Of a DNA stretch of 64,000 bases, positions 1 through 64,000 are shown one piece after another. A model generated the notes under the pieces. That model did not search any database, was not told where the DNA came from, and was given only the letters and a program-made list of their open reading frames with translations. A program made the position numbers and the translations under genes. The stretch comes from Patescibacteria group bacterium (GTDB lineage: Bacteria > Patescibacteriota > Patescibacteriia > UBA10025 > JAHIVO01). The stretch lies in the NCBI GenBank assembly GCA_028718605.1, contig JAQULM010000001.1:193699-257698 (forward strand), read 5' to 3'. Numbering within the stretch: position 1 is the first letter of the stretch; every line of letters begins with the position of its first letter.

Positions 1-3000
1 CTGAATGGCAACGGTGCCCTCGATGCCGGTGAACCGGCAATCGAAGGATGGAAGATGTACCTGAATGGCGGGAGCGAGCAGCTCACCAACGCCAGCGGCT
101 ACGCCTCATGGTATGTCCACACCGGCGGTACGTTCACCGTATCAGAAGAGAACCGCACTGGCTGGACACATACTTCCCCTGCCTCAATCGATGTTTCTGT
201 CACGTCAGGTGATTCTGCCAAGTTTGTCTACTTCTATAACTTCGAGAATGTTGATGTGAAAGTCAACAAGCTCATCGATACTGATGGCGACATTGCGACA
301 ACCGGCGATCGCACCGTTAAACAAGGCTGGACCGTCCAGCTCTGGAAAGGCGCTGCGCAAATCGGTACCGACCAAATAACTGACGTGAACGGCTCGTACA
401 CCTGGACCGATCTCGGCCCTGGCACATATACCGTGAAAGAAATCTTCAATAGCACTGAGTATACAGCGCTCACGAATACGGAATACACCTTTACCGTCAG
501 CTCGGGCACTGATGTGGAGCGGACGTTCATCAACTTCGAGAACATCGATGTGACGGTCTGCAAGTACGTTGATATGAACGGCGACGGCGACATAACCGGC
601 GATCCAGCATATACCAATAGCTGGGAAGTCACGCTCGGCAACAGCACACAGCTGACCGGTGCGAACGGCTGCGTCACCTATACGAACGCTGGTCCCGGCA
701 ACTACGATGTGACTGAAGACACGTCTGTCGCAGGCTGGGTGCAGACATACCCACGCGGTGGCAGCTATAACTTTGATGCGGTTTCAGGCGTGAATCGGAC
801 GTTCAACTTCGGTAACTTCGAAACCCCACACCTCACCGTCATCAAGCATGTCATCAATGATAATGGCGGTACAGCAGTCGCTTCTGACTTCACCATGAAT
901 GTCAGCGGGACAAACGTCTCTGACGACTCGTTCCCTGGCGATGAAGCTGGCACCACTGTCACGTTGGACGCAGGCGCGTACAGCGTTGATGAGGATGCAT
1001 TCTTCGGCTATGCCAAGACGATCGGCGCAGATTGCGCAGGGTCTGTTGTCAGCGGTGACAATAAGACCTGCACGATTACCAACGACGATATTGCGCCGGA
1101 ACTGACGGTTGTGAAGCACGTCATCAATGACAACGGCGGCTCAGCAGTCGCTGCTGACTTCACCATGAACGTCACCGCGACCAATGTTTCCGATGATTCA
1201 TTTCCCGGAGATGAGATTGGCGTCACCGTCACCCTCGACCAGGGCGCATACAGCGTAGACGAAAATGCGTTCTACGGGTATGCAAAGACGCTCAGCGCGG
1301 ACTGCACTGGCACCATTAATGTCGGTGAAACAAAGACTTGCACGATTACCAATGACGATATTCAGCCCAAACTGACCGTGACCAAAGTTGTCATCAATGA
1401 CAACGGCGGCACCGCAGTTGTGGCTGACTTCCCGTTGTTCGTGGATGCGACAAGCGTCGTCTCGGGCGTGCAGAACGGCTTCGATGCTGACGATTACGTC
1501 GTATCAGAAACCAACCTCTTCGGTTATTCAGCAACCATCTCGGGCGATTGCGACGTGAACGGTAACGTTACGCTCAATGTCGGTGACGTCAAGTCATGCA
1601 CCATCACAAATGACGATATCGCACCGGAACTGACGGTTGTGAAGCACGTCATCAATGACAACGGCGGCTCAGCAGTCGCTGCTGACTTCACCATGAACGT
1701 CACCGGAACGAACGTTTCTGACGATTCATTCGCTGGCGATGAGGCTGGTGTAACTGTTACTCTTGACCAGGGTGTATACGGCGTTGATGAGAATGCGTAC
1801 GTTGGCTATGCTAAGACACTTGGTGCGGATTGCACAGGCACCATCAATGTTGGCGAAACCAAGACCTGCACCATCACCAACGATGACATCCCCGGCAAAA
1901 TCTCCGGCTACAAGTACGACGACCACGGCACAGCGCTCCAGGGCTGGACAATCTGCATCATACAGAACGCAGCGCCGGTTAATGGGCTCGTCCCGCCGCC
2001 GTTCTGCACGGTTACTGACGCCAACGGCTACTACGAATTTGCCGGCCTCAATGTCGGCACGTTCACGATCAGCGAAACGCTAAAGGGCGGCTGGACACAG
2101 CTCGAACCTGTCGGCGTTACACACGTCATCGATGTTGTCCCTGGCACCGATTCGCAGAATAACAACTTCGTGAACCGCTTGAATGAGTTCAATGTTGACA
2201 TTGAGAAGAGCGCACCGGCAACCGTCGTTGCAGGTGATGAAATGACATACACGCTCGACTGGACGATTACTGGCAACACACCGGTATTCAACGCCCATGT
2301 GAGTGACGTCCTGCCTGCAAACACGACATTTGTGTCAGCTGCCAACGGCGGCACCTACGACAGCGCCACCAACACCGTGACCTGGGATCTCGGGACAGTA
2401 AACCCGGATGACAGCGGTACGGTTACCTTCGTTGTGAAGACAGCTTCGCCGCTCGATAACGCTACCGTTATCGAAAATACCGGCGAGGTATGCGGCACCG
2501 GGTATATCGTGCCTGAGGACGAGAACGAACTCTTTAACCCAGATGGTACGACCAAGTGCGATTCCGACAAAACCACGACGACCATCGAATCAGCGCCGAT
2601 CCTCGGCATTGAGAAGACAAACGACCGGCCAGTCGCAAATCCCGGTGATGTCGTGAACTACACAATCACCTGGAGCGTCGATGGCAATTCCAAGGCAACC
2701 AACGTTACCTTGACCGACACCGTGCCGGTTAACGAAGAAGTAGACATTACCACAATCAGCAACGGCGGCACCTACGATGCAGCGACGAGGATCATCACCT
2801 GGGATCTCGGTACGCAAATACCGCACGCCGAGGGCACTGTCACCTACTCCGTGGATCTCGATACGCCGCTCGCGAATGGCACAACGATTGTCAACGTTGC
2901 CAAACTCATGTGCGATGAAACAGATCCGCTGTTCGTAGAAGATGACTCGACGGTAGTTGTGAAGTCGGGCCCGATCCTCGAGATCGACAAGACGGTCAAC

Positions 3001-3795
3001 AAGGAATGGGTCAATCCCGGCGACACAGCCACGTATACCGTCGTCGTCAAGAACACCGGCAACGACACCGCGATCAACACGATGCTCACCGATCTCCTGC
3101 CCACTGGATTCACGTTTGTTGAATACGGCACCGACACGCATACATGGAGCCTCGGGGACCTCGAACCTGGCGACTCCGTCACGACTGTCTATGACGTGAA
3201 GATCGGCAAGGACGTCGCGAAAGGCACGTACGACAACCTCGCGGTCACCTGGGCGGATAACTACGGCAACGTCAGCGACAAGGCGCCGCTGGAAGTCCGC
3301 ATACCGCAGGTGCTCGGCACTGAACCGGAACTCGTCATCGACAAGGTTGTTGACAAGACGTTCATCAACCCCGGCGGTTCAGCGACCTACACGGTCACCG
3401 TGAAAAACATCGGCGAGGGCTTCGCCTTCAATGTGAAGGTACAGGACGTCCTGCCTGCCGGCTTCTCATTCGAGGACGGTGATGTCACCAAAGTGTGGAC
3501 ACTCGGAGATATGGCCCCTGACATGTCAAAGATGATTTCGTATAAAGTCGTCGCGGCAAAGACGATTCTTGCCGGCACGTACGAGAACATCGCGACTGCT
3601 TGGGCTGACAACAACGACAAGGTCAGCGATTCGGTGAAGCTCGAAGTCCGCATTCCGAAAGTGCTCGGCGAAGAGCTTCCGGTTACCGGCGGCAGCCTCA
3701 TGTTCTACGTGTACCTGTTCGCGGCTGGATTGATCGTCGTGTTCTCCCTGTACATGCTGAAGGTCACTTCATCCAACGAAGACGAGCAATCATAG
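1..3795 (+). CDS. Giant LPXTG-anchored surface protein (5' end lies outside the window): Cna-B/SdrD-B-like beta-sandwich repeats, four tandem ~88-aa Cys-pair repeats, five DUF11-type 'conserved repeat domain' units, and a C-terminal LPVTGG sorting signal with TM helix and charged tail
   Basis: The reading frame is open from nt 1, with the ORF track starting at 55. The protein shows repeated TVVKHVINDNGG...TKTCTITNDDI units and DUF11-like L.I.K...V.PG..V.YT..V.N.G units. The C-terminus reads ...KVLGEELPVTGGSLMFYVYLFAAGLIVVFSLYMLK, a sortase signal. Confidence 0.85.
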   Translation: MNGNGALDAGEPAIEGWKMYLNGGSEQLTNASGYASWYVHTGGTFTVSEENRTGWTHTSPASIDVSVTSGDSAKFVYFYNFENVDVKVNKLIDTDGDIATTGDRTVKQGWTVQLWKGAAQIGTDQITDVNGSYTWTDLGPGTYTVKEIFNSTEYTALTNTEYTFTVSSGTDVERTFINFENIDVTVCKYVDMNGDGDITGDPAYTNSWEVTLGNSTQLTGANGCVTYTNAGPGNYDVTEDTSVAGWVQTYPRGGSYNFDAVSGVNRTFNFGNFETPHLTVIKHVINDNGGTAVASDFTMNVSGTNVSDDSFPGDEAGTTVTLDAGAYSVDEDAFFGYAKTIGADCAGSVVSGDNKTCTITNDDIAPELTVVKHVINDNGGSAVAADFTMNVTATNVSDDSFPGDEIGVTVTLDQGAYSVDENAFYGYAKTLSADCTGTINVGETKTCTITNDDIQPKLTVTKVVINDNGGTAVVADFPLFVDATSVVSGVQNGFDADDYVVSETNLFGYSATISGDCDVNGNVTLNVGDVKSCTITNDDIAPELTVVKHVINDNGGSAVAADFTMNVTGTNVSDDSFAGDEAGVTVTLDQGVYGVDENAYVGYAKTLGADCTGTINVGETKTCTITNDDIPGKISGYKYDDHGTALQGWTICIIQNAAPVNGLVPPPFCTVTDANGYYEFAGLNVGTFTISETLKGGWTQLEPVGVTHVIDVVPGTDSQNNNFVNRLNEFNVDIEKSAPATVVAGDEMTYTLDWTITGNTPVFNAHVSDVLPANTTFVSAANGGTYDSATNTVTWDLGTVNPDDSGTVTFVVKTASPLDNATVIENTGEVCGTGYIVPEDENELFNPDGTTKCDSDKTTTTIESAPILGIEKTNDRPVANPGDVVNYTITWSVDGNSKATNVTLTDTVPVNEEVDITTISNGGTYDAATRIITWDLGTQIPHAEGTVTYSVDLDTPLANGTTIVNVAKLMCDETDPLFVEDDSTVVVKSGPILEIDKTVNKEWVNPGDTATYTVVVKNTGNDTAINTMLTDLLPTGFTFVEYGTDTHTWSLGDLEPGDSVTTVYDVKIGKDVAKGTYDNLAVTWADNYGNVSDKAPLEVRIPQVLGTEPELVIDKVVDKTFINPGGSATYTVTVKNIGEGFAFNVKVQDVLPAGFSFEDGDVTKVWTLGDMAPDMSKMISYKVVAAKTILAGTYENIATAWADNNDKVSDSVKLEVRIPKVLGEELPVTGGSLMFYVYLFAAGLIVVFSLYMLKVTSSNEDEQS
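826..1893 (+). repeat. Four intragenic tandem repeats of ~265 nt (each ~88 aa). Repeats 2 and 4 (about 1093-1180 and 1621-1708) are near-identical at the DNA level
   Basis: The string ccggaactgacggttgtgaagcacgtcatcaatgacaacggcggctcagcagtcgctgctgacttcaccatgaacgtcacc occurs twice, 528 nt apart. Confidence 0.85.
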
Positions 3796-3819
3796 ATTGT
3801 AAAATCAGCTTTCGATAGA

Positions 3820-3847
3820 AAAAGCCTGCCCATGGGCAGGCTTTTTC
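3820..3847. terminator. Bidirectional rho-independent terminator shared by the convergent surface-protein gene and the DUF559 gene
   Basis: The 13-bp palindrome aaaagcctgccca/tgggcaggctttt has an A-run on one side and a T-run on the other. Confidence 0.8.
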
Positions 3848-3854
3848 GTTTGGC

Positions 3855-4214
3855 TTAACGTGCCAATCGTAACAATAATTCGATGACGCCTGTTATATTA
3901 TGATAAACATCTCTATTGGTAATTCTAATGATTCGAATACCGAGCGATTCAATAAACTTCTGGCGTTGGTTATCATATACGATCGTTTGTTTTGATAGAA
4001 AATGTGACGGCCCATCAACCTCGATGCCAAGCCTAAGCCGGGCACAATAAAAATCAATCACATACCCGCTAACACTATACTGCCGGCGGAACTTACAACC
4101 AGCCAACTGCTTGCCTTTCAAATAACGCCACAGCACAATCTCAGCGCGTGGTGCTGAATTCCTCAAGCCCTGGCGTCGGCGCTTCATCGAATGTGTGTTA
4201 TAGATGACTGTCAT
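3855..4214 (-). CDS. DUF559 family endonuclease-domain protein (Vsr/very-short-patch-repair-like fold)
   Basis: The protein shows the DUF559 signature ...EIVLWRYLKGKQLAGCKFRRQYSVSGYVIDFYCARLRLGIEVDGPSHF...IRIIRITNRDV. An RBS aaaggggagg lies upstream of the ATG. Confidence 0.75.
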   Translation of the reverse strand: MTVIYNTHSMKRRRQGLRNSAPRAEIVLWRYLKGKQLAGCKFRRQYSVSGYVIDFYCARLRLGIEVDGPSHFLSKQTIVYDNQRQKFIESLGIRIIRITNRDVYHNITGVIELLLRLAR

Positions 4215-4265
4215 AGTGCCGGTAGCCTTACCTCCCCTTTAAACTAACTTGGTGATTCCTCCGCC

Positions 4266-4440
4266 GTCTGTTCTCTTCCCCTCCTCATTTCGAGGAGGGG
4301 AAAACGTGACAAGTATGCTATGCCACAGCGTTCGTAGAGAGGTGGTGGAGTTATCCTCCCCTCCTTAATTGAGGAGGGGAAAAAGCGATACATGAGCCTT
4401 ACCTGAACGTCAGGAGGGGGGTGGTTGAGCCATGCCCCCC
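4266..4440. repeat. Locus A of a dispersed palindromic repeat family: two or more units of a CCCCTCCTC-loop-GAGGAGGGG hairpin followed by the conserved block GTTCGTAGAGRGGTGGTKG
   Basis: An 11-bp stem hairpin sits at 4266-4292 and a second hairpin at 4347-4370. The block cgttcgtagagaggtggtggag is at 4320-4340, and degenerate gaggggggtggttgagcc at 4403-4420. The same family recurs at 8941-9170. Confidence 0.7.
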
Positions 4441-4603
4441 AACGCATACAACAACTCCCCACGTAGGTTATGGGGAGGTTACTGCTTCCACTTTATCATT
4501 ACCTATTACAATAATCAATATCCCCTAAACAAGCATTGACACCCCCAATTGCGTGTGATAAGGTGGCGTATTCAATATCCACAGCCCCTCAACACTTCAT
4601 ATT

Positions 4604-4638
4604 TGACAAAACCGGTATATATTACGTATAATGTGGGC
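4604..4638 (+). promoter_or_regulatory. Sigma70-like promoter TTGACA-N18-TATAAT upstream of the secreted-protein gene
   Basis: The sequence is tttgacaaaaccggtatatattacgtataatg. Confidence 0.55.
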
Positions 4639-4689
4639 GCTTACGAACAATTTAATACATATCATTTAACCCCAATTAATAAAGGAACA

Positions 4690-5487
4690 ATGACTATGAA
4701 AAACGCATCATTGCGTCTAACCAACCCCCTCCCCATGGTCGTAGCGGGAGTGTTTATGTTATCTCTAGCAGTTTTACTTTTTATCCCCCAGCAAGTTGCG
4801 GCAAAGGTAGAAACTCCAAAGATTGATATTTGTCATGCCGAGAGTTCTGATGTAAATCCATATAATTCTTTATCAGTTGATAAAAATGCAACTGCAGGTG
4901 GTCATGATGACCACGATGGGGGTATTTATCCCGCGAATCCGTGGGGCGATATTATCCCTTCATATCAATACAGCTACCAGGCTTGGGAAGTAATTGGCTC
5001 TCATCAAGGATGTCCAACAGATAGTGCGTTATATACATCATGGGATTCAAGTAAACCTTGCAAAAAGAAAATAAGTGGACATTGGAAATATACTGATTAT
5101 ATTAACATTGACGATTATGGCTGGGTAACACATGAGGATCAATATCCTGGTAAAAACTGGACTACTGAAGGACAAGAAATTTACAACAACGGTTGTGTAA
5201 TACCCCCTGTATATTCAGTTGAATCCTATGAAAGTGATTATTCAACAGTAAAAAATGACTTCTATCAGGGCGAGATCGTTTATGGAAAAGGTTGGACTGA
5301 ATTCGTAGGTAATAAAGATTTACGACTTGAATTTAAAAATCCTAACGGAGATTCCGTGGAAATTTGCGGCGAAAGGAAAGGGACGTGGTCGCAATGTCCT
5401 CATAACCTAAGTAATGATGCCCTTACTGGAACTTGGACAATTGAATTACAGCAGAAAGGTGATAAATATTGGAGCTGGAGTGATTAG
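4690..5487 (+). CDS. AT-rich secreted or membrane-anchored protein module (signal/anchor helix MVVAGVFMLSLAVLLFIP). It is in-frame with, and probably the N-terminal part of, the downstream LPXTG protein, interrupted by a TAG
   Basis: The ATG at 4690 is preceded by aaaggaac. The N-terminal hydrophobic helix is followed by AAKVETPK. The ORF ends at TAG 5485-5487, in the same frame as ORF 5542-8865. Confidence 0.6.
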   Translation: MTMKNASLRLTNPLPMVVAGVFMLSLAVLLFIPQQVAAKVETPKIDICHAESSDVNPYNSLSVDKNATAGGHDDHDGGIYPANPWGDIIPSYQYSYQAWEVIGSHQGCPTDSALYTSWDSSKPCKKKISGHWKYTDYINIDDYGWVTHEDQYPGKNWTTEGQEIYNNGCVIPPVYSVESYESDYSTVKNDFYQGEIVYGKGWTEFVGNKDLRLEFKNPNGDSVEICGERKGTWSQCPHNLSNDALTGTWTIELQQKGDKYWSWSD

Positions 5488-5541
5488 AGCTGGCACTACT
5501 ATTGGAATGTCAAAGCAACGGACACTTTCAATGTTAATGAA

Positions 5542-8500
5542 TTGCCTCCAGCAACCATCATTGCCTCAAAAATCGTCTGCGACAGCGAATCCGATCTGCC
5601 AAACTGGGGCGGAGCTCAAGGTGACCAATCCATCAATGCAAATACGGCAACAGACTTTGTCAATGCCAGTAATGGGAAATGCCATATTAATCTTGATTGG
5701 ACATTCCAGTATAAAACTGGCGATGTAGCCAATCCTGATGATAACTCCGGCGTTGCGAGTGACTGGTCTACTCCCTTCTCATCATCGGTGCCAGTTGATG
5801 TAAGCGCTTCCAATCTTATTAAAGTGCGTGAAATCTGGAACGATCAATATATCCCATTTACAGGTGACAACGACAACAAGAATGTAAGTGCCGAGTTTTA
5901 CTGCGCAAATGATAACTACAAATACGACAATTTCGACTATGTCACTAGCGCGCAGCCAGGCCAGACCTACTACTGCGTCGCGTTTAATGCACTCGCAGCT
6001 ATTTGCGGCGATGGTGAACTAGACCCGGCAACCGAACAATGCGACAATGGACCGGATAATACTGACGATGCATGCACAGCCGAATACGGCGATACATGTG
6101 ATTATTGCACAGCCTCATGCCAATCAGTCACAATCACTGGTCCGCATTGTGGTGACGGCATAGTCAATGGCGAAGAACAATGCGATGACGATAATTCAAT
6201 CAATAATGACGCCTGCACTAATCAATGCACATTCCCTACCGGCTCAATCACCGGTACGAAATACGAAGACATTAACGCGAGTGGTGATCGCGATACCATC
6301 GGAGACACGAGCAATACCGAACCAGGCCTCTCTGGCTGGAATATATATCTCTACCAAGGAGAAGGCCCTTCAATCGCTAATACAACCACGGATGCCAAGG
6401 GCGATTATGAATTCCTTGGTTTGACTCCGGGCGAGTACAGGGTTTGCGAAGACAACAAGCCAGATTGGCACCACACAGATCCGGGTATGAATGACAACCC
6501 GTGTAAAACCGTGACAGTAACAGCTGGCCAGGCGGTCACAGCGAATTTCGGTAACTTCCATGACGCTTGGATAGAAGGTTACAAATACGAAGATGCCAAT
6601 GGCAACGGGCAGTACGACGATGGTGAGCAATACATCAATGGTTGGCCAATTCGGTTATATAGATTAGAACAAAACAAGAAAGGTGGCACGTCCTGGGACA
6701 ATACCGCTGGCCAGGGAACTGGCTCGGTCTGGCCGGAAACCGGCAGGTATGCCTGGACTGATGTGCCTGGAACGTATTATGTTTGTGAGGTTGCCAAGCA
6801 CGACTTCGACGGTTCCGACTGGATCCAGACACAGCCGGCTGCTGACCAGGGCGTCGCGAACCAATCCGGCATGGAAGATGAAGCGTTTCGCTGTTATGAA
6901 GTCGTCATCGATGAATCCGGGGAGCAGAATACGCACCTCGATTTCGGTAATCAACGGATCGTCCCAACATACGACGTCCACGGCTACAAGTGGAACGACA
7001 TTGACGAGGATGGGTACTTTGATTGCGAAAATACCTTCTCCATTCAAACACTCACAAACGTGAACACGCTCCCCCCAGTGGCGCAATTATGCGAGCCGAA
7101 ACTCTGCGATTGGACCATCCAGCTCAAGCAGAATGGCGAAGTCCTCGATGAGACTACAACCTCGTGCGAAGACAGCCGCGATTACGGCTGGTACTGGTTC
7201 GAGGACCTTCCGGCCGGAACATACGAAATTTGTGAAGTCCAGCAGGAAGGCTGGGACCAAACGTACCCCGAGAACTGCCATAACGTGACGTTGCCGCTGG
7301 CCCAGGAAACGCTACGGGCAACTGTCATTTCTGACAATTTCGTCGAAGACGCCCCTGAGTTTGACTTTGGCAACCACCAAATCCCACCGGTTCCCGTTGT
7401 CGACATCACCAAGACCGTCACGGTAAATGGCGAGGAAACAGCCACGGCGCATGAGGGCGACTCGCTCGTCTATACGATTACTGTTTCCAATACGGGCAAC
7501 GCGACCGCGTATGACTTGAGAATCAGTGACGACTTGCCGGCAAACGTTACATTCGGAGAGGATGCGTTCAATCCCGCGCCTGGAGTCAATGACGGCACGA
7601 CTGCGGTTTGGGATCCGATCGACCTGCCCGCTGGCAATGATTATGTCATCACGATCACCGGCACCGTGAACGCAGGCCTCGAATATGGCAGCGCTGATAG
7701 CCTTGAGGTCGTCAATACGGCGACCGTCGAGCAATTCGAATTCAACCAAGAGGTTTCTTTCTGGCAAAAACTGCTCGGCGTGAAAGTCGCACATGCGCAA
7801 GCAGCAGCAGCGCCGATTAACTTTATCCACCAGGCAGCGGTTGCCGCGGTGAATGTCCTGAAGCCTGTTCCCGCTATCTGCGGCAATGGCACGATAGAGC
7901 AAGCAGCTGGCGAGGAATGCGATGACGGTGCGCTGAACAATAAGCCATGCACGGCAGGAGTCGGCCAGACCTGTACGTACTGCTCGTCAACCTGCACCAC
8001 ATTCACCGTGACTGGCGAAGAACCAACACCGGTGCTCGCTGTCCTGAAGACCGTTGACGATTCATTAACGAACCCCGGCCAAGTTGTTACCTATACAGTC
8101 ACGATCAGCAATTCCGGCAATGCGGCGGCGAAAGACGTGAAGCTCGTTGACACCCTGCCAGCAGGGCTCACCTTCGCTGACAAAAAAGGCAAAACAACCG
8201 GCGACACCGAGAAAACCTGGACTTGGAAAACGCTCGCCGCTGGCGATGACGTGACGGTCACCTACGATGCAGTAATCGACTCAAATACCGGCGCAGATGT
8301 ATATGATAACCTCGCAACAGTTACCGCAAAGAATTTCGACGGTTCAGTGACTGCCAAAGCGTCGACCGAGGTCCGCATCCCTGTCGTGCTCGGGGACGAG
8401 ACGCCTGAACTCGAAATTACGAAGACAGCAAAGCAGACATACGTTAATCCCGGCGGCACCGTTACCTACACGGTTACCGTGAAGAACGTTGGTGATGCGC

Positions 8501-8865
8501 CGGCAATGAACGCGGTGCTGACCGACACGCTTCCTGCCGGATTCGTCTTCGCTGACACGGGTAAATCGACAAAGACATGGAAATTGGGTGATATCGTGCC
8601 GGATGAGGTAGTAACCAAGACCTACACGGTCAAGGTTGATGCTTCAACAATCGCGGGTAAGTACACGAACTTAGCCACGGTGAAAGCTGATGATACGCCG
8701 GTTATAACGGCGAAGGCTGCTGTCGAGGTTCGGACGCCGAAAGTATTAGGTGCTGAAGACGAGCCGACACAGCTGCCAGTCACTGGCGCAGGCATTCTCG
8801 GGTTAGTTGCTGCTGCAGCCGTCATTATTGGCACGGGCGTCATCTCCAAGAAACGGACGCGGTAA
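5542..8865 (+). CDS. Large LPXTG-type surface protein body: SdrD-B/Cna-B repeats, two Myxococcus-type Cys-rich repeats (CGDG...EQCDDGN), three DUF11 repeats, and a C-terminal QLPVTGAG sorting signal with TM helix and KKRTR tail. It has no signal peptide of its own
   Basis: The motifs AICGDGELDPATEQCDNG and AICGNGTIEQAAGEECDDG are present. DUF11 units read EITKTAKQTYVNPGGTVTYTVTVKNVGDAP. The ORF-track start is a TTG directly after the in-frame TAG, and no RBS was found. Confidence 0.8.
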   Translation: MPPATIIASKIVCDSESDLPNWGGAQGDQSINANTATDFVNASNGKCHINLDWTFQYKTGDVANPDDNSGVASDWSTPFSSSVPVDVSASNLIKVREIWNDQYIPFTGDNDNKNVSAEFYCANDNYKYDNFDYVTSAQPGQTYYCVAFNALAAICGDGELDPATEQCDNGPDNTDDACTAEYGDTCDYCTASCQSVTITGPHCGDGIVNGEEQCDDDNSINNDACTNQCTFPTGSITGTKYEDINASGDRDTIGDTSNTEPGLSGWNIYLYQGEGPSIANTTTDAKGDYEFLGLTPGEYRVCEDNKPDWHHTDPGMNDNPCKTVTVTAGQAVTANFGNFHDAWIEGYKYEDANGNGQYDDGEQYINGWPIRLYRLEQNKKGGTSWDNTAGQGTGSVWPETGRYAWTDVPGTYYVCEVAKHDFDGSDWIQTQPAADQGVANQSGMEDEAFRCYEVVIDESGEQNTHLDFGNQRIVPTYDVHGYKWNDIDEDGYFDCENTFSIQTLTNVNTLPPVAQLCEPKLCDWTIQLKQNGEVLDETTTSCEDSRDYGWYWFEDLPAGTYEICEVQQEGWDQTYPENCHNVTLPLAQETLRATVISDNFVEDAPEFDFGNHQIPPVPVVDITKTVTVNGEETATAHEGDSLVYTITVSNTGNATAYDLRISDDLPANVTFGEDAFNPAPGVNDGTTAVWDPIDLPAGNDYVITITGTVNAGLEYGSADSLEVVNTATVEQFEFNQEVSFWQKLLGVKVAHAQAAAAPINFIHQAAVAAVNVLKPVPAICGNGTIEQAAGEECDDGALNNKPCTAGVGQTCTYCSSTCTTFTVTGEEPTPVLAVLKTVDDSLTNPGQVVTYTVTISNSGNAAAKDVKLVDTLPAGLTFADKKGKTTGDTEKTWTWKTLAAGDDVTVTYDAVIDSNTGADVYDNLATVTAKNFDGSVTAKASTEVRIPVVLGDETPELEITKTAKQTYVNPGGTVTYTVTVKNVGDAPAMNAVLTDTLPAGFVFADTGKSTKTWKLGDIVPDEVVTKTYTVKVDASTIAGKYTNLATVKADDTPVITAKAAVEVRTPKVLGAEDEPTQLPVTGAGILGLVAAAAVIIGTGVISKKRTR

Positions 8866-8892
8866 AACATTTCACAGGCATTCAAGATAGAA

Positions 8893-8925
8893 AAGCGGGC
8901 TCTACCAAGGGCCTGCTTTTCATTT
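8893..8925 (+). terminator. Putative terminator hairpin after the surface-protein gene
   Basis: The sequence agcgggctctaccaagggcctgct forms a stem with two G-U pairs and is followed by tttcattt. Confidence 0.35.
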
Positions 8926-8940
8926 ATTTGTTGTGCATGT

Positions 8941-9170
8941 ATCCTTCCCCTCCTCTCTGAGGAGGGGAAAACGTTATACGCACGCCGTTCCATAAAAGTT
9001 CGTAGAGGGGTGGTTGGTCCTCCCCCCCTCCTTTCCAAGGAGGGGAAATGCAATAAGCAAATTAATCCGCATTGTTTCTAGAGGGGTGGTTGGCTCTCTT
9101 CCCATCCTCTCTGAGGAGGGAAAAGGCACTCCATCTGCATTGCCGCGGTGTTTGTAGAGGGGAGGTGATG
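8941..9170. repeat. Locus B of the palindromic repeat family: three tandem units of ~78 nt, each a CCCCTCCTC-loop-GAGGAGGGG hairpin followed by GTTCGTAGAGGGGTGGTTGG
   Basis: Hairpins lie at 8945-8969, 9025-9045 and 9101-9121, the last with a bulge. Conserved blocks lie at 8997-9018, 9075-9094 and 9150-9168. Confidence 0.75.
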
Positions 9171-9202
9171 CCCTTTGAAGCGTCCTCGCGTAGGAGGAAC
9201 CC

Positions 9203-9231
9203 TTGACAAACCTTTGCGGGTATGGTAGTAT
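9203..9231 (+). promoter_or_regulatory. Sigma70-like promoter TTGACA-N17-TAGTAT upstream of the CAP-domain gene
   Basis: The sequence is ccttgacaaacctttgcgggtatggtagtatg. Confidence 0.5.
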
Positions 9232-9263
9232 GTTTTGTTAATGAAACATCTGCATCAGGAATA

Positions 9264-10958
9264 ATGTGGTATAATAATTACAGTCACTTTTCCATAAAGA
9301 AATATATGGACAAAGCAGCCCCGAAAAAAAAGGAACTCCACGAGCATATTATCCACCACTGCAAGAAGCTGCCTCATCATGCATGGCACTTTTTGGTACC
9401 GCACAAGGGAAATAACCACAAGCCCCACGCATTACGGCCAACCGCCCTTCGGCTGTACGTTTTTTCGATTATTGCCGTAAAAGTCTTCGTGGGCAGTTTC
9501 TTGTTCCTCTCGTACCCGTCAGCGGGTGAATTTGCTGCAATTGCACAAGCAGACATCTTGAGCCTTACGAATGCCTCGCGAGCAGAAGCAGGCATCGCCC
9601 CCCTGTCGCTGAACGCTGCGCTGAATAAAGCGGCACAGCTGAAAGCCCAGCATATGATCGCCAATAACTACTTTGCGCATACCGCGCCGGACGGTACAAA
9701 ACCGTGGTCATTTCTGAAACAGGCTGGATACAGCTACACCGCTGCGGGCGAAAATCTCGCCATGGACTTCACCGAGGCCGCGACCGTACACACCGCGTTC
9801 ATGAACAGCGAGTCGCACAAGAAAAACATCATGAATTCAAAATATACGCAGATGGGCATCGCAGTCTTGGATGGCGAGCTCGATGGCGTTTCAACAACTA
9901 TTCTTGTCGAGTTTTTCGGTGCCCCATATGAAGCTGCTGCTGCGCCAACCACCCCAACACCAACGCCGACGCCGACACCCACGCCAACCACTCCAACACC
10001 GACACCAACGCCAACACCCACTCCAACGCCGACACCAACGCCAACGACTCCAACGCCGACACCAACGCCAACGACTCCAACGCCGACACCAACGCCAATA
10101 CCCACTCCAGTACCCCAGTATTACCGGGCTGAGCTGACTGACCAGAGTGCTACAGAGCTTGGAATCAAGACGCTCGAACAAATCAGCTATTGGGTTGAAT
10201 TCAAGAATACCGGCACGATTACGTGGAATAATTCTGGCGAATATTTCGTTGCCCTGAATGTCAATAATCCGATCGGCAGGCACAGTGCGTTCGAAGATGA
10301 AACGTGGGTTGAATACTACCGCCCAGCCATACTCAAACAGCCACGCGTTGCCCCGGGAGAAATCGGGCGGTTTGAATTCACTTTGAAGTCACCCGACGAA
10401 GCTGGCGCATACGAAGAATCCTTCGGCATCGTCGCGGAGAATAAAGCATGGATCGATGGCGGCACCATCGAGCTCCCGATCGTCGTCGTCGCGCCGCCTG
10501 AACAGACATCAGAAATGGAAGTCAACGTTATACCGACCACGACAACTCCCCAAACCAACGCGAACACCAATACCGCTGCGCCGACGAATACAAACCAATC
10601 CCCAACGAATACAAACACCACGCCCGCAGCTGTTACCGAGACACCGCTTGTCAACGATAATACCAATGCACAAATAGTAACCCCCGAACAGCGTGCAGTC
10701 ATCGTCGCTGGCGCAGAGCAAAAAGGCGAGGAAGCGAAGGGCTTTATCGGTAAAATTCTCGAATACTCGAAGCGGTTCTATCTGGTGTTTGTCATCTTCC
10801 TTGTTGTTGCCCTGCTCATCAACATCCTGGTCGAGATCAGAATACAGCAGCCGCACATGATTATTCAGACAATTGTCGTCATTATCATCGCCGTAACTGC
10901 CATTCTTCTGAATCCCCATTTCCTCGAAAAAGTACCGCTCGCGCTCAGGATTGCCTAG
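9264..10958 (+). CDS. Membrane-anchored CAP/SCP/PR-1 domain protein (YkwD-like) with a long Pro-Thr linker, a beta-sandwich domain of unknown function, an N/T-rich linker and a C-terminal TM segment
   Basis: The CAP motifs ...LNKAAQLKAQHMIANNYFAHTAPDGTKPWSFLKQAGY...GENLA...HTAFMNSESHKKNIMNSKYTQMGIAV are present. The PT linker reads PTTPTPTPTPTP.... The ORF-track start at 9222 falls inside the predicted -10 element, so the ATG at 9264 (or 9306) is preferred. Confidence 0.8.
   Translation: MWYNNYSHFSIKKYMDKAAPKKKELHEHIIHHCKKLPHHAWHFLVPHKGNNHKPHALRPTALRLYVFSIIAVKVFVGSFLFLSYPSAGEFAAIAQADILSLTNASRAEAGIAPLSLNAALNKAAQLKAQHMIANNYFAHTAPDGTKPWSFLKQAGYSYTAAGENLAMDFTEAATVHTAFMNSESHKKNIMNSKYTQMGIAVLDGELDGVSTTILVEFFGAPYEAAAAPTTPTPTPTPTPTPTTPTPTPTPTPTPTPTPTPTTPTPTPTPTTPTPTPTPIPTPVPQYYRAELTDQSATELGIKTLEQISYWVEFKNTGTITWNNSGEYFVALNVNNPIGRHSAFEDETWVEYYRPAILKQPRVAPGEIGRFEFTLKSPDEAGAYEESFGIVAENKAWIDGGTIELPIVVVAPPEQTSEMEVNVIPTTTTPQTNANTNTAAPTNTNQSPTNTNTTPAAVTETPLVNDNTNAQIVTPEQRAVIVAGAEQKGEEAKGFIGKILEYSKRFYLVFVIFLVVALLINILVEIRIQQPHMIIQTIVVIIIAVTAILLNPHFLEKVPLALRIA
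9940..10110 (+). repeat. Imperfect tandem hexanucleotide repeat (ccaacg/ccgaca) encoding the PT linker
   Basis: The DNA reads ccaacaccaacgccgacgccgacacccacgccaacc.... The ORF-track minus-strand GVGVGV ORF is an artefact of this repeat. Confidence 0.8.
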
Positions 10959-11000
10959 AAAGGGTTTCCACTGCCTATCAACAAAGCATTTCGATAAATA

Positions 11001-11024
11001 AAACCCCTGGAAACAGGGGTTTTG
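11001..11024 (+). terminator. Rho-independent terminator with a GNRA-type loop
   Basis: The sequence is aaacccctggaaacaggggttttg. Confidence 0.8.
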
Positions 11025-11118
11025 CGTTCCTTGCCGCCACTGCCTTGTGCCGCTTGACCAAAGAATGGAAATCGAATAAAATAAAGTAATTACTTCAAAT
11101 TAAACGTACGGAAAAACT

Positions 11119-12231
11119 ATGCAGAATCTACCATCGAACCGGGGGGTACGGCTCTTCGGGCTCAGTGCACTCATGCTGATCGCCCTTGGGTGTGCGTGCG
11201 CAGTACCTGCCAGTGCCCAAAATACGAACAACCCGCCGCATATCACCTCGGAACCGTCCGCAACTGTCGCTGCAGGCGATCCTTATGCGTACCAACTCGA
11301 GGCAACGGATCAGGACAACGATACCGTGACCTTCTCGCTCACGGCAGCGCCGAAAGGCATGGTGATATCGAACGGCGTTATTTCATGGAATCCGACGGCT
11401 GTTGGCGTGTACAATGTCGTCATCGACGCAACTGATGGGAACGAGGGTTACGATACCCAGGCGTGGCACGTTACGGTACAACCATCGGTAGTTTCATTAT
11501 TAAAAATTATCCCCAACGAACGTCCGACCGTGATCGAGATTGGCGCTACCCAAAAATTTACTGCAACAGCGTATGATGCTTACGATAACGAGCTCAGTGG
11601 CGCAACTATTGCATGGACAACGGATGAAAAAACTGGCGTCGTTGATACTGACGGCACGTTTAGCGCGCGAAAAGGCGGCATCGGCTTTATTGCGGCGTCG
11701 ATTGGCGAAACAAGCACTTCAATCGGAATCGTCGTAAAAGATACACGGACTGAACAAGTAACGCCAGCCGCGAACGCGAATACGAACACAAACGCGGGCC
11801 AGGCGGCGTCAACCGAAACCACCAACACTGCGGCACAGCAAACGGTTACGAACACAAACAGCGCACTACCACAAACCACCACCGATACCGATGGGCCGCG
11901 TGTCCCGCTTTTAGCCGTCGACACGGGCGTTGGGATCGAAACTGCCTGCAAATACTGGTCAATGGGCACACTGTTGCTCTCGCTTGCCATATACCTTATC
12001 GGACTTGGCGCGTACTACACATTCACGAAAAACCGCCGCTTTCCTTTCTGGTGGATTTTTCCCATCGTTTTTACAGGGGTGGGTGTCACCCTCTACTATC
12101 GTCTCTTGTGCACGGATGCGACCGTCTGGTGGCCGTGGGTCTTGATCGCATTCGGTATACTGCTTACCTGGTACCATAAGTTTGGTGGGCGCGCAGTCAG
12201 CCAGAGTTCGCAAACAGAACTTCCGTTTTAA
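11119..12231 (+). CDS. Surface protein with a signal peptide, a cadherin-like/putative-Ig (He_PIG-like) domain, a Big_2 bacterial Ig-like domain, a T/N-rich linker and three or four C-terminal TM helices
   Basis: The signal peptide reads MQNLPSNRGVRLFGLSALMLIALGCACAVPASA. The domains read ...PPHITSEPSATVAAGDPYAYQLEATDQDNDTVTFSL... and ...IIPNERPTVIEIGATQKFTATAYDAYDNELSGATIAWTTDEK.... The C-terminus is hydrophobic. Confidence 0.7.
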   Translation: MQNLPSNRGVRLFGLSALMLIALGCACAVPASAQNTNNPPHITSEPSATVAAGDPYAYQLEATDQDNDTVTFSLTAAPKGMVISNGVISWNPTAVGVYNVVIDATDGNEGYDTQAWHVTVQPSVVSLLKIIPNERPTVIEIGATQKFTATAYDAYDNELSGATIAWTTDEKTGVVDTDGTFSARKGGIGFIAASIGETSTSIGIVVKDTRTEQVTPAANANTNTNAGQAASTETTNTAAQQTVTNTNSALPQTTTDTDGPRVPLLAVDTGVGIETACKYWSMGTLLLSLAIYLIGLGAYYTFTKNRRFPFWWIFPIVFTGVGVTLYYRLLCTDATVWWPWVLIAFGILLTWYHKFGGRAVSQSSQTELPF

Positions 12232-12312
12232 GCGTGCCGCGGTTTTGTGCGATACAATAATCCCCGCTCATGGACACCATGAGGCGACGGTTTGGTGTTG
12301 GAGCAATACTCG

Positions 12313-13128
12313 CTAGCGAAGCAGCACGTACGCAATAACTCCAGCGCCGAGTGCAAAGCGGTAGTATGCAAATGCGGAAAGTTTATGGTGCTCGAGGTAC
12401 CGGAGGAGGAATGCGATCGCGATATATCCAACAATGGCTGACGTAATGAAACCGGCAAGCATCATCATCCATTGATCCGAGGAAATGCCCGCCGAAGCCG
12501 CGTCGAGCATTTTTTTCATACCTGCGCCAAATACAATAGGCGCCGACAGGAGAAACGAAAATCGTGCAGCCTCCTGTCTCGAAAGGCCGAAGAATATGCC
12601 GGTAACGATGGTCATGCCAGAGCGCGATACGCCAGGCAAAAGCGCGAGAGCTTGCGCGCATCCAATAAGGACGGACCGGCAAAAACCAAGGTTCGCAATA
12701 TCAAGTCGCTGCCTTGAAAAACGCTCGACAACCAGAAACAGCACCCCGACCCCGATGAGGAGCCCAGCAACAAGCCATAAGTTCCTGAATGCCGAATCCG
12801 CGAGGTCAGAAAGCGCAATGCCGGCAATCACGCCTGGCACAGTCGCGGCAACGAGAAACCACGCAATGCGCTGGTTCTGGTCCTCCCGTAGTTTCCAATT
12901 GGCAAAGCTCCTGAAAAATGCTACGATGATAGCGCGAATGTCGCCCCAAAAAAATACGAGAATAGCAACGAGCGTCCCAAGATGCAGAGCCACGTCAAAG
13001 CTCAAGTCATCGAACAGGGAAAAATCGATAAGCTCGTGGGCGATTACCAAATGCCCAGAGCTTGAAATCGGCAAAAACTCGGTGATCCCCTGGATACAGC
13101 CCAATACGATTGACTGAATTATTTCCAT
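12313..13128 (-). CDS. uppP: Undecaprenyl-diphosphatase (BacA/UppP)
   Basis: The N-terminus reads MEIIQSIVLGCIQGITEFLPISSSGHLVIAHELI, and the protein is an 8-TM membrane protein. Confidence 0.9.
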   Translation of the reverse strand: MEIIQSIVLGCIQGITEFLPISSSGHLVIAHELIDFSLFDDLSFDVALHLGTLVAILVFFWGDIRAIIVAFFRSFANWKLREDQNQRIAWFLVAATVPGVIAGIALSDLADSAFRNLWLVAGLLIGVGVLFLVVERFSRQRLDIANLGFCRSVLIGCAQALALLPGVSRSGMTIVTGIFFGLSRQEAARFSFLLSAPIVFGAGMKKMLDAASAGISSDQWMMMLAGFITSAIVGYIAIAFLLRYLEHHKLSAFAYYRFALGAGVIAYVLLR

Positions 13129-13131
13129 ACT

Positions 13132-13566
13132 ATGAACCTTACCGTTGATCTGATTCTTGCCCCGATATTCACCTTATTTATCGTGCAGTCAATTAAGCTC
13201 GCATCCGATGGCATCAAGGGCAATTTCAATTTGAAGAATGTTCTTACCGCATACGGCGGCATGCCCTCCAGCCATTCAGCGGTTGTCGCAACGCTGACTG
13301 CTATGGTCGGTTATCGTGAGGGTGTTGCGTCAACGGCATTTGGCATCGCCCTGCTCTTCTCCCTCATCGTCATCACCGACGCGATGGTATTGCGGAAATA
13401 CATCGATCTCCAGGGCTCTGCAATCCGCACAATCGCGGCATCCCTGCCCCCAGCAGTCCAAACCCGCCTGAACCTACCAGCCAAGCGCCTCCAGCATACC
13501 TTTTTCCAAGTTGTTGTTGGTACGCTGATCGGCGTCGCGATCGCATCACTGGTTCATTTTCTCTAG
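13132..13566 (+). CDS. Divergent PAP2 family (DUF212) membrane phosphatase-like protein
   Basis: The protein carries the GGMPSSHSA motif. The gene is arranged head-to-head with uppP, only 3 nt apart. Confidence 0.7.
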   Translation: MNLTVDLILAPIFTLFIVQSIKLASDGIKGNFNLKNVLTAYGGMPSSHSAVVATLTAMVGYREGVASTAFGIALLFSLIVITDAMVLRKYIDLQGSAIRTIAASLPPAVQTRLNLPAKRLQHTFFQVVVGTLIGVAIASLVHFL

Positions 13567-13645
13567 TAACGGTTCCCTTATAAAAGTCCAAAACGGAGCT
13601 CTGGCATGATGCCGCTACTCCGCTTTTGGAGATACATCGCTCGGA

Positions 13646-14098
13646 TCAAATCTTGAGGCGGCTTTTTAATATATTCCGGTAAATATCTCGCCTGGTAACA
13701 ATACCCTCGATCCTGCCTTCATTGCTGACGACAACGACACGATGGATGCCCCTCACGAGCATGATAGAGCCGACCTGCATGAGCGATGCATTCGGATTGA
13801 CCGTGATAACATCACGAACCATCAGATCTTCCACAAACTTGTCCGCAGACTCTGTCGCCTTTTCCTCGAGCTTGTCGAGATCGATCCACACGCCAGGTGA
13901 TTCATAAAACTCAGCATGCGACGGATAGAGCGATTTAAAAAGATCCTTTTCTGAAACTATCCCGACGAGCACGCCGTTGCTGTCGACAACAGGCGCGCCT
14001 GAAATATTATGCTCAGCGAGTATCGCAGCAGCCTGGCGAAGGGTAGCGCGGTTTGAAATCGTTACGACGTTCCGTGACATTATTTCCTGTACAATCAT
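13646..14098 (-). CDS. CBS-domain pair protein
   Basis: Two CBS motifs are present: ...IMSRNVVTISNRATLRQAAAILAEHNISGAPVVD... and ...VRDVITVNPNASLMQVGSIML. Confidence 0.8.
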   Translation of the reverse strand: MIVQEIMSRNVVTISNRATLRQAAAILAEHNISGAPVVDSNGVLVGIVSEKDLFKSLYPSHAEFYESPGVWIDLDKLEEKATESADKFVEDLMVRDVITVNPNASLMQVGSIMLVRGIHRVVVVSNEGRIEGIVTRRDIYRNILKSRLKI

Positions 14099-14228
14099 AG
14101 TGCTTCTCGTGCTCGTAAATATATGTTTATCGGGGCTTTCTCCGTAATCAACATGCGGTAGCCTGAGTACAGTATAAAGGATGCCGTAAAAAAAATAAAG
14201 GCACCCGGAAAGCCTCGGAAATCAACGG

Positions 14229-15413
14229 TTAATCCCTGAAAAGGACGCCCTCGCGGGAAAATATCTTAGTAGCGATATATATTGATGCGGCGGCAGCGGC
14301 TAAGAGCACTAGAATCGTAATCCCTACATGGAGACCGCTCGTTTCTCCCATCAGGCTCTCTTTAAACACGAAAACGGCATTCAAGGGCGGCACGAAATAG
14401 AGCGCCAACGGCGGCTTGAAGCCGGGAATCGAAGTGAAGATTGATACCGGCAAAATCGCCAGTAAATAGAATGGCGTAACGTAATTCTGCGCTTCCTTGT
14501 AGCTCTTGGCAAAAATTGCGACCGCAAGCAGCATGCCGGCAAACATCACGGAGAGAATAATGCCGATTCCGAGCATCAAGAGGCTCGTGGTCAGAGTAAT
14601 ATCAAATGCAACCGCTTCTCCGAAATTCGGCGGCCAGAGTTTAAATGCCGCATACATGCTCCCAACCGACAGGACAACCGATGTAATCGCGGTCGTTGCA
14701 ACAGCGGTAAATTTGCCGGTGACGATCGATAGGCGCGAGAGCGGCGTCACTAAAATGGATTCAAGGGTCTTACGTTCCTTTTCACCCGCTGATACATCAA
14801 TGGCTACGTACATTCCGCCCATGATCGAAAACAATACGATAAACATCGGCAGCAGCAGCCCAAGGAAATACCCCCCGCGTTCCTGCTCTGACGCGATATC
14901 CTGGCGAGTAATGACAATGCTATGCAGAACTCCCGGATTCACGCCTGCTTCATCCAGTTTGCCGATTGTGATGCTTTCTCGGTAGAGGGCAAGTGCGGCT
15001 TCCACTTTCTGCGCAGCATTGAGGGATTTCTGGTCTGTGCTACGGGCATATATGTTGAGCGTAACCGGCTCGCCTGCTGCGATCTGTTCCTGGAAGTCAG
15101 CAGGAACCTGGAGATAGGTCTGCAGCTCACCTGCTGCGATCTTTTCCTGGAAATTCTCAGGTGCATCTTTTAATTCTATCTTGTCCTGGTTGTCGAGAAA
15201 TTCAACCAACGCCGGCGCTGCTGCTTCGTCGGAAATGGCGACTTGCGCAACCTGCTCTACAGCTGACTTCTGCTGGGATTCCTGCAGCTTGATGCTGCCA
15301 ATCATGATCAGCGGCATGAAGACGATCGGCATCACGATCGCGGTCATGAGCGTACGCCGGTCGCGAATCGTGTCCCGGAGCTCTTTTTTACAGATCGTCC
15401 AAATAGCGCCCAT
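14229..15413 (-). CDS. ABC-2 type transporter permease (NatB-like)
   Basis: The N-terminus reads MGAIWTICKKELRDTIRDRRTLMTAIVMPIVFMPLIM, followed by a large extracytoplasmic loop and five C-terminal TM helices. Confidence 0.75.
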   Translation of the reverse strand: MGAIWTICKKELRDTIRDRRTLMTAIVMPIVFMPLIMIGSIKLQESQQKSAVEQVAQVAISDEAAAPALVEFLDNQDKIELKDAPENFQEKIAAGELQTYLQVPADFQEQIAAGEPVTLNIYARSTDQKSLNAAQKVEAALALYRESITIGKLDEAGVNPGVLHSIVITRQDIASEQERGGYFLGLLLPMFIVLFSIMGGMYVAIDVSAGEKERKTLESILVTPLSRLSIVTGKFTAVATTAITSVVLSVGSMYAAFKLWPPNFGEAVAFDITLTTSLLMLGIGIILSVMFAGMLLAVAIFAKSYKEAQNYVTPFYLLAILPVSIFTSIPGFKPPLALYFVPPLNAVFVFKESLMGETSGLHVGITILVLLAAAAASIYIATKIFSREGVLFRD

Positions 15414-15416
15414 AGG

Positions 15417-16085
15417 TTATATTTCCTTTAAAATGTCCCGTAAATCGCTGCAAAAGTGATCTGGCTGCACCTTCAACGCATGATGTTTGTTGAACTGGTT
15501 GCAATAGTAGTATGTCGCTGCACCGACTGCCTTACCTGCCTCGATATCGCTTTCCCGATCGCCGATTTTAATAATTTTTCCATAGTGCCGGCCACCGATG
15601 TACGCGCGCAGCGCGTGCTCCTTTACCCGCATAATATCCGTATGTTCGCGCGGTTCGCTGTGCGCGTCGAGACCAATAAAGTCTTTAATATAAGAATCCA
15701 GACCAACCATCCTTGCAAACCATCTGATTTGATCATTGCGCGTGTTGCTCATGATGATATTCGTATGACCGCGCTCCGCAATTGTCCGGAGCACTTCCTC
15801 GGCGTAAGCGGTCGGCTTAATATACCGCTCAATGACATGATCATGCTCTTGAATTTCAAATGCGCGTTGCTTCATCGCATTCCACGTTTCGAGAGTACCG
15901 CGAGGGTCAAGATACCGAAAGTAATCAATCCACGAAAGTCCGTACCACTGCACAGTCTGTTCCAGTGATATCTGGCGCTGCAGATTACGTTCAGCGGCAA
16001 CGTGATTCAGTATTTCGTGCAATGCCTGCACATTCCCCTGCTCGAGTGTGCCATGAAAATCCCAGACAAAAAGCGCTGGTTTCAT
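15417..16085 (-). CDS. HAD-superfamily hydrolase-like protein embedded in the ABC operon
   Basis: Motif I is ALFVWDFHGTLE, a DxD variant, and motif IV is IGDRESDIEAG. The start codon overlaps the stop of the ATPase gene. Confidence 0.5.
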   Translation of the reverse strand: MKPALFVWDFHGTLEQGNVQALHEILNHVAAERNLQRQISLEQTVQWYGLSWIDYFRYLDPRGTLETWNAMKQRAFEIQEHDHVIERYIKPTAYAEEVLRTIAERGHTNIIMSNTRNDQIRWFARMVGLDSYIKDFIGLDAHSEPREHTDIMRVKEHALRAYIGGRHYGKIIKIGDRESDIEAGKAVGAATYYYCNQFNKHHALKVQPDHFCSDLRDILKEI

Positions 16086-16981
16086 TATTTTCTCATTACT
16101 TCATAAGCGACTGTGCCAATAAGCACTGCAAAAATTAAAACGACGCGCCACCACGCAAAAAGCTTGCCGGCGATACGAATGCCAGATTTACTAAAAGCTC
16201 TTGGAGCCTGGGTACCCTGGCTTTCCTGATGCGTCGGGGCAGCGGCCTGGGGACCGATTATTTTGAGAAATGCGTCTTCGAGCGAATGGGTGCCGGTCTC
16301 TTCCCGGATCGAATGTACGGTACCAAGCTTTATTAGCTTGCCTTGGTGTATGATTGCCACGCGGTCGCATAACCGTTCAGCGTCGTGCATAATATGGGTC
16401 GAGAGGATAACACACTTCCCCTGCTCCCGCGCATGCTGCATAAACTGAACCACTGCCTGTGCTGCGAGGACATCCAGGCCTGACGTCGGCTCGTCGAAGA
16501 TTATTACCTTCGGGTCGTGGATGACTGCGCGGGCGATCGCAACTTTCTGTTTCATGCCAGTCGAGTACTTGCCTGCCCGCCGGTCGATGAAACTGGCCAT
16601 CATGAGAGAGCCCACGAGCTCATTGATCCGGGGCTCAAGCACGGCTGGGAGAATCCCATACAACTCACCGAAGTAGCGCAGATTTTCCCGCCCGGTAAAA
16701 CGATCATACAAGCCGATGTCGGTCGTGAGAAGCCCGATATTTGTGCGGACTTCCGGGGCGTGCTCAAGAATATCAAAACCTGCGACACGCGCAGTGCCGG
16801 CGGTCGAATCAAGCACCGTGGCGATGATTCGTATCGTTGTCGTCTTGCCAGCGCCATTGGGTCCCAGGAGCCCGAAAATTTCACCAGCATCAGCCTGGAA
16901 GCTCACGCCGTCTACAGCGGCAACTGCCCCCTTCTTGCCTTCAAATATTTTCTTGATGCCATTGACTTCAAGGAGTGCCAT
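16085..16981 (-). CDS. ABC transporter ATP-binding protein
   Basis: Walker A is [12 protein letters not shown], the signature is [14 protein letters not shown], and Walker B is [14 protein letters not shown]-terminal hydrophobic tail is present. Confidence 0.9.
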
Positions 16982-17224
16982 ACTACGTGAATTATGCTGT
17001 AGTGCTCAATGCGCTCGCCGTCACGCGATACGGCAAGGCGCTAAAATGGTTTGAAAGGCATGCCAGGCCCGCGCGGAAGGCTCTCTTGCTTTTCGGCAAG
17101 GTGTTTTTCTGCTTTCTTCTGCTGTTTCGTCGCGCTGCGCATCAGGTACAGTATCGCACCAAGCCCGCACCCGATGAGTATTGGGAAGCCGAAACCGTCT
17201 GGATTGAGCAGGAAATCGCGTATG

Positions 17225-17668
17225 CTAATGATTGATTCCATTGGCGTCTGCGTTAGAATGATGTTTACGAACCCCACAAATTGCGCATACGAGGATTATT
17301 GCGTAAAATATAAAGCCGTATACGCACGCTGGCATTTCAGAAAAAGGTATATTCTGCACGACGAGGTCATAGTATGACAGGTATCCAGCGAACAACGACC
17401 CGCATACTGCGACAACCAGCACTGCAACCATAAGCTTTCCGCGCTGTTTCACGATCCCAATGCCAGAAAGCGCTGCTGCCACTAAAAACATAAAAAAGCC
17501 GTACACGCAGGTTGGCAGGCCGAGTATTTGCACTGGGCTCGGACCGCAACTGACGAATGAGTGCTCGCATCCCGGGCCCCAGAGATTATAGTATGAGAGG
17601 TATCCGGAAAATGCCATTCCGCACGACGCAACGACAAGCATGGCGATAAAAATCTTTTTATTCTGCAT
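17225..17668 (-). CDS. Small 4-TM membrane protein with an internal duplication and a conserved Cys/YLSYY/CVYGF pattern
   Basis: The two halves align: ...CGMAFSGYLSYYNLW...PTCVYGFFMF... and ...CGSLFAGYLSYYDLV...PACVYGFIFY.... Confidence 0.55.
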   Translation of the reverse strand: MQNKKIFIAMLVVASCGMAFSGYLSYYNLWGPGCEHSFVSCGPSPVQILGLPTCVYGFFMFLVAAALSGIGIVKQRGKLMVAVLVVAVCGSLFAGYLSYYDLVVQNIPFSEMPACVYGFIFYAIILVCAICGVRKHHSNADANGINH

Positions 17669-17690
17669 AAATTTTGCTCAAGAGTAAAAA

Positions 17691-18878
17691 TTATTTAATT
17701 ATTGAATGCTTTTTGCCAATCTTCTCAAACGCTGCGACGGCGCGATCAAGCTGCTCTGTCGTATGCGCCGCTGAAATCTGTACCCGTATCCGCGCTTGGC
17801 CCTCGGGCACAACGGGGAACGAAAATCCGATGACGTAGATCCCCTCCTTAAGAAGGTCGGCTGCCATCCCTTGCGCAACTTTTGCATCGTACAGCATCAC
17901 CGGAACAATCGGGTGCTCTCCGGGACGGACGTCGAGCCCGATAGACCCGATAGCGCTTCGAAAGTATTTCGTATTCGCCATCAGCTTTTCACGGAGGCTC
18001 CCGTCACGCTCAAGCATCCGGAACACCTCAATGGAAGTCGCGGCGACAACCGGCGATACGTTATTTGAAAACAGGTACGTGCGTGACCGCTGGCGTAAAT
18101 ACTCGACAATCTCCTTGCGCGCTGCGGTAAAACCGCCGCCCGCGCCGCCGAGCGCCTTGCCGAGAGTGCTGGTGATAATATCAATGCGCCCCTCAACGCC
18201 GCAGTACTCATGCGTTCCGCGGCCGTGCGCTCCAACGAACCCCGTCGCATGGGAATCATCGACCATAACAAGCGCACCGTATCGATCCGCGAGATCGCAG
18301 ATAGCCTTGAGATTTGCAATATCACCGTCCATGCTGAAAACTCCGTCAGTCGCGATCAACTTCGTCCTAAAACCGGCCGATGCCTTCAGCTGCGCTTCGA
18401 GATCGGCCATATCGCCGTGCTGGAACACCTTCCGCTCTGCTTTGCACAGCCGTATGCCGTCAATAATGCTCGCATGGTTCAGCTTGTCTGAAATTACGAC
18501 GTCTTCTGCCTGTAAAAGCGTCTCAAAGAGGCCTCCATTCGCATCAAAGCACGATGAATAGAGTATCGTATCGTCAGTGCCGAGGAATCGTGAAATCACG
18601 CTCTCGAGCTCTTTGTGCACAGCTGTCGTAGCGCAAATAAAACGGACTGACGACATGCCGTACCCATGCGCCCGCACTGCCCGCTCCGCTGCATCGAGCA
18701 CGGCCGGATGGTTGCACAATCCAAGGTAATTATTGGAGCAAAAATTCAGCACGTGCTTGCCCTGGACTGTGATGACCGCTCCCTGGGGAGACTCGATTAC
18801 ACGTTCAGATTTATATAATCCAGCGTCTCGAATCTTGCCAAGTTCAGCAATAAGCCTTTCACGGAAATTATTGTACAT
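17691..18878 (-). CDS. kbl: Glycine C-acetyltransferase / 2-amino-3-ketobutyrate CoA ligase
   Basis: The protein is near-collinear with E. coli Kbl: ...[10 protein letters not shown]..., [33 protein letters not shown], and a PLP lysine in STLGKALGG. Confidence 0.9.
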
Positions 18879-18898
18879 ATAAAAGAATTTTTACCTTA

Positions 18899-19165
18899 TT
18901 AACGTTTTATTCCTCGGCCTATAAGCTCGCGCTCAATATCATGCGATAATCGATTCCCGATGCCGTTTATTTTCTGGAGTCCCGCAAGCCAGCTTCGCCG
19001 GTATATCTCATCGAGGCCCTCGGTCAGCGCTTCAACCGCACGCGCCGCACGATAGTACGATAGTGTGCGAAACCGGTACCGCTCCCCTTTTGTTTCCAAA
19101 ATTTTGCCTTTTTTAAAAAAAAGTGCCGCGATCTGTTGATTGAACTCGCGACTCGCCTCGTTCAT
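18899..19165 (-). CDS. Stand-alone helix-hairpin-helix protein resembling the N-terminal 8-kDa domain of family X DNA polymerases
   Basis: The segment NQQIAALFFKKGKILETKGERYRFRTLSYYRAARAVEALTEGLDEIYRRSWLAGLQKINGIGNRLSHDIERELI resembles the PolX N-terminus. Confidence 0.6.
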   Translation of the reverse strand: MNEASREFNQQIAALFFKKGKILETKGERYRFRTLSYYRAARAVEALTEGLDEIYRRSWLAGLQKINGIGNRLSHDIERELIGRGIKR

Positions 19166-19491
19166 AGTGCAAACATCGTTCGTGCATTCAGCTCAACCCA
19201 TGTCCCCGTCGGTTCATCCCATCGATATGCTTTGAATGTATGGACGCTCTCCGTATCGGAATATACATATTCAACGTGCGCTGAACTACCGATGCGCTTC
19301 GAGCCAATCGCCTTTTTATCAAGTACCAGCGGCTTCGTGGTCCGCTCGAGCCGTACTTTACCCATTGGGCCATTGAAGATGATGCGCTCGATGGTGCCGG
19401 GTCCGTCCGGAAGCTCCTCAGTAACATGCTCGAGCACCTGACAATCATCCTTCGCTTTCGCAATAATGTCCTGCCACTTTTCGTCATTCAT
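19162..19491 (-). CDS. Hypothetical protein
   Basis: The ORF is 109 aa and overlaps the downstream gene by 4 nt (ATGA). It has a promoter of its own upstream. Confidence 0.5.
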   Translation of the reverse strand: MNDEKWQDIIAKAKDDCQVLEHVTEELPDGPGTIERIIFNGPMGKVRLERTTKPLVLDKKAIGSKRIGSSAHVEYVYSDTESVHTFKAYRWDEPTGTWVELNARTMFAL

Positions 19492-19522
19492 AGTGATAGC
19501 TGATACATGCTCTCGTATGTAT

Positions 19523-19551
19523 ATAATACGACATTACGCTCTAACCGTCAA
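19523..19551 (-). promoter_or_regulatory. Sigma70-like promoter TTGACG-N17-TATTAT on the minus strand
   Basis: The minus-strand sequence is ttgacggttagagcgtaatgtcgtattat. Confidence 0.5.
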
Positions 19552-19567
19552 AATATAAATAATGCAA

Positions 19568-19606
19568 AAAACTGCCCGCTGACCTACCAATCGGCAGTTT
19601 TTTAAC
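19568..19606. terminator. Putative bidirectional terminator
   Basis: The sequence is aaaaaactgcccgctgacctaccaatcggcagtttttta, with a short stem. Confidence 0.4.
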
Positions 19607-19639
19607 GAATGAGACCGCCCCGCGCACGCTTCCAGCCAG

Positions 19640-19792
19640 CTAGCCTACAAGCAGCCACACGACAACAGCCGCAATCACGATGACCGCAATCACGATGACC
19701 CACACCATGGCTTTGCTGCCGCCTTTGCCATTTGCCGGCGAGCCCTGTTCTGTCGGCTGGTTCACGGGATTAGTATTTTGGACTTGATCCAT
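19640..19792 (-). CDS. Small (50 aa) single-TM protein, not in the ORF track
   Basis: The peptide is MDQVQNTNPVNQPTEQGSPANGKGGSKAMVWVIVIAVIVIAAVVVWLLVG. An AGGA lies 9 nt upstream. Confidence 0.4.
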   Translation of the reverse strand: MDQVQNTNPVNQPTEQGSPANGKGGSKAMVWVIVIAVIVIAAVVVWLLVG

Positions 19793-19900
19793 AGCGATTC
19801 CTGCTTTTATTGCTCATTGAAATGCCCAGAGTCCATATGTATTGTACTGCTGTATTGTTTTGGCGTCCAGTAAATCGTGCACAGGCCTTTCCCTGCTCCA

Positions 19901-20455
19901 CTATGACATCTTTTTCTTGCTAAACTTATACAGCAGGAGGACGGCCAATAAAAACGGATCGACTATTTTCCCCGATACAACAAGCCGATCAACGTCCCGT
20001 ATCGATAAAGCTTCGAGCTCGACATGCTCTGCATGCTCGGGGTGTGGCAAACCCGGCCGCAAACCCCGTGCGCAGAATGCATAAAATCGGGAACCGGACC
20101 TGCCTGGATTCCCAAAAAACGTCCCGAGTAACGTCAGCGAGCGGGGAGTGAAACCGGTTTCTTCTTTCATCTCCCGCATTGCCGCGTGGCGGGGAGTCTC
20201 GCCCGGTTCAACGCTACCGCCGATGAGCCCGTAAACAACCTGGCCGACGGGGTACCGAAATTCTTTCCCGAGAATAATCCTCCCCTTCGCATCGATGGGC
20301 AGTACGACAGCGGCCTGTCCATTTTTATTGGAAAAGAAATAATCATACAGTTCCCCTGTCGGCAGCCGAACCGTATCACGGTGGATCGAGAAGTACGTAT
20401 TGCGGAATATAATTCGCGAACGTACCGTTTTCCATTTTTTCAGGCCTGTTCTCAT
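19901..20455 (-). CDS. NUDIX hydrolase
   Basis: The Nudix box reads GGSVEPGETPRHAAMREMKEETG. Confidence 0.85.
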   Translation of the reverse strand: MRTGLKKWKTVRSRIIFRNTYFSIHRDTVRLPTGELYDYFFSNKNGQAAVVLPIDAKGRIILGKEFRYPVGQVVYGLIGGSVEPGETPRHAAMREMKEETGFTPRSLTLLGTFFGNPGRSGSRFYAFCARGLRPGLPHPEHAEHVELEALSIRDVDRLVVSGKIVDPFLLAVLLLYKFSKKKMS

Positions 20456-20517
20456 CTCGGACAGTCCTCGTTACCTCGAATGCGCTGCTCGCCGCGTCAG
20501 CGTTTCTTCATCCAGCG

Positions 20518-21033
20518 TCACTCAACCTTTGTATACACGATAAAAGCATTGAGTGTTGTGATACGGTCAGTAGAATCCTTATTCTCTGAAGTCGTGTCAT
20601 TGCGGAAACCGTGCCCGAACCGAACCTCATTGCCAGACAGCTGGTAAATGTCTTTAATATAATTTCCTTTATCGGAATCAACGAGATCTATTTGCCCTGT
20701 CGTCGGGAATGAATACGAATACAGGTCAACAAGCGTCGTCGCTTCCCCTGCACACGAAGCTTGGTCATAGCTCACGCAGCGATGCTCGGCAGTGCTATCG
20801 TCATTGAAAGTAAAGAAGTGCTGTTCAGCCCAGGGCGAATCCGGATCCGGCACGAGGCAGTCCGTCTGCCATGACCCGAGAAGTTCATTCGAAACTGATG
20901 TTACATTATTCGCAAGTGCGTTTGAATTCTGTATCTGTGCCTTGCTATTGCTATTCGTTGATGTCGAAGCACAGCCAGTCAGAATACTAGCGATAGCCAC
21001 AATGATACCGGTGGTTAATAGCTTTTTTTTCAT
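20518..21033 (-). CDS. Lipoprotein, hypothetical
   Basis: The N-terminus MKKKLLTTGIIVAIASILTGCAS contains a lipobox. Confidence 0.7.
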   Translation of the reverse strand: MKKKLLTTGIIVAIASILTGCASTSTNSNSKAQIQNSNALANNVTSVSNELLGSWQTDCLVPDPDSPWAEQHFFTFNDDSTAEHRCVSYDQASCAGEATTLVDLYSYSFPTTGQIDLVDSDKGNYIKDIYQLSGNEVRFGHGFRNDTTSENKDSTDRITTLNAFIVYTKVE

Positions 21034-21081
21034 ACGAATCGGATTAATAATCTCCTGTTCAATGCGTATACTATACCATAT

Positions 21082-21450
21082 TTACTTGTTGCCGTTTAAC
21101 AATTTCTGAAGCATCTCTTTTATTTCCTGGATCTCCTTCTCAGCTTTAATATTGACCTCGTAGTCCAGCTGTTCGCGTATCTCGCTCCGCTGGGCTTCCC
21201 GATTCTGCGCAATGAGCACAAACGTGGATAGAAAAATCGCTTCAAGGGAAACGACAAACGTAAGGAAAATGAAGGGGTACGGATCCCATGCGCGATCGTG
21301 TGTAACAACATTGAAAATTATCCAAGCGATGAAGAGCCCAACGTGGATCCAGACGAACACCATTCTACCTGTAAATTGCGCAATGGCGATTGCCACACGG
21401 TCGGACCGTGAGAGCTTTTCTTCGAACACATGCCTTGGATGTTTGGGCAT
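21082..21450 (-). CDS. DUF1003 family membrane protein
   Basis: The protein reads ...WDPYPFIFLTFVVSLEAIFLSTFVLIAQNREAQRSE.... Confidence 0.65.
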   Translation of the reverse strand: MPKHPRHVFEEKLSRSDRVAIAIAQFTGRMVFVWIHVGLFIAWIIFNVVTHDRAWDPYPFIFLTFVVSLEAIFLSTFVLIAQNREAQRSEIREQLDYEVNIKAEKEIQEIKEMLQKLLNGNK

Positions 21451-21478
21451 AGGACTTTAGTTAATACTCATTATTGTG

Positions 21479-22372
21479 TTACGTGCTAATACAATAAATT
21501 CCCCCCAGGATAAGGCAAATCGCCGCCGCCTTTCGTAATACTACCCCGCGGCCAATCTCCTCGGAATACAAATGAGGCCATGTCTTGGTAATGACAATTC
21601 CCCAGAGAAAAATAAAAATAAACTGTACATTCACCGCGGTCTCAACAAGAGTAACGTACCACACTGAACTCGCGATAATAAAAAGCAGCGCGCCGCATTC
21701 ACCGAGAAACTCGCTAAAAAAACTAACGAGCAACAACCGCTTCTTCGGTACGCCTCGGATTCCTTGGATGATAGTCCGAAATGCAAACGGCAATCCAATG
21801 AGGCCGATGAGGCCAACAAACAGGCGCTCGTACGCATACACTTGCCAGGCAGAATAACTGTCAAGCAGGTGTTTCATGAGAACATACGCACCTGAAAAGC
21901 TGATCGTGCTCACGATCATGATTCCCAGCGCTCGGCTGCGAAAAACGCTCAGAAGGCTGCCGCGCGAGGTGAGCGCTACCGTGCCAAGGATTAAACAGCC
22001 GATGCCAAAATAAACCGAGAAACGAAATACCTCCCCGAGAAAAACCGCGCTAAAAATGCTTAAAAAAAGCACGACGAGCGCATACAGCGGAATGACGCGC
22101 GACGGCTCATCTTTCTGCAACGCCCAAAAATACAGTATAACCCCGAGAATATACAGCACGCTCATGCCCACGAAATAAGGCATATCAGCGCCCGATACCG
22201 TATGTGGTACGAATGGGTACGCGCCAACGCCTAATACAAATGAAACGATGATATAAAAATACACTAAAACAAACGGGTTTCTGATGATCTTCGTGACAAC
22301 GACCTTGTCAATCGCGTTGCCGACCGACCAGATAAATCCTGCTGCCAGTGAAAAAAACAATCCCAGGCTCAT
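21479..22372 (-). CDS. EamA/DMT-superfamily-like 10-TM membrane transporter
   Basis: The hydropathy pattern and length fit the family. Confidence 0.5.
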   Translation of the reverse strand: MSLGLFFSLAAGFIWSVGNAIDKVVVTKIIRNPFVLVYFYIIVSFVLGVGAYPFVPHTVSGADMPYFVGMSVLYILGVILYFWALQKDEPSRVIPLYALVVLFLSIFSAVFLGEVFRFSVYFGIGCLILGTVALTSRGSLLSVFRSRALGIMIVSTISFSGAYVLMKHLLDSYSAWQVYAYERLFVGLIGLIGLPFAFRTIIQGIRGVPKKRLLLVSFFSEFLGECGALLFIIASSVWYVTLVETAVNVQFIFIFLWGIVITKTWPHLYSEEIGRGVVLRKAAAICLILGGIYCIST

Positions 22373-23664
22373 GTCTTTTTCTTAGGCTGATAATACTTCG
22401 TGCCAACCAGTTTTTTGGGCAAATAGTCCTGTTTCCCCTCCTCCTCAGAATAATCATGCGAATATTTATACCCCTTGTGGTAATCGAGCTCCTTCATCAA
22501 ATCGGTAACTGCGTTCCTCAAATGCAACGGCACCGGCTCATTCATGCTGTCCTTCACGTCCTGTTTTGCAGCCATCAAGCCTTTATATGCTGAATTATCT
22601 TTCGGCGCCTTGGCGAGGTACACGACACCGTGGCCAAGATTAATCTGACATTCTGGGTAGCCAATAAGTTTGACTGCATTGAATACGTCGAGTGCTATGC
22701 GTAACGCGCCAGGATCCGCCATCCCCACGTCTTCTGATGCGAAAATTACCATTCGCCGGGCGATGAATTCAGGGTCTTCCCCCGCCTCTACCATGCGATT
22801 CAGCCAGTAAAGAGCGCCGTCTGGGTCTGACCCACGCATCGACTTTATGAATGCAGAAATGACATTATAATGTTCCTCGCCTTTTTTATCATACTGTAAT
22901 GCCTTGTGCTGCAGCGCGTCTTCAATCGTTTTTACGTCTAAATGTTTAATGCCACGTTTATCCGCTTTCGTTACTTTAACAGCAATTTCAACTGCGTTGA
23001 GCGCGGTACGGGCATCTCCGTTTGCACCCTGGATTAAAAGGTCCAATGCTTTGGGTGCAAGGGAAACTTTTTGGTTACCAAGCCCGTGCTCCTTATCCAG
23101 AAGCGCACGCTTGATAATTCTCGATAATTCAGGCACACCATGCCGCTGCATGACGAACACGCGCGAGCGGGACAGCAATGGCGCGATCACCTCAAAGGAC
23201 GGATTTTCGGTCGTGGCGCCGATGAGGGTAATGATGCCGTTCTCGACGTACGGCAGGAATGCGTCCTGCTGGGCCTTGTTCCAACGGTGGATTTCATCGA
23301 CAAACAGTATAGTTCGCGTACCGTGGAGCTTGCGGCGGTCAACGGATTCGCGGACAACCCGGCGCAGGTCATCAAGCCCCGACGTGACCGCACTGATACC
23401 GACAAAATACGATTTTGTCATGTTGGCAACGATGCGCGCGAGTGTAGTTTTGCCTGATCCCGGCGGTCCCCAGAATATTATTGAAAAAATCTCGTCATTC
23501 TCAATAGCCCGGCGCAATATCTTCCCCTTGCCGATAATCTCTTCCTGCCCGACAAAATCCTCAAGCTTGTCAGGCCGGATGCGGTCAGCCAGCGGCGCCT
23601 GGAACCGCAGGTCGCCTTCCAGCCGCGCGTCAAACAGATCCTTTTTTTGTTTACTCCTTTTCAT
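22369..23664 (-). CDS. rarA: Replication-associated recombination protein A (AAA+ ATPase)
   Basis: The motifs RPDKLEDFVGQEEIIGKGKILRRAIENDEIFSIIFWGPPGSGKTTLARIVA and ILFVDEIHRWNKAQQDAFLP are present. Confidence 0.9.
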   Translation of the reverse strand: MKRSKQKKDLFDARLEGDLRFQAPLADRIRPDKLEDFVGQEEIIGKGKILRRAIENDEIFSIIFWGPPGSGKTTLARIVANMTKSYFVGISAVTSGLDDLRRVVRESVDRRKLHGTRTILFVDEIHRWNKAQQDAFLPYVENGIITLIGATTENPSFEVIAPLLSRSRVFVMQRHGVPELSRIIKRALLDKEHGLGNQKVSLAPKALDLLIQGANGDARTALNAVEIAVKVTKADKRGIKHLDVKTIEDALQHKALQYDKKGEEHYNVISAFIKSMRGSDPDGALYWLNRMVEAGEDPEFIARRMVIFASEDVGMADPGALRIALDVFNAVKLIGYPECQINLGHGVVYLAKAPKDNSAYKGLMAAKQDVKDSMNEPVPLHLRNAVTDLMKELDYHKGYKYSHDYSEEEGKQDYLPKKLVGTKYYQPKKKT

Positions 23665-24487
23665 ACTTTCCTAAAGGGAAATTACGGTCAACCTGCTCGG
23701 CAATTTTCAGGCCAGCGTCCAGCATTGTATCGAGTATGTCTTTTTTTAGTGTCGGCATCGTATAGTATAGCACCACGCTGGAATCGGAAAATTCAAAAGC
23801 TGCAATCCCAGACTGCGTTATCAGCTCAATCAAAACCGGATCGAGGAGCTGAAGCGTCCCATGCCCTGCCCTCGCCTCAACGTGGTACATTTTTTCAAAT
23901 TGCCTGCTCTCAGTATTGACTGTATCCTTATTACCAACGAATGTGCGGTAAACCGCGAGGGCAACGGGAAGCCGATGCGTCTCGAGTTCCATGCACCATC
24001 CGTGAAAATCTCCCAGTACGCCTCCTTCTGTTTTCTTTACATTGCCAATAACATGGTAAGGGCTATGGACAGTGCGGAGATATGAATTCGCGGGAGCTCT
24101 GCCAACGAGTGAAAATAGCAGAAAATTTCTACCCTCGATTTTGCCGTCAATGTAGGGTACGGTATCATGCTCATACTTTACCGAACGGGATTCGAAGTAT
24201 TTTTTATTCGGGCTTTTTTTAAACCGCGCTTCACGCAGGTATCGCGCTCCATCCTTCATGAAATGGAGATTGTGCTCTTGTGCCCATTGCTCCATCCATC
24301 GGTAATCCGGCCAGAATCGCCACATTAATAACGCAACACCACTGATGAACAGCAACGCGAAAAGAGCTTGGACATACCGAGAGCCTCCCGATGTAAAGAG
24401 GAGGATCATTAAAAGCAGAAATAAAACAACAATTGCCGTATACGTGCCGAAAACAATTCGTGAGCGATTATTGTCAGAAGTACGCAT
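23651..24487 (-). CDS. Hypothetical membrane protein
   Basis: The ORF has two N-terminal TM helices and no recognised motif. Confidence 0.45.
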   Translation of the reverse strand: MRTSDNNRSRIVFGTYTAIVVLFLLLMILLFTSGGSRYVQALFALLFISGVALLMWRFWPDYRWMEQWAQEHNLHFMKDGARYLREARFKKSPNKKYFESRSVKYEHDTVPYIDGKIEGRNFLLFSLVGRAPANSYLRTVHSPYHVIGNVKKTEGGVLGDFHGWCMELETHRLPVALAVYRTFVGNKDTVNTESRQFEKMYHVEARAGHGTLQLLDPVLIELITQSGIAAFEFSDSSVVLYYTMPTLKKDILDTMLDAGLKIAEQVDRNFPLGKYEKE

Positions 24488-25019
24488 ACTTTTTTTTCAA
24501 TACTTTCAGCATCATTCTGTTGTAATGGATGCCAATAATGAAATCCTTCCGTTTCACCCCAAGCTTGAGCATGAAATCGGTAATCCGCTTCCTGTTTTTT
24601 TGCGTATCTGTTCCTTCCAGCTCAACTTCAATGAACTTGCCGAGCCGCTTGACGGTATCGAGCACTATTTCCAGCTGCCCCTTCCGGTACACCCGGCGGC
24701 GCTTATCAATAACAAATTCGGGGCGGAATTTCATCTTCTCAAGAATTGTCCGGGCTGTCCGGTAATTGCTGATAGCAACTTCATACTCCTGTGCGGCATA
24801 TGCGTTTTTCGGAACGTGCAACTCGAGCCGCGCCTGCCCGCTCAGCGCATCGTATCGAATGCGCAGAACCCTACCGCGGTACTTTTTGTACGGTTGGCCG
24901 ATCGGAAGGAAGTACGTATCGATCTGGCGTTTTACGCCGATATAACGGGCGCCGAGCTTTTTCAAATTGCGCTCGATGGGACTGAAGTTGCTCACCCTTG
25001 CCTTGAGTTCAATTTCCAT
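24474..25019 (-). CDS. CYTH domain protein (class IV adenylyl cyclase / triphosphatase fold)
   Basis: The sequence MEIELKARV...RIRYD...ELEVP is CYTH-like. The start was moved to the internal ATG to avoid a 56-nt overlap. Confidence 0.55.
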   Translation of the reverse strand: MEIELKARVSNFSPIERNLKKLGARYIGVKRQIDTYFLPIGQPYKKYRGRVLRIRYDALSGQARLELHVPKNAYAAQEYEVAISNYRTARTILEKMKFRPEFVIDKRRRVYRKGQLEIVLDTVKRLGKFIEVELEGTDTQKNRKRITDFMLKLGVKRKDFIIGIHYNRMMLKVLKKKYAYF

Positions 25020-25761
25020 GTTTTTTCCATTTAACCGATTTGATGAGCGGACCGTATAAATCACTGACGATGTTTATTTTCAGCGCAGGATGATTTTTTG
25101 ACGGACGATGTGCCCCGCGGATAAACTGAACGAATGGCACATCGGTAATCATCGCAAGCGGCGTACGCTCGTCGGTCTCCCCCATTGCCAGAACAGCAGC
25201 CGACGCCAACCCGTCAACAACGTCCACCGTAGTAATTTTTAATTTCCTGCCGAATAAATCCTTCAACCCGCGAAAATCATTCACTGGCCGAAACCCATAA
25301 AAACTTAACCCAACACCGACGACCCCCCTGCGCAATGGTACCGTATGGCTGTCGACAATCAGCACGCCGAATTGTTTTACCCGGTACTGCTTTTTAATAA
25401 AACGATGGATGTCTCGTGCTGCTTTATCCGGATTATCCGGCCACAGAATGTAATAACCGCCGGCGTTTGACTCATCAATGCCCGCTGTCGGTATAAGGAT
25501 GCCCTGTTTGATGGTGAGGACGGCGTACCGATTCGGCACGACTGACCGCGGCAGATATAAATCAGCTTCTTGCTGGATCAAATCGTCCTTTTGGAGCAGG
25601 TCAGTTTTCGGGATGCACCTGCCCTGGTGGATGCTGATAACTTTTGAGGCAATAACGACGATGGAGTGTTCGGGAACTCTCCGTATACTCAGACGTACTA
25701 CCTCAAAAAGCTCGTCTTTCGGCGGTTTTAGCAGACGCGTTTTTATTGGCTGAACATGCAT
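25009..25761 (-). CDS. F420-0:gamma-glutamyl ligase (CofE) family protein
   Basis: The segments ...SIVVIASKVISIHQGRCIP..., IVDSHTVPLRRGVVGVGLSFYGF and GLASAAVLAMGETDERTPLAMI fit the family. Confidence 0.55.
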   Translation of the reverse strand: MHVQPIKTRLLKPPKDELFEVVRLSIRRVPEHSIVVIASKVISIHQGRCIPKTDLLQKDDLIQQEADLYLPRSVVPNRYAVLTIKQGILIPTAGIDESNAGGYYILWPDNPDKAARDIHRFIKKQYRVKQFGVLIVDSHTVPLRRGVVGVGLSFYGFRPVNDFRGLKDLFGRKLKITTVDVVDGLASAAVLAMGETDERTPLAMITDVPFVQFIRGAHRPSKNHPALKINIVSDLYGPLIKSVKWKKHGN

Positions 25762-25807
25762 ATTATATTAAATTTTACCACGTTTCTTGGCTTGTGGAAA
25801 AGGCTAT

Positions 25808-25836
25808 TGACGCAGCAGGGTGTGCGTGGTAGAGTC
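25808..25836 (+). promoter_or_regulatory. Sigma70-like promoter TTGACG-N17-TAGAGT upstream of the tRNA-Pro region
   Basis: The sequence is ggctattgacgcagcagggtgtgcgtggtagagtcaac. Confidence 0.4.
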
Positions 25837-25978
25837 AACAGTCGTCTGAACAAACCCCTTTATTTCAAGCGCGTTTCCTGGTACTATACTACTATTGAAC
25901 CTTGGTTGGCCATTAACAATGCACGGGGTAACCACGCGACACGAGCGTACGAGCGATGCCCCGGTTCGAATCTTTTTC

Positions 25979-26014
25979 CGGGGATTAGCGCAGTTGGCTA
26001 GCGCGCACGCTTCG
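25979..26014 (+). other. Partial copy (36 nt) of the tRNA-Pro 5' half, running from the acceptor stem to the middle of the anticodon
   Basis: It is identical to nt 1-36 of the tRNA at 26079 and is followed by an unrelated CCCCGCA...TGCGGGG hairpin. Confidence 0.8.
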
Positions 26015-26078
26015 CCCCGCAACCTCTCGCTTTGTTCGGATGCGGGGTAAAGGTGCAGACGCGCTAGAGCTGGCTTGC

Positions 26079-26155
26079 CGGGGATTAGCGCAGTTGGCTA
26101 GCGCGCACGCTTCGGGTGCGTGAGGTCGCGAGTTCGAGTCTCGCATCCCCGACCA
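26079..26155 (+). tRNA. tRNA-Pro (anticodon CGG), CCA encoded
   Basis: Manual fold gives acceptor CGGGGAT/ATCCCCG, D-stem GCGC/GCGC, anticodon stem CACGC/GCGTG with loop TTCGGGT, and T-arm GCGAG-TTCGAGT-CTCGC. The discriminator is A, followed by CCA. Confidence 0.85.
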
Positions 26156-26233
26156 GCCAGCTCTATTGACAGCATAATAAAAATTGGTGCGCTTGTCCCG
26201 CATACGCGAGTGAAGCGAGCGTTGTGCGGGATG

Positions 26234-26264
26234 AGGTCGCGAGTTCGAGTCTCGCATCCCCGAC
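26234..26264 (+). other. Partial copy (31 nt) of the tRNA-Pro 3' part, running from the variable loop to the discriminator
   Basis: The sequence aggtcgcgagttcgagtctcgcatccccgac is identical to the tRNA 3' portion. It is preceded by a TCCCGCA...TGCGGGA hairpin and has no matching 5' acceptor strand. Confidence 0.75.
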
Positions 26265-26478
26265 AAAGGACTTGAAAAACGTGCCGGCAGGCACCGTTGG
26301 AGCAGTGCTCAATTGCTCCAGCGATGCCCGCTGGTAAACTACATTTCTTCCAAACCTCAAACAGAAAGAAGGGTCCCACTTGATCTTTCTACAATTTCCT
26401 CACGCTCCTCCTTTGTTACTATAGGTGTCCACAGAAACGAAAATGCGAAACCTGTAGATAAATCATTGGAGGAATCCC

Positions 26479-26682
26479 ATGTGTCAGTGTCATCATAAAC
26501 TCTCACACCTTATCGGCGAAGGTGATCCGCGTGGCAAGCGCGTCGTGATACACCCGCGGAAAGGGGCACAGTTCGGAGCTACGATCGAGAAAGTCGATCA
26601 TGGCAGTAACCACGCCATCGTACGGACGGTCGATGGCATCCGTTCTGTGGCGCTTACAACCGCTGCGATGCCTCATCGATAG
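26479..26682 (+). CDS. Small hypothetical protein (67 aa) with a strong RBS
   Basis: GGAGGA lies 6 nt upstream of the ATG. No homology was recognised. Confidence 0.35.
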   Translation: MCQCHHKLSHLIGEGDPRGKRVVIHPRKGAQFGATIEKVDHGSNHAIVRTVDGIRSVALTTAAMPHR

Positions 26683-26716
26683 AAGCGACACTACACGATG
26701 ATTTCATTCGAATTAA

Positions 26717-26748
26717 AAAGCCGGGGGTACCCAGTACCGCCCGGCTTC
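26717..26748 (-). terminator. Rho-independent terminator for purB
   Basis: The 8-bp stem aagccggg/cccggctt is followed by a T-run on the minus strand (ctttttaatt). Confidence 0.7.
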
Positions 26749-26773
26749 ATTATTACTGGTGCTGTTTTTCCTC

Positions 26774-28153
26774 CTAGCAGTTCGGCGTCAATGCCAGTGA
26801 GGTGTCGATACTCATCCGCCTGTACGCTCTGGGCAAATTCTTCCGCAGCGGCTTCTTGAAGTCGAAGCACGCATTGAGCATCCTCCGGTCAATCAGCTTG
26901 CCGATCGTTTTCCGCCGTCTGGGAAGTTTTGCGCCAAGCAATACTGCCTTGAAATGGCGGCGTTCCTTGAGCGCAGTGAACGCGCATCGCTGGATGAGCG
27001 CGTATACCTCCTCCGGATCGAAACCCTGCCCACAGAGCATGAGCTTTACCTCTTCGGACGCGTACAGTCCGAGCGCGCTGTTGATGTTTTCGGCCATCCG
27101 CTCACGACGGATGGTCATCCGCGAGAGCAGGCCGTTCATCTTCTGGAGCTGGTAGTCGACGATCGCGGTCGCATCCGGCAGGATTACGCGCTCGACCGAC
27201 GACTGGGAAATGTCGCGCTCGAACCAGGTGGCGATATTCTCGACACTGGCGTGGGCGTACGCGCGCGTGAGCCGTGCCTGGCCGCACACTCGTTCCGACG
27301 TAATCGGGTTTTTCTTATGCGGCATAGCGGATGACCCCTTCTGGGTCTTCTTGAACGGCTCCATCACCTCGGCGACGGCGCTGTGTGACATCAGGCGGAT
27401 ATCGGTCGCTATCTTCTCAAGATTAGCGCTGATGATCGCCAGCTCGCCCATGAACCGAGCGATAACATCCCGGTGTACGATCTGGGTCGCTGCAGGCCGT
27501 ACCCCAAGTCCCAGGATGTCGCAGACGCGCGCCTCAAGCTCCGGATCGATAGTTGCATAGTTGCCTACCGCACCGGAGCATTTTGTCAGCTTCAGCTGGT
27601 CGGTGATGAACAGCAAATTAGTCTGTGAACGCTCCATGAACTCAAGGTATCCCACAAATCTCCAACCGAGCGTTGTCACCTTCGCGTACTGGATATGTGT
27701 GAATGCCATACAGTACGTCCAAGCATGATCAGAAGCGAGCATGCGCAGCGTAGTGACGAGCAGATTCATATCCTCCAGGATGATCCTGGCGGCACGGAGG
27801 AGCTGCAGCGAGAGCGCCGGCTCCTCGGTATCGTACGAGGTCATCCCGTCATGGATGTACTTGCGCAGGCTCTTCGGGAGCGACTGGCGGACGGTCTCCA
27901 CGAACGCTAGAAGATCATGGTCAAGGGACACCTCGAGCTCGAGGATCCGCTTGACGCTGAACTGGGCTCGCTGCTTGATTTTGGTGTACGTACCCTTCGG
28001 GTACACGCCCAGATCCTCTCTCGCCTTGATCATAGCGAGCTCAACAAGCAGCCATTTGGCAAACTTGGAATTGAGCTGCCAGATTTGATGAATTTTCTTT
28101 GGGTTATACCGTGCAATCACGATACGCCTCCTTTCTGTGTATTTGGATGTCAA
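26774..28153 (-). CDS. purB: Adenylosuccinate lyase (fumarate-lyase superfamily)
   Basis: The family signature GSSAMPHKKNPITSE is present, together with DGMTSYDTEEPALSLQL and the MLCGQGFDPEEVYALIQ C-terminus. Confidence 0.75.
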   Translation of the reverse strand: MTSKYTERRRIVIARYNPKKIHQIWQLNSKFAKWLLVELAMIKAREDLGVYPKGTYTKIKQRAQFSVKRILELEVSLDHDLLAFVETVRQSLPKSLRKYIHDGMTSYDTEEPALSLQLLRAARIILEDMNLLVTTLRMLASDHAWTYCMAFTHIQYAKVTTLGWRFVGYLEFMERSQTNLLFITDQLKLTKCSGAVGNYATIDPELEARVCDILGLGVRPAATQIVHRDVIARFMGELAIISANLEKIATDIRLMSHSAVAEVMEPFKKTQKGSSAMPHKKNPITSERVCGQARLTRAYAHASVENIATWFERDISQSSVERVILPDATAIVDYQLQKMNGLLSRMTIRRERMAENINSALGLYASEEVKLMLCGQGFDPEEVYALIQRCAFTALKERRHFKAVLLGAKLPRRRKTIGKLIDRRMLNACFDFKKPLRKNLPRAYRRMSIDTSLALTPNC

Positions 28154-28267
28154 ATGTCCTCTTTTAAATTACCTTACCTTACACCCGATACCCCACCCCG
28201 GTCAATAAGAAAAGCCCCGTTCCTCCACAACGGGGCTTTGTGATAAAAATCAATCTCCTTCGATGTA

Positions 28268-29785
28268 CTATGCGGCAATCTGCACTTTCTTTTTCGCTGC
28301 GCTGGAACGAACGATGATCTGGTGGCGGGCTGGGCCTGTTCCAATGAGCAGGATCCGCACGCCAACGAGCTTCTCGAGCTTCCAGATGAACTGCTTCGCA
28401 GAGTACGGCAGGGCCTTCCAATCGCTGATGCCAGTAATATCCTCGTCCCAGCACTTCCAGTTCTCGATGATCGGCTCGACCCGATACAGATCGTCAGTAT
28501 CAGGCATATCACCTGGCTGCAGCCGCTTGCCATCAAGTTTGTAGCCGACGACAACCGGTACGTACTTCAAGCCGGACAACATGTCGAACCGCGTGAGCGC
28601 GAACCAGCGTGGCCCGTTAATGCGGATTACGTAGTGGAGCCACATGATATCCATCCAACCGACACTCCTGCCGCGGCCGGTCGTCGCACCGAGCTCGTAC
28701 CCCAGAACCTGGAAGTACTGCGCCCAATCCTTTGCCGTCGCGCGTCCCGCATTAATCAAAGCACGTTTCACGCGCAGGAACTTGATGCGGTCCGGGGTAT
28801 CCTTGAAGAGTTCCGGGTGGTCAAGTGCGAACTGCTCACACTTCTTCCGATCCCAGATCTCCGAGGGGAATGGGCCAGCGCCGACTCTCGTCGGAAGCGC
28901 CTTCATAACCATGAGGACGACAGCTCTCGCGAATGCCCGAAGAGGCATCCCAGTACCCAGCGGCGCACCAGCTGCAACTGAATGGCCTGCCGAGACGTAC
29001 GGCCACGTGCCGAGATCGATGTCGAGCCCGGGTGCCTGCGCCGCTTCGAAGAGCAAGCGGGCACGATGGCAAAACGCCTTGAACAATCCACTGGCTGTAT
29101 CGGTAACGTACCGCTCGATCCGTGGTGCGTGTTCAAGAAGCTCGCGTTCAACCTTGGACGGCCCCCATACCTCTTTCTTCCGAATGATGCCAAGCCGGAC
29201 CATCTCGTCGAAACACGGTTTCAATGCCACGTACAGGCCCGTGAGCCGCTGACGGAGGAGTCGAGGGTCACCATACAGGTGCCTGACCTCGATTCCAGCC
29301 CTGAGTATCCTCAAGCCAGCGAGCGGACCGATCGCCTTTCCGGTCGTCTGGACTCGCTTCTTCCCCATGGCATACTCCAGCCACTTCTCGAGCAGCTCGT
29401 GCCACTGGGTCCAAACCGGCGAGTATTTATCAACCCAGATCGGCGGCAGATTCTCACCGAAGACCCCCTTTGCCACGTCGAGTTCAGTGCAAAAACGCTT
29501 CAGGTCGGAGAAAACGCCCCGCCCGAGGACGCACCGCACCCGCCGTGCGATACCGCACGGGATCAGGTGCCCGATGAACTTCTGGCCGCCAGGCGTGACC
29601 AGAGTATGCCCTGCGCCGGCACCGCCGCTGAACCGTATCGCGTACTGGTACATGGCGCTGAGCAGGTCGACTATCTTGCCCTTCCCCTCATCGCCCCAGT
29701 ACGTACCCGTGACGATGAGCATTTGGAATGGCGCGAAGATCGCCCGCAACCGTGCGGAGAGCCTCCATAAACTGCCAGACTTCAT
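28268..29785 (-). CDS. purA: Adenylosuccinate synthetase, with a ~21-aa N-terminal extension and several insertions
   Basis: The motifs GTYWGDEGKGKIVD, GGAGAGHT and ...GTGPARHQII are present. A strong RBS gaaggagg lies 5 nt upstream of the ATG at 29785. Confidence 0.85.
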   Translation of the reverse strand: MKSGSLWRLSARLRAIFAPFQMLIVTGTYWGDEGKGKIVDLLSAMYQYAIRFSGGAGAGHTLVTPGGQKFIGHLIPCGIARRVRCVLGRGVFSDLKRFCTELDVAKGVFGENLPPIWVDKYSPVWTQWHELLEKWLEYAMGKKRVQTTGKAIGPLAGLRILRAGIEVRHLYGDPRLLRQRLTGLYVALKPCFDEMVRLGIIRKKEVWGPSKVERELLEHAPRIERYVTDTASGLFKAFCHRARLLFEAAQAPGLDIDLGTWPYVSAGHSVAAGAPLGTGMPLRAFARAVVLMVMKALPTRVGAGPFPSEIWDRKKCEQFALDHPELFKDTPDRIKFLRVKRALINAGRATAKDWAQYFQVLGYELGATTGRGRSVGWMDIMWLHYVIRINGPRWFALTRFDMLSGLKYVPVVVGYKLDGKRLQPGDMPDTDDLYRVEPIIENWKCWDEDITGISDWKALPYSAKQFIWKLEKLVGVRILLIGTGPARHQIIVRSSAAKKKVQIAA

Positions 29786-30009
29786 AAGTAACCTCCTTCT
29801 ACAAAATCTCTGTATTTCTGCACGTTAATTGTCAACAATTGCTCTTTTCCTCCAATCGATGGAAAATCAAGAACGATTTTCAATTAGGTTACCTTACCAC
29901 TGTGTACACCGAGAGTCAACTTGCGCGAAAGCGCTTGCTATATTACAATACGTGAACACAAATCAACACCAACAACACCCCAAAACAGGGGTTATTCATT
30001 GGAGGAACA

Positions 30010-30498
30010 ATGCTCTCTCGCATCTTCATGGTGGTTCTCGCGGTCATGGTGTGCACCGGATCGGCACGCTGCCAGACTGACAGCTCACTATGCCAGCTCT
30101 GCGAAGCGCGTGAACTGAACTGCGATACGATCCAACTCGTTTTCTCGACTCTCGAAACGGCGATGCAGGCGCTGCAAAATGCGCTCGCTGCACATCACGA
30201 CAGCTGTTTGGCCTGCGGCTATGAAATGACAATCGCCGATTTCGAAAAATCATTATCGGTGGAGCTCCCCCACTCCTCGATGACCGGGCCAGGCTGTTGC
30301 GTACGGATTATGCGGCAAAACAACGAGGATTTCGTTCCGGCCGGATGGAATTTTGAACTCGATCGGCCAATTCTCATCATTGCCATCTACCATCCCGCAG
30401 GGACCAATGCCAGGCCCGTTGCGCGTATCGTCAGAGCAGTTCCGACGAGGAGAACGCTTCTCGAATTTGATGGCGGCAACGCACGGTTGAGGTTCTAG
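30010..30498 (+). CDS. Secreted Cys-rich hypothetical protein
   Basis: The signal peptide is MLSRIFMVVLAVMVCTGSARC. The RBS is ggagga. Confidence 0.6.
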   Translation: MLSRIFMVVLAVMVCTGSARCQTDSSLCQLCEARELNCDTIQLVFSTLETAMQALQNALAAHHDSCLACGYEMTIADFEKSLSVELPHSSMTGPGCCVRIMRQNNEDFVPAGWNFELDRPILIIAIYHPAGTNARPVARIVRAVPTRRTLLEFDGGNARLRF

Positions 30499-30607
30499 GC
30501 ATCAGTACGCTCGATGAACAGGCATCCCCGCTCGTACGCTTCATGTACGGCGGGGGTTTTTATTTTCACGCAACTGTGCCGGGCAGTTTGTACAGTACGA
30601 ACAAGCA

Positions 30608-31615
30608 TTGTACAATGTAATTACTATGAAACTTTCGCCTGAAACAAAACGCCTCCTCTGGTTTTTCGCGATCTATCTCTTCATCAGCTGGGCGCTGGTT
30701 GGTGTCTATTTTTTTACCCACGCGCCCGTCTCGTCCCACGACTGGACGGCTTGGCATAATGATATTGCGGACGGTGGCATGAAAAATTCGACCCAATTCC
30801 GGCTGCTCTCATTCTGGCTTGCGGAGGGAATCCATCACTTCATGCAGATGCCGATCAACCTCGCCTATTTCACCCTGAGGTTTATTTTTACTTTCACTAC
30901 ACTTGTATTATTCCATTTTTTTCTCCTCAAATGGTTTGAGGAAAAGGAAGCGTTCCTCGGCACAATACTCCTGGCCGCGCTTACCCCCCTCACCTATATG
31001 CCGTTTCTCCAGGAATCGGACATGGTGCTCATGCCATTCTTCCTTCTCGCGCTCTTTTTCTCGAGAGAGCGAAAATTACTTCCCCTTGCGCTCATTGTCT
31101 TTATCGGGACGTTTGCGAAAGAGACGATCGCCTTCTGCGTGCCTTTTTACCTGATCGCACGCTGGGAGAAAGGAAGGACAGTACGTACAATCATGGAAAC
31201 CGCACTCCTGGCCGCAGTATGGGGCTTGGCGTTTTATATCACCAGAAACGCGTTCTATGACGGATTGAACTCGCACCTGTGGCAATTGGGGAAAAACATT
31301 CGAACTACCCTCGCGACGATCCGGGTGTACCCCCTGACAAATTACCGCCTGTATTTCATTCCCGTATTCGGGGCTTTGTGGATACTGCCATTTCTCCGCT
31401 TGAGGCAGAAACCACTTTTTTTCAAGCGTACCGCAATTTTCATTCCGCTCTACACGGCATTGAGCTTCCTTCTCGGATGGCCGCATGAAACAAGAATCAT
31501 GCTTCCCCTCGCGTTTCTTATTATTCCGGCAAGCATACTGACGCTCTTCCCTGAAACACTAAAAAAGACCGCCTCAGCATTGATGCCAGGTATGCCGAAC
31601 GCCAAATCGAAATAA
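30608..31615 (+). CDS. Polytopic membrane protein (about 9 TM), possibly glycan polymerase/ligase-like
   Basis: Only hydropathy supports this call. Confidence 0.5.
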   Translation: MYNVITMKLSPETKRLLWFFAIYLFISWALVGVYFFTHAPVSSHDWTAWHNDIADGGMKNSTQFRLLSFWLAEGIHHFMQMPINLAYFTLRFIFTFTTLVLFHFFLLKWFEEKEAFLGTILLAALTPLTYMPFLQESDMVLMPFFLLALFFSRERKLLPLALIVFIGTFAKETIAFCVPFYLIARWEKGRTVRTIMETALLAAVWGLAFYITRNAFYDGLNSHLWQLGKNIRTTLATIRVYPLTNYRLYFIPVFGALWILPFLRLRQKPLFFKRTAIFIPLYTALSFLLGWPHETRIMLPLAFLIIPASILTLFPETLKKTASALMPGMPNAKSK

Positions 31616-31617
31616 CA

Positions 31618-33147
31618 TCATTCCCACTCAACCGTCCCCGGAGGCTTAGGTGTAATATCATACAGCACCCGATTCACGTCGGGGATCTCGTTTGTTATGC
31701 GTGTTGAAATGCGGGCGAGCAGGCGATGCGGTACGCGGGCCCAATCTGCGGTCATGAAATCACGGGTCGTTACCGCACGTACGATGATGGGGTACCGATA
31801 GGTGCGGGCGTCTCCTTGCACGCCAACCGACTTAATGGTTGGTAAAACTGCAAAATATTGCTGAATCGCTTTCTGTAGCCGGGCTCGCGCAATTTCCTCC
31901 CGTACGATGCTGTCGGCATGCCGCACGATCGCGAGCTTTTCCGGCGTCACATCGCCGATAATGCGTACGGCAAGCCCGGGACCTGGAAATGGCTGCCGCT
32001 CGGTAATAGCAGGGGGCAGTCCCAACATGCGCCCGACTTTCCGCACTTCGTCTTTATAGAGGTATCGGAATGGCTCGATAAGCTTGAAGCCGAATTTTTT
32101 CGGCAATCCACCCACGTTATGGTGCGACTTAATCACCGCCGCGGCATTACCGACGCTCTGCCCTGAGGTTATCGCATCTGTGTACAGTGTCCCTTGAACA
32201 AGCCATTGTACGCGTCCAATTTTTTTCGATTCACGCTCAAAAATGCGTATAAACAATTCGCCGATTATTTTACGTTTGCGCTCCGGGTCAACGACACCCC
32301 GCAGCGCAGCAAGAAATTGCTTCTGGGCATGCACGACTTTCAAATTCATGCGCTGGTACGACCGGAAGGTGCGCTGGACCTGAATCGCCTCTCCCTCGCG
32401 CAGCAAACCCGTATCGACAAATATGCAATGAAGCTGCCTGCCGATTGCCCGATGTACAATAGTCGCTGCAACGGACGAATCAACCCCGCCGGACAATGCA
32501 CAAACCACCCGGTCATCGGCAACGTGCCGCCGGATTTCATTAACCTGCTCTGTGATAAACCGCCGCATTGTCCAGGATTTCTGGGCGCCGGTTAGCGCGA
32601 TAAAATTCCGCAGTATCCGATTGCCGTTCTTGGTATGCGAAACCTCGGGATGAAACTGGAGCCCGTATAACCGTCGTGCCTCATCCCCGATTGCAGCAAA
32701 CCCGCAGTTGTCCGAATGCGCGATGCCAACAAAACCGCGCGGTAATTTAGTTACCTGATCTCCGTGGGACATCCAGGTCATTTGCTTATTCTGAAGCCCG
32801 TGGAACAACCGAGACCGCTGATTGACTGTTACGCTCGTCGGACCGTATTCTCGTGCTTTTGCCCTGCGGACCGCCCCCCCAAGTTGATAAGCCATCAGTT
32901 GTAATCCATAACAAATGCCGAGGACCGGAATGCCCAGGGAAAAGACATCTTTTGAAATGCGCAAACTGCTTCTGCCCGATAAATTCTGGGGACCGCCGGA
33001 CAGTATGATCCCCTTGGCTGCCCGCAGCACCGAAATCTTCGTTGAAGCAGGCACAAGCTCCGCGTAGACGCCACATTCCCTCACGCGCCTGACGATCAGG
33101 TGCGAATATTGGGAACCAAAATCGAGAACATAGATGGTATCAGGCAT
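31618..33147 (-). CDS. guaA: GMP synthase (glutamine-hydrolysing)
   Basis: The protein is collinear with E. coli GuaA: LDFGSQY..., SGGVDSSV, KSHHNVGGLP, and the ...PPGTVEWE C-terminus. Confidence 0.95.
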   Translation of the reverse strand: MPDTIYVLDFGSQYSHLIVRRVRECGVYAELVPASTKISVLRAAKGIILSGGPQNLSGRSSLRISKDVFSLGIPVLGICYGLQLMAYQLGGAVRRAKAREYGPTSVTVNQRSRLFHGLQNKQMTWMSHGDQVTKLPRGFVGIAHSDNCGFAAIGDEARRLYGLQFHPEVSHTKNGNRILRNFIALTGAQKSWTMRRFITEQVNEIRRHVADDRVVCALSGGVDSSVAATIVHRAIGRQLHCIFVDTGLLREGEAIQVQRTFRSYQRMNLKVVHAQKQFLAALRGVVDPERKRKIIGELFIRIFERESKKIGRVQWLVQGTLYTDAITSGQSVGNAAAVIKSHHNVGGLPKKFGFKLIEPFRYLYKDEVRKVGRMLGLPPAITERQPFPGPGLAVRIIGDVTPEKLAIVRHADSIVREEIARARLQKAIQQYFAVLPTIKSVGVQGDARTYRYPIIVRAVTTRDFMTADWARVPHRLLARISTRITNEIPDVNRVLYDITPKPPGTVEWE

Positions 33148-33161
33148 CGTGCGTATTTGCG

Positions 33162-34151
33162 TTAGTCAATGAATGTTGCATCAAATGCCCACCGAGTGCA
33201 CCGGTTGATGTCACGCTGGGACAGAATCTTCTCGCGGCGCAATATCTCCTGCTCTTCAAAAATATTCGTATCGTACATTTCGGGACCGTCGGTATTGATG
33301 GTAAACCGGATTTTGTTCCTCAGAATAGTCTGTATGATCCGCTTTAACTCAGATTTATCCCGAATTACCGAATTCCGTAAGTTCGATGTCGGGCACAGTT
33401 CGAGCGTGATCTTGCGCTTAACGATATCCCGCATTAAAGCAGGATCCTGCACGCACAGAAATCCATGCCCGATCCGGTCCGGCTGGATTGTCCTCACCAC
33501 GTACCGGAGTTCAGGAATATTCCCTTCCTCACCCGCGTGCACGGTTACGCCCAAACCGGCTTTACGCGCCTTCCGGAACAGCGGGGTGTGTTTCTGGATT
33601 GAAAATGACTTGCGCTGGGGGCCAGCCAAGTCAATGCCGACTATCCCGCTCGCGCGATAGCGGATGGCCTTTTCTAAAATGATAGCATTCTGCTTATACG
33701 TAAACATCCGGTCCATCATCAGAATGATTCCAGCGCGTACCTGGGGGTATTCAAACATCGCGCGATCCAAGCCCCAGAGGGCAGCGACGATGATATGGTC
33801 GAGATCCCGCTCACCACCACGATTTCGGAACATCGGATTGAACCGCAATTCCTGCAGTACGATGTTGCACTTTCGGTAGCCGCCACCAAGCACACTCGTC
33901 ACCGACTCTTCGATAGCCTCCGGCGACGACTGGATGAGCTCAGTCCAATAGAAATACTTATTGTGCATGTCGTCGAGCGTTTTATTCCGTTCCGAGCCGG
34001 ACATGGTGATCATGTCCTCGAAATCCCAGTAGTTTTTCGTTGGCAGCCGTATTCCCTGCCGGTGCGCAATCGACCATAGGATCGCCGGATGAACCGATGA
34101 TCCGAGGTGGGCATGGAGCTCGGCACGTGCAATGCTTGTTTTTGGTGGCAT
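33162..34151 (-). CDS. add: Adenosine deaminase family protein
   Basis: The motifs ELHAHL, VTVHAGE, RIGHG, ELCPTSN and TINTDGP are present. Confidence 0.7.
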   Translation of the reverse strand: MPPKTSIARAELHAHLGSSVHPAILWSIAHRQGIRLPTKNYWDFEDMITMSGSERNKTLDDMHNKYFYWTELIQSSPEAIEESVTSVLGGGYRKCNIVLQELRFNPMFRNRGGERDLDHIIVAALWGLDRAMFEYPQVRAGIILMMDRMFTYKQNAIILEKAIRYRASGIVGIDLAGPQRKSFSIQKHTPLFRKARKAGLGVTVHAGEEGNIPELRYVVRTIQPDRIGHGFLCVQDPALMRDIVKRKITLELCPTSNLRNSVIRDKSELKRIIQTILRNKIRFTINTDGPEMYDTNIFEEQEILRREKILSQRDINRCTRWAFDATFID

Positions 34152-34155
34152 AAAA

Positions 34156-35238
34156 TTATTGGTAGTTTGGAGCTTTCTTACGGATCGTTATACTGTGCGG
34201 ATGCGACTCTAAAAAGCTTGCGCTCGTTATCTGGATAAATCTCGCTTGGCGCGGAAGGTCGACAATTCGCTGAGCCCCGAGATAGCCCATGCCGCTCCGC
34301 AGCCCGCCGGTTAAATGCCATATAATATCAGAAACCGGACCACAGTACGGGACCGCGCCTTCAACGCCTTCTGGCACGTAGCGTGCAGCGCCACGCTGAA
34401 AATAGCGGTCTGATGATTTTCCTCCCCGCATAGCGCCGAGGCTTCCCATACCGCGGTATGTTTTATATTTCTTGCCGCCGATGTGGATCAGTGTACCCGG
34501 CGCTTCGGTTGTCCCCGCGAGGAGCGAACCAAGCATGACGGTCGACGCGCCTGCAGCAAGCGCTTTCACGATATCACCGGAGTATTTGATCCCGCCGTCC
34601 GCAATAATGGGGATCCGGTACTTACGCGCTATTGGATACACGTTCTGAATTGCGGTAAGCTGCGGTACGCCAACGCCAGTCACGACTCGCGTGGTACAGA
34701 TCGCCCCCGGTCCGATGCCGACTTTGAGCGCGTCGGCAAACGGCGCAATCGCACGTGCCGCTTCTGCAGTCGCGATATTGCCGACAACCACTTGTGCGCG
34801 TACCGCCCGCTTGATCTTCTTCGCGTCAGCGATAATCCGGCTGTTGTGCGCATGCGCGCAATCAACAAAAAGAACGCCGGTTCCCGCGCGATCCAGTGCG
34901 ACCGCACGCTCGATGTCATGGGGGCCGACGGCCGCCCCGACGAGCACATGTTGGCGTTGTACGCGGCGAACCATTGTGACTTCATCGGAAATGGTGCAAT
35001 TACGGTGGAGAACCGCCATGCCGCCAAGTTTTCCCAGGGCAATCGCCATTCGAACGCCACTTACCGTATCCATGGCTGCGGCAAGAATCGGTACCTGGAG
35101 ATTCAAGCGTTTCGTTAGGGCAGACGAGAGATCAACTTCGCGGCGCACCACCATAGAGTATCGTGGCTCGAGGAGCACGTCATCGAAGGTAAGGCCGAGT
35201 GGAAAATGGTCCTGTTTCATGCGGTTTGGGGAGGTCAA
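34156..35238 (-). CDS. guaB: IMP dehydrogenase lacking the CBS subdomain (IMPDH/GMP-reductase family)
   Basis: The catalytic loop [11 protein letters not shown], the flap [15 protein letters not shown] and the C-terminal ...KKAPNY are present. The protein is only 360 aa. Confidence 0.8.
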
Positions 35239-35324
35239 ATTGAGTAGTTGCTATTATAGCATAAAGAGCGTTTCAGGATAAGTGGCCCCGTCCAAAAACT
35301 TAACAATAGCAGGTGAAGGAATAA

Positions 35325-36302
35325 TTACCGCGAATACCGGATATCATACACATGCTTCATATCCCATCGTTTAATCGGCTTGGATAAATCTACCTTCACG
35401 TATTTTGGGTACAATATAAAATCCCGGTATCCGCTCTGGGAGCTGGAACCGCCGTTCGAGAAAATCGTCAAAAACGCATTATTGAACATGAATTTATACC
35501 CTGCGGTAACATACTCATGGGACCGGATCAATACGGATGCTCGAATCGATTTCATAAAACTCCGGAATGCCTGTTTCCCGAACAAGTACCCCGTACCGCG
35601 CTTATAATTGTACACGTAGTCATCAATTTCCTCACTCGGGTCGTTCCATCGAACCTCGGTCAGAATTTCTTCGTTTCGCAGATCCAGGAGCGAATGGAAT
35701 GAATCAACCGGTATCCCGCCATGGAGACCGATAATGCCGTTTGCCGTCACGACGACATGGGAAAACCGCTCGAAAAGGTCATTGAAGCGCTGGAATACAT
35801 ACTGCCCGTTGTCGTACCCGAACCGTTTGATGCACGATCCGAGAAGGCCGAAAGACTGGCCAACGTTCGTTTCCTCGTGGTTACCGCGAAGCAAATAGAC
35901 ATTTGATGGAAATGCGCATTTCAGATTCAGGACAATTTCTAGGTTTCGGACATCTTCTTTGCCGCGGTCTGCGTAATCACCGAGGAACACGATGTACAGG
36001 GGCTCACCGGACCGTATCCTCGCGGCGCATCGCTCCTGTTCGAGCACAGAAATTGTTGAATCGGGATCGCCATGCGTGTCGCCGATAAATATTGCTTCCC
36101 CCCGCTTCGGTAAAAATATGACAGGATAATTCGCGAACGGGTCGCGAGATTTTATGCCTGCAATCGTGCCGCGAAGCTTATTCTTCCCGCGGCGCTGTTC
36201 CTGGCGTATGAGCTGGTCCGCATTCGCAATCAAATTAATGAAATCCCGCCAGTTCTTGCTGTCGTGAAACCAAACATCCTTTGTATCCCGTACTGTTATC
36301 AT
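35325..36302 (-). CDS. PPP-family serine/threonine protein phosphatase (calcineurin-like metallophosphoesterase)
   Basis: The motifs are GDTHGD, GDYADRG and GNHE. Confidence 0.8.
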   Translation of the reverse strand: MITVRDTKDVWFHDSKNWRDFINLIANADQLIRQEQRRGKNKLRGTIAGIKSRDPFANYPVIFLPKRGEAIFIGDTHGDPDSTISVLEQERCAARIRSGEPLYIVFLGDYADRGKEDVRNLEIVLNLKCAFPSNVYLLRGNHEETNVGQSFGLLGSCIKRFGYDNGQYVFQRFNDLFERFSHVVVTANGIIGLHGGIPVDSFHSLLDLRNEEILTEVRWNDPSEEIDDYVYNYKRGTGYLFGKQAFRSFMKSIRASVLIRSHEYVTAGYKFMFNNAFLTIFSNGGSSSQSGYRDFILYPKYVKVDLSKPIKRWDMKHVYDIRYSR

Positions 36303-37189
36303 ACGATGCTCGTTATGACCCGCAATTGATGGGGGTGGAGCGAAATGGCAAATCGCATTCCCGGCTCAATGATTTCACCGTCAGCCTGCGCTGCGCAGGG
36401 GCGCTCTGAAGTAAGGACGACGCGCTTACTTGTGTACGTGTGGACGATGGGGAGTGAAACATGCGTGCCGCGCATGATCTTCGGTATCGACCTCAATGCA
36501 TACAACCGGCTTATTTGGTCAACGACGCAAACCGTAAACATGCCGTCATCGATCTCAGCAGACGGTGCTACCTGGAACCCGCCGCCATACGTCGTACCGT
36601 TGCAGACGGCCGCAAACAGTACCTTTTTTTCCAGGACTCTTCCCCCATCAAGTTCAATGCGGATAAACCTGAACCGGTACGTTGCGAGTGTCCGAAGTGT
36701 AGCCAGAAGATACGCCGAAAATCCGCGGGCAAACCGCAGGTACTGCCGCACGCGTGACGCAACTTCACCATCAAAACCGATGCCAACCGCGTTGATAAAA
36801 TGGCGAGTGTCATTGACCGTACCGATATCTACGTTCCGTACCGCTCCACGGCGCAATGCCGAGAGGCATTGGCGCAAGCTCCTGGAATACCCGACCTGCC
36901 GCGCAAAATCATTACCAGAGCCAATCGGAATTACCCCAAGAGCGGCATTCGTGCCGACGATGCCGTTCACAACCTCATTGACCGTCCCGTCGCCCCCCAC
37001 CGCGATAACCGCGTCATAGGTATGCGCAGCCCGGCGGGCAAGGTCGACTCCCTCGCCGGCGCGGCGGGTTATCACGGTATCGAATCGTATATTGTTATCA
37101 CGGCAGTACTGCTGGATCCGAGGAACCACGGCAAGCTTTTTGCCTCGGCCGGCAGCAGGATTGATTACAAAAAAGTATTTCTTGAACAT
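36299..37189 (-). CDS. Diacylglycerol kinase catalytic-domain lipid kinase (YegS/BmrU/DagK family)
   Basis: The sequence reads MFKKYFFVINPAAGRGK...VIAVGGDGTVNEVVNGI...GVIPIGSGNDFAR. Confidence 0.8.
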   Translation of the reverse strand: MFKKYFFVINPAAGRGKKLAVVPRIQQYCRDNNIRFDTVITRRAGEGVDLARRAAHTYDAVIAVGGDGTVNEVVNGIVGTNAALGVIPIGSGNDFARQVGYSRSLRQCLSALRRGAVRNVDIGTVNDTRHFINAVGIGFDGEVASRVRQYLRFARGFSAYLLATLRTLATYRFRFIRIELDGGRVLEKKVLFAAVCNGTTYGGGFQVAPSAEIDDGMFTVCVVDQISRLYALRSIPKIMRGTHVSLPIVHTYTSKRVVLTSERPCAAQADGEIIEPGMRFAISLHPHQLRVITSIV

Positions 37190-37304
37190 ACGTGATGGTC
37201 TATAACTCCAGTATACCGTACTCTTTGTTGCACGTTAAGAAAACGCTCCCCCTGGAAAACCCCCTAGGAGAGCGCTTTTATTCCCGAGGCGGCTAATACC
37301 GCCT

Positions 37305-37610
37305 CTAATCCTGCAGAAAACGTGCTTGGACACTTGCTCCATTTAACAACTGCCCGCTTATGCGCTGGAGCATGAATACTGCATCATGGTTAGCTGGCGT
37401 TCCCCGGTCGGGCGCTATGAGCAGTACCTCCTCGTCCGTTCCCGGCACGATGTTCACCTGCCGGTAAACATGCATATTCCTTGGTGCGATTCCCAACACT
37501 GTGGAAAGTTCACTGCGAACGGCACGACAGAGCTTCTCCCAGTCCTCGTTCGGCAGGACGTCTCTCCTGACAACAATTACATGTACATGAGCGTGGGTAT
37601 CAATCTCCAC
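37305..37610 (-). CDS. Hypothetical protein with a GTG start
   Basis: An RBS gaggagg lies 5 nt upstream of the GTG, and a promoter lies upstream of that. Confidence 0.5.
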   Translation of the reverse strand: MEIDTHAHVHVIVVRRDVLPNEDWEKLCRAVRSELSTVLGIAPRNMHVYRQVNIVPGTDEEVLLIAPDRGTPANHDAVFMLQRISGQLLNGASVQARFLQD

Positions 37611-37639
37611 GGCAACCTCCTCGTTTTGGTAATTGCACT

Positions 37640-37669
37640 ATTGTAACCGAGCGAGCCGTTACTGTCAAG
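37640..37669 (-). promoter_or_regulatory. Sigma70 promoter TTGACA-N17-TACAAT on the minus strand
   Basis: The minus-strand sequence is cttgacagtaacggctcgctcggttacaat. Confidence 0.6.
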
Positions 37670-37714
37670 GGGGTATTTCCGGCCGGTTTCTTAATTATAA
37701 AATTCCCGGCTTTT

Positions 37715-37785
37715 CTCCGAGGCTTGGAATCGAACCAAGATTACGTGATCCAGAGTCACGTGTCCTACCATTAGACGACCTCGGA
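37715..37785 (-). tRNA. tRNA-Gln (anticodon CUG), CCA not encoded
   Basis: Manual fold gives acceptor TCCGAGG/CCTCGGA, D-stem GTCT/GGAC, anticodon stem CGTGA/TCACG with loop CTCTGGA, and T-arm CTTGG-TTCGATT-CCAAG. Confidence 0.85.
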
Positions 37786-37884
37786 AAGAAGCCGGCAATC
37801 TCGATGAAACGGAACCAATCCATACCGAGAGCTGGCAGTCATTGTAAACAAAAACCGGTCGCTCTGCAATACCCCATGCGGCGA

Positions 37885-39492
37885 TTACTGATCACTGCCG
37901 ACCACCTCGCCGCCAAACAACTCAAGCGCCTGTTTCATAGTTGTGTCATCCCCCGGTTTGTCTGCAGGTGCCGTACCACGCGGTGCGAGCTTCTCGTAGT
38001 CATCAGACTTAAGCACTGTCATCGACAACCGGCATCGGGTGCCGAGCACCTCACTCACCGCGTCCTCGATCGCATGCCGCGCCTCGGGGATTTTCAATCG
38101 GTCGGCATGCAAGGTATGCCGGAAACCTACGGTGAGCACGCCTTTTTCGAATGATACCGGCACACCGACTTTCAATGATAAACTCAAAGAATGATTAGCT
38201 TCCTTAACGCGCCTCATGATTGCGCTCCACTGCCGTTGGATACTTTCGAAAGAAGCGGCATGTGCCGCACTCTGTGGCGCTGAATCCCGAGGACGTTCAG
38301 ATTTCATATGGTCACTTTTTTTGGGCGCCTCGGTTCGGGGCGGCCGGACAGGTTTTTTCGGAATAGGAGGGGCAGGCTGCGCAGCGGACTGGTTCGTTTC
38401 AAGCGGTTCGCACAACTCGAGGACGGCAAGTTCCAACGGAAGCTGAGCGATCGGTGAATACCTGAAATCGCGGGTTTTCTTGAGCAGTACCTCAATGATC
38501 GTATTCAGCCGCATCAGCGGCGTCCCGGCAACAGTTTCACGAAGGCGTTGCAGCACCTCCTGCTCAAGTTCAAGTGCTTCGAGTTGATCAACCGAACCGG
38601 TAACCTTATAGATAATCAGGGTTCTGATGAAGTCAATGGCATCCCGCGCAAACGCTTCGATGGCGATGCCGTCATCAATTAAAGTATTCACGAGTATAAT
38701 CGCGCCGGCCGCATCCCCGGCAACTAAGCGATTGAACCATTCTATCACTGTCAACAGGTTCGACCGAGGAATGACGAGCGACGCTTCTTCGTCCGTCACG
38801 GTACTGCCTCCGATCGACACGATTTGCCCGAGGAGCACTTCTGCATCGCGCACCGACCCTTCAGCATGCCGTGCGATGCTCGTAAGAATTGTGTCATTGA
38901 CCCCTACTTTTTCCGATTCAGCAATCCAGCGCAACCGGCGCACGAGATCTTCGATGCCGACGCGCTTGAAATCAAACCGCTGGCAGCGTGAAATGATCGT
39001 TTCAGGGACACGGTGGATCTCAGTGGTTGCCAGGATAAAAATGACATGCGCGGGCGGCTCTTCGAGCGTTTTCAGAAGCGCATTGAATGCGGCGGTAGAA
39101 AGCATATGCACCTCATCGATAATGTACACTTTATAGGGGGCGCGCTGCGGGGTAAATCTGCTGTTCTCGATGATATTTTCCCGGACATTGTCGACCCCGG
39201 TGTGTGATGCTGCATCGATTTCCAGAAGGTCGAGAGACCTCCCGGACGTGATTTCCTTGCAAAACGAGCATGACTCGCAGGGCTCGCCGCTTTTGCGATT
39301 TGAGCAATTTGCCGCTTTTGCGAGTAACCGTGCCGTCGTGGTCTTACCAACGCCGCGCGGACCGGTAAACAGATACGCATGGCTGATTCGGCCATGTTCT
39401 ATCTCGCTCAAGAGCGTAACCTTGATAGCGTGTTGGCCGACCAGATCTTCGAACCGTTGCGGCCGGTACTTCCTATAGAGCGCTTGTGCCAT
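37885..39492 (-). CDS. dnaX: DNA polymerase III subunit gamma/tau
   Basis: The N-terminus reads MAQALYRKYRPQRFEDLVGQHAIKVTLLSEIEHGRISHAYLFTGPRGVGKTTTARLLAKAANC. The zinc module CSNRKSGEPCESCSFC and the motif IIDEVHMLS are present. Confidence 0.95.
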   Translation of the reverse strand: MAQALYRKYRPQRFEDLVGQHAIKVTLLSEIEHGRISHAYLFTGPRGVGKTTTARLLAKAANCSNRKSGEPCESCSFCKEITSGRSLDLLEIDAASHTGVDNVRENIIENSRFTPQRAPYKVYIIDEVHMLSTAAFNALLKTLEEPPAHVIFILATTEIHRVPETIISRCQRFDFKRVGIEDLVRRLRWIAESEKVGVNDTILTSIARHAEGSVRDAEVLLGQIVSIGGSTVTDEEASLVIPRSNLLTVIEWFNRLVAGDAAGAIILVNTLIDDGIAIEAFARDAIDFIRTLIIYKVTGSVDQLEALELEQEVLQRLRETVAGTPLMRLNTIIEVLLKKTRDFRYSPIAQLPLELAVLELCEPLETNQSAAQPAPPIPKKPVRPPRTEAPKKSDHMKSERPRDSAPQSAAHAASFESIQRQWSAIMRRVKEANHSLSLSLKVGVPVSFEKGVLTVGFRHTLHADRLKIPEARHAIEDAVSEVLGTRCRLSMTVLKSDDYEKLAPRGTAPADKPGDDTTMKQALELFGGEVVGSDQ

Positions 39493-39572
39493 AGACAGAC
39501 ATCATTTATCACAAAATTCCAAAACTACATGCGGTAGTATTGTATACCAACTGCAGGCCAAACGCAACTCAC

Positions 39573-40220
39573 TTACGTTTGCGAACCAATCTCCTCGATA
39601 TCTTCTACGTGCGCATCGAGGGGTTGGTGCGGTGTTTCCGCGCCTGGTGTCAAAGTGGCCGTTTGTGCGGTTTCGCCGGCTTCTTTGATAATATTTTCGA
39701 CCGCAGCCCAATCGCTCTCCCCTGCCTTCGGGACCAACACAACGACCTCGTCTCCTGGCTCGCCTTTAAAATAGGTAATGCTCGCAAGTAAAACCTTGAA
39801 TGCCTTCTCCCCGACGATAACGCGGTATTCGTCAGTCGTTTCATCCTTGGTCAGAATGCCGACCAAGCGTCCGCGCTCAACCGGCCCGATTTGCTTGTAG
39901 AGAAATGAACCGTCCGGTTTGATAGTCAATTTGAGCGTGTCGCCGACGACGAGTTTTGATTTGGATGCATAGTTTGCCGGTATGCTGTACTGCTTGCCGT
40001 CCGGACCGAGCATGTGCTGCCCGTCAAAGATGCCTTCAATGATTTTTTCATCGCCATTCGCGCTTACCTTGCCGAGTTCCTTGGCGCGGTCAGCAACTTC
40101 CGCAAGTGCCTCGTCTCCATTGCCGACGATCTGCGCTAAAATTTCCCGTGCACCCTCGAGGGAGATGTGTGCGGTATCGATGAGTTTCTTGATTTGGTCT
40201 AATTTATTTTGTTTTGCCAT
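39573..40220 (-). CDS. Hypothetical protein
   Basis: The ORF is 215 aa, acidic, with no recognised motif. Confidence 0.5.
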   Translation of the reverse strand: MAKQNKLDQIKKLIDTAHISLEGAREILAQIVGNGDEALAEVADRAKELGKVSANGDEKIIEGIFDGQHMLGPDGKQYSIPANYASKSKLVVGDTLKLTIKPDGSFLYKQIGPVERGRLVGILTKDETTDEYRVIVGEKAFKVLLASITYFKGEPGDEVVVLVPKAGESDWAAVENIIKEAGETAQTATLTPGAETPHQPLDAHVEDIEEIGSQT

Positions 40221-40369
40221 ATGTTATTTTCAAATTTTGTATTCTCGTGTGTATTGTTTGTGTAGTGTGTTTTCGTTTTATTGAGTTGCCTGCGCTTTTG
40301 TTTTTTACTGCTGTGTGTATTGTGTTGATAATTTATTGGTATTTTTGATGAATTTTCGCGGTATTTTTG

Positions 40370-40939
40370 TTAGTGCTTCTCTATTGTAACAGATTGCATT
40401 GATTCGTCAATAATATACTTATAGATTGGAATATGGCGCTCGTCGGGATGGTCTTTGGCTACCGCATGCCAGCCAGGGATGGGAAAACTGTATGAAATGA
40501 CCGTCGTGCCCGGATGAAGTTCATGCTGAAATTTCAGCCCGAGCTTCTTCATCGCCTTGGGTGTCAGAAAGCAAAAAAGCACATCCGCTTGCCCGAGATC
40601 CCGATTGAGAAAATCGCCGTACCGCACTTCGATCCGTTTTGAAAAACCGCGAAACCATACGCGCACCTTTGACCAGAAGTACAGGAGGAATGAAATTTCG
40701 TAGCCGACCACGAGCCGCGCTTTTGTATTATTCGCCAGAGCGATTAATATCCGGCCATCACCCGAACCAAGATCGTATACGACATCTCTCTCATTGATGC
40801 CGGCGAGGGTAACAATCCGCTGGATGTCTTTCTTGAATACCGGCAGCCACGGCGATGCGCGAAAACCGGCGTATGCAGCAGTGCCAAAGACGAGAAGAAT
40901 TACGCAAAGCAAGCCAATATATAACAATGTGGTAAGCAT
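40370..40939 (-). CDS. Membrane-anchored class I SAM-dependent methyltransferase-like protein
   Basis: An N-terminal TM helix is followed by motif I VVYDLGSGDGRILI. Confidence 0.55.
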   Translation of the reverse strand: MLTTLLYIGLLCVILLVFGTAAYAGFRASPWLPVFKKDIQRIVTLAGINERDVVYDLGSGDGRILIALANNTKARLVVGYEISFLLYFWSKVRVWFRGFSKRIEVRYGDFLNRDLGQADVLFCFLTPKAMKKLGLKFQHELHPGTTVISYSFPIPGWHAVAKDHPDERHIPIYKYIIDESMQSVTIEKH

Positions 40940-41020
40940 ACTAGTATCATAAAGTCTTTCAACTTTTTGTCAATCGCAAAACCAGCCCCTCGTTGCGAGG
41001 GGCTGGCAATGTAACTGGAA

Positions 41021-42553
41021 TTACTCAGCGATAGGCTCTGCGGCTGCTTTTAACGCGGGAATCGTGCTCGAATTCATCACATCATGCTGTAGCATCGGCC
41101 AGAGCTGGCCTGCCCTTGAGCCAGATACTTTATAGACGTGCAGCTTTGACGGGTAGGTATACTCACTGACTATCATTTCTGCTGTTCTATTCGCGTCAAC
41201 ATCAGCGAATGCCGGTTGCGTTACGCCTCCTCCGTGAGCTCCAACTAATGGAAAGCCCCTGAGTGTCTTATGGGCATAATCCCACCCATAGAGATTATCA
41301 TCCTTGGAGAAACCGAATATCTCAAGCTTTCCGTCGTTATTGATATCGGCGAGCGATGGTTTCTGAATTGGGGCTACCCACGTCAACCACGGGCTATCCT
41401 CCCCAAATGTTGACCCGTCATGATTCCAAATGCGGATATAGCTTGCTTCACACATATCACCATCACAAATTGCATCCCAAAATCCAATGTACATGACGAT
41501 TTCGAGTTTTTTATCACCATCAACGTCACCCATGACCGGAACTGAACTTGATTCCATTGCCCCTGATATATCAGCTGGAAAACCGGGAACGTTTGAACAG
41601 TCTTCATTGATCGCATACAGCACATAGCGTGGAAACTGGGCATCAGTGCGATCTATGGTGAATACGACCTCGTCTGAACCATCACCATCTAAATCTCCAA
41701 TCGCTGGCGTAAACGGCCGTCCATAGATTGGCGTTCCCAAATCATCCGTCCCGAGATTAAATTTGATCGGCCAGCAGCTGCCGAAAGCCTCCCCTGCGGA
41801 CGTAAACGCCGAAACCTGGTCCCCTTCCGCCGCAATGAGTTCTACTGAGCCATCGGCATTCAAATCACCCGCCCCAACAGTACGCATATTATACGGTTCG
41901 AGCGCATGTGGCCATCCGGTGAGCTCAGCACCGGTGCGGTCGTATACATGCAATGCAGTGCCGGCGATGACGGCGACTTCATCAAACCCGTCTTTGTTCA
42001 GATCTGCGACCACGGGCGCTTCATACACATCACTCGTAAATTGTTTTGGCCAGCCAGGAAGCGGCGTTCCGTCATGATTGACAACATACACGGATGGCGT
42101 TGCAGTCCCATACCATCGTGAAACTGAAAAAACGATCTCTGCCTGCGGATCGCTGTCCAGCTTGGTTGATGTTTTAGCGCTTTGGACAAAGCTGTCCTCA
42201 GCAAGCCGAATTGGCCATCCGGTGAGAACCTTGCCGCTCCGGTCGTATGCACTGATCGTTCCCTTCGCTCCCTGAACAATTTCCAGCTCAGCGTCAGTGT
42301 CTAGATTTACCGCCAAAGGCGATGCGGTGGTATATGACGGGAGTGTCTGGGGCCATCCGCTTAGTTCTGAAATAAGCGGTGTGACCGGCTCAGTGCCAGT
42401 ATCAATAGGATTCTCGACTCGTAACAGCGGCGTAGCTGCCATGAGCAAGCCGAGCGACGCTGCGGCACCGATGCCAACCGTTAAAAGCACGCCGATGCCG
42501 GTTTTTATTTCGACTTTTTGCTTGACTTCCGTCTCGATTGAAGGTTTTGCCAT
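41021..42553 (-). CDS. Secreted or membrane-anchored FG-GAP/VCBS-repeat beta-propeller protein
   Basis: Repeated Ca-binding loops are present: DLNKDGFDEVAV, GDLNADGSVELIAA, GDLDGDGSDEVVF, GDVDGDKKLEIVM, ADINNDGKLEIFG and ADVDANRTAEMIV. Confidence 0.75.
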   Translation of the reverse strand: MAKPSIETEVKQKVEIKTGIGVLLTVGIGAAASLGLLMAATPLLRVENPIDTGTEPVTPLISELSGWPQTLPSYTTASPLAVNLDTDAELEIVQGAKGTISAYDRSGKVLTGWPIRLAEDSFVQSAKTSTKLDSDPQAEIVFSVSRWYGTATPSVYVVNHDGTPLPGWPKQFTSDVYEAPVVADLNKDGFDEVAVIAGTALHVYDRTGAELTGWPHALEPYNMRTVGAGDLNADGSVELIAAEGDQVSAFTSAGEAFGSCWPIKFNLGTDDLGTPIYGRPFTPAIGDLDGDGSDEVVFTIDRTDAQFPRYVLYAINEDCSNVPGFPADISGAMESSSVPVMGDVDGDKKLEIVMYIGFWDAICDGDMCEASYIRIWNHDGSTFGEDSPWLTWVAPIQKPSLADINNDGKLEIFGFSKDDNLYGWDYAHKTLRGFPLVGAHGGGVTQPAFADVDANRTAEMIVSEYTYPSKLHVYKVSGSRAGQLWPMLQHDVMNSSTIPALKAAAEPIAE

Positions 42554-42668
42554 AATGAACTCATTACTTTTTCAATTTTATAATAAAAAATCTAATTATA
42601 TTTTTTACTAGCATCAGCATACCTATAAACTCCTCGTCCCTCCGCTCTTTTCCCCTCTGTATGTTGCA

Positions 42669-43283
42669 TTAAAGATGTGTTGTTAGATTTAATGCAGCCT
42701 GATGAAATTCATCAACGCTTTTATTATTAGCTTTGAAAGCCCTTGCGAGAGTGCTTAATTGTTTGATGGCAACATCAATTTCGGTTGTTTCGGGAATCCT
42801 GCCAGGAAGGGCCCCTTGCTCGGTAGCAGCAACCTTAGTATTGACAATGTCTTGAAATATTTGGTGAACCTGATCCCAGTCCCAATCTACTACCTGCTCC
42901 GTCTTCTCTTTTTCTTGAGGAGATTCTATTTGAGTCGGTTCAACCGCTCGGCCACCGGCAAAATTTGCAAGCCCCGCCAAAACGATAAATGTTTTCATTA
43001 AATGTGCAATCTTCCCCTTTCCAAACCGAGAAAGAAAACCACCCTCATTGTCGTCTGTAATACGGTCATGTGCTTCAAGTGCTATTTCGCAATTTGACTT
43101 TGTCGGATCGATATCAAAAGAAGTTGATAGTTCATGAAAAGCATTGTCTTGATTGAATTCTCCGGAACATTCTTGTATTGACTCAATCGATGCCCAAATT
43201 TTATCATCAACGGATTCGGTATGCTCAACCTCTCCATTCGAACTCTCGATCATGGGATCGAATGACATTTCAGGATTCGGCAT
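42669..43283 (-). CDS. Hypothetical acidic protein
   Basis: The start was moved to an internal ATG (MPNPEM...) to avoid an 82-nt overlap with the upstream ATPase gene. Confidence 0.4.
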   Translation of the reverse strand: MPNPEMSFDPMIESSNGEVEHTESVDDKIWASIESIQECSGEFNQDNAFHELSTSFDIDPTKSNCEIALEAHDRITDDNEGGFLSRFGKGKIAHLMKTFIVLAGLANFAGGRAVEPTQIESPQEKEKTEQVVDWDWDQVHQIFQDIVNTKVAATEQGALPGRIPETTEIDVAIKQLSTLARAFKANNKSVDEFHQAALNLTTHL

Positions 43284-43332
43284 TGTGGCGCAAATTATTA
43301 AAAAATTATTGGCATACCCGCGCGAACGCCCA

Positions 43333-45858
43333 TCAAACGTTGCGAACCCCCATTGACGGACCCTGCGTTGCCGCGGGCTGGCCCAAACGCGATTTCTCCA
43401 TGGTTTCCTCTTCAACTATTTTCCGGTCCCTGCCGTACTTCATACGTGAAAGTTCAATGAGATAGCTGGCCATTTCGGGGCTCCCCGGCTGGGGCGGGTA
43501 CGTCTTCATATTAAACGGTTTGGAGGACGTATTATCAATGAGGAGTTTCGCGTTCGCGGTATACATGTCGACGTTAATGACATCGTACTCGTTGAATACG
43601 GGCTCGAATTCCTTGGCGAGAATCTCAGCGTCGTCCACGCCCACACGGAACGCGATGAGCGTTCCGGCATTGCCGAACACCGCATCCCGTATTTTCGTAT
43701 CATTATTGTCACGGACGAGCTGGCCGACGTATTGGTGGGCCATGGTGAGATTGAGGTGGTACTTGCGCGCCTCGGACAGGATCGTCGCGATCGAATCAGT
43801 AACAAAATTCTGGAACTCATCGATATACAGGTAGAAATCGCTGCGCTGCTCCTGCGGCATGCTCACCCGGCGCATTGCAGCCATCTGCAGTTTCGATACG
43901 ATAATCAATCCGAGGAGGTTTGAGTTCACTTCGCCCGTGGTGCCCTTTGCTAGATTCACAAGCAGGATTTTTTTCTTGTTCATGACCTCATCGAAATCAA
44001 ATCCGGAATGCTCCTGGCCGATGATGTTTCGCATCATGCTGTTCTCGACGAACCGGCCGACTTTTGAAATCAAGTACCCGAGCATCTCGGACTTGTGAAA
44101 ATCGGACGTCTTAGCCATCTCTTTTTCCCAGAACGCACGGACGATCGGATCCTTCACCTTTGCCAGCTTATACTTCTGGTACGCGGGATCAGTGAACATG
44201 CGCGGTATTTCCGCGATCGTGCCGGGATGCTCCTCGTCCTCCATGAGGGTGAGCATCACATTGCGCATGTTGTGCTCGAACATCGGGCCGATCATTTCCG
44301 GCGGGAATAATTTGTAGAATATCGCAACCATTTCCTGGACTGCGAAATCCTTTTCTTCCGGGCTCCTGGCCTCCAGCATATTCAAGCCAATCGGCCTCCC
44401 CATATCAGACGGATTGAAATGAATGACGTCCTCCGCGCGCTCCCGGGGGATGTGCGGCAGGATATCGTTGATCAGGTCGCCGTGGGGATCAACAACGCCG
44501 ACTCCCTCACCGTTCAGAATGTCCTGAATAATCATATTGGAAAGCAAAACCGATTTGCCGACGCCGGATTTGCCGATGACGTACACGTGCCGCTGGCGAT
44601 CCCGCTGCTTGATCCGGATAATGGTATCCTGCCCCCGGTATTCGCAGTGCCCGAGAACAAGCCCCTCAGTGGGAATATTCGGCGGTGGCGGCGCTTTGCG
44701 TGCCGTGAGCCACCTGATATTCGGCGTTTCGGTCGTCGGCAGCGGAAAGTGGAATACGCTCGTCATCTCCTCCGTATTCAGTATCAACCCACATTTCGGC
44801 ATAAACCGGCGATAGATGAAATCCCTGACGAGCTTATCTGTATTGACGCCCTTGCGCACAAGGCCATTGCCGTACTCATAGAGCGTAAACTGGCTATAGG
44901 TATTTTCGAGATTTTTTAAAATTGCTTGCGCCCGCTCCTTGCTCTGCGCGGCAACAACAATGCGGATATTCACTTCCATGCCCGCTTTGGACGTCTTGTC
45001 CTCGAGGCTCTTCGCGATTTCCTCCTCGCGCGGAGACAGCTGGTGCGTCGGCTCAAATTCCTCCTTCTTCTTTTTTGGAAAAAATGTCCTCGCCAATTCA
45101 ACTATAAAGCCAACGAACCCGCGGCGCCCAACCGCGTCTTTCAGCTTCTTACCCATGTGCATCTCGCGTGCAGCGTGGGCGCCCCAGTTATGCCATTGCG
45201 CTTTCGCGGAACGAACCACGTACTGGATCGCGATTCCCTCATTCTCCGCGACTTTTGAGAGCGCATTCGTGATGGAGTTCAGCGGGTCAATGTCCAGCTG
45301 CTTATACGTGCGGATCGGAAAAATATACGGCTTCTTGAATTTAAAGGCTGTTCCCGTGACTGCGCTGGTCGGATGGAATAGGTTATATTCATCGACTTCC
45401 TCTATTTGGGCATCCGGGTACTGCGCGTGGATGTGCTGCTCCATGTACTGCTGCAAGTACCGCGGCACAACGACATAGAATGAAATTAGCCCATGGAGCG
45501 CGACGATCTCGAGCGAAAAATGGTCATGCCTTCCGGCTATGTATGAACCCATACCGCGTTCGGCTTTCATGCCCCCGAGCACGGTAAACCACGCTTCCGC
45601 GTCTGCAAGCAGCTCCGGAACTGTACGCCGCTGCCTGCCTTCCTCCTCCTGGACTGCCGCCTCTTTGGGAAGCGTAACGAGAAGGAAAACTTTATGGAAT
45701 TCAAGTGGCAGCGCACGCTGGCTCCGCAACCGGCGCATGATAATGCCAAGGGCGCCTGCAACAATACAAAGCGCGGCCAGGCTCACGAGGATGATAGTGA
45801 AGGCCGGATTGGCGAGAAGTTCGCTGAACCCACCTGTGTTTGCTGAGCCGAATGGCAT
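43333..45858 (-). CDS. VirB4/TrbE/TraE-like type IV secretion or conjugation ATPase (FtsK/HerA superfamily) with an N-terminal TM helix
   Basis: At 841 aa, Walker A YVIGKSGVGKSV lies near residue 430, followed by VVDPHGDL. The Walker B-like motif is YLYIDEFQNF. Confidence 0.6.
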   Translation of the reverse strand: MPFGSANTGGFSELLANPAFTIILVSLAALCIVAGALGIIMRRLRSQRALPLEFHKVFLLVTLPKEAAVQEEEGRQRRTVPELLADAEAWFTVLGGMKAERGMGSYIAGRHDHFSLEIVALHGLISFYVVVPRYLQQYMEQHIHAQYPDAQIEEVDEYNLFHPTSAVTGTAFKFKKPYIFPIRTYKQLDIDPLNSITNALSKVAENEGIAIQYVVRSAKAQWHNWGAHAAREMHMGKKLKDAVGRRGFVGFIVELARTFFPKKKKEEFEPTHQLSPREEEIAKSLEDKTSKAGMEVNIRIVVAAQSKERAQAILKNLENTYSQFTLYEYGNGLVRKGVNTDKLVRDFIYRRFMPKCGLILNTEEMTSVFHFPLPTTETPNIRWLTARKAPPPPNIPTEGLVLGHCEYRGQDTIIRIKQRDRQRHVYVIGKSGVGKSVLLSNMIIQDILNGEGVGVVDPHGDLINDILPHIPRERAEDVIHFNPSDMGRPIGLNMLEARSPEEKDFAVQEMVAIFYKLFPPEMIGPMFEHNMRNVMLTLMEDEEHPGTIAEIPRMFTDPAYQKYKLAKVKDPIVRAFWEKEMAKTSDFHKSEMLGYLISKVGRFVENSMMRNIIGQEHSGFDFDEVMNKKKILLVNLAKGTTGEVNSNLLGLIIVSKLQMAAMRRVSMPQEQRSDFYLYIDEFQNFVTDSIATILSEARKYHLNLTMAHQYVGQLVRDNNDTKIRDAVFGNAGTLIAFRVGVDDAEILAKEFEPVFNEYDVINVDMYTANAKLLIDNTSSKPFNMKTYPPQPGSPEMASYLIELSRMKYGRDRKIVEEETMEKSRLGQPAATQGPSMGVRNV

Positions 45859-45888
45859 AGGTACGCCGCTGTAGGCGGTAAGTGTTTA

Positions 45889-46422
45889 CTAACCTTGTTT
45901 ATGTTTTTGTTCGTGCAGATTGAGGATGCGGTCTGCCTTGATCTTCGCTTCCTGCTCGAGGAAAAATTTGTTGATACCGGGAATCATCCTCAGCCAGTCG
46001 CGCAAGAGCCCGAGAATCTCCCTGACCTTTACCTTAACGTCACGTAACAGTAATTCAATTTTTGAAGCGGTTTCCTCACCCTTACGCTGGAATGCCATCT
46101 GCTGTTCTGGCGTCATCTGGAGAAAAAGCTCGTCAAGGTGCTCAGATAAGATATGCTCGATCTTCTGCAGTTCAGGGCTTTTTGGCATTGCGGGTGCCGG
46201 TTCTTGAACCGGTTCCTGAACTGGCGGCGGTGCGTACTGCCTGCGTGCCTGCTCATCCTCCCGTGCCTGTTCCCCTTGCACATCTGGCGCTGTTTCACGG
46301 GTCACTTCAGCTGGCCGCTCCCGGATTTCCTGGCCTCCAGGCTGCTGCTCCTGAAACTCAAAAATGTCCTCAATGTTCTGAGGTTTCTGATTTCCTTTTT
46401 CTATATCAGTCGGGGCTGGCAT
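45889..46422 (-). CDS. Hypothetical Pro/Gln/Glu-rich protein
   Basis: The protein has a low-complexity N-terminus and a helical C-terminus. Confidence 0.45.
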   Translation of the reverse strand: MPAPTDIEKGNQKPQNIEDIFEFQEQQPGGQEIRERPAEVTRETAPDVQGEQAREDEQARRQYAPPPVQEPVQEPAPAMPKSPELQKIEHILSEHLDELFLQMTPEQQMAFQRKGEETASKIELLLRDVKVKVREILGLLRDWLRMIPGINKFFLEQEAKIKADRILNLHEQKHKQG

Positions 46423-46535
46423 ATGCGGTTCATTCCAAAACCAAGAATTGCTTTGATATTACTGCACTATCATAACCTATTATATCATATTTTCTTAGAA
46501 AAATCAAGATTTTACCCAGATGTGCATAATACCCC

Positions 46536-46564
46536 TTGACAACGAAACAAGCGTATGATAGACT
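46536..46564 (+). promoter_or_regulatory. Sigma70-like promoter TTGACA-N17-TAGACT
   Basis: The sequence is ccttgacaacgaaacaagcgtatgatagact. Confidence 0.45.
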
Positions 46565-46620
46565 GGTTTGTTCACGCTGAAATTCTGAAATGTTGAATTT
46601 GAATAATAAAGGAGAGAGTC

Positions 46621-47235
46621 ATGAACTCTTACAGAGGTTTCTCGAAGTGGGTGATTTGTATTGTCGCCCTTTTCATCATCATCGCTAACCCGATGCCTGC
46701 CAACGCCGGCATCGAGAAGGTTCCCAAGAAGGCCGCAAAGGTAGTGTTCTGGCCGTTGAAAACCGTCGGTAAGGCCATCGGAAAAGCAGTTACGCATTGC
46801 GTTAACGAAGGCCGCGCTCTGGAGGAGGCGGAGAACCGCAATCGGGATGATGTCAGTCGTCTTTGGAACATCTTCCTGACCGATGCCAATAAAGTCAATA
46901 TTGGCTTCAGTATCACGTGCGATGGCGCTCAGCTTATTGCACTGGTACAGTACAACGGCCCCTATAGCGGCAATGAAAAACTGACCATCCCGCAAATCAG
47001 CTTTGACAACGGGAAGCACTGGTCGGGGAAATATTTCCACAAGGACAAAAAGAGGAATGCCTGGACGCTCAAATTGGGCAAGGCGAGCTCGATGAAACGC
47101 GGATCAAGTTCGTTCAAGATCCGGATGAGGATCTATGATCCCGATATCGAGTTTGTCGATGGCAAAGAGCAGAAGGGCGACCCTCATTGGGGGCCGTGGG
47201 TGGAAAGTAGTGACTTCAGCCTTAGCTGGAGATGA
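46621..47235 (+). CDS. Secreted hypothetical protein
   Basis: The RBS is aaaggagag. The signal peptide is MNSYRGFSKWVICIVALFIIIANPMPANA. Confidence 0.65.
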   Translation: MNSYRGFSKWVICIVALFIIIANPMPANAGIEKVPKKAAKVVFWPLKTVGKAIGKAVTHCVNEGRALEEAENRNRDDVSRLWNIFLTDANKVNIGFSITCDGAQLIALVQYNGPYSGNEKLTIPQISFDNGKHWSGKYFHKDKKRNAWTLKLGKASSMKRGSSSFKIRMRIYDPDIEFVDGKEQKGDPHWGPWVESSDFSLSWR

Positions 47236-47377
47236 GTGATGAATGGCGTCTGAAATCTTGCGACAACAGTTGCGGGATTCCAGCGAAAGATTACGGGGGT
47301 GTTTCGAACAGTCGAACACCTCTGTTTTCTTTTCCGAAAAACATTGAAAAAATGCGTGAAATGTGATATACTGACAT

Positions 47378-48385
47378 TTGTACTGCTGGTTTTCATGGAA
47401 CCCATGTATGTTTCAGAACTTCACACCAATGTCATACTCACTCATCCTCATACTGCTCGTCGTCGGTGCAGTTATTTTTTGGTTATACAAGGAAAACATT
47501 AAGGTACGCTCAAACTTTTCCGTGCTCAAACTCTACTCAAGAGACCTCTCGGCGCTCGCCCGCGCGGATGAGCTGGATCCGGTCATTGGCCGCGAGCATG
47601 AAGTCGAGCGCCTCATACAGATACTTTCGCGCCGGACAAAAAACAACCCCGTGCTGATTGGCCAGTCAGGTGTCGGAAAAACGGCGATCGTCGAAGGGCT
47701 GGCGAATAAAATCGCGGCTGGCAACGTGACAACCACTCTCACAAACAAACGCGTTTTATCTCTCGACTTGTCGGGCCTGGTCGCCGGTACGAAATACCGC
47801 GGTGAATTCGAGAAGCGCCTCAAATCGCTGGTTGATGAAATCATCGCTGCCAAGCGCGAAATCATTCTATTTATCGATGAAATGCATACGCTGGCAGACG
47901 CCGGCCAGGCAACCGGCGCGATTGACGCCGCAGACATCCTCAAACCGGCATTGGCGCGCGGCGAACTGCAAGTGATTGGCGCAACGACCATGGAAGAGTA
48001 CAAGAAATACGTGGAGCGTGACGCGACACTCGAACGCCGGTTCCAGCCGATCATGATCGATGAGCCGTCAGCAGAAAACACCGTCGAAATCCTGAAAGGC
48101 ATCCGCTCGCGCTACGAAAACCACCACCAGGTGAAAATCAGCGATGACGCGCTCAAGGCGTGCGTCGAGCTTTCCGGCAAATACATCCACGACCGCGTGT
48201 ACCCGGATAAAGCGATTGACCTCATGGACGAGGCTGCGGCAAAAGTGAAGCTCGCGAGCATTGCCCGCAAACCAACGATGCGCGCGGAAATGCTCACGGT
48301 TGGCCCGCAGGATATCGAGTCTGTGATTTCAGAATGGAAAGAGATCGGCCTCGGCATCTCAACGTCGGAAAACAAAAAAGGCTGA
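47378..48385 (+). CDS. Membrane-anchored Clp/Hsp100 D1-only AAA+ ATPase (ClpB/ClpC nucleotide-binding domain 1, without the N-domain, M-domain or D2)
   Basis: An N-terminal TM helix is present. The sequence reads [44 protein letters not shown]...[10 protein letters not shown]...[10 protein letters not shown]...[14 protein letters not shown]. The protein ends after a ClpB-like [17 protein letters not shown]. Confidence 0.7.
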
Positions 48386-48415
48386 TTTTCTAACTACCAT
48401 AATTAGCACACTCCT

Positions 48416-49270
48416 ATGCCGGAACATACATCGGATACTTTTAACGCCATTGGCCAGCACGATTCCCCTCCCACAACGGGTGATGCTCCTGACGAAAGAA
48501 TACCGGTAACCGAAGTCGGGGAACCTGCAGAAACGACGCTCGAATCAGTAAACAACGTAGAACAACTTCTCGCTGCCTGGCTTAAGGAAAGCCGTGAAAC
48601 AACCGATAAAGACAGAAAGGTGGAATTGGCATACTGCATTCTGCAGATGAAGCAGGCGCTCGGCCTGGCACAGCTTGACGCCAGCGAAGTTCGAATCAGG
48701 GATTATGATCCTGGCACCGGGACTGTCGGTTTTTATGAAGAACAAAATGGTCAAACTGGTCAAGTCGGCATAACACCCAAAGGCCTCGAATTGCCGCCGG
48801 AGCATTTTGCAGACGTCTTGGTCCATGAAAGCGCGCATGCCGGAAAAAACACGCACGGCAGAAGAATTTTTGACGAAGGCTTTTGCGAGCTCCTCACGGT
48901 CAAAATTCTGCCCAACGCAATCCGCGGATTCTACCAGAAGGAACAGCAAAAAGCCCGCGAACTGTTCGATGAAGCGCACATGAACGATGCCCTGGAAAAA
49001 TACGATTTCGATAACCCGATGGCGCTCGTCGTGTATTACCTCGGCGTTGAACTGCATGACCGCTGGTCCCGCGTAAAAGCTGATTTTGCCCGAGAACAGT
49101 CAGACCCTGCGTTCGACGAGGCCGCTTTCCTGAAAAAATTCTTGGATGATAATGAAGACATCGAGCAGCAGTTAAAAGAAGGCGCGCCGGATATTTACCG
49201 TAAAATCGAAGCGGTCGGACTCGATTACGACAAAGCCGCGCTGGATATTCTAAAACATTTGGCAGCATAA
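48416..49270 (+). CDS. Hypothetical protein with an HExxH motif (VLVHESAHAG)
   Basis: The gene lies 30 nt downstream of the Clp-like gene. Confidence 0.45.
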   Translation: MPEHTSDTFNAIGQHDSPPTTGDAPDERIPVTEVGEPAETTLESVNNVEQLLAAWLKESRETTDKDRKVELAYCILQMKQALGLAQLDASEVRIRDYDPGTGTVGFYEEQNGQTGQVGITPKGLELPPEHFADVLVHESAHAGKNTHGRRIFDEGFCELLTVKILPNAIRGFYQKEQQKARELFDEAHMNDALEKYDFDNPMALVVYYLGVELHDRWSRVKADFAREQSDPAFDEAAFLKKFLDDNEDIEQQLKEGAPDIYRKIEAVGLDYDKAALDILKHLAA

Positions 49271-49378
49271 GGGGGCAAGGACCAACTGCCATACACGCCC
49301 GAACCGTGCGCATCAACGCGGTACTGTTCGTTTTTTGATTGCCGAAAGCGCCCAAAAACGCTACAATGCAAACATACT

Positions 49379-50752
49379 ATGCTTACGCTGTACAACACGC
49401 TGACGAAGAAAAAGCAGGAGTTCAAGCCGCTCCACGGCAACGAAGTCGGCTTGTATACGTGTGGCCCGACCGTGTACGACTACGCCCACATCGGCAACCT
49501 GCGCACGTACCTTTTTGAGGACATCTTAAAACGCACGCTGTTCGCGAACGGCTACGCAATCAAACACGTGATGAATATCACCGACGTGGGGCACCTCACG
49601 TCGGACGCTGACGAAGGCGAAGACAAAATGGAGAAAGGCAGCAAACGCGAGGGCAAGAGCGCATGGGACATTGCGAAATTTTATACTGGCGCGTTCCGCC
49701 AAAACTTACGTGACCTCAATATCACCGAGCCGGACATTTGGTGCCGTGCGACCGACCATATCCCCGAACAAATCGACTGGATTAAAAAGCTGGAAGAAAA
49801 AGGTTTTACGTACCGCACGTCAGACGGGATTTATTTTGATACGTCAAAATTCCCCAACTACGGCGCGCTCTCAGGCCAAAAACTCACTGATCTCAAGGAA
49901 GGCGCGCGCGTGGAAAAGAACCGTGAAAAACACAACCCGACCGACTTCGCGCTCTGGAAATTCTCGCCCAAAGGCGAAAAGCGCCAAATGGAATGGGACA
50001 GCCCCTGGGGCAAAGGCTTCCCGGGATGGCACATCGAGTGCTCGACCATGAGCGTCAAATACCTCGGTGAGACGTTTGACATCCACTGTGGCGGCATCGA
50101 CCACATTCCCACCCACCATACGAACGAGATTGCACAGGCAGAAGCGGTGACGGGAAAACCGCTCGCGCAGTTCTGGGTGCACGGCGAATTTCTGGTGCTC
50201 AAGGAAAAACGCATGGGTAAATCAGAAGGTAACCTTATCACTATACAGACGTTAAAAGATAAAGGGTATGATCCCCTCGCCTACCGTTTGCTCTGTCTCG
50301 GCACGCACTACCGCCAGAAACTGACATTCTCCTGGGAAGCGCTCGACAGCGCCCAGCGCACGCTCGACAACCTGTACGCGCTAACTGCTGGACTTGGCAA
50401 GCCCGGCACAATACTCGCAACATATGAAAAAAAATTCATAGCCGCCGTTAATGACGATTTAAATACGCCCAAGGGTCTCGCCGTCGTCTGGGACCTGCTC
50501 AAATCATCAGAACCAGCCGAATCGAAGAAGGCGACGCTCCTTAAGTTCGACGAAGTGCTCGGCCTCAAGCTCGCTGGCGCTCAACCGATTGTTATCCCGG
50601 ATACTATAAAAAAAATTTCGCAGGAACGTCAAGCGAAACGTGATGTAAAAGACTGGCAATCAGCAGACGCGCTACGCGGACAAATCGAAACTGCCGGCTT
50701 TTCTGTTGATGATACGCCAGCAGGATCAGTAATTAAAAAACTACGGAAATAA
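49379..50752 (+). CDS. cysS: Cysteine--tRNA ligase
   Basis: The N-terminus reads [17 protein letters not shown]...[20 protein letters not shown]. The KMSKS variant KRMGKSEGN is present. Confidence 0.95.
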
Positions 50753-50771
50753 TTATTACCTCCTACTCCAC

Positions 50772-51641
50772 ATGGTGGGCTTCCTTTTTGCCATAGCCGC
50801 GGCTGCAGTATTTGCCATACGCGAGGGTGCGAATAAAAAGCTTACCGAGCGCATGGACGTGAGCGTTCTCGTCTGGGGGTCGATACTGCTCTCGCTCGTA
50901 TTTTTCGCGGGTGCGTTTGCCGTAGAAGGCATGCCGGTGATAGAGCCGTCGTACTGGATTATATTGCCAATCGCGGTTGTCATGGCGACAACGACGAGCG
51001 TCCTCCTGATCCGCGCGCTCCAGTGCTCGCCGCTTTCGCTGACTCTCCCCTTCCTTTCGTTTTCCCCTGCTTTCATGATTTTCACCTCATATATCATGCT
51101 CGGCGAGATGCCAAACACGTGGGGTATCATCGGAATCGGGTTTATCGTACTTGGTTCATACCTCATTAACCTTGAGAAGGCGCGCCAGGGATTTCTCGCG
51201 CCCGTGAAAGCAATCTGGCATGAAAAGGGCAGTTTCTACGCTTTGCTTGTTGCGATAATCTGGAGCGTATCTTCAAACATCGATAAAATGGCACTTGAGC
51301 GCTCATCAGCCTTTTTCTATTTATTGACGGTCAACATTGGAGTGCTGATCCCTCTGACGGTATACCTGCTCTACACCCGCAAGCGATTTCTCCGGCAAAC
51401 CAAAGAGCATTTTGGGCTCCTGGCAACGGTCGCTACCCTGAGCAGCATCGGTTCCGGGTTTCAGATGCTCGCAATCGCGCGCATTCTCGTTCCCTACGTC
51501 ATCGCAATCAAACGGGGCGGCACTATCTTGGGCAGTATCATTTTGGGAAAAATTTACTTCCATGAAAAAAACATTGCGTACCGCCTGATCGGCGCCACTG
51601 CGATGATTATCGGCATTCTCTTTATTCTTGTATTCCATTAA
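50772..51641 (+). CDS. EamA/DMT family membrane transporter
   Basis: Ten TM helices with a duplicated EamA-like pattern. Confidence 0.55.
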   Translation: MVGFLFAIAAAAVFAIREGANKKLTERMDVSVLVWGSILLSLVFFAGAFAVEGMPVIEPSYWIILPIAVVMATTTSVLLIRALQCSPLSLTLPFLSFSPAFMIFTSYIMLGEMPNTWGIIGIGFIVLGSYLINLEKARQGFLAPVKAIWHEKGSFYALLVAIIWSVSSNIDKMALERSSAFFYLLTVNIGVLIPLTVYLLYTRKRFLRQTKEHFGLLATVATLSSIGSGFQMLAIARILVPYVIAIKRGGTILGSIILGKIYFHEKNIAYRLIGATAMIIGILFILVFH

Positions 51642-51686
51642 ACCGCTGACTGGCCTATACTATACGTGCGTTAACCGAAACACATT

Positions 51687-51827
51687 ATGGACAAGCCCCA
51701 GCTCGACACCGAAGTCAAAACAAAGCTCAAAACCAGCACCAAGATCGTACTGATCGTGGGGATTATCGCCGCTGTTTTCGCCGCTATCGGGTTTATCTTT
51801 TCGCTCCCGGCGTTTTCAGGAAACTAA
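51687..51827 (+). CDS. Possible 46-aa single-TM peptide
   Basis: The peptide is MDKPQLDTEVKTKLKTSTKIVLIVGIIAAVFAAIGFIFSLPAFSGN. The RBS is poor. Confidence 0.25.
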   Translation: MDKPQLDTEVKTKLKTSTKIVLIVGIIAAVFAAIGFIFSLPAFSGN

Positions 51828-51902
51828 TTTCTACAACGACCAGTTTTAAAAACTCCCCCGTTTTTAACACGCGGGTGTTTGTTGGTGCTTTGATTCATAC
51901 GT

Positions 51903-52610
51903 TTACGGCTCTTCCTCGATGTACTGCCGCTTCTTTTTCTGGCCGGCGCCGCCCTTGAAGATGAACATGGCAACCGCAGGCCCGATGATCCAGACATTCT
52001 GGGCAAAATCAGTCGTGAATATTCGGAGCGTCAACGGCGCGAGGACGCCATCCAGCGATTCACGCGGGATGTACGACAGTATGACACTCACGAGCAGACC
52101 GACATGCAATATGCTATAGAGCAACACCTGCCACCACGGCCCCGGCGTGTCGGACGACGCGATTGTTTTCAGGAGGGCGCTTCTCGTAATCACAAAAAAT
52201 AATATGACAAACAAAAGGAGGAACGCCGAGATCTGGAATACGAAAAATTGGCCAACCGCATTGTTTATCATGTGCTGGAATCCTGCATTGTTAACAATCG
52301 GCGCGTGCTCAACGATTGCCAGCGACATATAAATGCTCACGAGTATGACAATAATCCGGTCGCGGCCAAGCGAAAGGCCGTACAGAAACGCGGCAATGAC
52401 AAAAAAGAGAACGATGAACAGGTCCCACGTCGGCCGTGTCCAATCAATATTCTGCATGAATGACGCTGTACCTGCCGCGGCATTGACCGTGCCCGCAGCA
52501 ACCGCGACTGGAATCATAAACGTATGGTTTGTGTTTACCTCCACCTTGAGTATATCACAAAATTGCAGTTTTTGCAAGTGATGGCGGAAATAAAAACAGG
52601 CCGGCATCAC
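51903..52610 (-). CDS. Hypothetical polytopic membrane protein
   Basis: Supported by hydropathy. The start is uncertain. Confidence 0.45.
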   Translation of the reverse strand: MMPACFYFRHHLQKLQFCDILKVEVNTNHTFMIPVAVAAGTVNAAAGTASFMQNIDWTRPTWDLFIVLFFVIAAFLYGLSLGRDRIIVILVSIYMSLAIVEHAPIVNNAGFQHMINNAVGQFFVFQISAFLLLFVILFFVITRSALLKTIASSDTPGPWWQVLLYSILHVGLLVSVILSYIPRESLDGVLAPLTLRIFTTDFAQNVWIIGPAVAMFIFKGGAGQKKKRQYIEEEP

Positions 52611-52818
52611 GAACGCCGGCCTGCAATTATCATACTAGCAACATGTTCCGCCTGGCATAGTAAATAGTAAGGTTTTTAAAATGCTGTACCAATACCTGTG
52701 GTGGGGGTATAGCTCTAGAGCGCCCCCCTGTTTGAAATTGGTCAAATCAGGCAATGTAAAAAAGGAAAAGCCGGATCCTGTGCAAGGACCCGGCTTGGCT
52801 ATCATTGGCATAATCACG

Positions 52819-53214
52819 TCATGCCCGGTAAATCGCGCTTACCACCACTGGAAACTCCTCGATCTTCTCGGCAGCCCCGTCAGACTCAGAAGCAATGGCG
52901 ATGCACAGCCTTTTGTTGGGACTGATAAGACCAGGCAGCTGCGCCGCTGGGTCGCGAACGACGCGAACGCGTTTCGCGTCCTCTGGCTGAAAACTGGTGC
53001 CTGCCAGAGCGTGGAGAAACTCGCGAAACAAGCGCGGGCTTACCTTCGACGCAGACGATTCATGCATCCGGATGTAGCCATGCTCATTAACAGGCCCCTC
53101 GAATATACGGACTGCATATTCATCGCCGGACTGCATCACCGCAAATGCACGCTGGCCGGCAACCAAGGCGCGCGGATCAAACGTCGTATCCGTGCGCTTT
53201 ACTCTTAAGGTCAT
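52819..53214 (-). CDS. Hypothetical protein downstream of dnaJ
   Basis: The ORF is 131 aa with no recognised motif. Confidence 0.45.
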   Translation of the reverse strand: MTLRVKRTDTTFDPRALVAGQRAFAVMQSGDEYAVRIFEGPVNEHGYIRMHESSASKVSPRLFREFLHALAGTSFQPEDAKRVRVVRDPAAQLPGLISPNKRLCIAIASESDGAAEKIEEFPVVVSAIYRA

Positions 53215-53300
53215 GATGTACTCCTTCTGGTAACGATGTTGATTTTACCATTTCAAACAACCGTACCAGAAATCCGGCACGGTGTCAACCCGAGTAAAAA

Positions 53301-54425
53301 CTATTCAAGCTCGGTAAACCGCTCGAGGAGCTCCCGCTGGGCATGCGACAGGTGCTCGGGCGTAACAACGTTCACGGTCACGAGATGGTCTCCCCTGCCG
53401 CGTGAATGGAGGTGGGGCACGCCCTTGCTGTCCAGCCGAAATACCTTGCCGGACTGGGTCCCAGCCGGGATTTTCAGGATGACTTCGCCGTCAATCGTCA
53501 GCACCGGTATTTTTGCTCCGAGCGCTGCCTGGGGAAATGATATATTCGCTTCAGATAGGATATCGTCGGCCTCGCGCCTGAAATCAGGATCTTTATGAAC
53601 GCGTATCGTCAAGAACAGGTCACCGACGGCACCGCCGCGCGCACCCGCCTCTCCCTTGCCGGACAAACGGATCACCTGCCCGTCGCTGATACCCGCAGGA
53701 ATCTTCACCTTTAACTTTTCCGTTTCCTTCTTGCGCCCTTCGCCACGGCATACTGAACACTTCTTCGAGGCTCGTTTGCCCTCGCCCTTGCAGTCAGGGC
53801 ACGGTACAGCAGTCTGGAACGACCCGAGGATCGTGCGCTGCACCCGGGCAACCTGCCCGCTGCCGCCGCACGTCGGGCATGTTTCAACCTTGGTTCCAGG
53901 TTCCGCGCCATTGCCGCCACAGTGCGGACACACAGTTTGCTTGTACAGGTCAATAATTTTATCGACACCGAACGCCGCTTCCCGAAATTCAACTGTCATC
54001 TCCGCCTGGATATCCTGGCCGCGCCGCGATGCACGCCCTCCCCGCGCCGTGCGCCTGCCGAATCCGAAGAGGTCGCCGAAAATATCGCCGAGGTCGTTCA
54101 TGTCAAACTCCGCTCCCTGCTGTGAAAAACCGCCCCCGAACGGCCCTGCGCCTCCCTGCGCACGCGCAAAATCGTCCCAGGAGAAGCCGCCAGCGCCAGG
54201 GCCCCCTGCACCCCCGCTGAACGCCTGGCCAAACTGGTCATACTGCTTGCGCTTGTCAGGATTGGACAGCACCTGGTATGCCCCGTTGATTTCCTTGAAT
54301 TTCGCTTCATCGCCGCCTGCTTTATCGGGGTGATGCTGGTGTGCGAGCGTGCGGTACGCGCGCTTTATTTCGTCCGGTGACGCGCTCCGCGAAACGCCGA
54401 GTATTTCATAAAAATCCTTTGCCAT
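53301..54425 (-). CDS. dnaJ: Chaperone DnaJ
   Basis: The J-domain MAKDFYEILGVSRSASPDEIKRAYRTLAHQHHPDK is followed by a G/F-rich region and four CxxCxGxG zinc repeats. Confidence 0.95.
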   Translation of the reverse strand: MAKDFYEILGVSRSASPDEIKRAYRTLAHQHHPDKAGGDEAKFKEINGAYQVLSNPDKRKQYDQFGQAFSGGAGGPGAGGFSWDDFARAQGGAGPFGGGFSQQGAEFDMNDLGDIFGDLFGFGRRTARGGRASRRGQDIQAEMTVEFREAAFGVDKIIDLYKQTVCPHCGGNGAEPGTKVETCPTCGGSGQVARVQRTILGSFQTAVPCPDCKGEGKRASKKCSVCRGEGRKKETEKLKVKIPAGISDGQVIRLSGKGEAGARGGAVGDLFLTIRVHKDPDFRREADDILSEANISFPQAALGAKIPVLTIDGEVILKIPAGTQSGKVFRLDSKGVPHLHSRGRGDHLVTVNVVTPEHLSHAQRELLERFTELE

Positions 54426-54432
54426 AGTGCGC

Positions 54433-55476
54433 TTACAGTTTTATCCGTTCAACCTCGATCTGTTCCTTCTCCACGCGTATGAACTTCGTCCATTTCAGTA
54501 TGCAGAACATAAAAAAGCTGAATGATTTAATAAGCTCCCGGTACAGAAAACTAAAAATATTCAGGAGGAAGAAAAGCCCGACAGCCATGATGGCAGGGAA
54601 AAACTTCAGGTACGGGTCGATGTAGGTACTCAAGTTTTTTTCAACGATTTTCCGGACAACGTCGCGCACCTCCTCGTCCCCCGCCGCTTCGATTTTCAAG
54701 GATTTTAGCAGCTCTTCACGCACGCGCGTTATTGACTCAAGTTTCGCCGATTCAGCGGTTTCGTCCAGCACCCGGTCGATTTCATCGCTGCCGGTATCAT
54801 TGGGCAGGACGTTCTCGATCTCGCCAATGCCAACGGTTTCAATAAAGGTATCGAGCTCCATGTGCGGGTTGTATTTGTCTTTGAAATACATGCGCAGGAT
54901 ATTCTCCGCGGCTACCGTCCCATCGTCAATAAGGCTCTTCTCGAGCCTGTCTGAGGCATCATTGCCGGTCACGAGGTAGCTGTAGTACGTAAATGATGCT
55001 GCGAGCAGCACAAGCGTTACGGCGGTCTTCAGGCCAACATTGACCGTCCGCGTCGGCATGAATTTCACCCGGGAACTCCCGTCAATCCGAATTTCGCGGC
55101 GCCAGTACAGGAATGCGAGTGCCATAATGAGGTACCCGATAAAACTCCACACCGAGAACCTGAAAAAAACAAACACCGTTGCCGGCGCGGCCAGCGCCAT
55201 GGCGAGCAACATGAGCTTGCCCCGAATGAGCAGCTCCGCGGCCGCGAGCAGGCAAAACATCAGGCTGAACGCAAGGAGCGTCGTCACGGCAACCATGACA
55301 TTGCGGGATGCCGTTGAAAGCGTAATGCCGGTCACCAGCGCATTGTGCCATACGAGCCAGAACAACGCCGTGCTCCCGACCACCAGGCACAGAAGGACAA
55401 TGACCTTGCCGATCGGTTGGGGCTCTTTCTTTTGCTCCGGTTTTTTCAGGTCTTCCAGTTTTTTATCGACACGCAT
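54433..55476 (-). CDS. Hypothetical membrane protein
   Basis: The start was moved to the internal ATG (MRVDKKLEDL...). Several TM helices are predicted. Confidence 0.45.
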   Translation of the reverse strand: MRVDKKLEDLKKPEQKKEPQPIGKVIVLLCLVVGSTALFWLVWHNALVTGITLSTASRNVMVAVTTLLAFSLMFCLLAAAELLIRGKLMLLAMALAAPATVFVFFRFSVWSFIGYLIMALAFLYWRREIRIDGSSRVKFMPTRTVNVGLKTAVTLVLLAASFTYYSYLVTGNDASDRLEKSLIDDGTVAAENILRMYFKDKYNPHMELDTFIETVGIGEIENVLPNDTGSDEIDRVLDETAESAKLESITRVREELLKSLKIEAAGDEEVRDVVRKIVEKNLSTYIDPYLKFFPAIMAVGLFFLLNIFSFLYRELIKSFSFFMFCILKWTKFIRVEKEQIEVERIKL

Positions 55477-55511
55477 AGGTATGCTCAGTAAAATACTTGG
55501 ATAGCGTTGCG

Positions 55512-55817
55512 TTAGGCCGTCTTGAACCCGATCTCGTTGGCCGAAGGGCCTGCTGCAATCTCGATTTTCCCGAACTTTGCTTCGTACTTTTTGATATTTT
55601 CCTCGAGCGCCTTGAAAATGCGCTTCACGTGCCCGGGCGAGGTGATGACGCGCGACGTTACCACACCGGCGCGCTGCCACGGGTAAATGTTCATGAAGTC
55701 GAGCACAAACTCCTCTTTTGAATGCGAAATGCCCATTGCGTTCGCGTACGTGCCCTTCAGCGTCGCGTCATCGATTTTGATGTTGATCTGCTGCTGTTGC
55801 TGCGGTTGGTTGTCCAT
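55512..55817 (-). CDS. DUF3467 family protein
   Basis: The segment ...NAMGISHSKEEFVLDFMNIYP... fits the family. Confidence 0.55.
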   Translation of the reverse strand: MDNQPQQQQQINIKIDDATLKGTYANAMGISHSKEEFVLDFMNIYPWQRAGVVTSRVITSPGHVKRIFKALEENIKKYEAKFGKIEIAAGPSANEIGFKTA

Positions 55818-56009
55818 AGAATGGTATATGAGTTAATAATTGTGTGTAATTATATCACGAATGTGGTTATTGGGGGTATGCATTGTTCTTTGCGTTTCGT
55901 GGCGATGTGGCGATTATTTGACAGACAAACGACGATGCCGTACACTCTGTACCATTATCTCACTGCATGAAACAAACACACACCCAAAGCGTACAAAGGA
56001 GGTACTCGC

Positions 56010-56342
56010 ATGGCCGGTTATGCAATCAAGGAAGTGATTGACAACTCCAGGCATGGAAAAATGTCAATCAAGCACGACGGCGGCACGTTCTACGTCACCA
56101 AGGACGACCTCGTGGCTGGCGTTACGGTCCTCGAGCTGGCACCGGAAGAGACCGGGGAGATGCTCGAGCGGATCGGCACCAAAGGATGCGTGTTGACAGT
56201 GACTGCCGCGACCCGCGATAGTATTCTGGACGCGCTCGGAATTCCCGCTGAGGAGCGCGAATCCCTCGCAACGCAGGAAGATCTCGCCGCTGCCGCACTC
56301 GAGGTGGACAGCCAACCCCACCGCCATTCCCACACGCCGTAA
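56010..56342 (+). CDS. Hypothetical protein
   Basis: A strong RBS aaaggagg precedes the ATG. Confidence 0.6.
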   Translation: MAGYAIKEVIDNSRHGKMSIKHDGGTFYVTKDDLVAGVTVLELAPEETGEMLERIGTKGCVLTVTAATRDSILDALGIPAEERESLATQEDLAAAALEVDSQPHRHSHTP

Positions 56343-56634
56343 TCCAGCACCCTGCCCGTCGAAATACTCAGGAGCTCCAGCGGTCATTGCGACCAACGGG
56401 GCTCCTTCTATTACCCCGCTTATAAATTGACGCTTTCTCAAAGATCACTTATAGTTCCTGCTGCACATTGCCCTCCAAGCGCTCTTCTTGCTGCTAACCT
56501 TCCCGCAGTATTCTCGAGCGCGTGTGCGGATGAATTGCTCTTCCGCGCAAACGGGTCGCTGATGGTACGCTCCCGTGAATGCGTACCTCCACTTTTTTCC
56601 ACGGAGCCCTCCCACAAGGGCTCCCCCATTACCC

Positions 56635-56671
56635 GGCTCGCCTCCCCCTCACGTTTTTTGGGAGGCGGGCC
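56635..56671 (+). other. Very stable 12-bp stem hairpin with a U-rich loop, preceded by a second 7-bp hairpin at 56603-56624
   Basis: The hairpin is ggctcgcctccc[cctcacgtttttt]gggaggcgggcc and is followed by acttttatt. Confidence 0.5.
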
Positions 56672-56678
56672 ACTTTTA

Positions 56679-56708
56679 TTGACAATAGCGCGGGCTCCAG
56701 AATATTAT
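56679..56708 (+). promoter_or_regulatory. Sigma70-like promoter TTGACA-N18-TATTAT with no downstream CDS (candidate sRNA promoter)
   Basis: The sequence is ttgacaatagcgcgggctccagaatattat. A 10-bp perfect-stem hairpin at 56795-56825 and a T7 run at 56852 lie downstream. Confidence 0.4.
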
Positions 56709-57241
56709 GGGATAAACATACACACACCAACACAGAAAACAAACCACTCAATATAGATAACAGGGCGCAGCAACCCCTGGTTCCTCCCACAATCGCCCGC
56801 GGCGCATACTACCCTCGCCGCGGGCAACTTATAATATTTGAAACGTACGTTGAGTGCTTTTTTTCAGTACCCTTGACAATATGATTAATTGTAACTAACC
56901 TTTTATTGCCATCGTCGCCCTATCACTCTCCCTGCTATGTGTAGGGCATCATGGCACATGCCCAGCGGGTGGTAGCCGCATCCTTACACCAACAAAACTA
57001 CTGCCCCGGGCTTCCCTGCAAGTACCGTGATAAGACATGCTCTCCCAGGGCGTGGCTTATCAGAGCAAGCTGGCGTTTGCGATGTGTGATACTTCATGCT
57101 TTTCCAACCTCCTCGCGTGAGGTATCATACCAAGCCGTGCTTGCTGCATTATTGAGTCAGGTATCCACCCCCGGGTGCCTGGCTCAAATTTTTTTTTCAA
57201 AGAAACCCAACCTTTGTCATGCTAAACTTAATTCAGCATCT

Positions 57242-57709
57242 CTATTTCTTCCTCTCCAAATAATAATCATCAATGGCACGCACGAGCTCAACCGGCTTTG
57301 CGTCAAAAATCCACTCATGCTTGCCCTTGGTGCTATCATTCTCAACAATCAGCGTGTAGCAGTTCGCCATCGAGAGCAGGCAGTGCGGCATGGCAATATG
57401 GAAATGCCATTTCTCGCCTGTCTTGACGTACTTCCGCACCAAATCAAGCGCCTCATGCTTCACTGGCTTCCGGTTGCGGCGTTTGGGCTTATTGAGCTGG
57501 TACGCGTGTTCCTCAAGCTCCTCGCGGAGCTCTTTGGACGAATCGCAGTACAGCATGTCGTCTCCGCATTCGAAAACGATTATTTCCTTTCCTGTGTCAT
57601 TCGCGTAGCATTCCCGCGACAAACAATGGTGGTGCCATCCAGCGCCGGCCTTCATCGCCCGCTCGCGTATTTCATCTTGGGTGGCCTTTTTTCCGAGTTT
57701 TGTAATCAT
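57242..57709 (-). CDS. Hypothetical Cys/His-rich protein
   Basis: The sequence ...GWHHHCLSRECYANDTGKEIIVFECGDDMLYCDSS... has a non-repetitive composition. The antisense ORF 56951-57799 was rejected. Confidence 0.5.
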   Translation of the reverse strand: MITKLGKKATQDEIRERAMKAGAGWHHHCLSRECYANDTGKEIIVFECGDDMLYCDSSKELREELEEHAYQLNKPKRRNRKPVKHEALDLVRKYVKTGEKWHFHIAMPHCLLSMANCYTLIVENDSTKGKHEWIFDAKPVELVRAIDDYYLERKK

Positions 57710-57728
57710 TGGATATATCGAGAATTTA

Positions 57729-58373
57729 TTAATAGCCTAAAACTTCTTTCACCAGGACCATGTGCAGCTTCCTCCCTTTCGTCGGGGGACGCTCGATAAT
57801 CAGGATTTCACTGATGACACTCCCCGGTGCACCCAAGCTCTTCATGTGCTCATCCACCAGCGGAAAGACGTACTCCCGAAGCCGCTTCATACCCTCGGGA
57901 AGGGTCGGCACGATTTTCTGCGCGCCGACGACCCAGATGACGTTGTCACTCGTATACGCGTACGACGGCAGCTGGCTGCCCGTAGCCGACCCGATAACCA
58001 TCTGTCCGTCCTCGGTCAGCGCATGGACGCTCGCGAGGAAGTAATCGGCCAGCACGCTCTTCTTGCGCAGTACGTTCTGCTTCACCGGGTCCTTTTCAGC
58101 AACAATATCGTTTTTCAGGTTCTTCCACGGGTGGCCGCCTGATTTCAGCACATCGACAAACCCGATCTGCTCCAATGTCAGCGAGCTGCCGGTCATCACT
58201 TCCGCACCCGCGGGAATCAGGCCCCGCACCGTCCCAAGCGCCTCCTCTTTGTTTTTTACAACGTGAACGATCACGTTTTTCTCCTCCAACGCGCGCTGTG
58301 TTTTATTGATAATGTCTTTTGTTGGTACTGCATCGTATTTCATAATGATTTTCTTTAGTGAATTAGCTTCCAC
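57729..58373 (-). CDS. LUD-domain (LutC/YkgG-like) protein
   Basis: At 214 aa, the segments ...VHVVKNKEEALGTV...GAEVMTGSSLTLEQIG...VIGSATGSQL... fit the family. Confidence 0.45.
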   Translation of the reverse strand: MEANSLKKIIMKYDAVPTKDIINKTQRALEEKNVIVHVVKNKEEALGTVRGLIPAGAEVMTGSSLTLEQIGFVDVLKSGGHPWKNLKNDIVAEKDPVKQNVLRKKSVLADYFLASVHALTEDGQMVIGSATGSQLPSYAYTSDNVIWVVGAQKIVPTLPEGMKRLREYVFPLVDEHMKSLGAPGSVISEILIIERPPTKGRKLHMVLVKEVLGY

Positions 58374-58395
58374 TCAATCTCCCGCGGACTGAAAA

Positions 58396-58896
58396 TTATT
58401 TTTCTGCTTGCGCCTCTTTCTTGCTGGGGTTGCTACTTTTCTTTTTTTCATCAACTAAACCATTTAATGCATCTAAAGTAGCGGCCGATTGCCAATATTC
58501 AATATTAACTGAATGTAAATATGTATTTGCCAATTTTGTATTTATTATTTCCATATCGTATGAAACGGTTTTTTCTAACTCAGAGATATGGGCAATTAAA
58601 TTTCGAAATTTATTTAAATTTTCAAGTTGCTTATTTAATTCCTTATCATCAAAAATTTTTTTAATTATCTTAACTTTTTGTATAAATCTCAGCTCGGCAA
58701 GTACATCTTTTAAAGTTTGTTTCTTCTCTAATAAGTCGGGATTATTATCGACGTTTAATTGAATAATAAGATCCATTACACTTTCAACAAATGCGTGATC
58801 CTTAAGAACCTGTATATCAATCTCCTTCAGGTATATTTTTTGTTTTTCGATGAGCTTATTATACACTCTATCGAAGGCTTCATTAAGATTTGTCAT
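58396..58896 (-). CDS. Hypothetical all-alpha protein with a HEPN-like Rx4H motif (KFRNLIAH), inside an AT-rich island
   Basis: Local GC is roughly 30 percent against more than 50 percent in the flanks. The motif is R-N-L-I-A-H. Confidence 0.45.
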   Translation of the reverse strand: MTNLNEAFDRVYNKLIEKQKIYLKEIDIQVLKDHAFVESVMDLIIQLNVDNNPDLLEKKQTLKDVLAELRFIQKVKIIKKIFDDKELNKQLENLNKFRNLIAHISELEKTVSYDMEIINTKLANTYLHSVNIEYWQSAATLDALNGLVDEKKKSSNPSKKEAQAEK

Positions 58897-58932
58897 AAAT
58901 ATTTATAAATTACGTATATTTTATTGTTTGTT

Positions 58933-59466
58933 TTACCACTGAACAGTAAGACTATGCCTGTTCATAAATTTTTCTAGAGTTTCGTCCCTATAGTAACGCC
59001 CAATAATATTAGCAATACCCACCTGAATTGGAGTATACCAATAACTAAAATTTGCTTTTTCACTCTGCCCACTTATTAACTTTCTTTCTGGAACAGGAAT
59101 AAAATACCTACCTCCGTCCAAAGAAATGAACTCTACTGACACTAATGCCTGACCGTTTACCTTTATTTTCACCGCTCGAACATGCTTTGTTTCATCAGGG
59201 TAATCTTTCATCCAGCCCTCCTTCGTCGTCCAATTATGGCCTACTTCATCGATCTCAATAACAAATTCAGGATGGGTTTCATACTGCCAGTTTGACTCGT
59301 CTCTACTAATATTTATTTTTTTCCACTTTTTGGTTCTCTTTAGGTAATACTTAACCCTTTTAATGGGACTAATATAGGTAATTATTGCAAGATAGCTTCC
59401 AATAATTGTAGCGATTAATCCTAAAATTGTTACTATCCACGACATCCAATTCATACATTCCCCCAA
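58933..59466 (-). CDS. Hypothetical N-terminally membrane-anchored protein, the first gene of the AT-rich island
   Basis: The TM helix is WMSWIVTILGLIATIIGSYLAIITYI. The gene is AT-rich and lies 36 nt upstream of the HEPN-like gene. Confidence 0.45.
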   Translation of the reverse strand: MGECMNWMSWIVTILGLIATIIGSYLAIITYISPIKRVKYYLKRTKKWKKINISRDESNWQYETHPEFVIEIDEVGHNWTTKEGWMKDYPDETKHVRAVKIKVNGQALVSVEFISLDGGRYFIPVPERKLISGQSEKANFSYWYTPIQVGIANIIGRYYRDETLEKFMNRHSLTVQW

Positions 59467-59586
59467 AGAGCCCGCCCGGCTTTGCTTGAGGCAATACCGA
59501 TAGCGGACGGGCGGGCCCCAAACTGAGAACCCGCCCTTTGCGTATTAACTACATTGAAATTGTAAATTAGTTTTCATGGCAGCATA

Positions 59587-61509
59587 CTACTTCTTTACTT
59601 CCTCATACTGCGCGTCGACAGGGCCTTTATCCTGTTTCGGGGGCTCTTGCTTTGACCCGCCTGGTTGCGCGCCTCCTGAGCTCTGCGAAGGACCTCCTTT
59701 GGGCGGTTCTTGCTTCTGGTACATCGCCTGCCCGATCTTTTGGATTGTCTGCGACAGCTCATCCGTCGCTTTCTTGATTTCAGCCATGTCATCCTTGTCC
59801 TTCACTTTTTTCAGCGCTTCAATCTTTTCCTCAACCTCTTTCTTCACTTTCGCATCGAGCTTGTCGCCGGCATCCTTCACCGCTTTTTCGGCGGTGTAGG
59901 TCAGGGTTTCCGCCTGGTTGCGCGCATCGATCAGGTCTTTCTTTTTCTTGTCCTCGTCCGCGTGCTTGGACGCGTCCTGCTTCATTTTCTCCACTTCATC
60001 TTTTGACAAGCCGGATGACGCGGTAATGGTGATGGACTGCTCCTTGCCCGTCGCGCGGTCTTTTGCTTTGACATTGAGGATGCCGTTTGCATCAATGTCG
60101 AACGTAACCTCAACCTGCGGTACCCCGCGTGGTGACGGCGGAATGCCGGACAGGATAAACTTTCCCAAGGTCTTGTTGTCAGGCGCCATAGGCCGTTCGC
60201 CCTGCAGCACGTGGATTTCAACGCTTGTCTGGTTGTCAGCAGCCGTCGAAAACACCTGCGACTTGGACGTCGGGATGGTGGTATTGCGTTCAATCAATGG
60301 GGTAGAAACATTGCCCAGTGTTTCGATGCCGAGCGTCAGCGGCGTCACGTCGAGCAGCAGGACGTCTTTTACGTCCCCTTGCAGCACGCCTGCCTGCACT
60401 GCGGCACCGAGCGCCACGACTTCGTCCGGGTTTACGCCGATATGCGGTTTCTTGCCAAAGAATTTTTCAACCGTCTCGAGCACTTTTGGCATTCTCGTCA
60501 TGCCGCCAACCATGACGACCTCGTTGATATCTGTCGTCTTCACGTTCGCGTCAGCGAGCGCCTTTTTGACCGGCTCAATCGTTTTTTCAATGAGATCGCC
60601 AACCAAGTCTTCCAGTTTCGCCCGCGTGAGCTTCACGGTAAGATGCTTGGGCCCGGAAGCGTCAGTGGTGATAAACGGCAGGTTAATCTCAGTTTCCGTG
60701 GTTGTGGACAACTCGATCTTTGCCTTTTCGCCCTGCTCTTTGAGGCGCTGCAATGCCATCGGGTCTTTGCCCAGGTCAATGCCCTGGTCTTTCTTGAATT
60801 CCTCGATCAGCCAGTCAATGATGCGCTTGTCAAAATCATCGCCGCCGAGATGTGTATCGCCGTTCGTGGACTTCACCTCAACCGTATCTGATGCGACGTC
60901 GAGAATCGAAATATCGAACGTGCCGCCGCCCAGGTCGTACACGGCGATCTGCTGGTTCTTCTTTTTCTCGAAGCCGTAGGCGAGTGCAGCCGCGGTTGGT
61001 TCATTAATGATACGTTTTACCTTCAAGCCTGCGATCTCGCCCGCGTCCTTAGTCGCCTGGCGCTGGGAGTCATCAAAATACGCCGGTACGGTGATGACCG
61101 CTTCTTCGATTTTCTCGCCCAATTTCGCTTCCGCGTCCGCTTTCAGCTTCTGGAGAATCATTGCCGACACTTCCTGCGGCGTGTACTCCTTGCCGGCCAT
61201 GATGACCTTCACGCCTTCGCCGGCATGGACGATTTTGTACGGCATGGTTTTCACGTCACGCTGTACCTCATCGTCGCTCCAGTGGCGGCCGATCAAGCGT
61301 TTGATCGAAAAAATCGTGTTTTCATAATTTGTGACAGCCTGCCGCTTGGCAATCTGCCCGACCATGCGCTCGCCTGCCTTGTTGATCGCAACAACAGACG
61401 GCGTGGTCCTGTTCCCTTCTTTGTTCTCGAGCACTTTTGGCTCGCCTCCCTCGATGATTGCCATCGCGGAGTTGGTCGTGCCGAGATCGATTCCTAGAAT
61501 TTTTGACAT
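59587..61509 (-). CDS. dnaK: Chaperone DnaK (Hsp70)
   Basis: The motifs [26 protein letters not shown] and [11 protein letters not shown] are present, together with the acidic C-terminus. Confidence 0.97.
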
Positions 61510-61544
61510 ACAACGTCTATCCTTTCAAAATTATTAATGATTGA

Positions 61545-62003
61545 TTAATGAATGTTTTGGAGAAAATTATCTGTTTTTTCCATTGCTTCATGGAGCGTGA
61601 GTACGTCCTCGCTCTTCACTGCCGCCTCGTCCCTGAACCGCAGCACTTCATCCTGCTCCAGGTCGGTGAGCGCTGTGGCGACTTTCAGGCCAAAGCTGCC
61701 AAGGGCAATGATGGAGAGCGCAGCGCTGTCGCACACTGAACATTTGATATACATGAGCGTGGCTCCGTCCTCTTCCAGGAGCACCTCGAGTTTGCCGAAG
61801 TCGTACAGCGTGCCGCATACGGGGCAGCGCGCATCGATTTTGATGCGTTCTGGCTTGCCGCCCGGCCGCTTGGGCATGCCGGGAAAATCGCTCCCGTTCA
61901 TTATTTTCATATAAATGCTTTTATAAATTATTACTGGCTGAAGTGAGGAGATAACAGCCATCGTTTTGCGGCTTACCTCTCTCGCTTCGGCCAGGCTGCC
62001 CAT
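61545..62003 (-). CDS. Hypothetical protein with two CxxC pairs (zinc-ribbon-like), inserted between hsp20 and dnaK
   Basis: The pairs are CPVCGT and CSVCDS. Confidence 0.5.
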   Translation of the reverse strand: MGSLAEAREVSRKTMAVISSLQPVIIYKSIYMKIMNGSDFPGMPKRPGGKPERIKIDARCPVCGTLYDFGKLEVLLEEDGATLMYIKCSVCDSAALSIIALGSFGLKVATALTDLEQDEVLRFRDEAAVKSEDVLTLHEAMEKTDNFLQNIH

Positions 62004-62026
62004 GGGCAGCCTAACCGGACGCGGCC

Positions 62027-62461
62027 TTATTTGGTTTTATTTTTCTTGACCGCGATTTTTATAGTTTTTGGCTTCACCTCTTCCGCTTTCGGGATGGTAA
62101 TCTTGAGCATCCCGTTCTCGAATTCCGCTTTTGCCTGGTCGCCTTTCACGTGCGTCGGCAGTGCGACGGCGCGGTAGAAACTGCCCATGCGGACTTCTTT
62201 GCGGTAGTAGTTCTTGTCGTCCACTTCAGACTTATGCTCGACTTTGCCCTCGATCTTGAGGACGTCATTTTCGATCGACACCGTCACCTTGTCCGGATCC
62301 ACGCCTGCGAGCGGGGTTTCCGCGATGACATTGTCCTTGTCGTGGTACACGTCCACTGCCGGCGTAAACGCCTGCATATTGCCGGGCATCATCGGCATGT
62401 CTTCGAAGAACTTGTCGACATCCGCCGTGTCAAACATTGGTCTCCAACGTATAATTGCCAT
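62027..62461 (-). CDS. Hsp20/alpha-crystallin family small heat-shock protein
   Basis: The alpha-crystallin domain reads ...PAVDVYHDKDNVIAETPLAGVDPDKVTVSIENDVLKIEGK...ENGMLKITIPK. Confidence 0.9.
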   Translation of the reverse strand: MAIIRWRPMFDTADVDKFFEDMPMMPGNMQAFTPAVDVYHDKDNVIAETPLAGVDPDKVTVSIENDVLKIEGKVEHKSEVDDKNYYRKEVRMGSFYRAVALPTHVKGDQAKAEFENGMLKITIPKAEEVKPKTIKIAVKKNKTK

Positions 62462-62503
62462 AATGTTGTTCGTTAATTAATTAGTTAGTTATTCTTTTAC
62501 AAA

Positions 62504-62531
62504 TATTGGGTATTGGAAATTGGATATTGGA
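62504..62531. promoter_or_regulatory. Four perfect-period heptamer direct repeats, TATTGG(G/A), immediately upstream of hsp20
   Basis: The repeat is tattgggtattggaaattggatattgga with a 7-bp period, followed by a TTGTAA...TAATTA promoter-like element on the minus strand. Confidence 0.35.
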
Positions 62532-62535
62532 TATT

Positions 62536-63042
62536 TCATTCAGCTACCTTCACCTTCGCATGCTCTAACACTTTATCGTACAATTTGTACCCGCCCTTTA
62601 CTTCCTCAATGATGGTACCGGGCACTGCGCCTTCGCGTTTTTCTTTCGCCACTGCGTCGTGGAACTCTGGATCGAACTTCTCGCCAACGGTCTTTATCTC
62701 TTCAATGCCGAGGTTTTTCAACAGGTCTGCGAACTGGCGTTTGATGTGCTCGATGCCCTTGAGCCACGTGTCATTCTTCCGGTGCTCCTCAGGGATATGC
62801 TGCCACGCGAGCTTGAAATTATCGTAGATGGGCATGAGCTCCAGGATGAGGCCGGCGTTCGCGAACTGTACGATCTCCTTCTCGCGCTTTTCTGATTCCT
62901 TTTTCAGGTTCAGATAGTCCGCTTTCGCGCGCTTCCACCCATCGAGGTACTCTTCCATCCTCTGCTGTGTTTTCTGGAGTTCGGTCAGCGGTGTTTCTTT
63001 CGCTGGCTGCTTTTGAACGTGCTCTGGTTGCTGGTCTGTCAT
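62536..63042 (-). CDS. grpE: Nucleotide exchange factor GrpE
   Basis: The segments ...RAKADYLNLKKESEKREKE...GLILELMPIYDNFKLA... and the C-terminal beta domain fit GrpE. Confidence 0.85.
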   Translation of the reverse strand: MTDQQPEHVQKQPAKETPLTELQKTQQRMEEYLDGWKRAKADYLNLKKESEKREKEIVQFANAGLILELMPIYDNFKLAWQHIPEEHRKNDTWLKGIEHIKRQFADLLKNLGIEEIKTVGEKFDPEFHDAVAKEKREGAVPGTIIEEVKGGYKLYDKVLEHAKVKVAE

Positions 63043-63060
63043 TACTATACAAGTTATATG

Positions 63061-63762
63061 TTAAATTTCTGTGAACAATTCCTGCGCGTGCTTCAGGAGC
63101 GCGAGGTTTGTTTCGTAGTCCATGCGCATCGGGCCGAGAATGCCGAGAATGCCCTGCTGGTCGCCCTTGCACTGGTACCGCGCGACGATCGAGCTGCACT
63201 CCGTGCCGAACGGGTTGTCGCTGCCGATCTTGATTGAAACGTGCTTATCCAAATTAATCACAATCTTCTTGATAACGTCATCCATGTGGTCAACGATGCC
63301 CGAAATATGGTACACGAGGTCCAGGCGCTGGAATTCCGGCTGGCGCACGAGATTGGACAGGCCGGTGTAATAGAAACTGTCCGCCCCGAATCCGACAAAC
63401 ACCGCCTCGCGCGACAGTTCCGCGAGGCTCTTTGCTACTGATTTTACCGCGCTCTCGTATGACTGGTTTGCCTGCCGCAGCGCGTCGCCGATTTCCCGCT
63501 GCTGCGCCTTGGTAAGCTTGATATCCTTAATAAAGTTCTCAATGTAGTATTTCCAGCCCTTTTCCGTGGGAATCCTGCCTGCTGACGTATGGGGCTGCTG
63601 GATAAAGCCCTCTTCTTCGAGTTCTGACATGTCATTTCGGACGGTGGCTGGGGATACGGAAAAAGCGTGTTTATCCACAATTGCTTTTGAGGCAACTGCC
63701 GTGCCGGTCAGAATATGCTCCTTGATTATTGCGCTGAGTAAAGCGCTTTTTCTGTCTTTCAT
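63061..63762 (-). CDS. hrcA: Heat-inducible transcription repressor HrcA, short form of about 233 aa
   Basis: The winged helix reads MKDRKSALLSAIIKEHILTGTAVASKAIVDKHAFSVSPATVRNDMSELEEEGFIQQPHTSAGRIPT. The ORF-track GTG start at 63795 falls inside CIRCE, so the ATG at 63762 is preferred. Confidence 0.8.
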   Translation of the reverse strand: MKDRKSALLSAIIKEHILTGTAVASKAIVDKHAFSVSPATVRNDMSELEEEGFIQQPHTSAGRIPTEKGWKYYIENFIKDIKLTKAQQREIGDALRQANQSYESAVKSVAKSLAELSREAVFVGFGADSFYYTGLSNLVRQPEFQRLDLVYHISGIVDHMDDVIKKIVINLDKHVSIKIGSDNPFGTECSSIVARYQCKGDQQGILGILGPMRMDYETNLALLKHAQELFTEI

Positions 63763-63788
63763 ACGCGTCCATAACCAGTATATCCCAA

Positions 63789-63815
63789 TTAGCACTCTCA
63801 GGTCAAGAGTGCTAA
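63789..63815. promoter_or_regulatory. CIRCE operator (HrcA binding site), a perfect inverted repeat
   Basis: TTAGCACTC-N9-GAGTGCTAA lies 27 nt upstream of the hrcA start. Confidence 0.9.
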
Positions 63816-63837
63816 TTATCGTGCAAAGGGGATTATT

Positions 63838-64000
63838 CTACTCCGATATCGAAAATGTGCTTATTAACCTATCCATGCCCTCTAACAGGTTTTTTTCCTC
63901 ATCAGTTATGCCATTCCTATCAATCACCTTGCGTAATTCAGTATCAGTTATGCGGTCCCAAAGTTCCTGGTCATCACTCGTACAGTCCCAATCTCCATCA
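63838..64000 (-). CDS. Hypothetical protein, 3' end only (5' end beyond the window)
   Basis: The frame is open to the window edge, reading ...DGDWDCTSDDQELWDRITDTELRKVIDRNGITDEEKNLLEGMDRLISTFSISE*. Confidence 0.4.
   Translation of the reverse strand, partial: DGDWDCTSDDQELWDRITDTELRKVIDRNGITDEEKNLLEGMDRLISTFSISE

What the first reader, a model, noticed from the sequence alone, without database searches (positions are those of the whole stretch)
25808..26264. tRNA-Pro(CGG) flanked by a 5'-half copy upstream and a 3'-part copy downstream, with breakpoints in the anticodon and variable loop
A 36-nt exact copy of tRNA-Pro nt 1-36 (ending inside the anticodon) lies 65 nt upstream of the intact gene. 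A 31-nt exact copy of the 3' part (variable loop to discriminator) lies 80 nt downstream. Each partial copy abuts a similar CCCGCA...TGCGGG hairpin (26015-26047 and 26196-26230), and the two hairpin regions are partly complementary to each other. Such partial duplications are the classic footprints of site-specific integrase activity at tRNA genes, whose attB cores commonly fall in the anticodon or T loops. No integrase or mobile element is present within the flanking kilobases, so the footprints may be old excision scars. A promoter at 25808-25836 could drive the whole region. This tRNA encodes CCA, whereas tRNA-Gln at 37715 does not.
Basis: seen in the sequence. Interest (0 to 1): 0.55.

Follow-up and report, generated by a model that had tools for sequence, protein, structure and literature searches.

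The report
tRNA-Pro gene nested inside split tRNA-Pro gene
In this uncultured Patescibacteria genome, a 217-base hairpin-ended segment carrying a complete proline tRNA gene sits inside an older copy of the same gene, whose two halves remain on either side; it is a curious rearrangement scar, not a new system.

Summary
tRNA-Pro(CGG) lies at 26079-26155. An exact copy of its nt 1-36 lies at 25979-26014. An exact copy of nt 43-75 lies at 26232-26264 (33 nt, not 31). Each copy abuts a CCCGCA...TGCGGG hairpin, and the two hairpin regions are inverted homologues (0 of 1000 shuffles score as high).

The window is a Patescibacteria MAG. Unitigs from two read sets stop exactly at the repeat borders, so the repeats are in the reads.

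Relatives keep tRNA-Pro(CGG) at this syntenic position. Seven have a plain gene. Others carry different tRNA-Pro debris, including L032, where a different tRNA-Pro allele sits between remnants of the resident allele.

The two fragments are complementary, 1-36 and 43-75, with only 6 nt missing. The outer 3' fragment sits where the resident tRNA ends in relatives. The 217 nt between the fragments have mirror-image ends. I therefore read the locus as one resident tRNA-Pro gene split at anticodon position 35/36 by a palindromic segment carrying a full tRNA-Pro. I do not read it as two integrase att scars.

No integrase, intron model, target duplication or second copy was found. The source and mobilisation of the insert are unknown. 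Interest is moderate.

The parts
25807..25835 (+). Promoter-like site TTGACG-17-TAGAGT upstream of the whole tRNA-Pro region
   Evidence: Consensus scan. By eye, the same GGAAAAGnCTATTGAC-17-TAnnnT arrangement lies upstream of tRNA-Pro in L027, L029, L030, L106 and L108. No other + strand promoter-like site lies between it and the inner tRNA.
25924..25973 (+). Leader hairpin CGGGG...CCCCG (25924-25963), followed by a T-loop-like GTTCGAATCT (25964-25973). It may be older tRNA-Pro debris.
   Evidence: Read from the sequence. GTTCGAATCT is 90% identical to the tRNA's T-loop segment (D3). Similar acceptor-stem-only hairpins lie upstream of tRNA-Pro in L024, L027, L029 and L032. Similarity of this stretch to the tRNA is not significant on the + strand (p = 0.15).
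25979..26014 (+). Outer 5' fragment, an exact copy of tRNA-Pro nt 1-36 that ends at standard position 35/36. I read it as the 5' part of the interrupted resident gene.
   Evidence: D1; blastn E 3.9e-16; nhmmer 29.5 bits against a tRNA-Pro profile built from relatives.
26015..26231 (+). The 217-nt insert, made of X1 (with hairpin hp1), the complete tRNA-Pro with its leader-trailer helix, and X2 (with hairpin hp2). Its two ends are imperfect inverted repeats.
   Evidence: X1 against the reverse complement of X2 scores 30.5, with 0 of 1000 shuffles as high (z = 4.6). X1 and X2 have no homologue elsewhere in the window or in 105 loci from relatives.
26015..26047 (+). Hairpin hp1, CCCCGCA...TGCGGGG, abutting the 5' fragment
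   Evidence: Pattern search; folds at -14.5 kcal/mol; I6.
26065..26075 (+). Left arm of a perfect 11-bp leader-trailer helix (TAGAGCTGGCT) that extends the acceptor stem of the inner tRNA
   Evidence: I1; exact reverse-complement match at 26155-26165; duplex -20.1 kcal/mol, z = -4.2.
26079..26155 (+). Intact tRNA-Pro(CGG) with encoded CCA, taken to be the functional gene
   Evidence: ARAGORN; Rfam tRNA model 62.9 bits.
26155..26165 (+). Right arm of the leader-trailer helix (AGCCAGCTCTA)
26196..26231 (+). Hairpin hp2, TCCCGCA...TGCGGGA, abutting the 3' fragment. It is an inverted homologue of hp1.
   Evidence: folds at -20.3 kcal/mol. The hp1:hp2 duplex is -43.5 kcal/mol, against -34.8 for the two separate hairpins.
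26232..26264 (+). Outer 3' fragment, an exact copy of tRNA-Pro nt 43-75 (the last two anticodon-stem bases, variable loop, T arm, 3' acceptor strand, discriminator and one C). I read it as the 3' part of the interrupted resident gene.
   Evidence: D2; blastn E 2.1e-14; nhmmer. With the end of hp2 it can form an acceptor-like helix (I10).
26284..26334 (+). Long hairpin 20 nt after the outer 3' fragment. It matches in position the hairpin that follows the tRNA 3' end in relatives.
   Evidence: I2; alignment of downstream regions with L105 and L032.

Best explanation
The locus is one ancestral (resident) tRNA-Pro(CGG) gene broken once in its anticodon loop. The break falls after standard position 35, and nt 37-42 of the linear sequence were lost. 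The break holds a 217-bp segment (26015-26231) that carries a complete tRNA-Pro(CGG) unit.

That unit is hairpin-shaped. The tRNA sits at its centre, flanked by a perfect 11-bp leader-trailer helix. About 35-44 nt of imperfect inverted repeat (hp1 and hp2) form its two ends.

How it works now (inferred). Transcription starts at the conserved resident promoter (25807-25835). It runs through the dead 5' fragment and hp1 into the inner tRNA. The inner tRNA is cut out of its leader-trailer helix and is the only functional product. The outer 5' and 3' fragments are inert remnants.

The join was non-conservative. It shows a 6-nt deletion, no target duplication and no overlap identity. It therefore looks like break repair or illegitimate capture of a palindromic tRNA unit, not integrase or DDE-transposase chemistry.

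The 36-nt and 33-nt direct repeats would let replication slippage or RecA collapse the structure back to a plain tRNA gene. This suggests the arrangement is evolutionarily young, or that the repeats are kept identical by gene conversion.

Shown: the anatomy, that the repeats are in the reads, variability among relatives, and the positional homology of the outer fragments. Inferred: the direction of the event (insert into resident gene), the mechanism of joining, and the lack of function of the fragments.
For: 1. Complementary breakpoints. The 5' copy is nt 1-36 and the 3' copy is nt 43-75. They do not overlap, and only 6 nt are missing.

2. Mirror-image ends. X1 and the reverse complement of X2 are significantly alike over about 44 nt (0 of 1000 shuffles as high). 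In direct orientation they are not (p = 0.42).

3. Positional homology. In relatives the order is tRNA 3' end, 18-20 nt, long hairpin, CAAACCTnAAAC, small ORF. In the window the outer 3' fragment sits 20 nt before that hairpin, and its trailer begins CA.A as in L105, L032 and L037. The outer fragments also keep a short leader-trailer pairing like that of these relatives (I3).

4. Empty sites. L021, L022, L031, L037, L105, L106 and L108 have a plain tRNA-Pro(CGG) at the same syntenic position, divergent from the F420-ligase-like gene.

5. An independent parallel. Compared with L105 and L037, L032 keeps both flanks, the first 5 nt and the last 16-20 nt of the resident A-type tRNA. Between them it holds about 240 nt containing a different tRNA-Pro allele. 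L107 has the new allele followed by a decayed resident allele with its own leader.

6. The sharp change from 100% identity to no detectable similarity at both junctions fits recombination joints rather than decay. X1 and X2 against the tRNA give p = 0.17-0.44.

7. The inner unit has the leader-trailer helix that other tRNA genes of this lineage also have. It is therefore a complete tRNA transcription and processing unit.

8. The outer halves cannot make a tRNA. ARAGORN with introns allowed does not call one, and the 3' strand of the anticodon stem is absent.
Against: No donor copy of X1 or X2 was found anywhere: not in the window, not in 105 loci from relatives, and the tRNA halves are absent from viral contigs.

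The inner and outer tRNA segments are 69/69 identical, while the two ends of the insert are only about 75% alike. That calls for a same-species donor or later gene conversion.

No target-site duplication, no nuclease or transposase gene, and no second copy in 64 kb were found, so mobility of the segment is not shown.

The closest available relative is only 67% identical in the neighbouring protein. No near-isogenic empty site exists.

The L032 parallel has different breakpoints and no demonstrable homology of the insert to the window's.

The direction of the event rests on modest positional evidence.
Confidence: 0.5

Rival explanations
1. Two old att scars. One element integrated by a tyrosine integrase into the 3' part of tRNA-Pro. 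Another integrated into the 5' part. Both were later deleted down to 63-78 nt.
For: Direct repeats made of a tRNA portion running to the gene's end are the classic product of integration (PMC9897764). The 3' block runs through the discriminator. Relatives carry 3'-terminal tRNA-Pro fragments downstream of the gene (L029, L030, L032, L107). In L032 and L107 the fragment differs in allele from the functional gene.
Against: It needs two independent events whose remnants happen to be mirror-image homologues and whose breakpoints happen to be complementary. The 3' block lacks the anticodon stem-loop, which would be the crossover core. Duplication of a 5' block is atypical. Six target nucleotides are lost. 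No integrase lies among the scanned ORFs between about 12.3 and 42.6 kb. In L107 and L032 the functional tRNA is wholly of the new allele, not a 5'-old/3'-new chimera as integration would give.
Confidence: 0.12
2. Tandem duplication followed by decay. Three tandem tRNA-Pro copies arose by slippage. The first kept only its 5' part and the third only its 3' part. Gene conversion from the middle copy keeps those parts identical.
For: L030 has a true tandem repeat with a 174-nt period. Each unit starts with the last 18 nt of tRNA-Pro and is followed by the same trailer. L107 has a functional copy followed by a decayed copy. Partial copies 100-170 nt from other tRNA genes occur in L055, L063 and L077.
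Against: In the window the sequence after each partial copy is unrelated to the sequence after the corresponding point in the full gene. The junction-flanking sequences are inverted, not direct, homologues. The complementary retention of 1-36 and 43-75 is unexplained.
Confidence: 0.15
3. A functional nested precursor RNA. The outer half-tRNA pieces and the hp1:hp2 duplex would be a selected scaffold, a long processing stem with tRNA-like side arms. It would control maturation or stability of tRNA-Pro, or yield a tRNA-like small RNA.
For: The 321-nt region folds into a fully nested structure: outer acceptor stem, hairpins, 11-bp helix, inner cloverleaf. Its energy is -150.8 kcal/mol, z = -5.45. 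The hp1:hp2 duplex is -43.5 kcal/mol. Leader-trailer helices are a real feature of tRNA genes in this lineage, with structure kept and sequence changed: tRNA-Gln in the window and in L022, tRNA-Pro in L027. Direct repeats this close should be unstable unless maintained.
Against: The fold follows trivially from the copies being identical to the tRNA. No relative shares the architecture, so there is no covariation. No Rfam family matches. The outer pieces lack an anticodon arm.
Confidence: 0.12
4. Assembly artefact or strain chimera in the MAG.
For: The source is a metagenome-assembled genome, and repeats of 33-37 nt can confuse short k-mers.
Against: The junction k-mers must exist in reads. Independent Logan unitigs from two runs break exactly at the repeat borders on both sides. 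A second, 651-kb contig carries the same neighbouring protein.
Confidence: 0.03

Closest known systems
Partial tRNA gene copies left by integrative elements (attL/attR direct repeats at tRNA genes; reviewed in PMC9897764; sublocation classes of Williams 2002, from my own knowledge)
   Same: Exact direct repeats of a tRNA portion flank non-tRNA DNA beside an intact tRNA gene. The locus varies among relatives.
   Different: Both a 5' and a 3' portion are duplicated, with complementary breakpoints. The enclosed DNA is 63-78 nt on each side, with no integrase. Six target nucleotides are lost. The enclosed DNA has mirror-image ends and carries a whole tRNA.
Group I intron-containing tRNA genes of Patescibacteria, inserted at position 35/36 (PMC13011429)
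   Same: Same phylum and same interruption point in the anticodon loop (35/36). The interruption is of similar size, about 217 nt.
   Different: No group I intron model matches at E <= 10. The would-be 5' exon ends in G rather than U. The exons do not reconstitute a tRNA, because the 3' strand of the anticodon stem is missing. The insert contains a complete tRNA.
tRNA-linked tandem repeats of the E. coli tyrT/rtT type (from my own knowledge: 178-bp repeats each starting with the tRNA-Tyr 3' end)
   Same: A tRNA 3' end is repeated a short distance downstream of the gene. Relative L030 shows exactly this, with a 174-nt period.
   Different: In the window the sequence after the copy differs from that after the gene. 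There is also a 5' copy upstream. The spacers are inverted homologues.
MITE- or REPIN-like elements with inverted hairpin ends
   Same: A short non-coding segment is bounded by imperfect inverted repeats, each of which is itself a hairpin.
   Different: No target-site duplication. No second copy in 64 kb or in relatives' loci. No RAYT or transposase gene seen. The cargo is a tRNA gene.
Split and intron-nested archaeal tRNA genes (Nanoarchaeum split tRNAs; box C/D sRNA inside the tRNA-Trp intron; from my own knowledge)
   Same: tRNA halves are separated in the DNA, with complementary sequences next to the break. A functional RNA lies between the halves.
   Different: The organism is bacterial. 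No bulge-helix-bulge motif is evident. The halves cannot be joined into a working tRNA. An intact copy of the same tRNA is present.

Membership tests
Integrase att-site duplication at a tRNA gene | A single identity block that runs from the crossover site to one end of the tRNA and is present at both ends of the element | tested here: inconclusive
   The 3' block (nt 43-75) fits. A second, 5' block (nt 1-36) is also present, which one event does not produce.
Integrase att-site duplication at a tRNA gene | An integrase gene or element cargo between or near the repeats | tested here: not met
   Only 63 and 78 nt lie between the repeats. The Pfam scans of ORFs between about 12.3 and 42.6 kb show purine-metabolism, housekeeping and unannotated genes, with no recombinase.
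Integrase att-site duplication at a tRNA gene | Conservative recombination, with no loss of target nucleotides and the crossover core (anticodon or T stem-loop) inside the repeat | tested here: not met
   Nt 37-42 are missing from the outer copies. The 3' block starts after the anticodon stem-loop.
Group I intron in a tRNA | A match to a group I intron covariance model | tested here: not met
   cmscan of 25840-26360 at E <= 10 finds only the tRNA and weak hairpin-type matches. The same holds for L001 at E <= 1.
Group I intron in a tRNA | Exons that join into a complete tRNA, with the 5' exon ending in U | tested here: not met
   The joined fragments lack the 3' strand of the anticodon stem. 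The 5' fragment ends ...CTTCG.
TIR-bounded MITE | Terminal inverted repeats | tested here: met
   CCCGCA-ACCTCTCGCTT... at the left end against the reverse complement of the right end; 0 of 1000 shuffles score as high.
TIR-bounded MITE | Target-site duplication | tested here: not met
   The junctions read ...CTTCG|CCCCGCA and TGCGGGA|TGAGG.... Six nucleotides of target are deleted instead.
TIR-bounded MITE | Several copies in the genome | tested here: inconclusive
   No other copy in the 64-kb window. The rest of the genome could not be searched (searches failed).
tRNA-linked tandem repeat (tyrT/rtT type) | A repeat unit made of the tRNA 3' end plus the same trailer, head to tail | tested here: not met
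   The trailers differ right after GAC: CCAGCC after the gene, AAAGGA after the copy. The feature is met in relative L030.
Split or permuted tRNA processed at a bulge-helix-bulge motif | Halves that reconstitute a full tRNA after removal of complementary flanks | tested here: not met
   Six nucleotides are missing. No join between 26215 and 26232 gives a credible tRNA, except at strongly lowered ARAGORN thresholds.

The most novel reading that the evidence does not exclude
The 217-nt segment would belong to a class of non-autonomous, hairpin-shaped tRNA-gene cassettes. Such a cassette would invade the anticodon loop of its cognate tRNA gene, use the resident promoter, and supply its own replacement tRNA. 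That would drive recurrent allele replacement of tRNA-Pro(CGG) in this Patescibacteria clade. L032, L107 and L027 would be older events of the same kind. The GIY-YIG gene beside tRNA-Pro in L024 would be a candidate for the nuclease that makes the break.
Probability: 0.12. Interest if true: 0.75.

Novelty: new variant of a known kind. Interest (0 to 1): 0.4.

Why it matters
If the nested reading is right, a tRNA gene can be replaced from the inside. The incoming copy lands in the old gene, takes over its promoter, and leaves two half-gene fossils.

That would explain some of the orphan tRNA halves that confuse tRNA annotation in reduced genomes.

It would also document turnover of a single-copy tRNA gene in Patescibacteria, a phylum already known for interrupted tRNA and rRNA genes.

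Practically, the two fragments should be annotated as pseudogene pieces. They should not be used as evidence for a prophage or genomic island.

The leader-trailer helices seen beside several tRNA genes here may matter more generally for how these organisms process tRNA precursors.

Tried and rejected
- **Genome-contig scan with the neighbouring F420-ligase-like protein.** It returned only relatives at 33-37% identity, mostly gammaproteobacterial, which were of no use. The source genome's lineage is not among close GTDB representatives.
- **Viral contig scans for the exact 5' and 3' tRNA blocks.** No hits, so there is no sign of a phage carrying this tRNA.
- **X1 and X2 as degenerate tRNA copies** (tandem-decay or Russian-doll idea, suggested by eye). 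Local alignments are not better than shuffles, p = 0.17-0.44. nhmmer's extension of the 3' copy into hp2 adds almost no score. Rejected as unsupported.
- **A shared GCAGCGATGCGCGAG-like motif or a common insert family** next to partial tRNA copies in other Patescibacteria loci. All-against-all alignment shows only L030 with L037 (34 nt, z = 19.8) and the window's X1 with the reverse complement of X2 (z = 4.6). Nothing links the window to the other loci.
- **The border motif CCCGCN...NGCGGGA shared with L032.** In L032 the right-hand GCGGGA is probably the mutated 5' strand of the remnant's T stem. I do not use it as evidence.
- **The 11-bp inverted repeat as a transposon end.** Rejected, because tRNA-Gln in the window and in L022, and tRNA-Pro in L027, L105 and L037, have comparable helices with unrelated sequences.
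- **Group I intron, tmRNA, Y RNA-like and other Rfam families.** No credible match.
- **The outer gene as an intron-containing or joinable tRNA.** ARAGORN does not call it.
- **Fetching more of the same contig** to count copies of the insert. This failed because my ORF starts did not match the recorded gene calls.
- **Literature searches for nested tRNA genes and tRNA-linked repeats.** They gave only the general integration-fragment paper and the Patescibacteria intron paper.
Full report
**What is there**

ARAGORN finds two tRNA genes in the window: tRNA-Pro(CGG) at 26079-26155 and tRNA-Gln(CTG) at 37714-37786 on the minus strand. Rfam's tRNA model confirms both.

- Around tRNA-Pro, the repeat finder gives an exact copy of nt 1-36 at 25979-26014, or 37 nt with the preceding C.
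- It also gives an exact copy of nt 43-75 at 26232-26264.
- Their blastn E-values within the window are 3.9e-16 and 2.1e-14, and no other copy exists in the 64 kb.
- ARAGORN puts the anticodon at linear positions 35-37. The 5' copy therefore ends after the second anticodon base, which is standard position 35/36.
- The 3' copy starts with the last two bases of the anticodon stem and runs through the discriminator and one C.
- The pattern CCCGCA-N(15-40)-TGCGGG occurs only at 26016-26046 and 26197-26230, against 0.17 expected. Each occurrence abuts one partial copy.
- A promoter-like site lies at 25807-25835.

**Extra anatomy**

- The intact tRNA is flanked by a perfect 11-bp inverted repeat, TAGAGCTGGCT at 26065-26075 and AGCCAGCTCTA at 26155-26165. 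It extends the acceptor stem.
- The segment left of the tRNA (X1, 26015-26078) and the reverse complement of the segment right of it (X2, 26156-26231) are significantly alike over about 44 nt. The score is 30.5, the maximum of 1000 shuffles is 25, and direct orientation gives p = 0.42.
- The 217 nt between the two partial copies are therefore a long imperfect palindrome with the tRNA at its centre.
- As RNA, the whole region folds into a nested structure at -150.8 kcal/mol, z = -5.45.
- hp1 and hp2 pair with each other more stably (-43.5 kcal/mol) than they fold separately (-34.8 kcal/mol in total).

**Where it comes from, and whether it is real**

The neighbouring protein is encoded on contig JAQTSE010000003.1 of MAG GCA_028711455.1. 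Its source annotation calls it a Patescibacteria group bacterium.

Logan unitigs (k = 31) from two sequencing runs carry the same flanking genes. From the left they stop at 26008, the first 31-mer shared by the two 5' copies. From the right they start at 26235, the first 31-mer unique to the outer 3' copy. The repeats are therefore in the reads, and an assembly artefact is unlikely.

**Surroundings**

The flanks encode an F420-0:gamma-glutamyl-ligase-like protein, a CYTH protein, MgsA, adenylosuccinate lyase and synthetase, GMP synthase, adenosine deaminase, IMP dehydrogenase, DnaX and similar proteins. No recombinase, transposase or phage domain was found among the ORFs scanned between about 12.3 and 42.6 kb.

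**Relatives**

The genome-representative scan gave nothing close. A protein search followed by contig look-ups and one metagenome scan gave loci whose ligase-like protein is 54-67% identical.

In thirteen of them tRNA-Pro(CGG) lies at the same place, divergent from the ligase gene and between it and the adenylosuccinate lyase gene where that is present.

- **Plain tRNA:** L021, L022, L031, L037, L105, L106 and L108.
- **L030:** a 174-nt tandem repeat, each unit starting with the last 18 nt of the tRNA.
- **L029 and L027:** 3'-end fragments, and hairpins made only of acceptor-stem sequence.
- **L024:** an 85-residue GIY-YIG protein gene (Pfam E 2.4e-17) between such a hairpin and the tRNA.
- **L107:** a functional tRNA of one allele, followed 82 nt later by the 3' end of another allele. 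By eye, a recognisable leader and a D-arm trace of that second allele precede that 3' end.
- **L032 (most telling):** it shares both flanks with L105 and L037. Where they have a 74-nt tRNA, it has the first 5 nt of that tRNA, about 240 nt containing a different tRNA-Pro allele, and then the last 16-20 nt of the resident tRNA with its trailer.

The locus is thus a hot spot where new tRNA-Pro copies arrive and old ones are left as fragments.

**Which copy is the resident one**

In relatives the tRNA 3' end is followed after 18-20 nt by a long hairpin, then CAAACCTnAAAC, then a small conserved ORF. In the window the outer 3' fragment ends at 26264, which is 20 nt before the corresponding hairpin (26284-26334). 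Its trailer starts CA.A, as in L105, L032 and L037.

The outer fragments also have a short leader-trailer pairing like those relatives (I3). The outer pieces therefore occupy the ancestral position, and 26015-26231 is the added DNA.

**Interpretation**

A single resident gene, cut once, explains four things together:
- the presence of both a 5' and a 3' fragment;
- their complementary extent (1-36 and 43-75, with 6 nt lost);
- the mirror-image ends of the intervening DNA;
- the positional homology of the outer fragments.

Two integrase scars would need two events whose remnants are inverted homologues by chance. They would also need a 5'-directed duplication, a 3' identity block that omits the anticodon stem-loop, and loss of target bases. 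In L107 and L032 the working tRNA is wholly of the new allele, not the chimera that integration would make.

Tandem duplication with decay does not fit either. Similarity drops from 100% to background exactly at the junctions, and the junction flanks are inverted rather than direct repeats.

The insert is not a group I intron. No model matches at E <= 10, the 5' fragment ends in G, and the joined fragments lack the 3' strand of the anticodon stem. The break does coincide with the 35/36 site favoured by Patescibacteria tRNA introns (PMC13011429). I regard that as a probable coincidence.

The 11-bp helix around the inner tRNA is not a transposon end. tRNA-Gln in the window has a 14-position leader-trailer extension of which 12 pair. 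tRNA-Gln in L022, and tRNA-Pro in L027, L105 and L037, have equivalents with unrelated sequences. It looks like a lineage-typical precursor helix, which makes the inner unit a complete tRNA gene unit.

**What remains unknown**

- The donor and the joining mechanism are unknown. There is no target duplication and no second copy in 64 kb.
- X1 and X2 have no homologue in 105 related loci. The exact tRNA halves have no viral hit.
- The 69/69 identity of inner and outer tRNA parts contrasts with about 75% identity between the insert's two ends. That points to a same-species donor or to gene conversion.
- Direct repeats of 36 and 33 nt, 100 and 111 nt apart, should collapse easily. The structure is therefore either young or maintained.
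- A functional nested precursor cannot be excluded, but no covariation or conservation supports it.

**Verdict**

The sequence observation is confirmed. The integrase-scar reading is partly supported: there is rearrangement at a variable tRNA locus, but not by the proposed mechanism.

The best description is a tRNA-Pro gene nested inside the split remains of the resident tRNA-Pro gene. This is an unusual variant of the known class of tRNA gene fragments created by DNA insertion. Interest is moderate. The more novel possibility is a self-complementing tRNA cassette that targets its own gene, and I give it about a one-in-eight chance.

Noticed in passing
window 37702-37799 (tRNA-Gln, minus strand); L022 around 145-245; L027, L105 and L037 around tRNA-Pro: Long leader-trailer helices extend the acceptor stem of several tRNA genes in this Patescibacteria clade. 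The structure is kept while the sequence differs between genomes. Window tRNA-Gln: ATTGCCGGCTTCTT|tRNA|GAAAAGCCGGGAAT. L022 tRNA-Gln: TATCGTTATTTTTT|tRNA|AAAGATAACGATA. Duplex z-scores are -2.8 to -5.7, against about 0 for the other tRNAs examined. This may reflect an unusual precursor-processing route.
   Followed up: partly
L030, reverse strand, about 1-357 (downstream of tRNA-Pro): A tandem repeat with a 174-nt period. Each unit starts with the last 18 nt of tRNA-Pro (CAAGTCCCGCCACCCCGA), and the contig ends inside the second unit. The layout resembles the E. coli tyrT/rtT repeats.
   Followed up: partly
L030 and L037, downstream of tRNA-Pro: A 34-nt element, GGGACGAGAAARCCGCAGCGATGCGCGAGTTSCC, is 94% identical between two different genomes (z = 19.8). 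It has no Rfam match and its function is unknown.
   Followed up: partly
L024, reverse strand, about 30-320: An 85-residue GIY-YIG nuclease gene (Pfam E 2.4e-17) lies between an acceptor-stem-only hairpin (CGGGGTATCCCCG) and tRNA-Pro(CGG). This is in the closest available relative of the window's locus. It is a candidate homing-type nuclease acting at this tRNA gene.
   Followed up: partly
L055 2017-2215, L063 2008-2199, L077 4164-4420: Other tRNA genes in Patescibacteria metagenome contigs (Pro-UGG, Arg-UCU, Ser) also have exact 15-20-nt copies of their 5' or 3' end 100-170 nt away. About 5 of the 36 tRNAs examined show this. The intervening sequences are unrelated to each other.
   Followed up: partly
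window 26345-26682 and the matching regions of L027, L029, L032, L105, L106 and L107: A conserved small ORF (67 aa in the window, 26479-26682, no Pfam hit) follows tRNA-Pro in all relatives. It is preceded by a conserved CAAACCTnAAAC...AGGAG leader, possibly a regulatory 5' UTR or leader peptide.
   Followed up: no
window 25795-25870 and relatives: A conserved block lies upstream of tRNA-Pro: GGAAAAGnCTATTGAC-17-TAnnnT, followed by AACAGTCGT..AAACCCTTTATTTCA and a TGnTAnnAT extended -10-like element. This suggests tandem promoters or a protein-binding site shared across genomes that are otherwise only about 60% identical in the neighbouring protein.
   Followed up: no
window 4001-6000 and 58001-60000: Two low-GC islands (0.44 and 0.415, against about 0.52 elsewhere). 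Their ORFs, for example 4549-5487 and 58396-58896, have no Pfam match.
   Followed up: no
L107 4127-4519: An IS200-like Y1 transposase fragment (Pfam E 2.3e-07) lies about 2 kb from the tRNA-Pro locus of a relative that carries a decayed second tRNA-Pro copy.
   Followed up: no
window 26100-26196: A weak match to the Y RNA-like (YrlA) model: 15.4 bits, E = 2.5, far below the family's threshold. It is most probably caused by the tRNA-like part of that model.
   Followed up: no

What the first reader, a model, noticed from the sequence alone, without database searches (positions are those of the whole stretch)
41021..46422. VirB4-like secretion ATPase locus with an FG-GAP beta-propeller protein and three unknown partner genes
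A gene block on one strand reads: Pro/Gln-rich 177-aa protein, 841-aa membrane-anchored VirB4/TrbE-like ATPase (Walker A near residue 430, the typical VirB4 position), acidic ~205-aa protein, 510-aa exported FG-GAP/VCBS integrin-like beta-propeller, and a membrane-anchored methyltransferase-like protein. None of the other canonical T4SS or conjugation parts (VirB6, VirD4, relaxase, pilin) is recognisable. That resembles the minimal, poorly understood VirB4-containing systems reported in some CPR and other reduced genomes. These might mediate DNA uptake or cell-cell contact rather than conjugation. The unknown neighbours are candidates for the missing structural components.
Basis: partly seen in the sequence, partly recalled or inferred. 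Interest (0 to 1): 0.55.

Follow-up and report, generated by a model that had tools for sequence, protein, structure and literature searches.

The report
Orphan coupling-protein ATPase of Patescibacteria
The large ATPase is not a VirB4 but a chromosomally fixed relative of conjugative coupling proteins (VirD4/TrwB type), very well conserved across Patescibacteria together with one small partner gene; the FG-GAP propeller and the acidic protein next to it are lineage-specific insertions, not parts of a secretion system.

Summary
The genes are there as described: 177-aa P/Q-rich protein, 841-aa single-TM ATPase (Walker A at 429-436), acidic 204-aa protein, anchored 510-aa FG-GAP propeller and a TM-anchored methyltransferase.

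- **ATPase class.** It passes the Pfam thresholds for coupling-protein families (T4SS-DNA_transf, TrwB_AAD_bind, TraG-D_C). It does not match CagE_TrbE_VirB or AAA_10. TrwB is the only solved homologue by sequence.
- **Position in real conjugation clusters.** In a B. subtilis plasmid its homologue sits beside a Replic_Relax gene, and a separate AAA_10 VirB4 is present.
- **Conservation.** The family is large in Patescibacteria (5,977 representatives at E≤1e-30). It is as conserved as CysS and lies among housekeeping genes: CysS – g177 – ATPase – (methyltransferase) – g215 – dnaX.
- **Partners.** Only the 177-aa gene is a co-conserved partner (71 of 75 loci). The 204-aa protein is an ORFan with aberrant GC3. 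The FG-GAP gene occupies a variable slot.

These orphan T4CP homologues were already counted in Patescibacteria by Quiñonero-Coronel et al. 2025. Their function is untested.

The parts
45889..46422 (-). g177: small conserved partner. The N-terminal ~80 residues are P/E/Q-rich and of low complexity. The C-terminal ~95 residues are conserved and carry the motif WLKxIPGVNKFFLEQEAKIKTD.
   Evidence: Immediately upstream on the same strand in 71 of 75 related loci that have upstream sequence. Also present next to a 48%-identical relative. 274 homologues, all unnamed or Patescibacteria, no Pfam family. Alignment A4.
46479..46507 (-). Promoter-like site (TTGATT-17-TATAAT with TG) upstream of g177.
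   Evidence: Consensus scan only. Weak evidence.
43333..45858 (-). 841-aa membrane-anchored ATPase of the VirB4/VirD4 superfamily, coupling-protein (TrwB/TraD/VirD4) type. GenBank names it 'type IV secretion system DNA-binding domain-containing protein'.
   Evidence: Pfam and NCBIfam; PDB sequence search; homologues; AlphaFold model with pLDDT 83 and fold search.
45739..45795 (-). Single N-terminal transmembrane helix (residues 22-40), followed by a basic stretch. Inferred topology is N-out/C-in, with the rest of the protein cytoplasmic.
   Evidence: Hydropathy; translation. 105 of 119 close relatives have exactly one such helix before Walker A.
44659..45711 (-). N-terminal cytoplasmic domain (residues 50-400, Pfam DUF8128), predicted to have a VirB4-N-terminal-domain-like fold.
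43384..44658 (-). C-terminal motor domain: RecA-like nucleotide-binding domain with an inserted all-helical domain (residues ~500-627). Walker A lies at 44551-44574 and Walker B at 43813-43836.
   Evidence: Pfam T4SS-DNA_transf 31 bits (GA 20.1), TrwB_AAD_bind 29.3 (GA 20.5), TraG-D_C 23.4 (GA 22). TrwB TM-score 0.63-0.65 at 16-18% identity. Motifs invariant in 43 sequences. Translations.
42669..43283 (-). g204: acidic ORFan inserted after the ATPase. Not a component of the conserved module.
   Evidence: Only itself found among 5.8 billion proteins. Absent from all 80 related loci. GC 0.418 and GC3 0.337, against GC3 0.54-0.68 in the conserved neighbouring genes.
41021..42553 (-). 510-aa anchored or exported FG-GAP beta-propeller protein: lineage-specific cargo of a variable slot between the ATPase and the methyltransferase.
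   Evidence: Pfam. Relatives in only 3 of 80 loci. 26% and 24% identical to propeller segments of 1416- and 1442-aa surface proteins in the same slot in L011 and L022; other large anchored proteins fill the slot in L004 and L012.
40370..40939 (-). TM-anchored class-I methyltransferase (archaeal protein-lysine methyltransferase-like): conserved syntenic neighbour with its own promoter-like site at 40946-40973.
   Evidence: NCBIfam NF041081 82 bits, below the cutoff of 200. Detected in 28 of 80 related loci and directly downstream of the ATPase in most of those. Promoter scan.
37885..40220 (-). g215 (39573-40220, conserved unknown) and dnaX (37885-39492): conserved housekeeping context of the module.
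   Evidence: g215 in 46 and dnaX in 52 of 80 loci, downstream on the same strand in nearly every case. The same order occurs next to a 48%-identical relative.

Best explanation
The core of the locus is a two-gene module, g177 plus the 841-aa ATPase. It is inherited vertically in the chromosome of Patescibacteria.

**What the ATPase is.** It is a domesticated descendant of the coupling-protein ATPase (T4CP; VirD4/TrwB/TraD type) of monoderm and archaeal conjugation systems. It has one membrane anchor, a cytoplasmic domain with the VirB4 N-terminal fold, and a TrwB-like motor with an all-alpha insertion.

**How it probably works (inferred).** It assembles as a membrane-associated hexamer and uses ATP to feed a substrate, DNA or an unfolded or adaptor-bound protein, to a membrane channel. 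The most likely channel is the relaxase-less Patescibacteria T4SS encoded elsewhere in the genome. The VirB4-like N-terminal domain would be the docking surface. g177 would act as an adaptor or regulator, as the small proteins encoded next to other T4CP genes do (TrwA with TrwB, PcfB with PcfC, CagZ with Cagβ).

**What is not part of it.** g204 and the FG-GAP propeller are insertions into a variable slot for surface proteins. The methyltransferase, g215 and dnaX are conserved neighbours with no shown functional link.

**Shown:** family assignment, architecture, intact ATPase motifs, co-conservation of g177, and non-conservation of g204 and the FG-GAP gene.
**Inferred:** hexamer formation, the substrate, coupling to a T4SS, and the role of g177.
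For: **Coupling-protein type**
- T4CP Pfam families pass their gathering scores, with no CagE_TrbE_VirB or AAA_10 hit.
- The best NCBIfam hits are TraD and VirD4-like models.
- TrwB is the only significant PDB sequence match, across the Walker A and Walker B regions.
- Fold search gives TrwB a TM-score of 0.63-0.65; Cagβ and DotL also match.
- The family HMM scores TrwB at 30.7 bits; the VirB4s TrwK and PrgJ score below zero and A. tumefaciens VirB4 is not reported.

**Homologues in real conjugation clusters**
- In B. subtilis plasmid NZ_CP154917 the full-length homologue (193.6 bits) is followed by a Replic_Relax gene. A separate AAA_10 VirB4 (387 bits) lies in the same operon.
- In a Natrinema plasmid the N-terminal domain and the T4CP part are adjacent ORFs beside other conjugal-transfer genes.

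**N-terminal domain**

**Core status in Patescibacteria**
- 3,422 hits in the word-indexed search and 5,977 representatives at E≤1e-30.
- Median identity 57% across 80 genomes, against CysS 55% and DnaX 42%.
- Housekeeping synteny; no integrase, relaxase or MPF genes in the window or in five annotated contexts.
- g177 is linked in 71 of 75 loci.

**Literature**
- 5,713 T4CP homologues were found in 2,918 Patescibacteria genomes, only 148 near virB4, with exaptation suggested (PMC12102498).
- In class ABY1, T4SS loci sit with comF, recG and radA.
Against: - No experiment bears on this family.
- In the one Patescibacterium with Tn-seq data (Ca. S. epibionticum) the T4CP homologue was not essential while the T4SS was (PMC12102498). 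That argues against obligatory coupling to the T4SS. It is also not shown that the Saccharibacterial gene belongs to this DUF8128 family.
- All curated equivalog models are missed by wide margins, for example SXT_TraD 50.7 bits against a cutoff of 366.
- Canonical T4CPs have a two-helix N-terminal membrane domain, which is absent here.
- Profile comparison with single VirB4 or VirD4 sequences was uninformative.
- I could not check whether this genome encodes a VirB4/VirB6 cluster elsewhere.
- The fold assignment of the N-terminal domain rests on a predicted model.
Confidence: 0.62

Rival explanations
1. The ATPase is a VirB4 proper and forms the core of a minimal T4SS. The neighbouring unknown proteins (g177, g204, the FG-GAP propeller, the methyltransferase) are its missing structural parts.
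For: - VirB4-like layout: an N-terminal domain of about 400 residues, then Walker A near residue 430.
- The N-terminal domain has the predicted VirB4 N-terminal fold.
- Full-length Foldseek hits to TrwK have the lowest E-values.
- A single N-terminal TM helix recalls VirB3-VirB4 fusions (own knowledge).
- An anchored FG-GAP protein recurs in the same slot in two relatives.
Against: - No CagE_TrbE_VirB or AAA_10 match. TIGR00929 VirB4_CagE scores 23.6 bits against a cutoff of 643.
- The family HMM gives VirB4s no score.
- The homologue coexists with a genuine AAA_10 VirB4 in a Bacillus conjugation operon.
- g204 is an ORFan.
- The FG-GAP protein is absent from 77 of 80 related loci.
- In most genomes the ATPase is followed directly by the methyltransferase, g215 or dnaX.
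Confidence: 0.08
2. A housekeeping DNA-handling motor unrelated to secretion. It would be an FtsK/HerA-like translocase used in chromosome segregation, in DNA repair, or in pulling in transforming DNA (a ComFA-like role).
For: - Conservation matches that of an aminoacyl-tRNA synthetase.
- Persistent linkage to dnaX, and in one distant relative to gyrB and gyrA.
- Sub-threshold DUF87/HerA and FtsK_SpoIIIE hits. The Bacillus homologue passes DUF87.
- HerA structures are among the fold hits.
- Patescibacteria depend on scavenged nucleotides and are naturally competent (PMC12857230).
Against: - HerA and FtsK HMMs stay below threshold while T4CP models pass.
- No NurA-like or Mre11/Rad50 neighbours were seen.
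- The N-terminal domain has the VirB4 fold, not a HerA HAS-barrel or an FtsK membrane domain.
- At least one Saccharibacterium is reported to have its own FtsK (PMC10768705, title list; not read in detail).
- Synteny with dnaX may be mere vertical inheritance.
Confidence: 0.18
3. A remnant of an integrated conjugative element or prophage, with the FG-GAP gene and g204 as cargo of that element.
For: - Full-length match to phrog_5156 (E 6.5e-83).
- Homologues in Bacillus phages G, SP-10 and SP8, and on plasmids of Bacillus, Streptomyces, haloarchaea and Sulfolobus.
- g204 has atypical GC3.
Against: - The ATPase and g177 keep the same housekeeping neighbours across 80 genomes.
- The ATPase has the highest GC3 of the 14 genes measured around the block (0.682).
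- No integrase, relaxase, Rep or repeat boundaries were seen.
- Only the 2.3-kb stretch holding g204 and the FG-GAP gene looks inserted.
Confidence: 0.05

Closest known systems
Type IV coupling proteins (T4CP): TrwB (R388), TraD (F, SXT), VirD4 (Ti), Cagβ, DotL
   Same: - RecA-like nucleotide-binding domain with an inserted all-alpha domain.
- Walker A context (hhhhG.tGsGKSvll...vvDP.GD), Walker B (hhhIDEh) and the following 'HQ...QL' strand align with TrwB.
- The Pfam T4CP families pass their thresholds.
- TM-score 0.63-0.65 to TrwB.
- Membrane anchored, with a small accessory gene immediately upstream, as with trwA-trwB and pcfB-pcfC.
   Different: - One TM helix plus a 350-residue cytoplasmic VirB4-like domain, in place of the two-helix N-terminal membrane domain.
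- No relaxase and no mating-pair-formation genes nearby.
- Vertically inherited in a housekeeping context.
- Curated equivalog scores are far below cutoff.
VirB4 / TrwK / TraC / PrgJ ATPases
   Same: - Two-domain layout with Walker A near residue 430.
- Same ATPase superfamily.
   Different: - No sequence match to the VirB4 N-terminal model (CagE_TrbE_VirB) or to AAA_10.
- The family profile does not score VirB4s.
- It coexists with a genuine VirB4 in plasmid homologue clusters.
- No VirB3, VirB6 or VirB8 neighbours were seen.
Orphan T4CP homologues of Patescibacteria (Quiñonero-Coronel et al. 2025, PMC12102498); Pfam DUF8128-containing proteins
   Same: This protein is 100% identical to a GenBank entry annotated as a T4SS DNA-binding-domain protein. 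It fits their description: VirD4-type homologues, about two per genome, almost never near virB4, possibly exapted.
   Different: The passages of that paper I read (keyword matches; sections 8 and 14) do not mention the VirB4-like N-terminal domain, the g177 partner or the dnaX-linked synteny. Whether their HMM hits include this exact family was not verified.
DUF87/T4CP-like proteins of Firmicute and haloarchaeal conjugative plasmids and Bacillus phages (B. subtilis NZ_CP154917 885-aa protein; Natrinema NZ_CP084475; phage G gp156)
   Same: Full-length homology that includes the N-terminal domain: 193.6 bits for the Bacillus protein, and 89.5 plus 135 bits for the split Natrinema pair. Phage G gp156 aligns over residues 105-799.
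   Different: - These sit in mobile elements, next to relaxase-like and VirB4 genes.
- Only 20-29% identical.
- No g177 homologue beside them.

Membership tests
VirB4 (CagE/TrbE/TraC) ATPases | N-terminal domain matching Pfam CagE_TrbE_VirB (PF03135), or the VirB4 N-terminal fold | tested here: inconclusive
VirB4 (CagE/TrbE/TraC) ATPases | C-terminal ATPase matching AAA_10 (PF12846) or TIGR00929 VirB4_CagE at family cutoff | tested here: not met
   No AAA_10 hit. TIGR00929 scores 23.6 bits against a cutoff of 643.1. The family HMM scores TrwK at -2.0 and PrgJ at -5.6 bits and does not report A. tumefaciens VirB4.
VirB4 (CagE/TrbE/TraC) ATPases | Encoded with VirB3, VirB6 and VirB8-type channel genes | tested here: not met
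   None among the 28 further ORFs scanned in the 64-kb window. None in the Pfam-annotated neighbourhoods of five family members. Short ORFs were not scanned.
Type IV coupling proteins (VirD4/TraG/TraD/TrwB) | Nucleotide-binding domain plus all-alpha domain, recognised by T4SS-DNA_transf, TrwB_AAD_bind and TraG-D_C | tested here: met
   31.0, 29.3 and 23.4 bits against gathering scores of 20.1, 20.5 and 22. TrwB is the only significant PDB sequence hit. TM-score 0.63-0.65.
Type IV coupling proteins (VirD4/TraG/TraD/TrwB) | N-terminal membrane domain with two TM helices and a periplasmic loop | tested here: not met
   One hydrophobic helix (residues 22-40), followed by a 350-residue soluble domain.
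Type IV coupling proteins (VirD4/TraG/TraD/TrwB) | Genetic linkage to a relaxase and/or mating-pair-formation genes | tested here: not met
   Absent in the window and in related Patescibacteria loci. Present only for distant plasmid homologues.
Type IV coupling proteins (VirD4/TraG/TraD/TrwB) | Hexamer with a central channel; substrate-stimulated ATPase | not testable with these tools
   Only a monomer model was made. Walker A and B and the neighbouring motifs are invariant in 43 sequences.
HerA / FtsK-SpoIIIE translocases | Match to DUF87 (HerA central) or FtsK_SpoIIIE at the gathering score; HAS-barrel or FtsK gamma domain; NurA partner | tested here: not met
   DUF87 22.2 bits against GA 23.2; FtsK_SpoIIIE 15.4 against 24; NF040819 HerA 13.7 against 970. 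The N-terminal domain is not a barrel. No NurA-like neighbour was seen.
Patescibacteria DUF8128-T4CP family | PF26449 (DUF8128) N-terminal domain followed by a TrwB_AAD_bind/T4SS-DNA_transf motor; length about 830-890 aa; one TM helix | tested here: met
   Precomputed domains. 56-77% identity over at least 89% of the length to the 120 listed relatives. Full-length match to phrog_5156.
FG-GAP/VCBS beta-propeller proteins (the 510-aa neighbour) | Multiple FG-GAP repeats; export signal | tested here: met
   FG-GAP_3 76.3 bits in 4 stretches and FG-GAP 46.6 bits. N-terminal hydrophobic segment at 16-44.

The most novel reading that the evidence does not exclude
The g177-ATPase pair is a self-standing, phylum-wide translocation module peculiar to Patescibacteria. 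It would be a coupling-protein motor that kept a VirB4-type docking domain and was captured for an essential cell function, for example moving scavenged DNA or a host-directed protein across the membrane. On that reading it would represent an evolutionary intermediate, or a chimera, between VirB4 and VirD4.
Probability: 0.2. Interest if true: 0.75.

Novelty: new variant of a known kind. Interest (0 to 1): 0.42.

Why it matters
Patescibacteria make up a large share of bacterial diversity and live attached to other cells. Their T4SS is the only one known to be essential for its bearer, yet it lacks a recognisable coupling protein in its own gene cluster (PMC10633639).

This family is a coupling-protein-type motor conserved as strongly as an aminoacyl-tRNA synthetase. 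It has a VirB4-like docking domain and a dedicated small partner. That makes it an obvious candidate for the missing energising or recruiting component, or for a separate DNA-handling machine.

It also bears on how VirB4 and VirD4 diverged, because it combines a VirB4-type N-terminal fold with a VirD4-type motor.

For annotation, the practical lesson is that the FG-GAP protein and the acidic ORFan should not be read as T4SS parts.

Tried and rejected
1. **Profile against single sequences.** hhalign of the family alignment against A. tumefaciens VirB4 and VirD4 gave probabilities of 4.6% and 2.0%. Single-sequence templates are too weak, so this was uninformative.
2. **Fusions of g177 with the ATPase.** I searched 269 family proteins and found none.
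3. **g177 against TrwA, PcfB and the small ORF upstream of the Bacillus homologue.** No significant similarity. The 'accessory protein' analogy is therefore positional only.
4. **Pfam scan of six long relatives, five of them with C- or N-terminal extensions (1,045-2,006 aa) and one (1,210 aa) a duplicated motor.** Nothing informative was found in the extensions.
5. **Cluster-member look-up for taxonomy of distant representatives.** Only one was named, from Woesebacteria.
6. **Literature search for 'DUF8128'.** No paper found.
7. **PDB sequence searches for g215 and the FG-GAP protein.** No hits.
8. **Mobile-element remnant reading.** Considered and rejected because of the conserved housekeeping synteny.
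9. **Rfam and tRNA scan.** Only tRNA-Pro and tRNA-Gln were found. No structured RNA lies in the locus.
Full report
**Observation.** The window is part of contig JAQTSE010000003.1 of a Patescibacteria MAG, GCA_028711455.1. On the minus strand lie, in order:
- g177 (45889-46422)
- an 841-aa ATPase (43333-45858)
- g204 (42669-43283)
- a 510-aa FG-GAP protein (41021-42553)
- a 189-aa methyltransferase (40370-40939)
- g215 (39573-40220)
- dnaX (37885-39492)

- g177 is P/Q-rich.
- The ATPase has one hydrophobic helix (residues 22-40), Walker A GKSGVGKS at 429-436 and Walker B FYLYIDEF at 675-682.
- g204 is acidic (pI 4.5).
- The 510-aa protein has an N-terminal anchor and FG-GAP repeats.
- The methyltransferase has an N-terminal TM helix.

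No other T4SS or conjugation family appeared among the 28 further ORFs scanned in the window. The rest of the window is ordinary CPR chromosome: purine salvage, DnaK/DnaJ, CysS and large DUF11 surface proteins.

**What the ATPase is by sequence.** Pfam places the C-terminal half in the coupling-protein families, all above their gathering scores:
- T4SS-DNA_transf: 31 bits
- TrwB_AAD_bind: 29.3 bits
- TraG-D_C: 23.4 bits

There is no hit to CagE_TrbE_VirB or AAA_10. DUF87/HerA and FtsK_SpoIIIE stay below threshold. The best NCBIfam hits are TraD models (50.7 and 38.3 bits) and a VirD4-like model. VirB4_CagE gets 23.6 bits against a cutoff of 643, and every hit is far below its equivalog cutoff.

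TrwB is the only significant solved homologue by sequence. It aligns at the Walker A and Walker B regions. An HMM built from 43 family members scores TrwB at 30.7 bits. VirD4 and PcfC, and the VirB4s TrwK and PrgJ, score at or below zero, and A. tumefaciens VirB4 is not reported.

**What it is by structure.** A full-length AlphaFold model (pLDDT 83) matches TrwB with TM-score 0.63-0.65 at 16-18% identity. It also matches Cagβ, DotL and, more weakly, HerA. Full-length TrwK/VirB4 chains have the lowest E-values but poor superposition (TM about 0.3), as expected if two domains match in a different relative orientation.

I therefore modelled residues 50-400 alone (pLDDT 82, pTM 0.81):
- Foldseek agrees: the five hits with E≤0.001 are all TrwK chains.

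The protein thus combines one TM helix, a domain with the VirB4 N-terminal fold (Pfam DUF8128) and a TrwB-like motor.

**Homologues in real conjugation clusters settle the orthology.** tblastn finds full-length relatives (20-29% identity, N-terminal domain included) in several places:
- plasmids of Bacillus, Streptomyces, haloarchaea and Sulfolobus
- Bacillus phages G, SP-10 and SP8

In B. subtilis plasmid NZ_CP154917 the homologue (193.6 bits to the family HMM) opens an operon. A Replic_Relax gene follows it directly. The same operon holds conjugal-transfer genes and a separate 847-aa ATPase that is a clear AAA_10 VirB4 (387 bits) and does not match the family HMM.

In a Natrinema plasmid the N-terminal domain (375-aa ORF, 89.5 bits) and the T4CP part (1,031 aa, 135 bits) are adjacent separate genes. 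They lie beside a pilin gene and another conjugal-transfer gene.

The family therefore fills the second-ATPase, coupling-protein slot of monoderm and archaeal conjugation systems. This fits the proposal that the Patescibacteria T4SS derives from the MPF-FATA class (PMC12102498).

**Status in Patescibacteria.** The family is very large:
- 3,422 hits in the word-indexed search; the 120 listed are at least 56% identical.
- 22,654 representatives at E≤1e-3 and 5,977 at E≤1e-30 in the exhaustive search.

Across 80 related genome loci (Kerfeld-, Falkow-, Uhr-, Magasanik-, Kuenen-, Komeili- and Veblenbacteria, and others) the median identity is 57%. That compares with 55% for CysS and 42% for DnaX in the same loci.

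The neighbourhood is housekeeping and conserved: CysS, g177, ATPase, optionally the methyltransferase, g215, dnaX. The same order is seen beside a 48%-identical relative. More distant members lie between pheST and gyrBA, or in other non-mobile contexts.

None of the neighbourhoods examined contains integrase, relaxase or mating-pair-formation genes. The ATPase has the highest GC3 of the 14 genes measured around the block. This is a vertically inherited core gene, not a mobile element.

Quiñonero-Coronel et al. (PMC12102498) counted 5,713 VirD4-type homologues in 2,918 Patescibacteria genomes. Only 148 were near virB4, and the authors raised the possibility of exaptation.

**The neighbours.**
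- **g177** is the one real partner. It lies immediately upstream on the same strand in 71 of 75 loci with upstream sequence, with a median gap of 76 nt between aligned segments. It also sits beside the 48%-identical relative. Its 274 homologues are all unnamed or from Patescibacteria and have no Pfam family. The N-terminal half is low-complexity. The C-terminal ~95 residues are strongly conserved, with the motif WLKxIPGVNKFFLEQEAKIKTD. It is never fused to the ATPase and shows no similarity to TrwA or PcfB.
- **g204** has no homologue among 5.8 billion proteins and none in the 80 loci. Its GC3 is 0.337, against 0.54-0.68 in the conserved neighbouring genes.
- **The FG-GAP protein** has relatives in only 3 of 80 loci. 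In two of them (L011, L022) a 1,416- or 1,442-aa anchored surface protein in the same slot contains a propeller 26% or 24% identical to it. In L004 and L012 other large anchored proteins fill the slot. In most genomes the ATPase is followed directly by the methyltransferase, g215 or dnaX. The space after the ATPase is therefore a variable slot for surface-protein genes, not a conserved component position.
- **Promoter-like sites.** One lies before g177 and another before the methyltransferase. This is consistent with g177, the ATPase and the inserted genes forming one transcription unit (weak evidence).

**Mechanism (inferred).** The Walker A and B motifs and the TrwB-like 'AHQ...QL' strand are invariant, so the protein is very likely an active NTPase. 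By homology with TrwB and VirD4 it should form a membrane-associated hexamer that hands a substrate to a channel.

In VirB4, the N-terminal domain contacts VirB3 and VirB8 in the inner-membrane complex (own knowledge of the R388 structures, the entries matched). The equivalent domain here is therefore the likely docking surface, and g177 the likely adaptor or regulator.

The probable channel is the relaxase-less T4SS of Patescibacteria. In class ABY1 that system lies beside comF, recG and radA. In Saccharibacteria it is essential but lacks a recognisable coupling protein in its own cluster (PMC10633639). Against obligatory coupling, the T4CP homologue of Ca. S. epibionticum was not essential.

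A stand-alone DNA-handling role (FtsK, HerA or ComFA-like) remains possible, given the dnaX linkage and the degree of conservation.

**Verdict.**
It is a T4SS-superfamily ATPase without the usual companions, but of coupling-protein type, and only one of the proposed partners is real.
- The family is already annotated and has been counted in the literature. Its architecture, its partner gene and its housekeeping-grade conservation are, as far as my searches show, undescribed. I therefore rate it a new variant of a known kind, of moderate interest.

Noticed in passing
window 47378-48385 (+): A 335-aa ORF encodes an N-terminal TM helix followed by a ClpA/B-type first AAA module and AAA_lid_9 only. 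No gene is listed there in the GenBank calls for this contig. It may be a truncated or pseudogenised ClpB, or a membrane-anchored single-ring AAA protein.
   Followed up: partly
window 40370-40939 (-): TM-anchored small class-I methyltransferase. Its best match is the archaeal protein-lysine N-methyltransferase model NF041081 (82 bits, below the cutoff of 200). It is detected in 28 of 80 related loci and follows the ATPase directly in most of those. Its target is unknown.
   Followed up: partly
window 39573-40220 (-): g215 is a 215-aa acidic protein with no Pfam, NCBIfam or PDB match. It is conserved at a median 58% identity and lies just upstream of dnaX in 46 of 80 related genomes. It is a conserved Patescibacteria unknown, possibly replication-linked.
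   Followed up: partly
L004:10509-15002, L011:10540-14790, L012:10501-13164, L022:10121-14449 and 14611-15336; window 41021-42553: The genes occupying the slot after the ATPase all begin with a similar N-terminus: a basic stretch, then T/E/Q-rich residues, then a long hydrophobic helix. The rest of each protein is very different. This might be a shared anchor or sorting signal of Patescibacteria surface proteins. It was not compared with surface proteins encoded elsewhere.
   Followed up: no
L091:8794-9921 and 9911-13006 (Natrinema plasmid NZ_CP084475): In haloarchaeal plasmids the DUF8128/VirB4-N-terminal-like domain and the T4CP motor are separate, overlapping adjacent ORFs. The N-terminal domain is therefore an independent module.
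   Followed up: partly
Bacillus phage G JN638751.1 90967-93135 (gp156); phage SP-10; SPO1-like phage SP8: Large lytic Bacillus phages carry full-length homologues of this ATPase family (20-25% identity; phrog_5156, function unknown). No role for a coupling-protein-like ATPase in these phages is known to me.
   Followed up: no
representatives P0290-P0379: About a third of the distant family representatives (46 of 144) have no TM helix before Walker A, and many of the longer ones carry a 100-200-residue N-terminal extension instead. Others have 400-1,200-residue C-terminal extensions with no Pfam match. These look like soluble and giant sub-families.
   Followed up: partly
window 55-3795, 5542-8865, 9222-10958, 11119-12231 (+): A run of large secreted or surface proteins: DUF11, SpaA-like and SdrD_B repeats, a CAP-domain protein and a He_PIG Ig protein. 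This is typical CPR adhesin-like cargo. The low-GC stretch at 4-6 kb lies between two of them.
   Followed up: no
window 46621-47235 (+) and 48416-49270 (+): Two further genes between g177 and cysS have no counterpart in any of the 80 related loci. One is a 204-aa secreted basic protein and the other a 284-aa acidic protein. The upstream side of the module is therefore also a variable region in this genome.
   Followed up: partly

Follow-up and report, generated by a model that had tools for sequence, protein, structure and literature searches.

In the 64,000-nucleotide stretch of DNA analysed here (the window), we found a gene that encodes a genuine, conserved and uncharacterised protein of Patescibacteria, composed of an N-terminal membrane helix and a single D1 AAA+ module of the Hsp100/ClpC type. 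Taken as a whole, its features are best explained by a hexameric D1 unfoldase or extractase lying against the membrane at its cytoplasmic face, a reading that we regard as fairly probable. The coordinates of the gene, its motifs and its neighbours are given in Table 1.

Table 1. Features of the membrane-anchored D1-only gene and its surroundings (positions in the window; residues of the encoded protein).
Feature	Position	Strand	Details
VirD4/TrwB-like coupling ATPase	43333-45858	-	841 aa; context, not shown to be part of the feature
Conserved partner of the VirD4-like ATPase	45889-46422	-	177 aa; context, not shown to be part of the feature
Promoter-like site	47344..47372	+	TTGAAA, 17-nt spacer, TATACT, with TG before the -10 hexamer; consensus scan, 10/12, prediction only
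D1-only Hsp100/ClpC-like AAA+ ATPase gene, membrane-anchored	47408..48385	+	325 aa from ATG 47408
Hydrophobic core of the N-terminal membrane helix	47435..47488	+	residues 10-27 (18 residues); hydropathy 2.49
Walker A, GQSGVGKT	47660..47683	+	residues 85-92; G85, S87, G88, V89, G90, K91 and T92 invariant in 49 members
D1 substrate-threading pore loop	47783..47812	+	residues 126-135 (10 residues), with Tyr130; invariant in 49 members
Walker B, IILFIDE	47861..47881	+	residues 152-158, with D157 and E158; invariant in 49 members
Sensor-1 GATT to arginine-finger motif LERRFQ	47978..48046	+	residues 191-194 and 208-213 (R210, R211); invariant in 49 members
Last element of the D1 small subdomain	48293..48337	+	residues 296-310 (15 residues); homologous to the post-M-domain segment of ClpC/ClpB
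Orphan HExxH protein gene	48416..49270	+	284 aa; 30 nt after the D1-only stop; HESAH (residues 137-141) at 48824-48838
Terminator-like hairpin followed by a T-run	49303..49322	+	after the HExxH gene, before the cysS promoter-like site 49339-49367

The mechanical open reading frame (47378..48385, plus strand) begins with TTG and encodes 335 residues, the length that the initial annotation had given. This frame exists, but the gene most likely starts at ATG 47408, since this start matches the homologues of 319-325 residues and the Logan gene call. The promoter-like site lies directly upstream of the gene, so that the transcript start would fall at about TTG 47378. No CIRCE/HrcA operator was found near the gene (the only CIRCE in the window is at hrcA), and a heat-shock link is therefore unsupported. 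The NCBI record of the contig has no protein entered at this position, and the annotation pipeline may have treated the gene as defective.

Pfam searches showed that the protein is composed of the AAA and AAA_lid_9 domains, with no match to Clp_N. The NCBIfam ClpB profile matched only at positions 150-404 of 853 and the ClpA profile at positions 163-435 of 734, indicating that D1 alone is present; the ClpA alignment ran continuously through the small subdomain to residue 323 of 335. The closest solved relative is the D1 of B. subtilis ClpC (residues 158-414, E 7e-100), and the identity to genuine ClpC and ClpB D1 modules is 59-67%. The catalytic and pore-loop motifs (Walker A, pore loop, Walker B, sensor-1 and RR fingers) were invariant in 49 members of the family, which bears out the complete Walker and sensor motifs reported earlier, and the pore loop is of the same type as that of ClpC/ClpB D1. 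The module belongs to the Clp D1 clade and not to the FtsH clade; neither the protein nor its HExxH neighbour was matched by FtsH or Peptidase_M41 models. PADLOC gave no defence-system match, only generic AAA ones (IetA, TRIP13).

The tail motif V-x-x-D-I-x-x-V-x-x-W corresponds to the segment that follows the M-domain in ClpC and ClpB, and the distance from PDKAID to the conserved Trp is 44 residues; in ClpC it is about 95, in ClpB about 155. No M-domain was detected, the ClpB profile alignment ending at position 404. Because the last small-subdomain element is homologous to the post-M-domain segment, the M-domain is missing as a clean unit, and the protein ends at the border of D1 and D2. 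Its terminus lies 15 residues past the tail motif, and the C-terminal tail after Trp310 is not conserved among the 49 members. The ClpP-docking IGF/IGL loop is also absent, its home in ClpA and ClpC being the D2 that is missing here. We detected no coding remnants of an M-domain or a D2 in the whole window, using tblastn with full-length ClpC and ClpB, or in seven related loci. The initial annotation had described the lack of the N-domain, M-domain and D2 and had seen no frameshifted continuation nearby, and both observations held.

Residues 1-37 comprise the membrane helix and a basic linker. The AlphaFold model (pLDDT 90, pTM 0.83) showed a complete AAA fold with helices at residues 7-36 (N-terminal) and 300-323; together with the hydropathy and the Pfam and NCBIfam profiles, it confirmed the earlier description of a membrane helix fused to one D1 module. 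Across the family, the segment preceding the helix carries a net charge of -0.5 and the one following it +2.1, and the DPVIGR motif lies at a constant distance of about 30 residues from the helix. Since the charge obeys the positive-inside rule, the predicted topology places the N-terminus outside and the ATPase in the cytoplasm. In a Foldseek superposition, the model fitted D1 protomers of ClpC taken from hexamers with bound substrate, at 1.7-2.7 Å over 272 columns.

The anchored D1-only architecture was found in more than 230 protein clusters (90% identity), which are of the same length class and have the membrane helix, and all of whose named sources belong to Patescibacteria (Kerfeld-, Uhr- and Buchananbacteria). 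The best 120 homologues all have 303-350 residues and an N-terminal hydrophobic helix. A second subtype of about 375-395 residues (~385), comprising roughly 110 further clusters, has the same anchor and an insert of about 60 residues that aligns to ClpB profile positions 404-477 and is a short coiled coil resembling the ClpC M-domain. An exhaustive search of representatives returned mostly full-length Hsp100 proteins and fragments, together with five extra anchored D1-only clusters, and the results of a contig scan with this protein alone were overwhelmed by true ClpB/ClpC genes of Bacillota and Alphaproteobacteria, since the peptide patterns of D1 occur universally; the scan put the D1 identity to canonical Hsp100 proteins at 58-67%. 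Literature searches returned no account of a membrane-anchored D1-only Clp protein, nor of DUF8128. The anchored D1-only clade was monophyletic with respect to 61 full-length Hsp100 D1 modules (NJ bootstrap 77/100). Among family members, dN was 0.18-0.35 with synonymous sites saturated, and dN/dS was about 0.08-0.11 in the only two pairs for which it was computable.

These results bear on the earlier suggestion that the gene could be a degraded clpB remnant, and on the wider reading of it as a clpB or clpC pseudogene that has shed its N-domain, M-domain and D2. The architecture is indeed that of a class-I Hsp100 fragment, and the NCBI record without a protein at the locus is consistent with such a fate. 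However, the truncated, membrane-anchored form is kept in relatives as a monophyletic group of uniform length with all catalytic motifs invariant, dN is low while synonymous sites are saturated, the protein ends exactly at a domain boundary with no D2 or M-domain remnants, and a promoter-like site lies just upstream. We regard the suggestion as refuted, with hardly any probability left to it.

The initial annotation had also proposed a minimal FtsH-like protease split over two genes, in which the anchored ATPase would feed the HExxH metallopeptidase encoded downstream. The downstream gene and its motif are present as described. No terminator-like site lies in the 30-nt gap between the two genes and one follows the HExxH gene, so that the two genes are probably co-transcribed, in the window's genome only. 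All four members of the HExxH family share H137, E138, H141, D153, E154 and E158, and the motif region of two homologues weakly matched the YgjP-like metallopeptidase model (E 0.006 and 0.018). However, only three homologues were found among 5.8 billion proteins, each in an unrelated neighbourhood with no AAA+ gene, and neither in six related genomes nor in the Uhrbacteria-type loci is the D1-only gene followed by the HExxH gene; this lack of co-occurrence argues against a general partnership. The GC3 of the HExxH gene (0.52) is lower than that of the conserved neighbours (0.63-0.69 for the D1-only gene, cysS, EamA, dnaJ and dnaK), suggesting a later acquisition. The HExxH protein has no membrane segment and no similarity to the FtsH M41 peptidase domain; it matched no peptidase family profile above threshold and no known fold. 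The gene appears to be an insertion between the D1-only gene and cysS, and it is a lineage-restricted orphan and a chance neighbour, not a part of the machine, which makes the two-gene protease very improbable. The genes downstream of the D1-only gene vary from locus to locus, and those on the contigs L093 and L094 resemble neither each other nor the HExxH protein. There is no conserved operon partner, and the D1-only protein appears to act as a stand-alone gene product.

The protein has a short N-terminus, predicted to be extracytoplasmic, one membrane helix, a tether of about 10 residues and a complete D1 with its large and small subdomains. In the preferred reading, a membrane-apposed D1 unfoldase or extractase, it probably assembles into one hexameric ring at the cytoplasmic membrane face. 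The invariant arginine fingers and pore-loop Tyr, together with the superposition of the protomer model on protomers of ClpC hexamers, are indirect signs of a hexamer that would thread its substrate; counting against a hexamer of D1 only, isolated D1 fragments of ClpB and Hsp104 oligomerise poorly without D2. Substrates enter Hsp100 rings through the N-terminal face of D1. Because this face is joined directly to the membrane anchor, the pore entrance would be expected against the bilayer, and ATP hydrolysis with the invariant Tyr pore loop could then grip and pull polypeptides at the membrane. The likely activities would be extraction, unfolding or disassembly of membrane or envelope proteins, and by analogy we infer a function comparable to that of Msp1 or the FtsH ATPase.

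Among known systems, the D1 of ClpC (MecB of B. subtilis, ClpC of S. aureus and ClpC1 of M. tuberculosis) was the best match in both sequence and structure, sharing Walker A and B, the KYR pore loop, sensor-1 and the RR fingers. Unlike ClpC, the D1-only protein has no Clp_N and hence no binding site for MecA or arginine phosphate, no D2 and hence no ClpP-binding loop, and, in the subtype of the window, no M-domain; it carries an N-terminal membrane helix and would form a single rather than a double ring. The D1 of ClpA has the same collinear layout without an M-domain, but similarity to it is lower than to ClpC/ClpB, and the D1-only protein is membrane-anchored and lacks an N-domain, D2 and IGL loop. 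It also differs from the ClpB/Hsp104 disaggregases in having no coiled-coil M-domain, their site of coupling to DnaK. The layout is similar to that of FtsH in that an N-terminal anchor stands closely before one AAA+ ring, predicted at the cytoplasmic face, whose entrance would face the membrane. However, the anchor of FtsH consists of two helices, its AAA module is of the classic clade and an M41 zinc peptidase is covalently fused to it; the D1-only protein has a single helix, its module is of the Clp D1 clade and no peptidase partner is conserved.

Textbooks present Hsp100 proteins as double-ring machines. Torsins and Skd3/CLPB show that an Hsp100 module can survive as a single-ring protein, but these known examples are derived from D2. 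Torsins have an N-terminal hydrophobic segment for membrane association, are located in the ER lumen and lack the arginine finger and the pore-loop aromatics, while Skd3 has ankyrin repeats. Unlike these, the D1-only protein is derived from D1 and keeps all D1 catalytic elements intact. If the family does form a conserved, catalytically intact D1 ring at the membrane, it would offer a minimal system made by nature in which to ask whether D1 alone can assemble and thread substrate.

It is established knowledge that Msp1/ATAD1 is a eukaryotic membrane-protein extractase with one N-terminal membrane helix and a single hexameric AAA+ ring and no protease; PMC12793716 is one example of the literature on it. 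This architecture is like that of the D1-only protein and provides the best functional analogy for the proposed extraction, but Msp1/ATAD1 is eukaryotic and of an unrelated AAA+ clade, with sequence kinship limited to the AAA+ core.

On one contig (L093), the D1-only gene lies 6 kb from a gene for an 859-residue full-length Hsp100 protein; on this contig, the D1-only protein is a paralogue and not a replacement of Hsp100, suggesting that it is specialised. The D2 of this Hsp100 protein is intact, but in its D1 the Walker-B DE is replaced by EG and the pore-loop KYR by DVG, so that the active modules of the two proteins are complementary. This would fit a split Hsp100, in which an Hsp100 protein from a gene of its own would lend its D2 to the D1-only ring through stacked rings or mixed subunits, for example a ClpA-like paralogue with a degenerate D1. 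However, a single genome showed this arrangement, the two D1 modules are only 24-28% identical, no D2-type gene lies in the window or within 6-10 kb in seven related loci, and the membrane tether would limit the geometry of stacking. We know of no precedent for such a split Hsp100, and we consider it quite unlikely.

Returning to the membrane-apposed D1 extractase, we tentatively propose a bacterial counterpart of Msp1 in Kerfeld-, Uhr- and Buchananbacteria, namely a stand-alone D1 extractase or unfoldase without D2, M-domain, ClpP or fused peptidase; where a ClpA-like paralogue with a catalytically dead D1 is present, the two might divide the labour. This proposal is possible rather than probable. 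If it is true, a D1 ring by itself would suffice as a threading motor, and these bacteria, with their reduced genomes, would possess a route of membrane-protein quality control that is not described in other bacteria. A conserved, intact D1 ring at the membrane would also fill a gap in the proteostasis and envelope biology of Patescibacteria, a huge and mostly uncultured group of ultra-small bacteria with reduced genomes. Members of the family are currently labelled "ClpC", "ClpA" or "AAA family ATPase" in databases, and in at least one record the locus is without a protein. If the family were recognised, annotation could be corrected and ClpCP-type proteolysis would no longer be inferred from D1-only genes.

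The genes for the VirD4-like ATPase and its partner are divergent from the D1-only gene and syntenic with it in seven short-subtype genomes but not in the Uhrbacteria-type loci. Another explanation is that the D1-only protein is a dedicated accessory ATPase that serves the neighbouring VirD4/TrwB-like (DUF8128) apparatus for secretion or DNA transfer, or the biogenesis of envelope proteins, and would unfold or release specific substrates there. In the seven genomes, the D1-only gene lies 1.5-3 kb from the genes for the VirD4-like ATPase and its partner of about 170 residues, and the synteny holds although these proteins have diverged to 51% and 38% identity. The genes in between encode small secreted or membrane proteins and often CorA, and the downstream genes in the Uhrbacteria-type loci encode membrane-anchored, beta-rich surface proteins. 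However, the conserved block also holds the housekeeping genes dnaX, cysS, dnaJ and dnaK, and the synteny may be an inherited gene order. The genes in between are variable (the 204-residue protein of the window is without homologues at the other loci), L093 and L094 carry no VirD4-like gene close to the D1-only gene, and the genes in question are on opposite strands with separate promoters. We judge this explanation unlikely. As a point against the preferred reading, the synteny of the short subtype with the VirD4-like ATPase could still indicate a more specific role.

The D1-only gene is a real, conserved feature, and its open reading frame starts with TTG and encodes 335 aa. The true start is most likely the ATG at 47408, giving 325 aa, because homologues of 319-325 aa share this N-terminus and the Logan assembly calls a 325-aa protein. 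With the TG-extended promoter-like site upstream, transcription would begin roughly at the TTG, which also supports the ATG. In the NCBI record of a database contig carrying the gene (L001 8820-10001; GCA_028711455.1, JAQTSE010000003.1) there is no protein for it, probably because the annotation pipeline treated it as truncated or pseudo; the same contig in the Logan assembly has the gene called at 325 aa.

Pfam searches found AAA (PF00004) and AAA_lid_9 domains in the protein. With NCBIfam, it aligned to positions 150-404 of 853 of the ClpB profile (E 3e-120), and also matched ClpV and positions 163-435 of 734 of the ClpA profile; all scores were far under the full-length cut-offs, indicating the presence of the first nucleotide-binding module (D1) alone. 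The closest solved relative was B. subtilis ClpC/MecB residues 158-414 (E 7e-100), with S. aureus ClpC, M. tuberculosis ClpC1 and ClpB as the next best. Together with an N-terminal hydrophobic core of 18 residues and the complete set of motifs, these results bear out the membrane helix and single D1 module of the initial annotation.

Coordinates of features in the window, on contig L093, and within the D1-only protein (residues of the 325-aa form)
Feature	Position	Strand	Remarks
VirD4/TrwB-like coupling ATPase and partner	43333-46422	-	841 aa, N-terminal DUF8128, membrane helix; 177-aa partner without assigned function
204-aa protein	46621-47235	+	N-terminal signal or anchor sequence; between divergent promoter region and D1-only gene
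Promoter-like site	ends 47372		TG-extended, TTGAAA-17-TATACT; upstream of D1-only gene
D1-only ORF	47378..48385	+	TTG start, 335 aa
Walker A	residues 85-92		GQSGVGKT
Pore loop	residues 126-135		
Walker B	residues 152-158		IILFIDE
Sensor-1	residues 191-194		GATT
Arginine fingers	residues 208-213		in LERRFQ
HExxH gene	48416..49270	+	284 aa, HESAH; starts 30 nt past D1-only stop
Terminator-like site	49303-49322		after HExxH gene
dnaJ	53301-54425	-	end of heat-shock cluster
415-aa ORF	54433-55680	-	matches no family; between dnaK and dnaJ
dnaK	59587-61509	-	several genes without known function after it
grpE	62536-63042	-	after hrcA; then 152-aa ORF
hrcA	63061-63795	-	heat-shock cluster
CIRCE operator	63789-63815		perfect, TTAGCACTC-N9-GAGTGCTAA; at hrcA
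ClpA-like Hsp100	L093:1-2165	+	859 aa; JGI 3300014208 contig Ga0172379_10000028

The M-domain of ClpC and ClpB sits inside the D1 small subdomain, and a short conserved segment after it closes D1 before the D2 linker. This segment reads VGPEEIAGIVASWTGVPV in a Bacillota ClpC, and its equivalent in the window protein (residues 296-310) lies 44 residues past the PDKAID motif, compared with ~95 in ClpC and ~155 in ClpB; the protein stops 15 residues beyond it. The profile of ClpA, which has no M-domain, aligned unbroken to residue 323 of 335, in agreement with its absence. The profile limits, the spacing and the end of the protein thus confirm that N-domain, M-domain and D2 are all absent, and tblastn with full-length ClpC and ClpB across the 64-kb window found the D1 region only, with no frameshifted M-domain or D2 continuation. 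AlphaFold with the family alignment gave a confident model (pLDDT 90, pTM 0.83) with a helix at 7-36, an α/β large subdomain, a helical lid and a last helix at 300-323. Foldseek fitted this model to D1 protomers of ClpC, ClpC1 and ClpB taken out of hexamers with bound substrate (272 columns, 1.7-2.7 Å). The protein has a membrane helix and an intact D1 fold that carries every element required for ATP hydrolysis, an aromatic pore loop and arginine fingers acting between subunits.

The gene had alternatively been read as a degraded clpB remnant. Among 5.8 billion proteins searched, the top 120 matches were 60-81% identical and all of 303-350 aa; each has an N-terminal hydrophobic helix of variable sequence next to a conserved D1 module, and the named sources were all Patescibacteria ("Patescibacteria group", Candidatus Kerfeldbacteria, Buchananbacteria, Uhrbacteria). 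An alignment of 49 diverse members showed no variation in the Walker A residues, the entire pore loop A126-E135, D157/E158, T194, R210/R211 or the lid signature R263/P266-D267-K268-A269. Between the window gene and six orthologues with DNA, synonymous differences were saturated (proportion 0.74-0.84) at a dN of 0.18-0.35, with dN/dS of 0.08-0.11 in the two computable pairs, showing strong purifying selection. In a first neighbour-joining tree of the D1 region, all 125 of 125 anchored D1-only proteins formed one clade excluding 61 full-length Hsp100 D1 modules; on a reduced data set including both subtypes, the clade had a bootstrap of 77/100. The truncated form is thus conserved across relatives, and this, with the lack of M-domain or D2 traces in the window, refutes the remnant or pseudogene reading.

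When a divergent member served as the query, a second, equally large subtype of ~375-395 aa was recovered, mostly labelled Uhrbacteria, with the same anchor and tail and likewise no D2. It has in addition a charged, heptad-like insert of ~60 residues that aligns with the first M-domain half in the ClpB profile (positions 404-477). The two length classes were not reciprocally monophyletic. The family looks from these comparisons to have arisen from a ClpC-like ancestor whose N-domain was replaced by a membrane helix and whose D2 was lost, the M-domain then being lost in some lineages. On contig L093, which carries a ~390-aa member, the Hsp100 encoded 6 kb away has Clp_N, two AAA modules and ClpB_D2-small without an M-domain, is collinear with ClpA, and is only 24-28% identical to D1-only proteins; at least in this genome, the D1-only protein is therefore a paralogue with its own role. 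The D1 of this Hsp100 is degenerate (Walker B DE to EG, pore loop KYR to DVG) and its D2 intact; that its active D2 and the active D1 of the D1-only protein are complementary is only a lead.

Across the family, the residues ahead of the hydrophobic core had a net charge of -0.5, and the 15 residues that follow the core one of +2.1. Under the positive-inside rule, this bias predicts an outside N-terminus and a cytoplasmic ATPase, and a cleavable signal peptide is unlikely since the positive charges come after the hydrophobic stretch. The distance from core to DPVIGR is constant at ~30 residues, ~20 of them part of D1, suggesting a tether of ~10 residues. By analogy with known Hsp100/AAA+ machines, the protein would assemble as a hexamer with substrate entering at the N-terminal face of D1. 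Six short tethers would hold this face against the membrane, so that the ring would be expected to pull on those parts of membrane or envelope proteins that are exposed in the cytoplasm, and the extruded chain could be released for refolding, or passed to FtsH or another protease. The inferred ring-at-membrane geometry is the same as that of FtsH and Msp1. We regard the structural description as very probably correct and propose the extractase or unfoldase mechanism tentatively; both taken together appear somewhat probable.

The most fitting description of the protein is a new architectural variant with its origin in a ClpC-type D1. It lacks three defining features of class-I Hsp100 proteins (N-domain, D2, and M-domain or ClpP loop) and the defining peptidase of FtsH, and the known single-ring Hsp100 derivatives, Torsins and Skd3/CLPB, come from D2 instead of D1. 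We found no description of a membrane-anchored D1-only Clp protein in the literature and no dedicated model in Pfam or NCBIfam; database labels of members are "ClpC", "ClpA", "ATP-dependent Clp protease ATP-binding subunit" and "AAA family ATPase". Tandem D1-D1 (not D1-D2) proteins of 550-1335 aa were also seen in the representative library (P0126, P0127, P0130, P0131, P0134, P0148, P0178, P0202, P0267); P0125 seems to be an artefact of assembly or duplication.

The HExxH gene was found directly downstream as initially annotated, and had been proposed as the peptidase half of a two-gene, FtsH-like arrangement. In the window genome it and the D1-only gene are probably co-transcribed, judging from a terminator-like site after the HExxH gene and none found between the two. 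The encoded protein has just three homologues (42-54% identity; Komeilibacteria and Buchananbacteria), and H137, E138, H141, D153, E154 and E158 are shared by all four sequences, which makes a zincin-type metal site plausible. No Pfam or NCBIfam family reached threshold; the best sub-threshold matches were YgjP-like (E 0.006 and 0.018, two homologues), then SprT-like and M91 (~0.16). The homologues lie beside SET and decarboxylase genes, SecA and Maf, or a phage-type integrase, with no AAA+ gene in any of the three neighbourhoods. None of six related genomes has a homologue after the D1-only gene, where cysS, EamA, Dus or small ORFs stand instead, and GC3 is 0.52 in the HExxH gene vs 0.63-0.69 in the D1-only gene, cysS, EamA, dnaJ and dnaK. 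The split-FtsH proposal is thus unsupported: the arrangement is unique to the window genome, the HExxH gene is a bystander, and the D1-only protein has no fused or conserved partner.

A conserved block surrounds the D1-only gene in seven short-subtype genomes. It comprises, on the opposite strand, a VirD4/TrwB-like ATPase (841-897 aa, N-terminal DUF8128) and a ~170-aa partner, then small secreted proteins that vary between genomes, often together with CorA, and, past the D1-only gene, cysS, EamA and, farther, dnaJ...dnaK heat-shock genes. The pair is kept in 7 Patescibacteria genomes at 51-73% and 38-52% identity, respectively, and this synteny could reflect a functional tie between the D1-only protein and the VirD4-like ATPase. 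However, the block holds housekeeping genes, the intervening genes vary (the 204-aa window protein falls in no family and lacks homologues in the six syntenic loci), and the VirD4-like gene is absent from two ~385-aa-subtype loci, so inherited gene order is probably the explanation. Neighbours in those two loci are wholly different, with dnaB and metK in one and ftsA/ftsZ and Peptidase_M50 in the other, and their downstream genes encode mutually unrelated membrane-anchored, β-rich proteins. The Peptidase_M50 gene (site-2 protease-like, HExxH; L094:10581-11255, +) lies two genes past the D1-only gene in an Uhrbacteria-type locus and was seen once. PADLOC gave generic AAA matches only; the window VirD4-like protein also matched its model mad8 (E 7e-15).

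The window also carries a dispersed heat-shock cluster (53301-63815, -). A pattern with a ~380-aa protein without known function and DUF3467 between dnaK and dnaJ recurs in related genomes. Allowing up to three mismatches, no CIRCE operator was found close to the D1-only gene, the window's only one being at hrcA. A purine interconversion and salvage block (26774-35238, -) encodes adenylosuccinate lyase, adenylosuccinate synthetase, GMP synthase, adenosine deaminase and IMP dehydrogenase/GMP reductase. At 55-3795 and 5542-8865 (+) lie genes for very large proteins of 1246 and 1107 aa, both predicted to be surface proteins, with DUF11, SpaA/prealbumin-like, SdrD-B and CARDB repeats; after them come one protein with a CAP domain (9222-10958) and one with an Ig domain (11119-12231).
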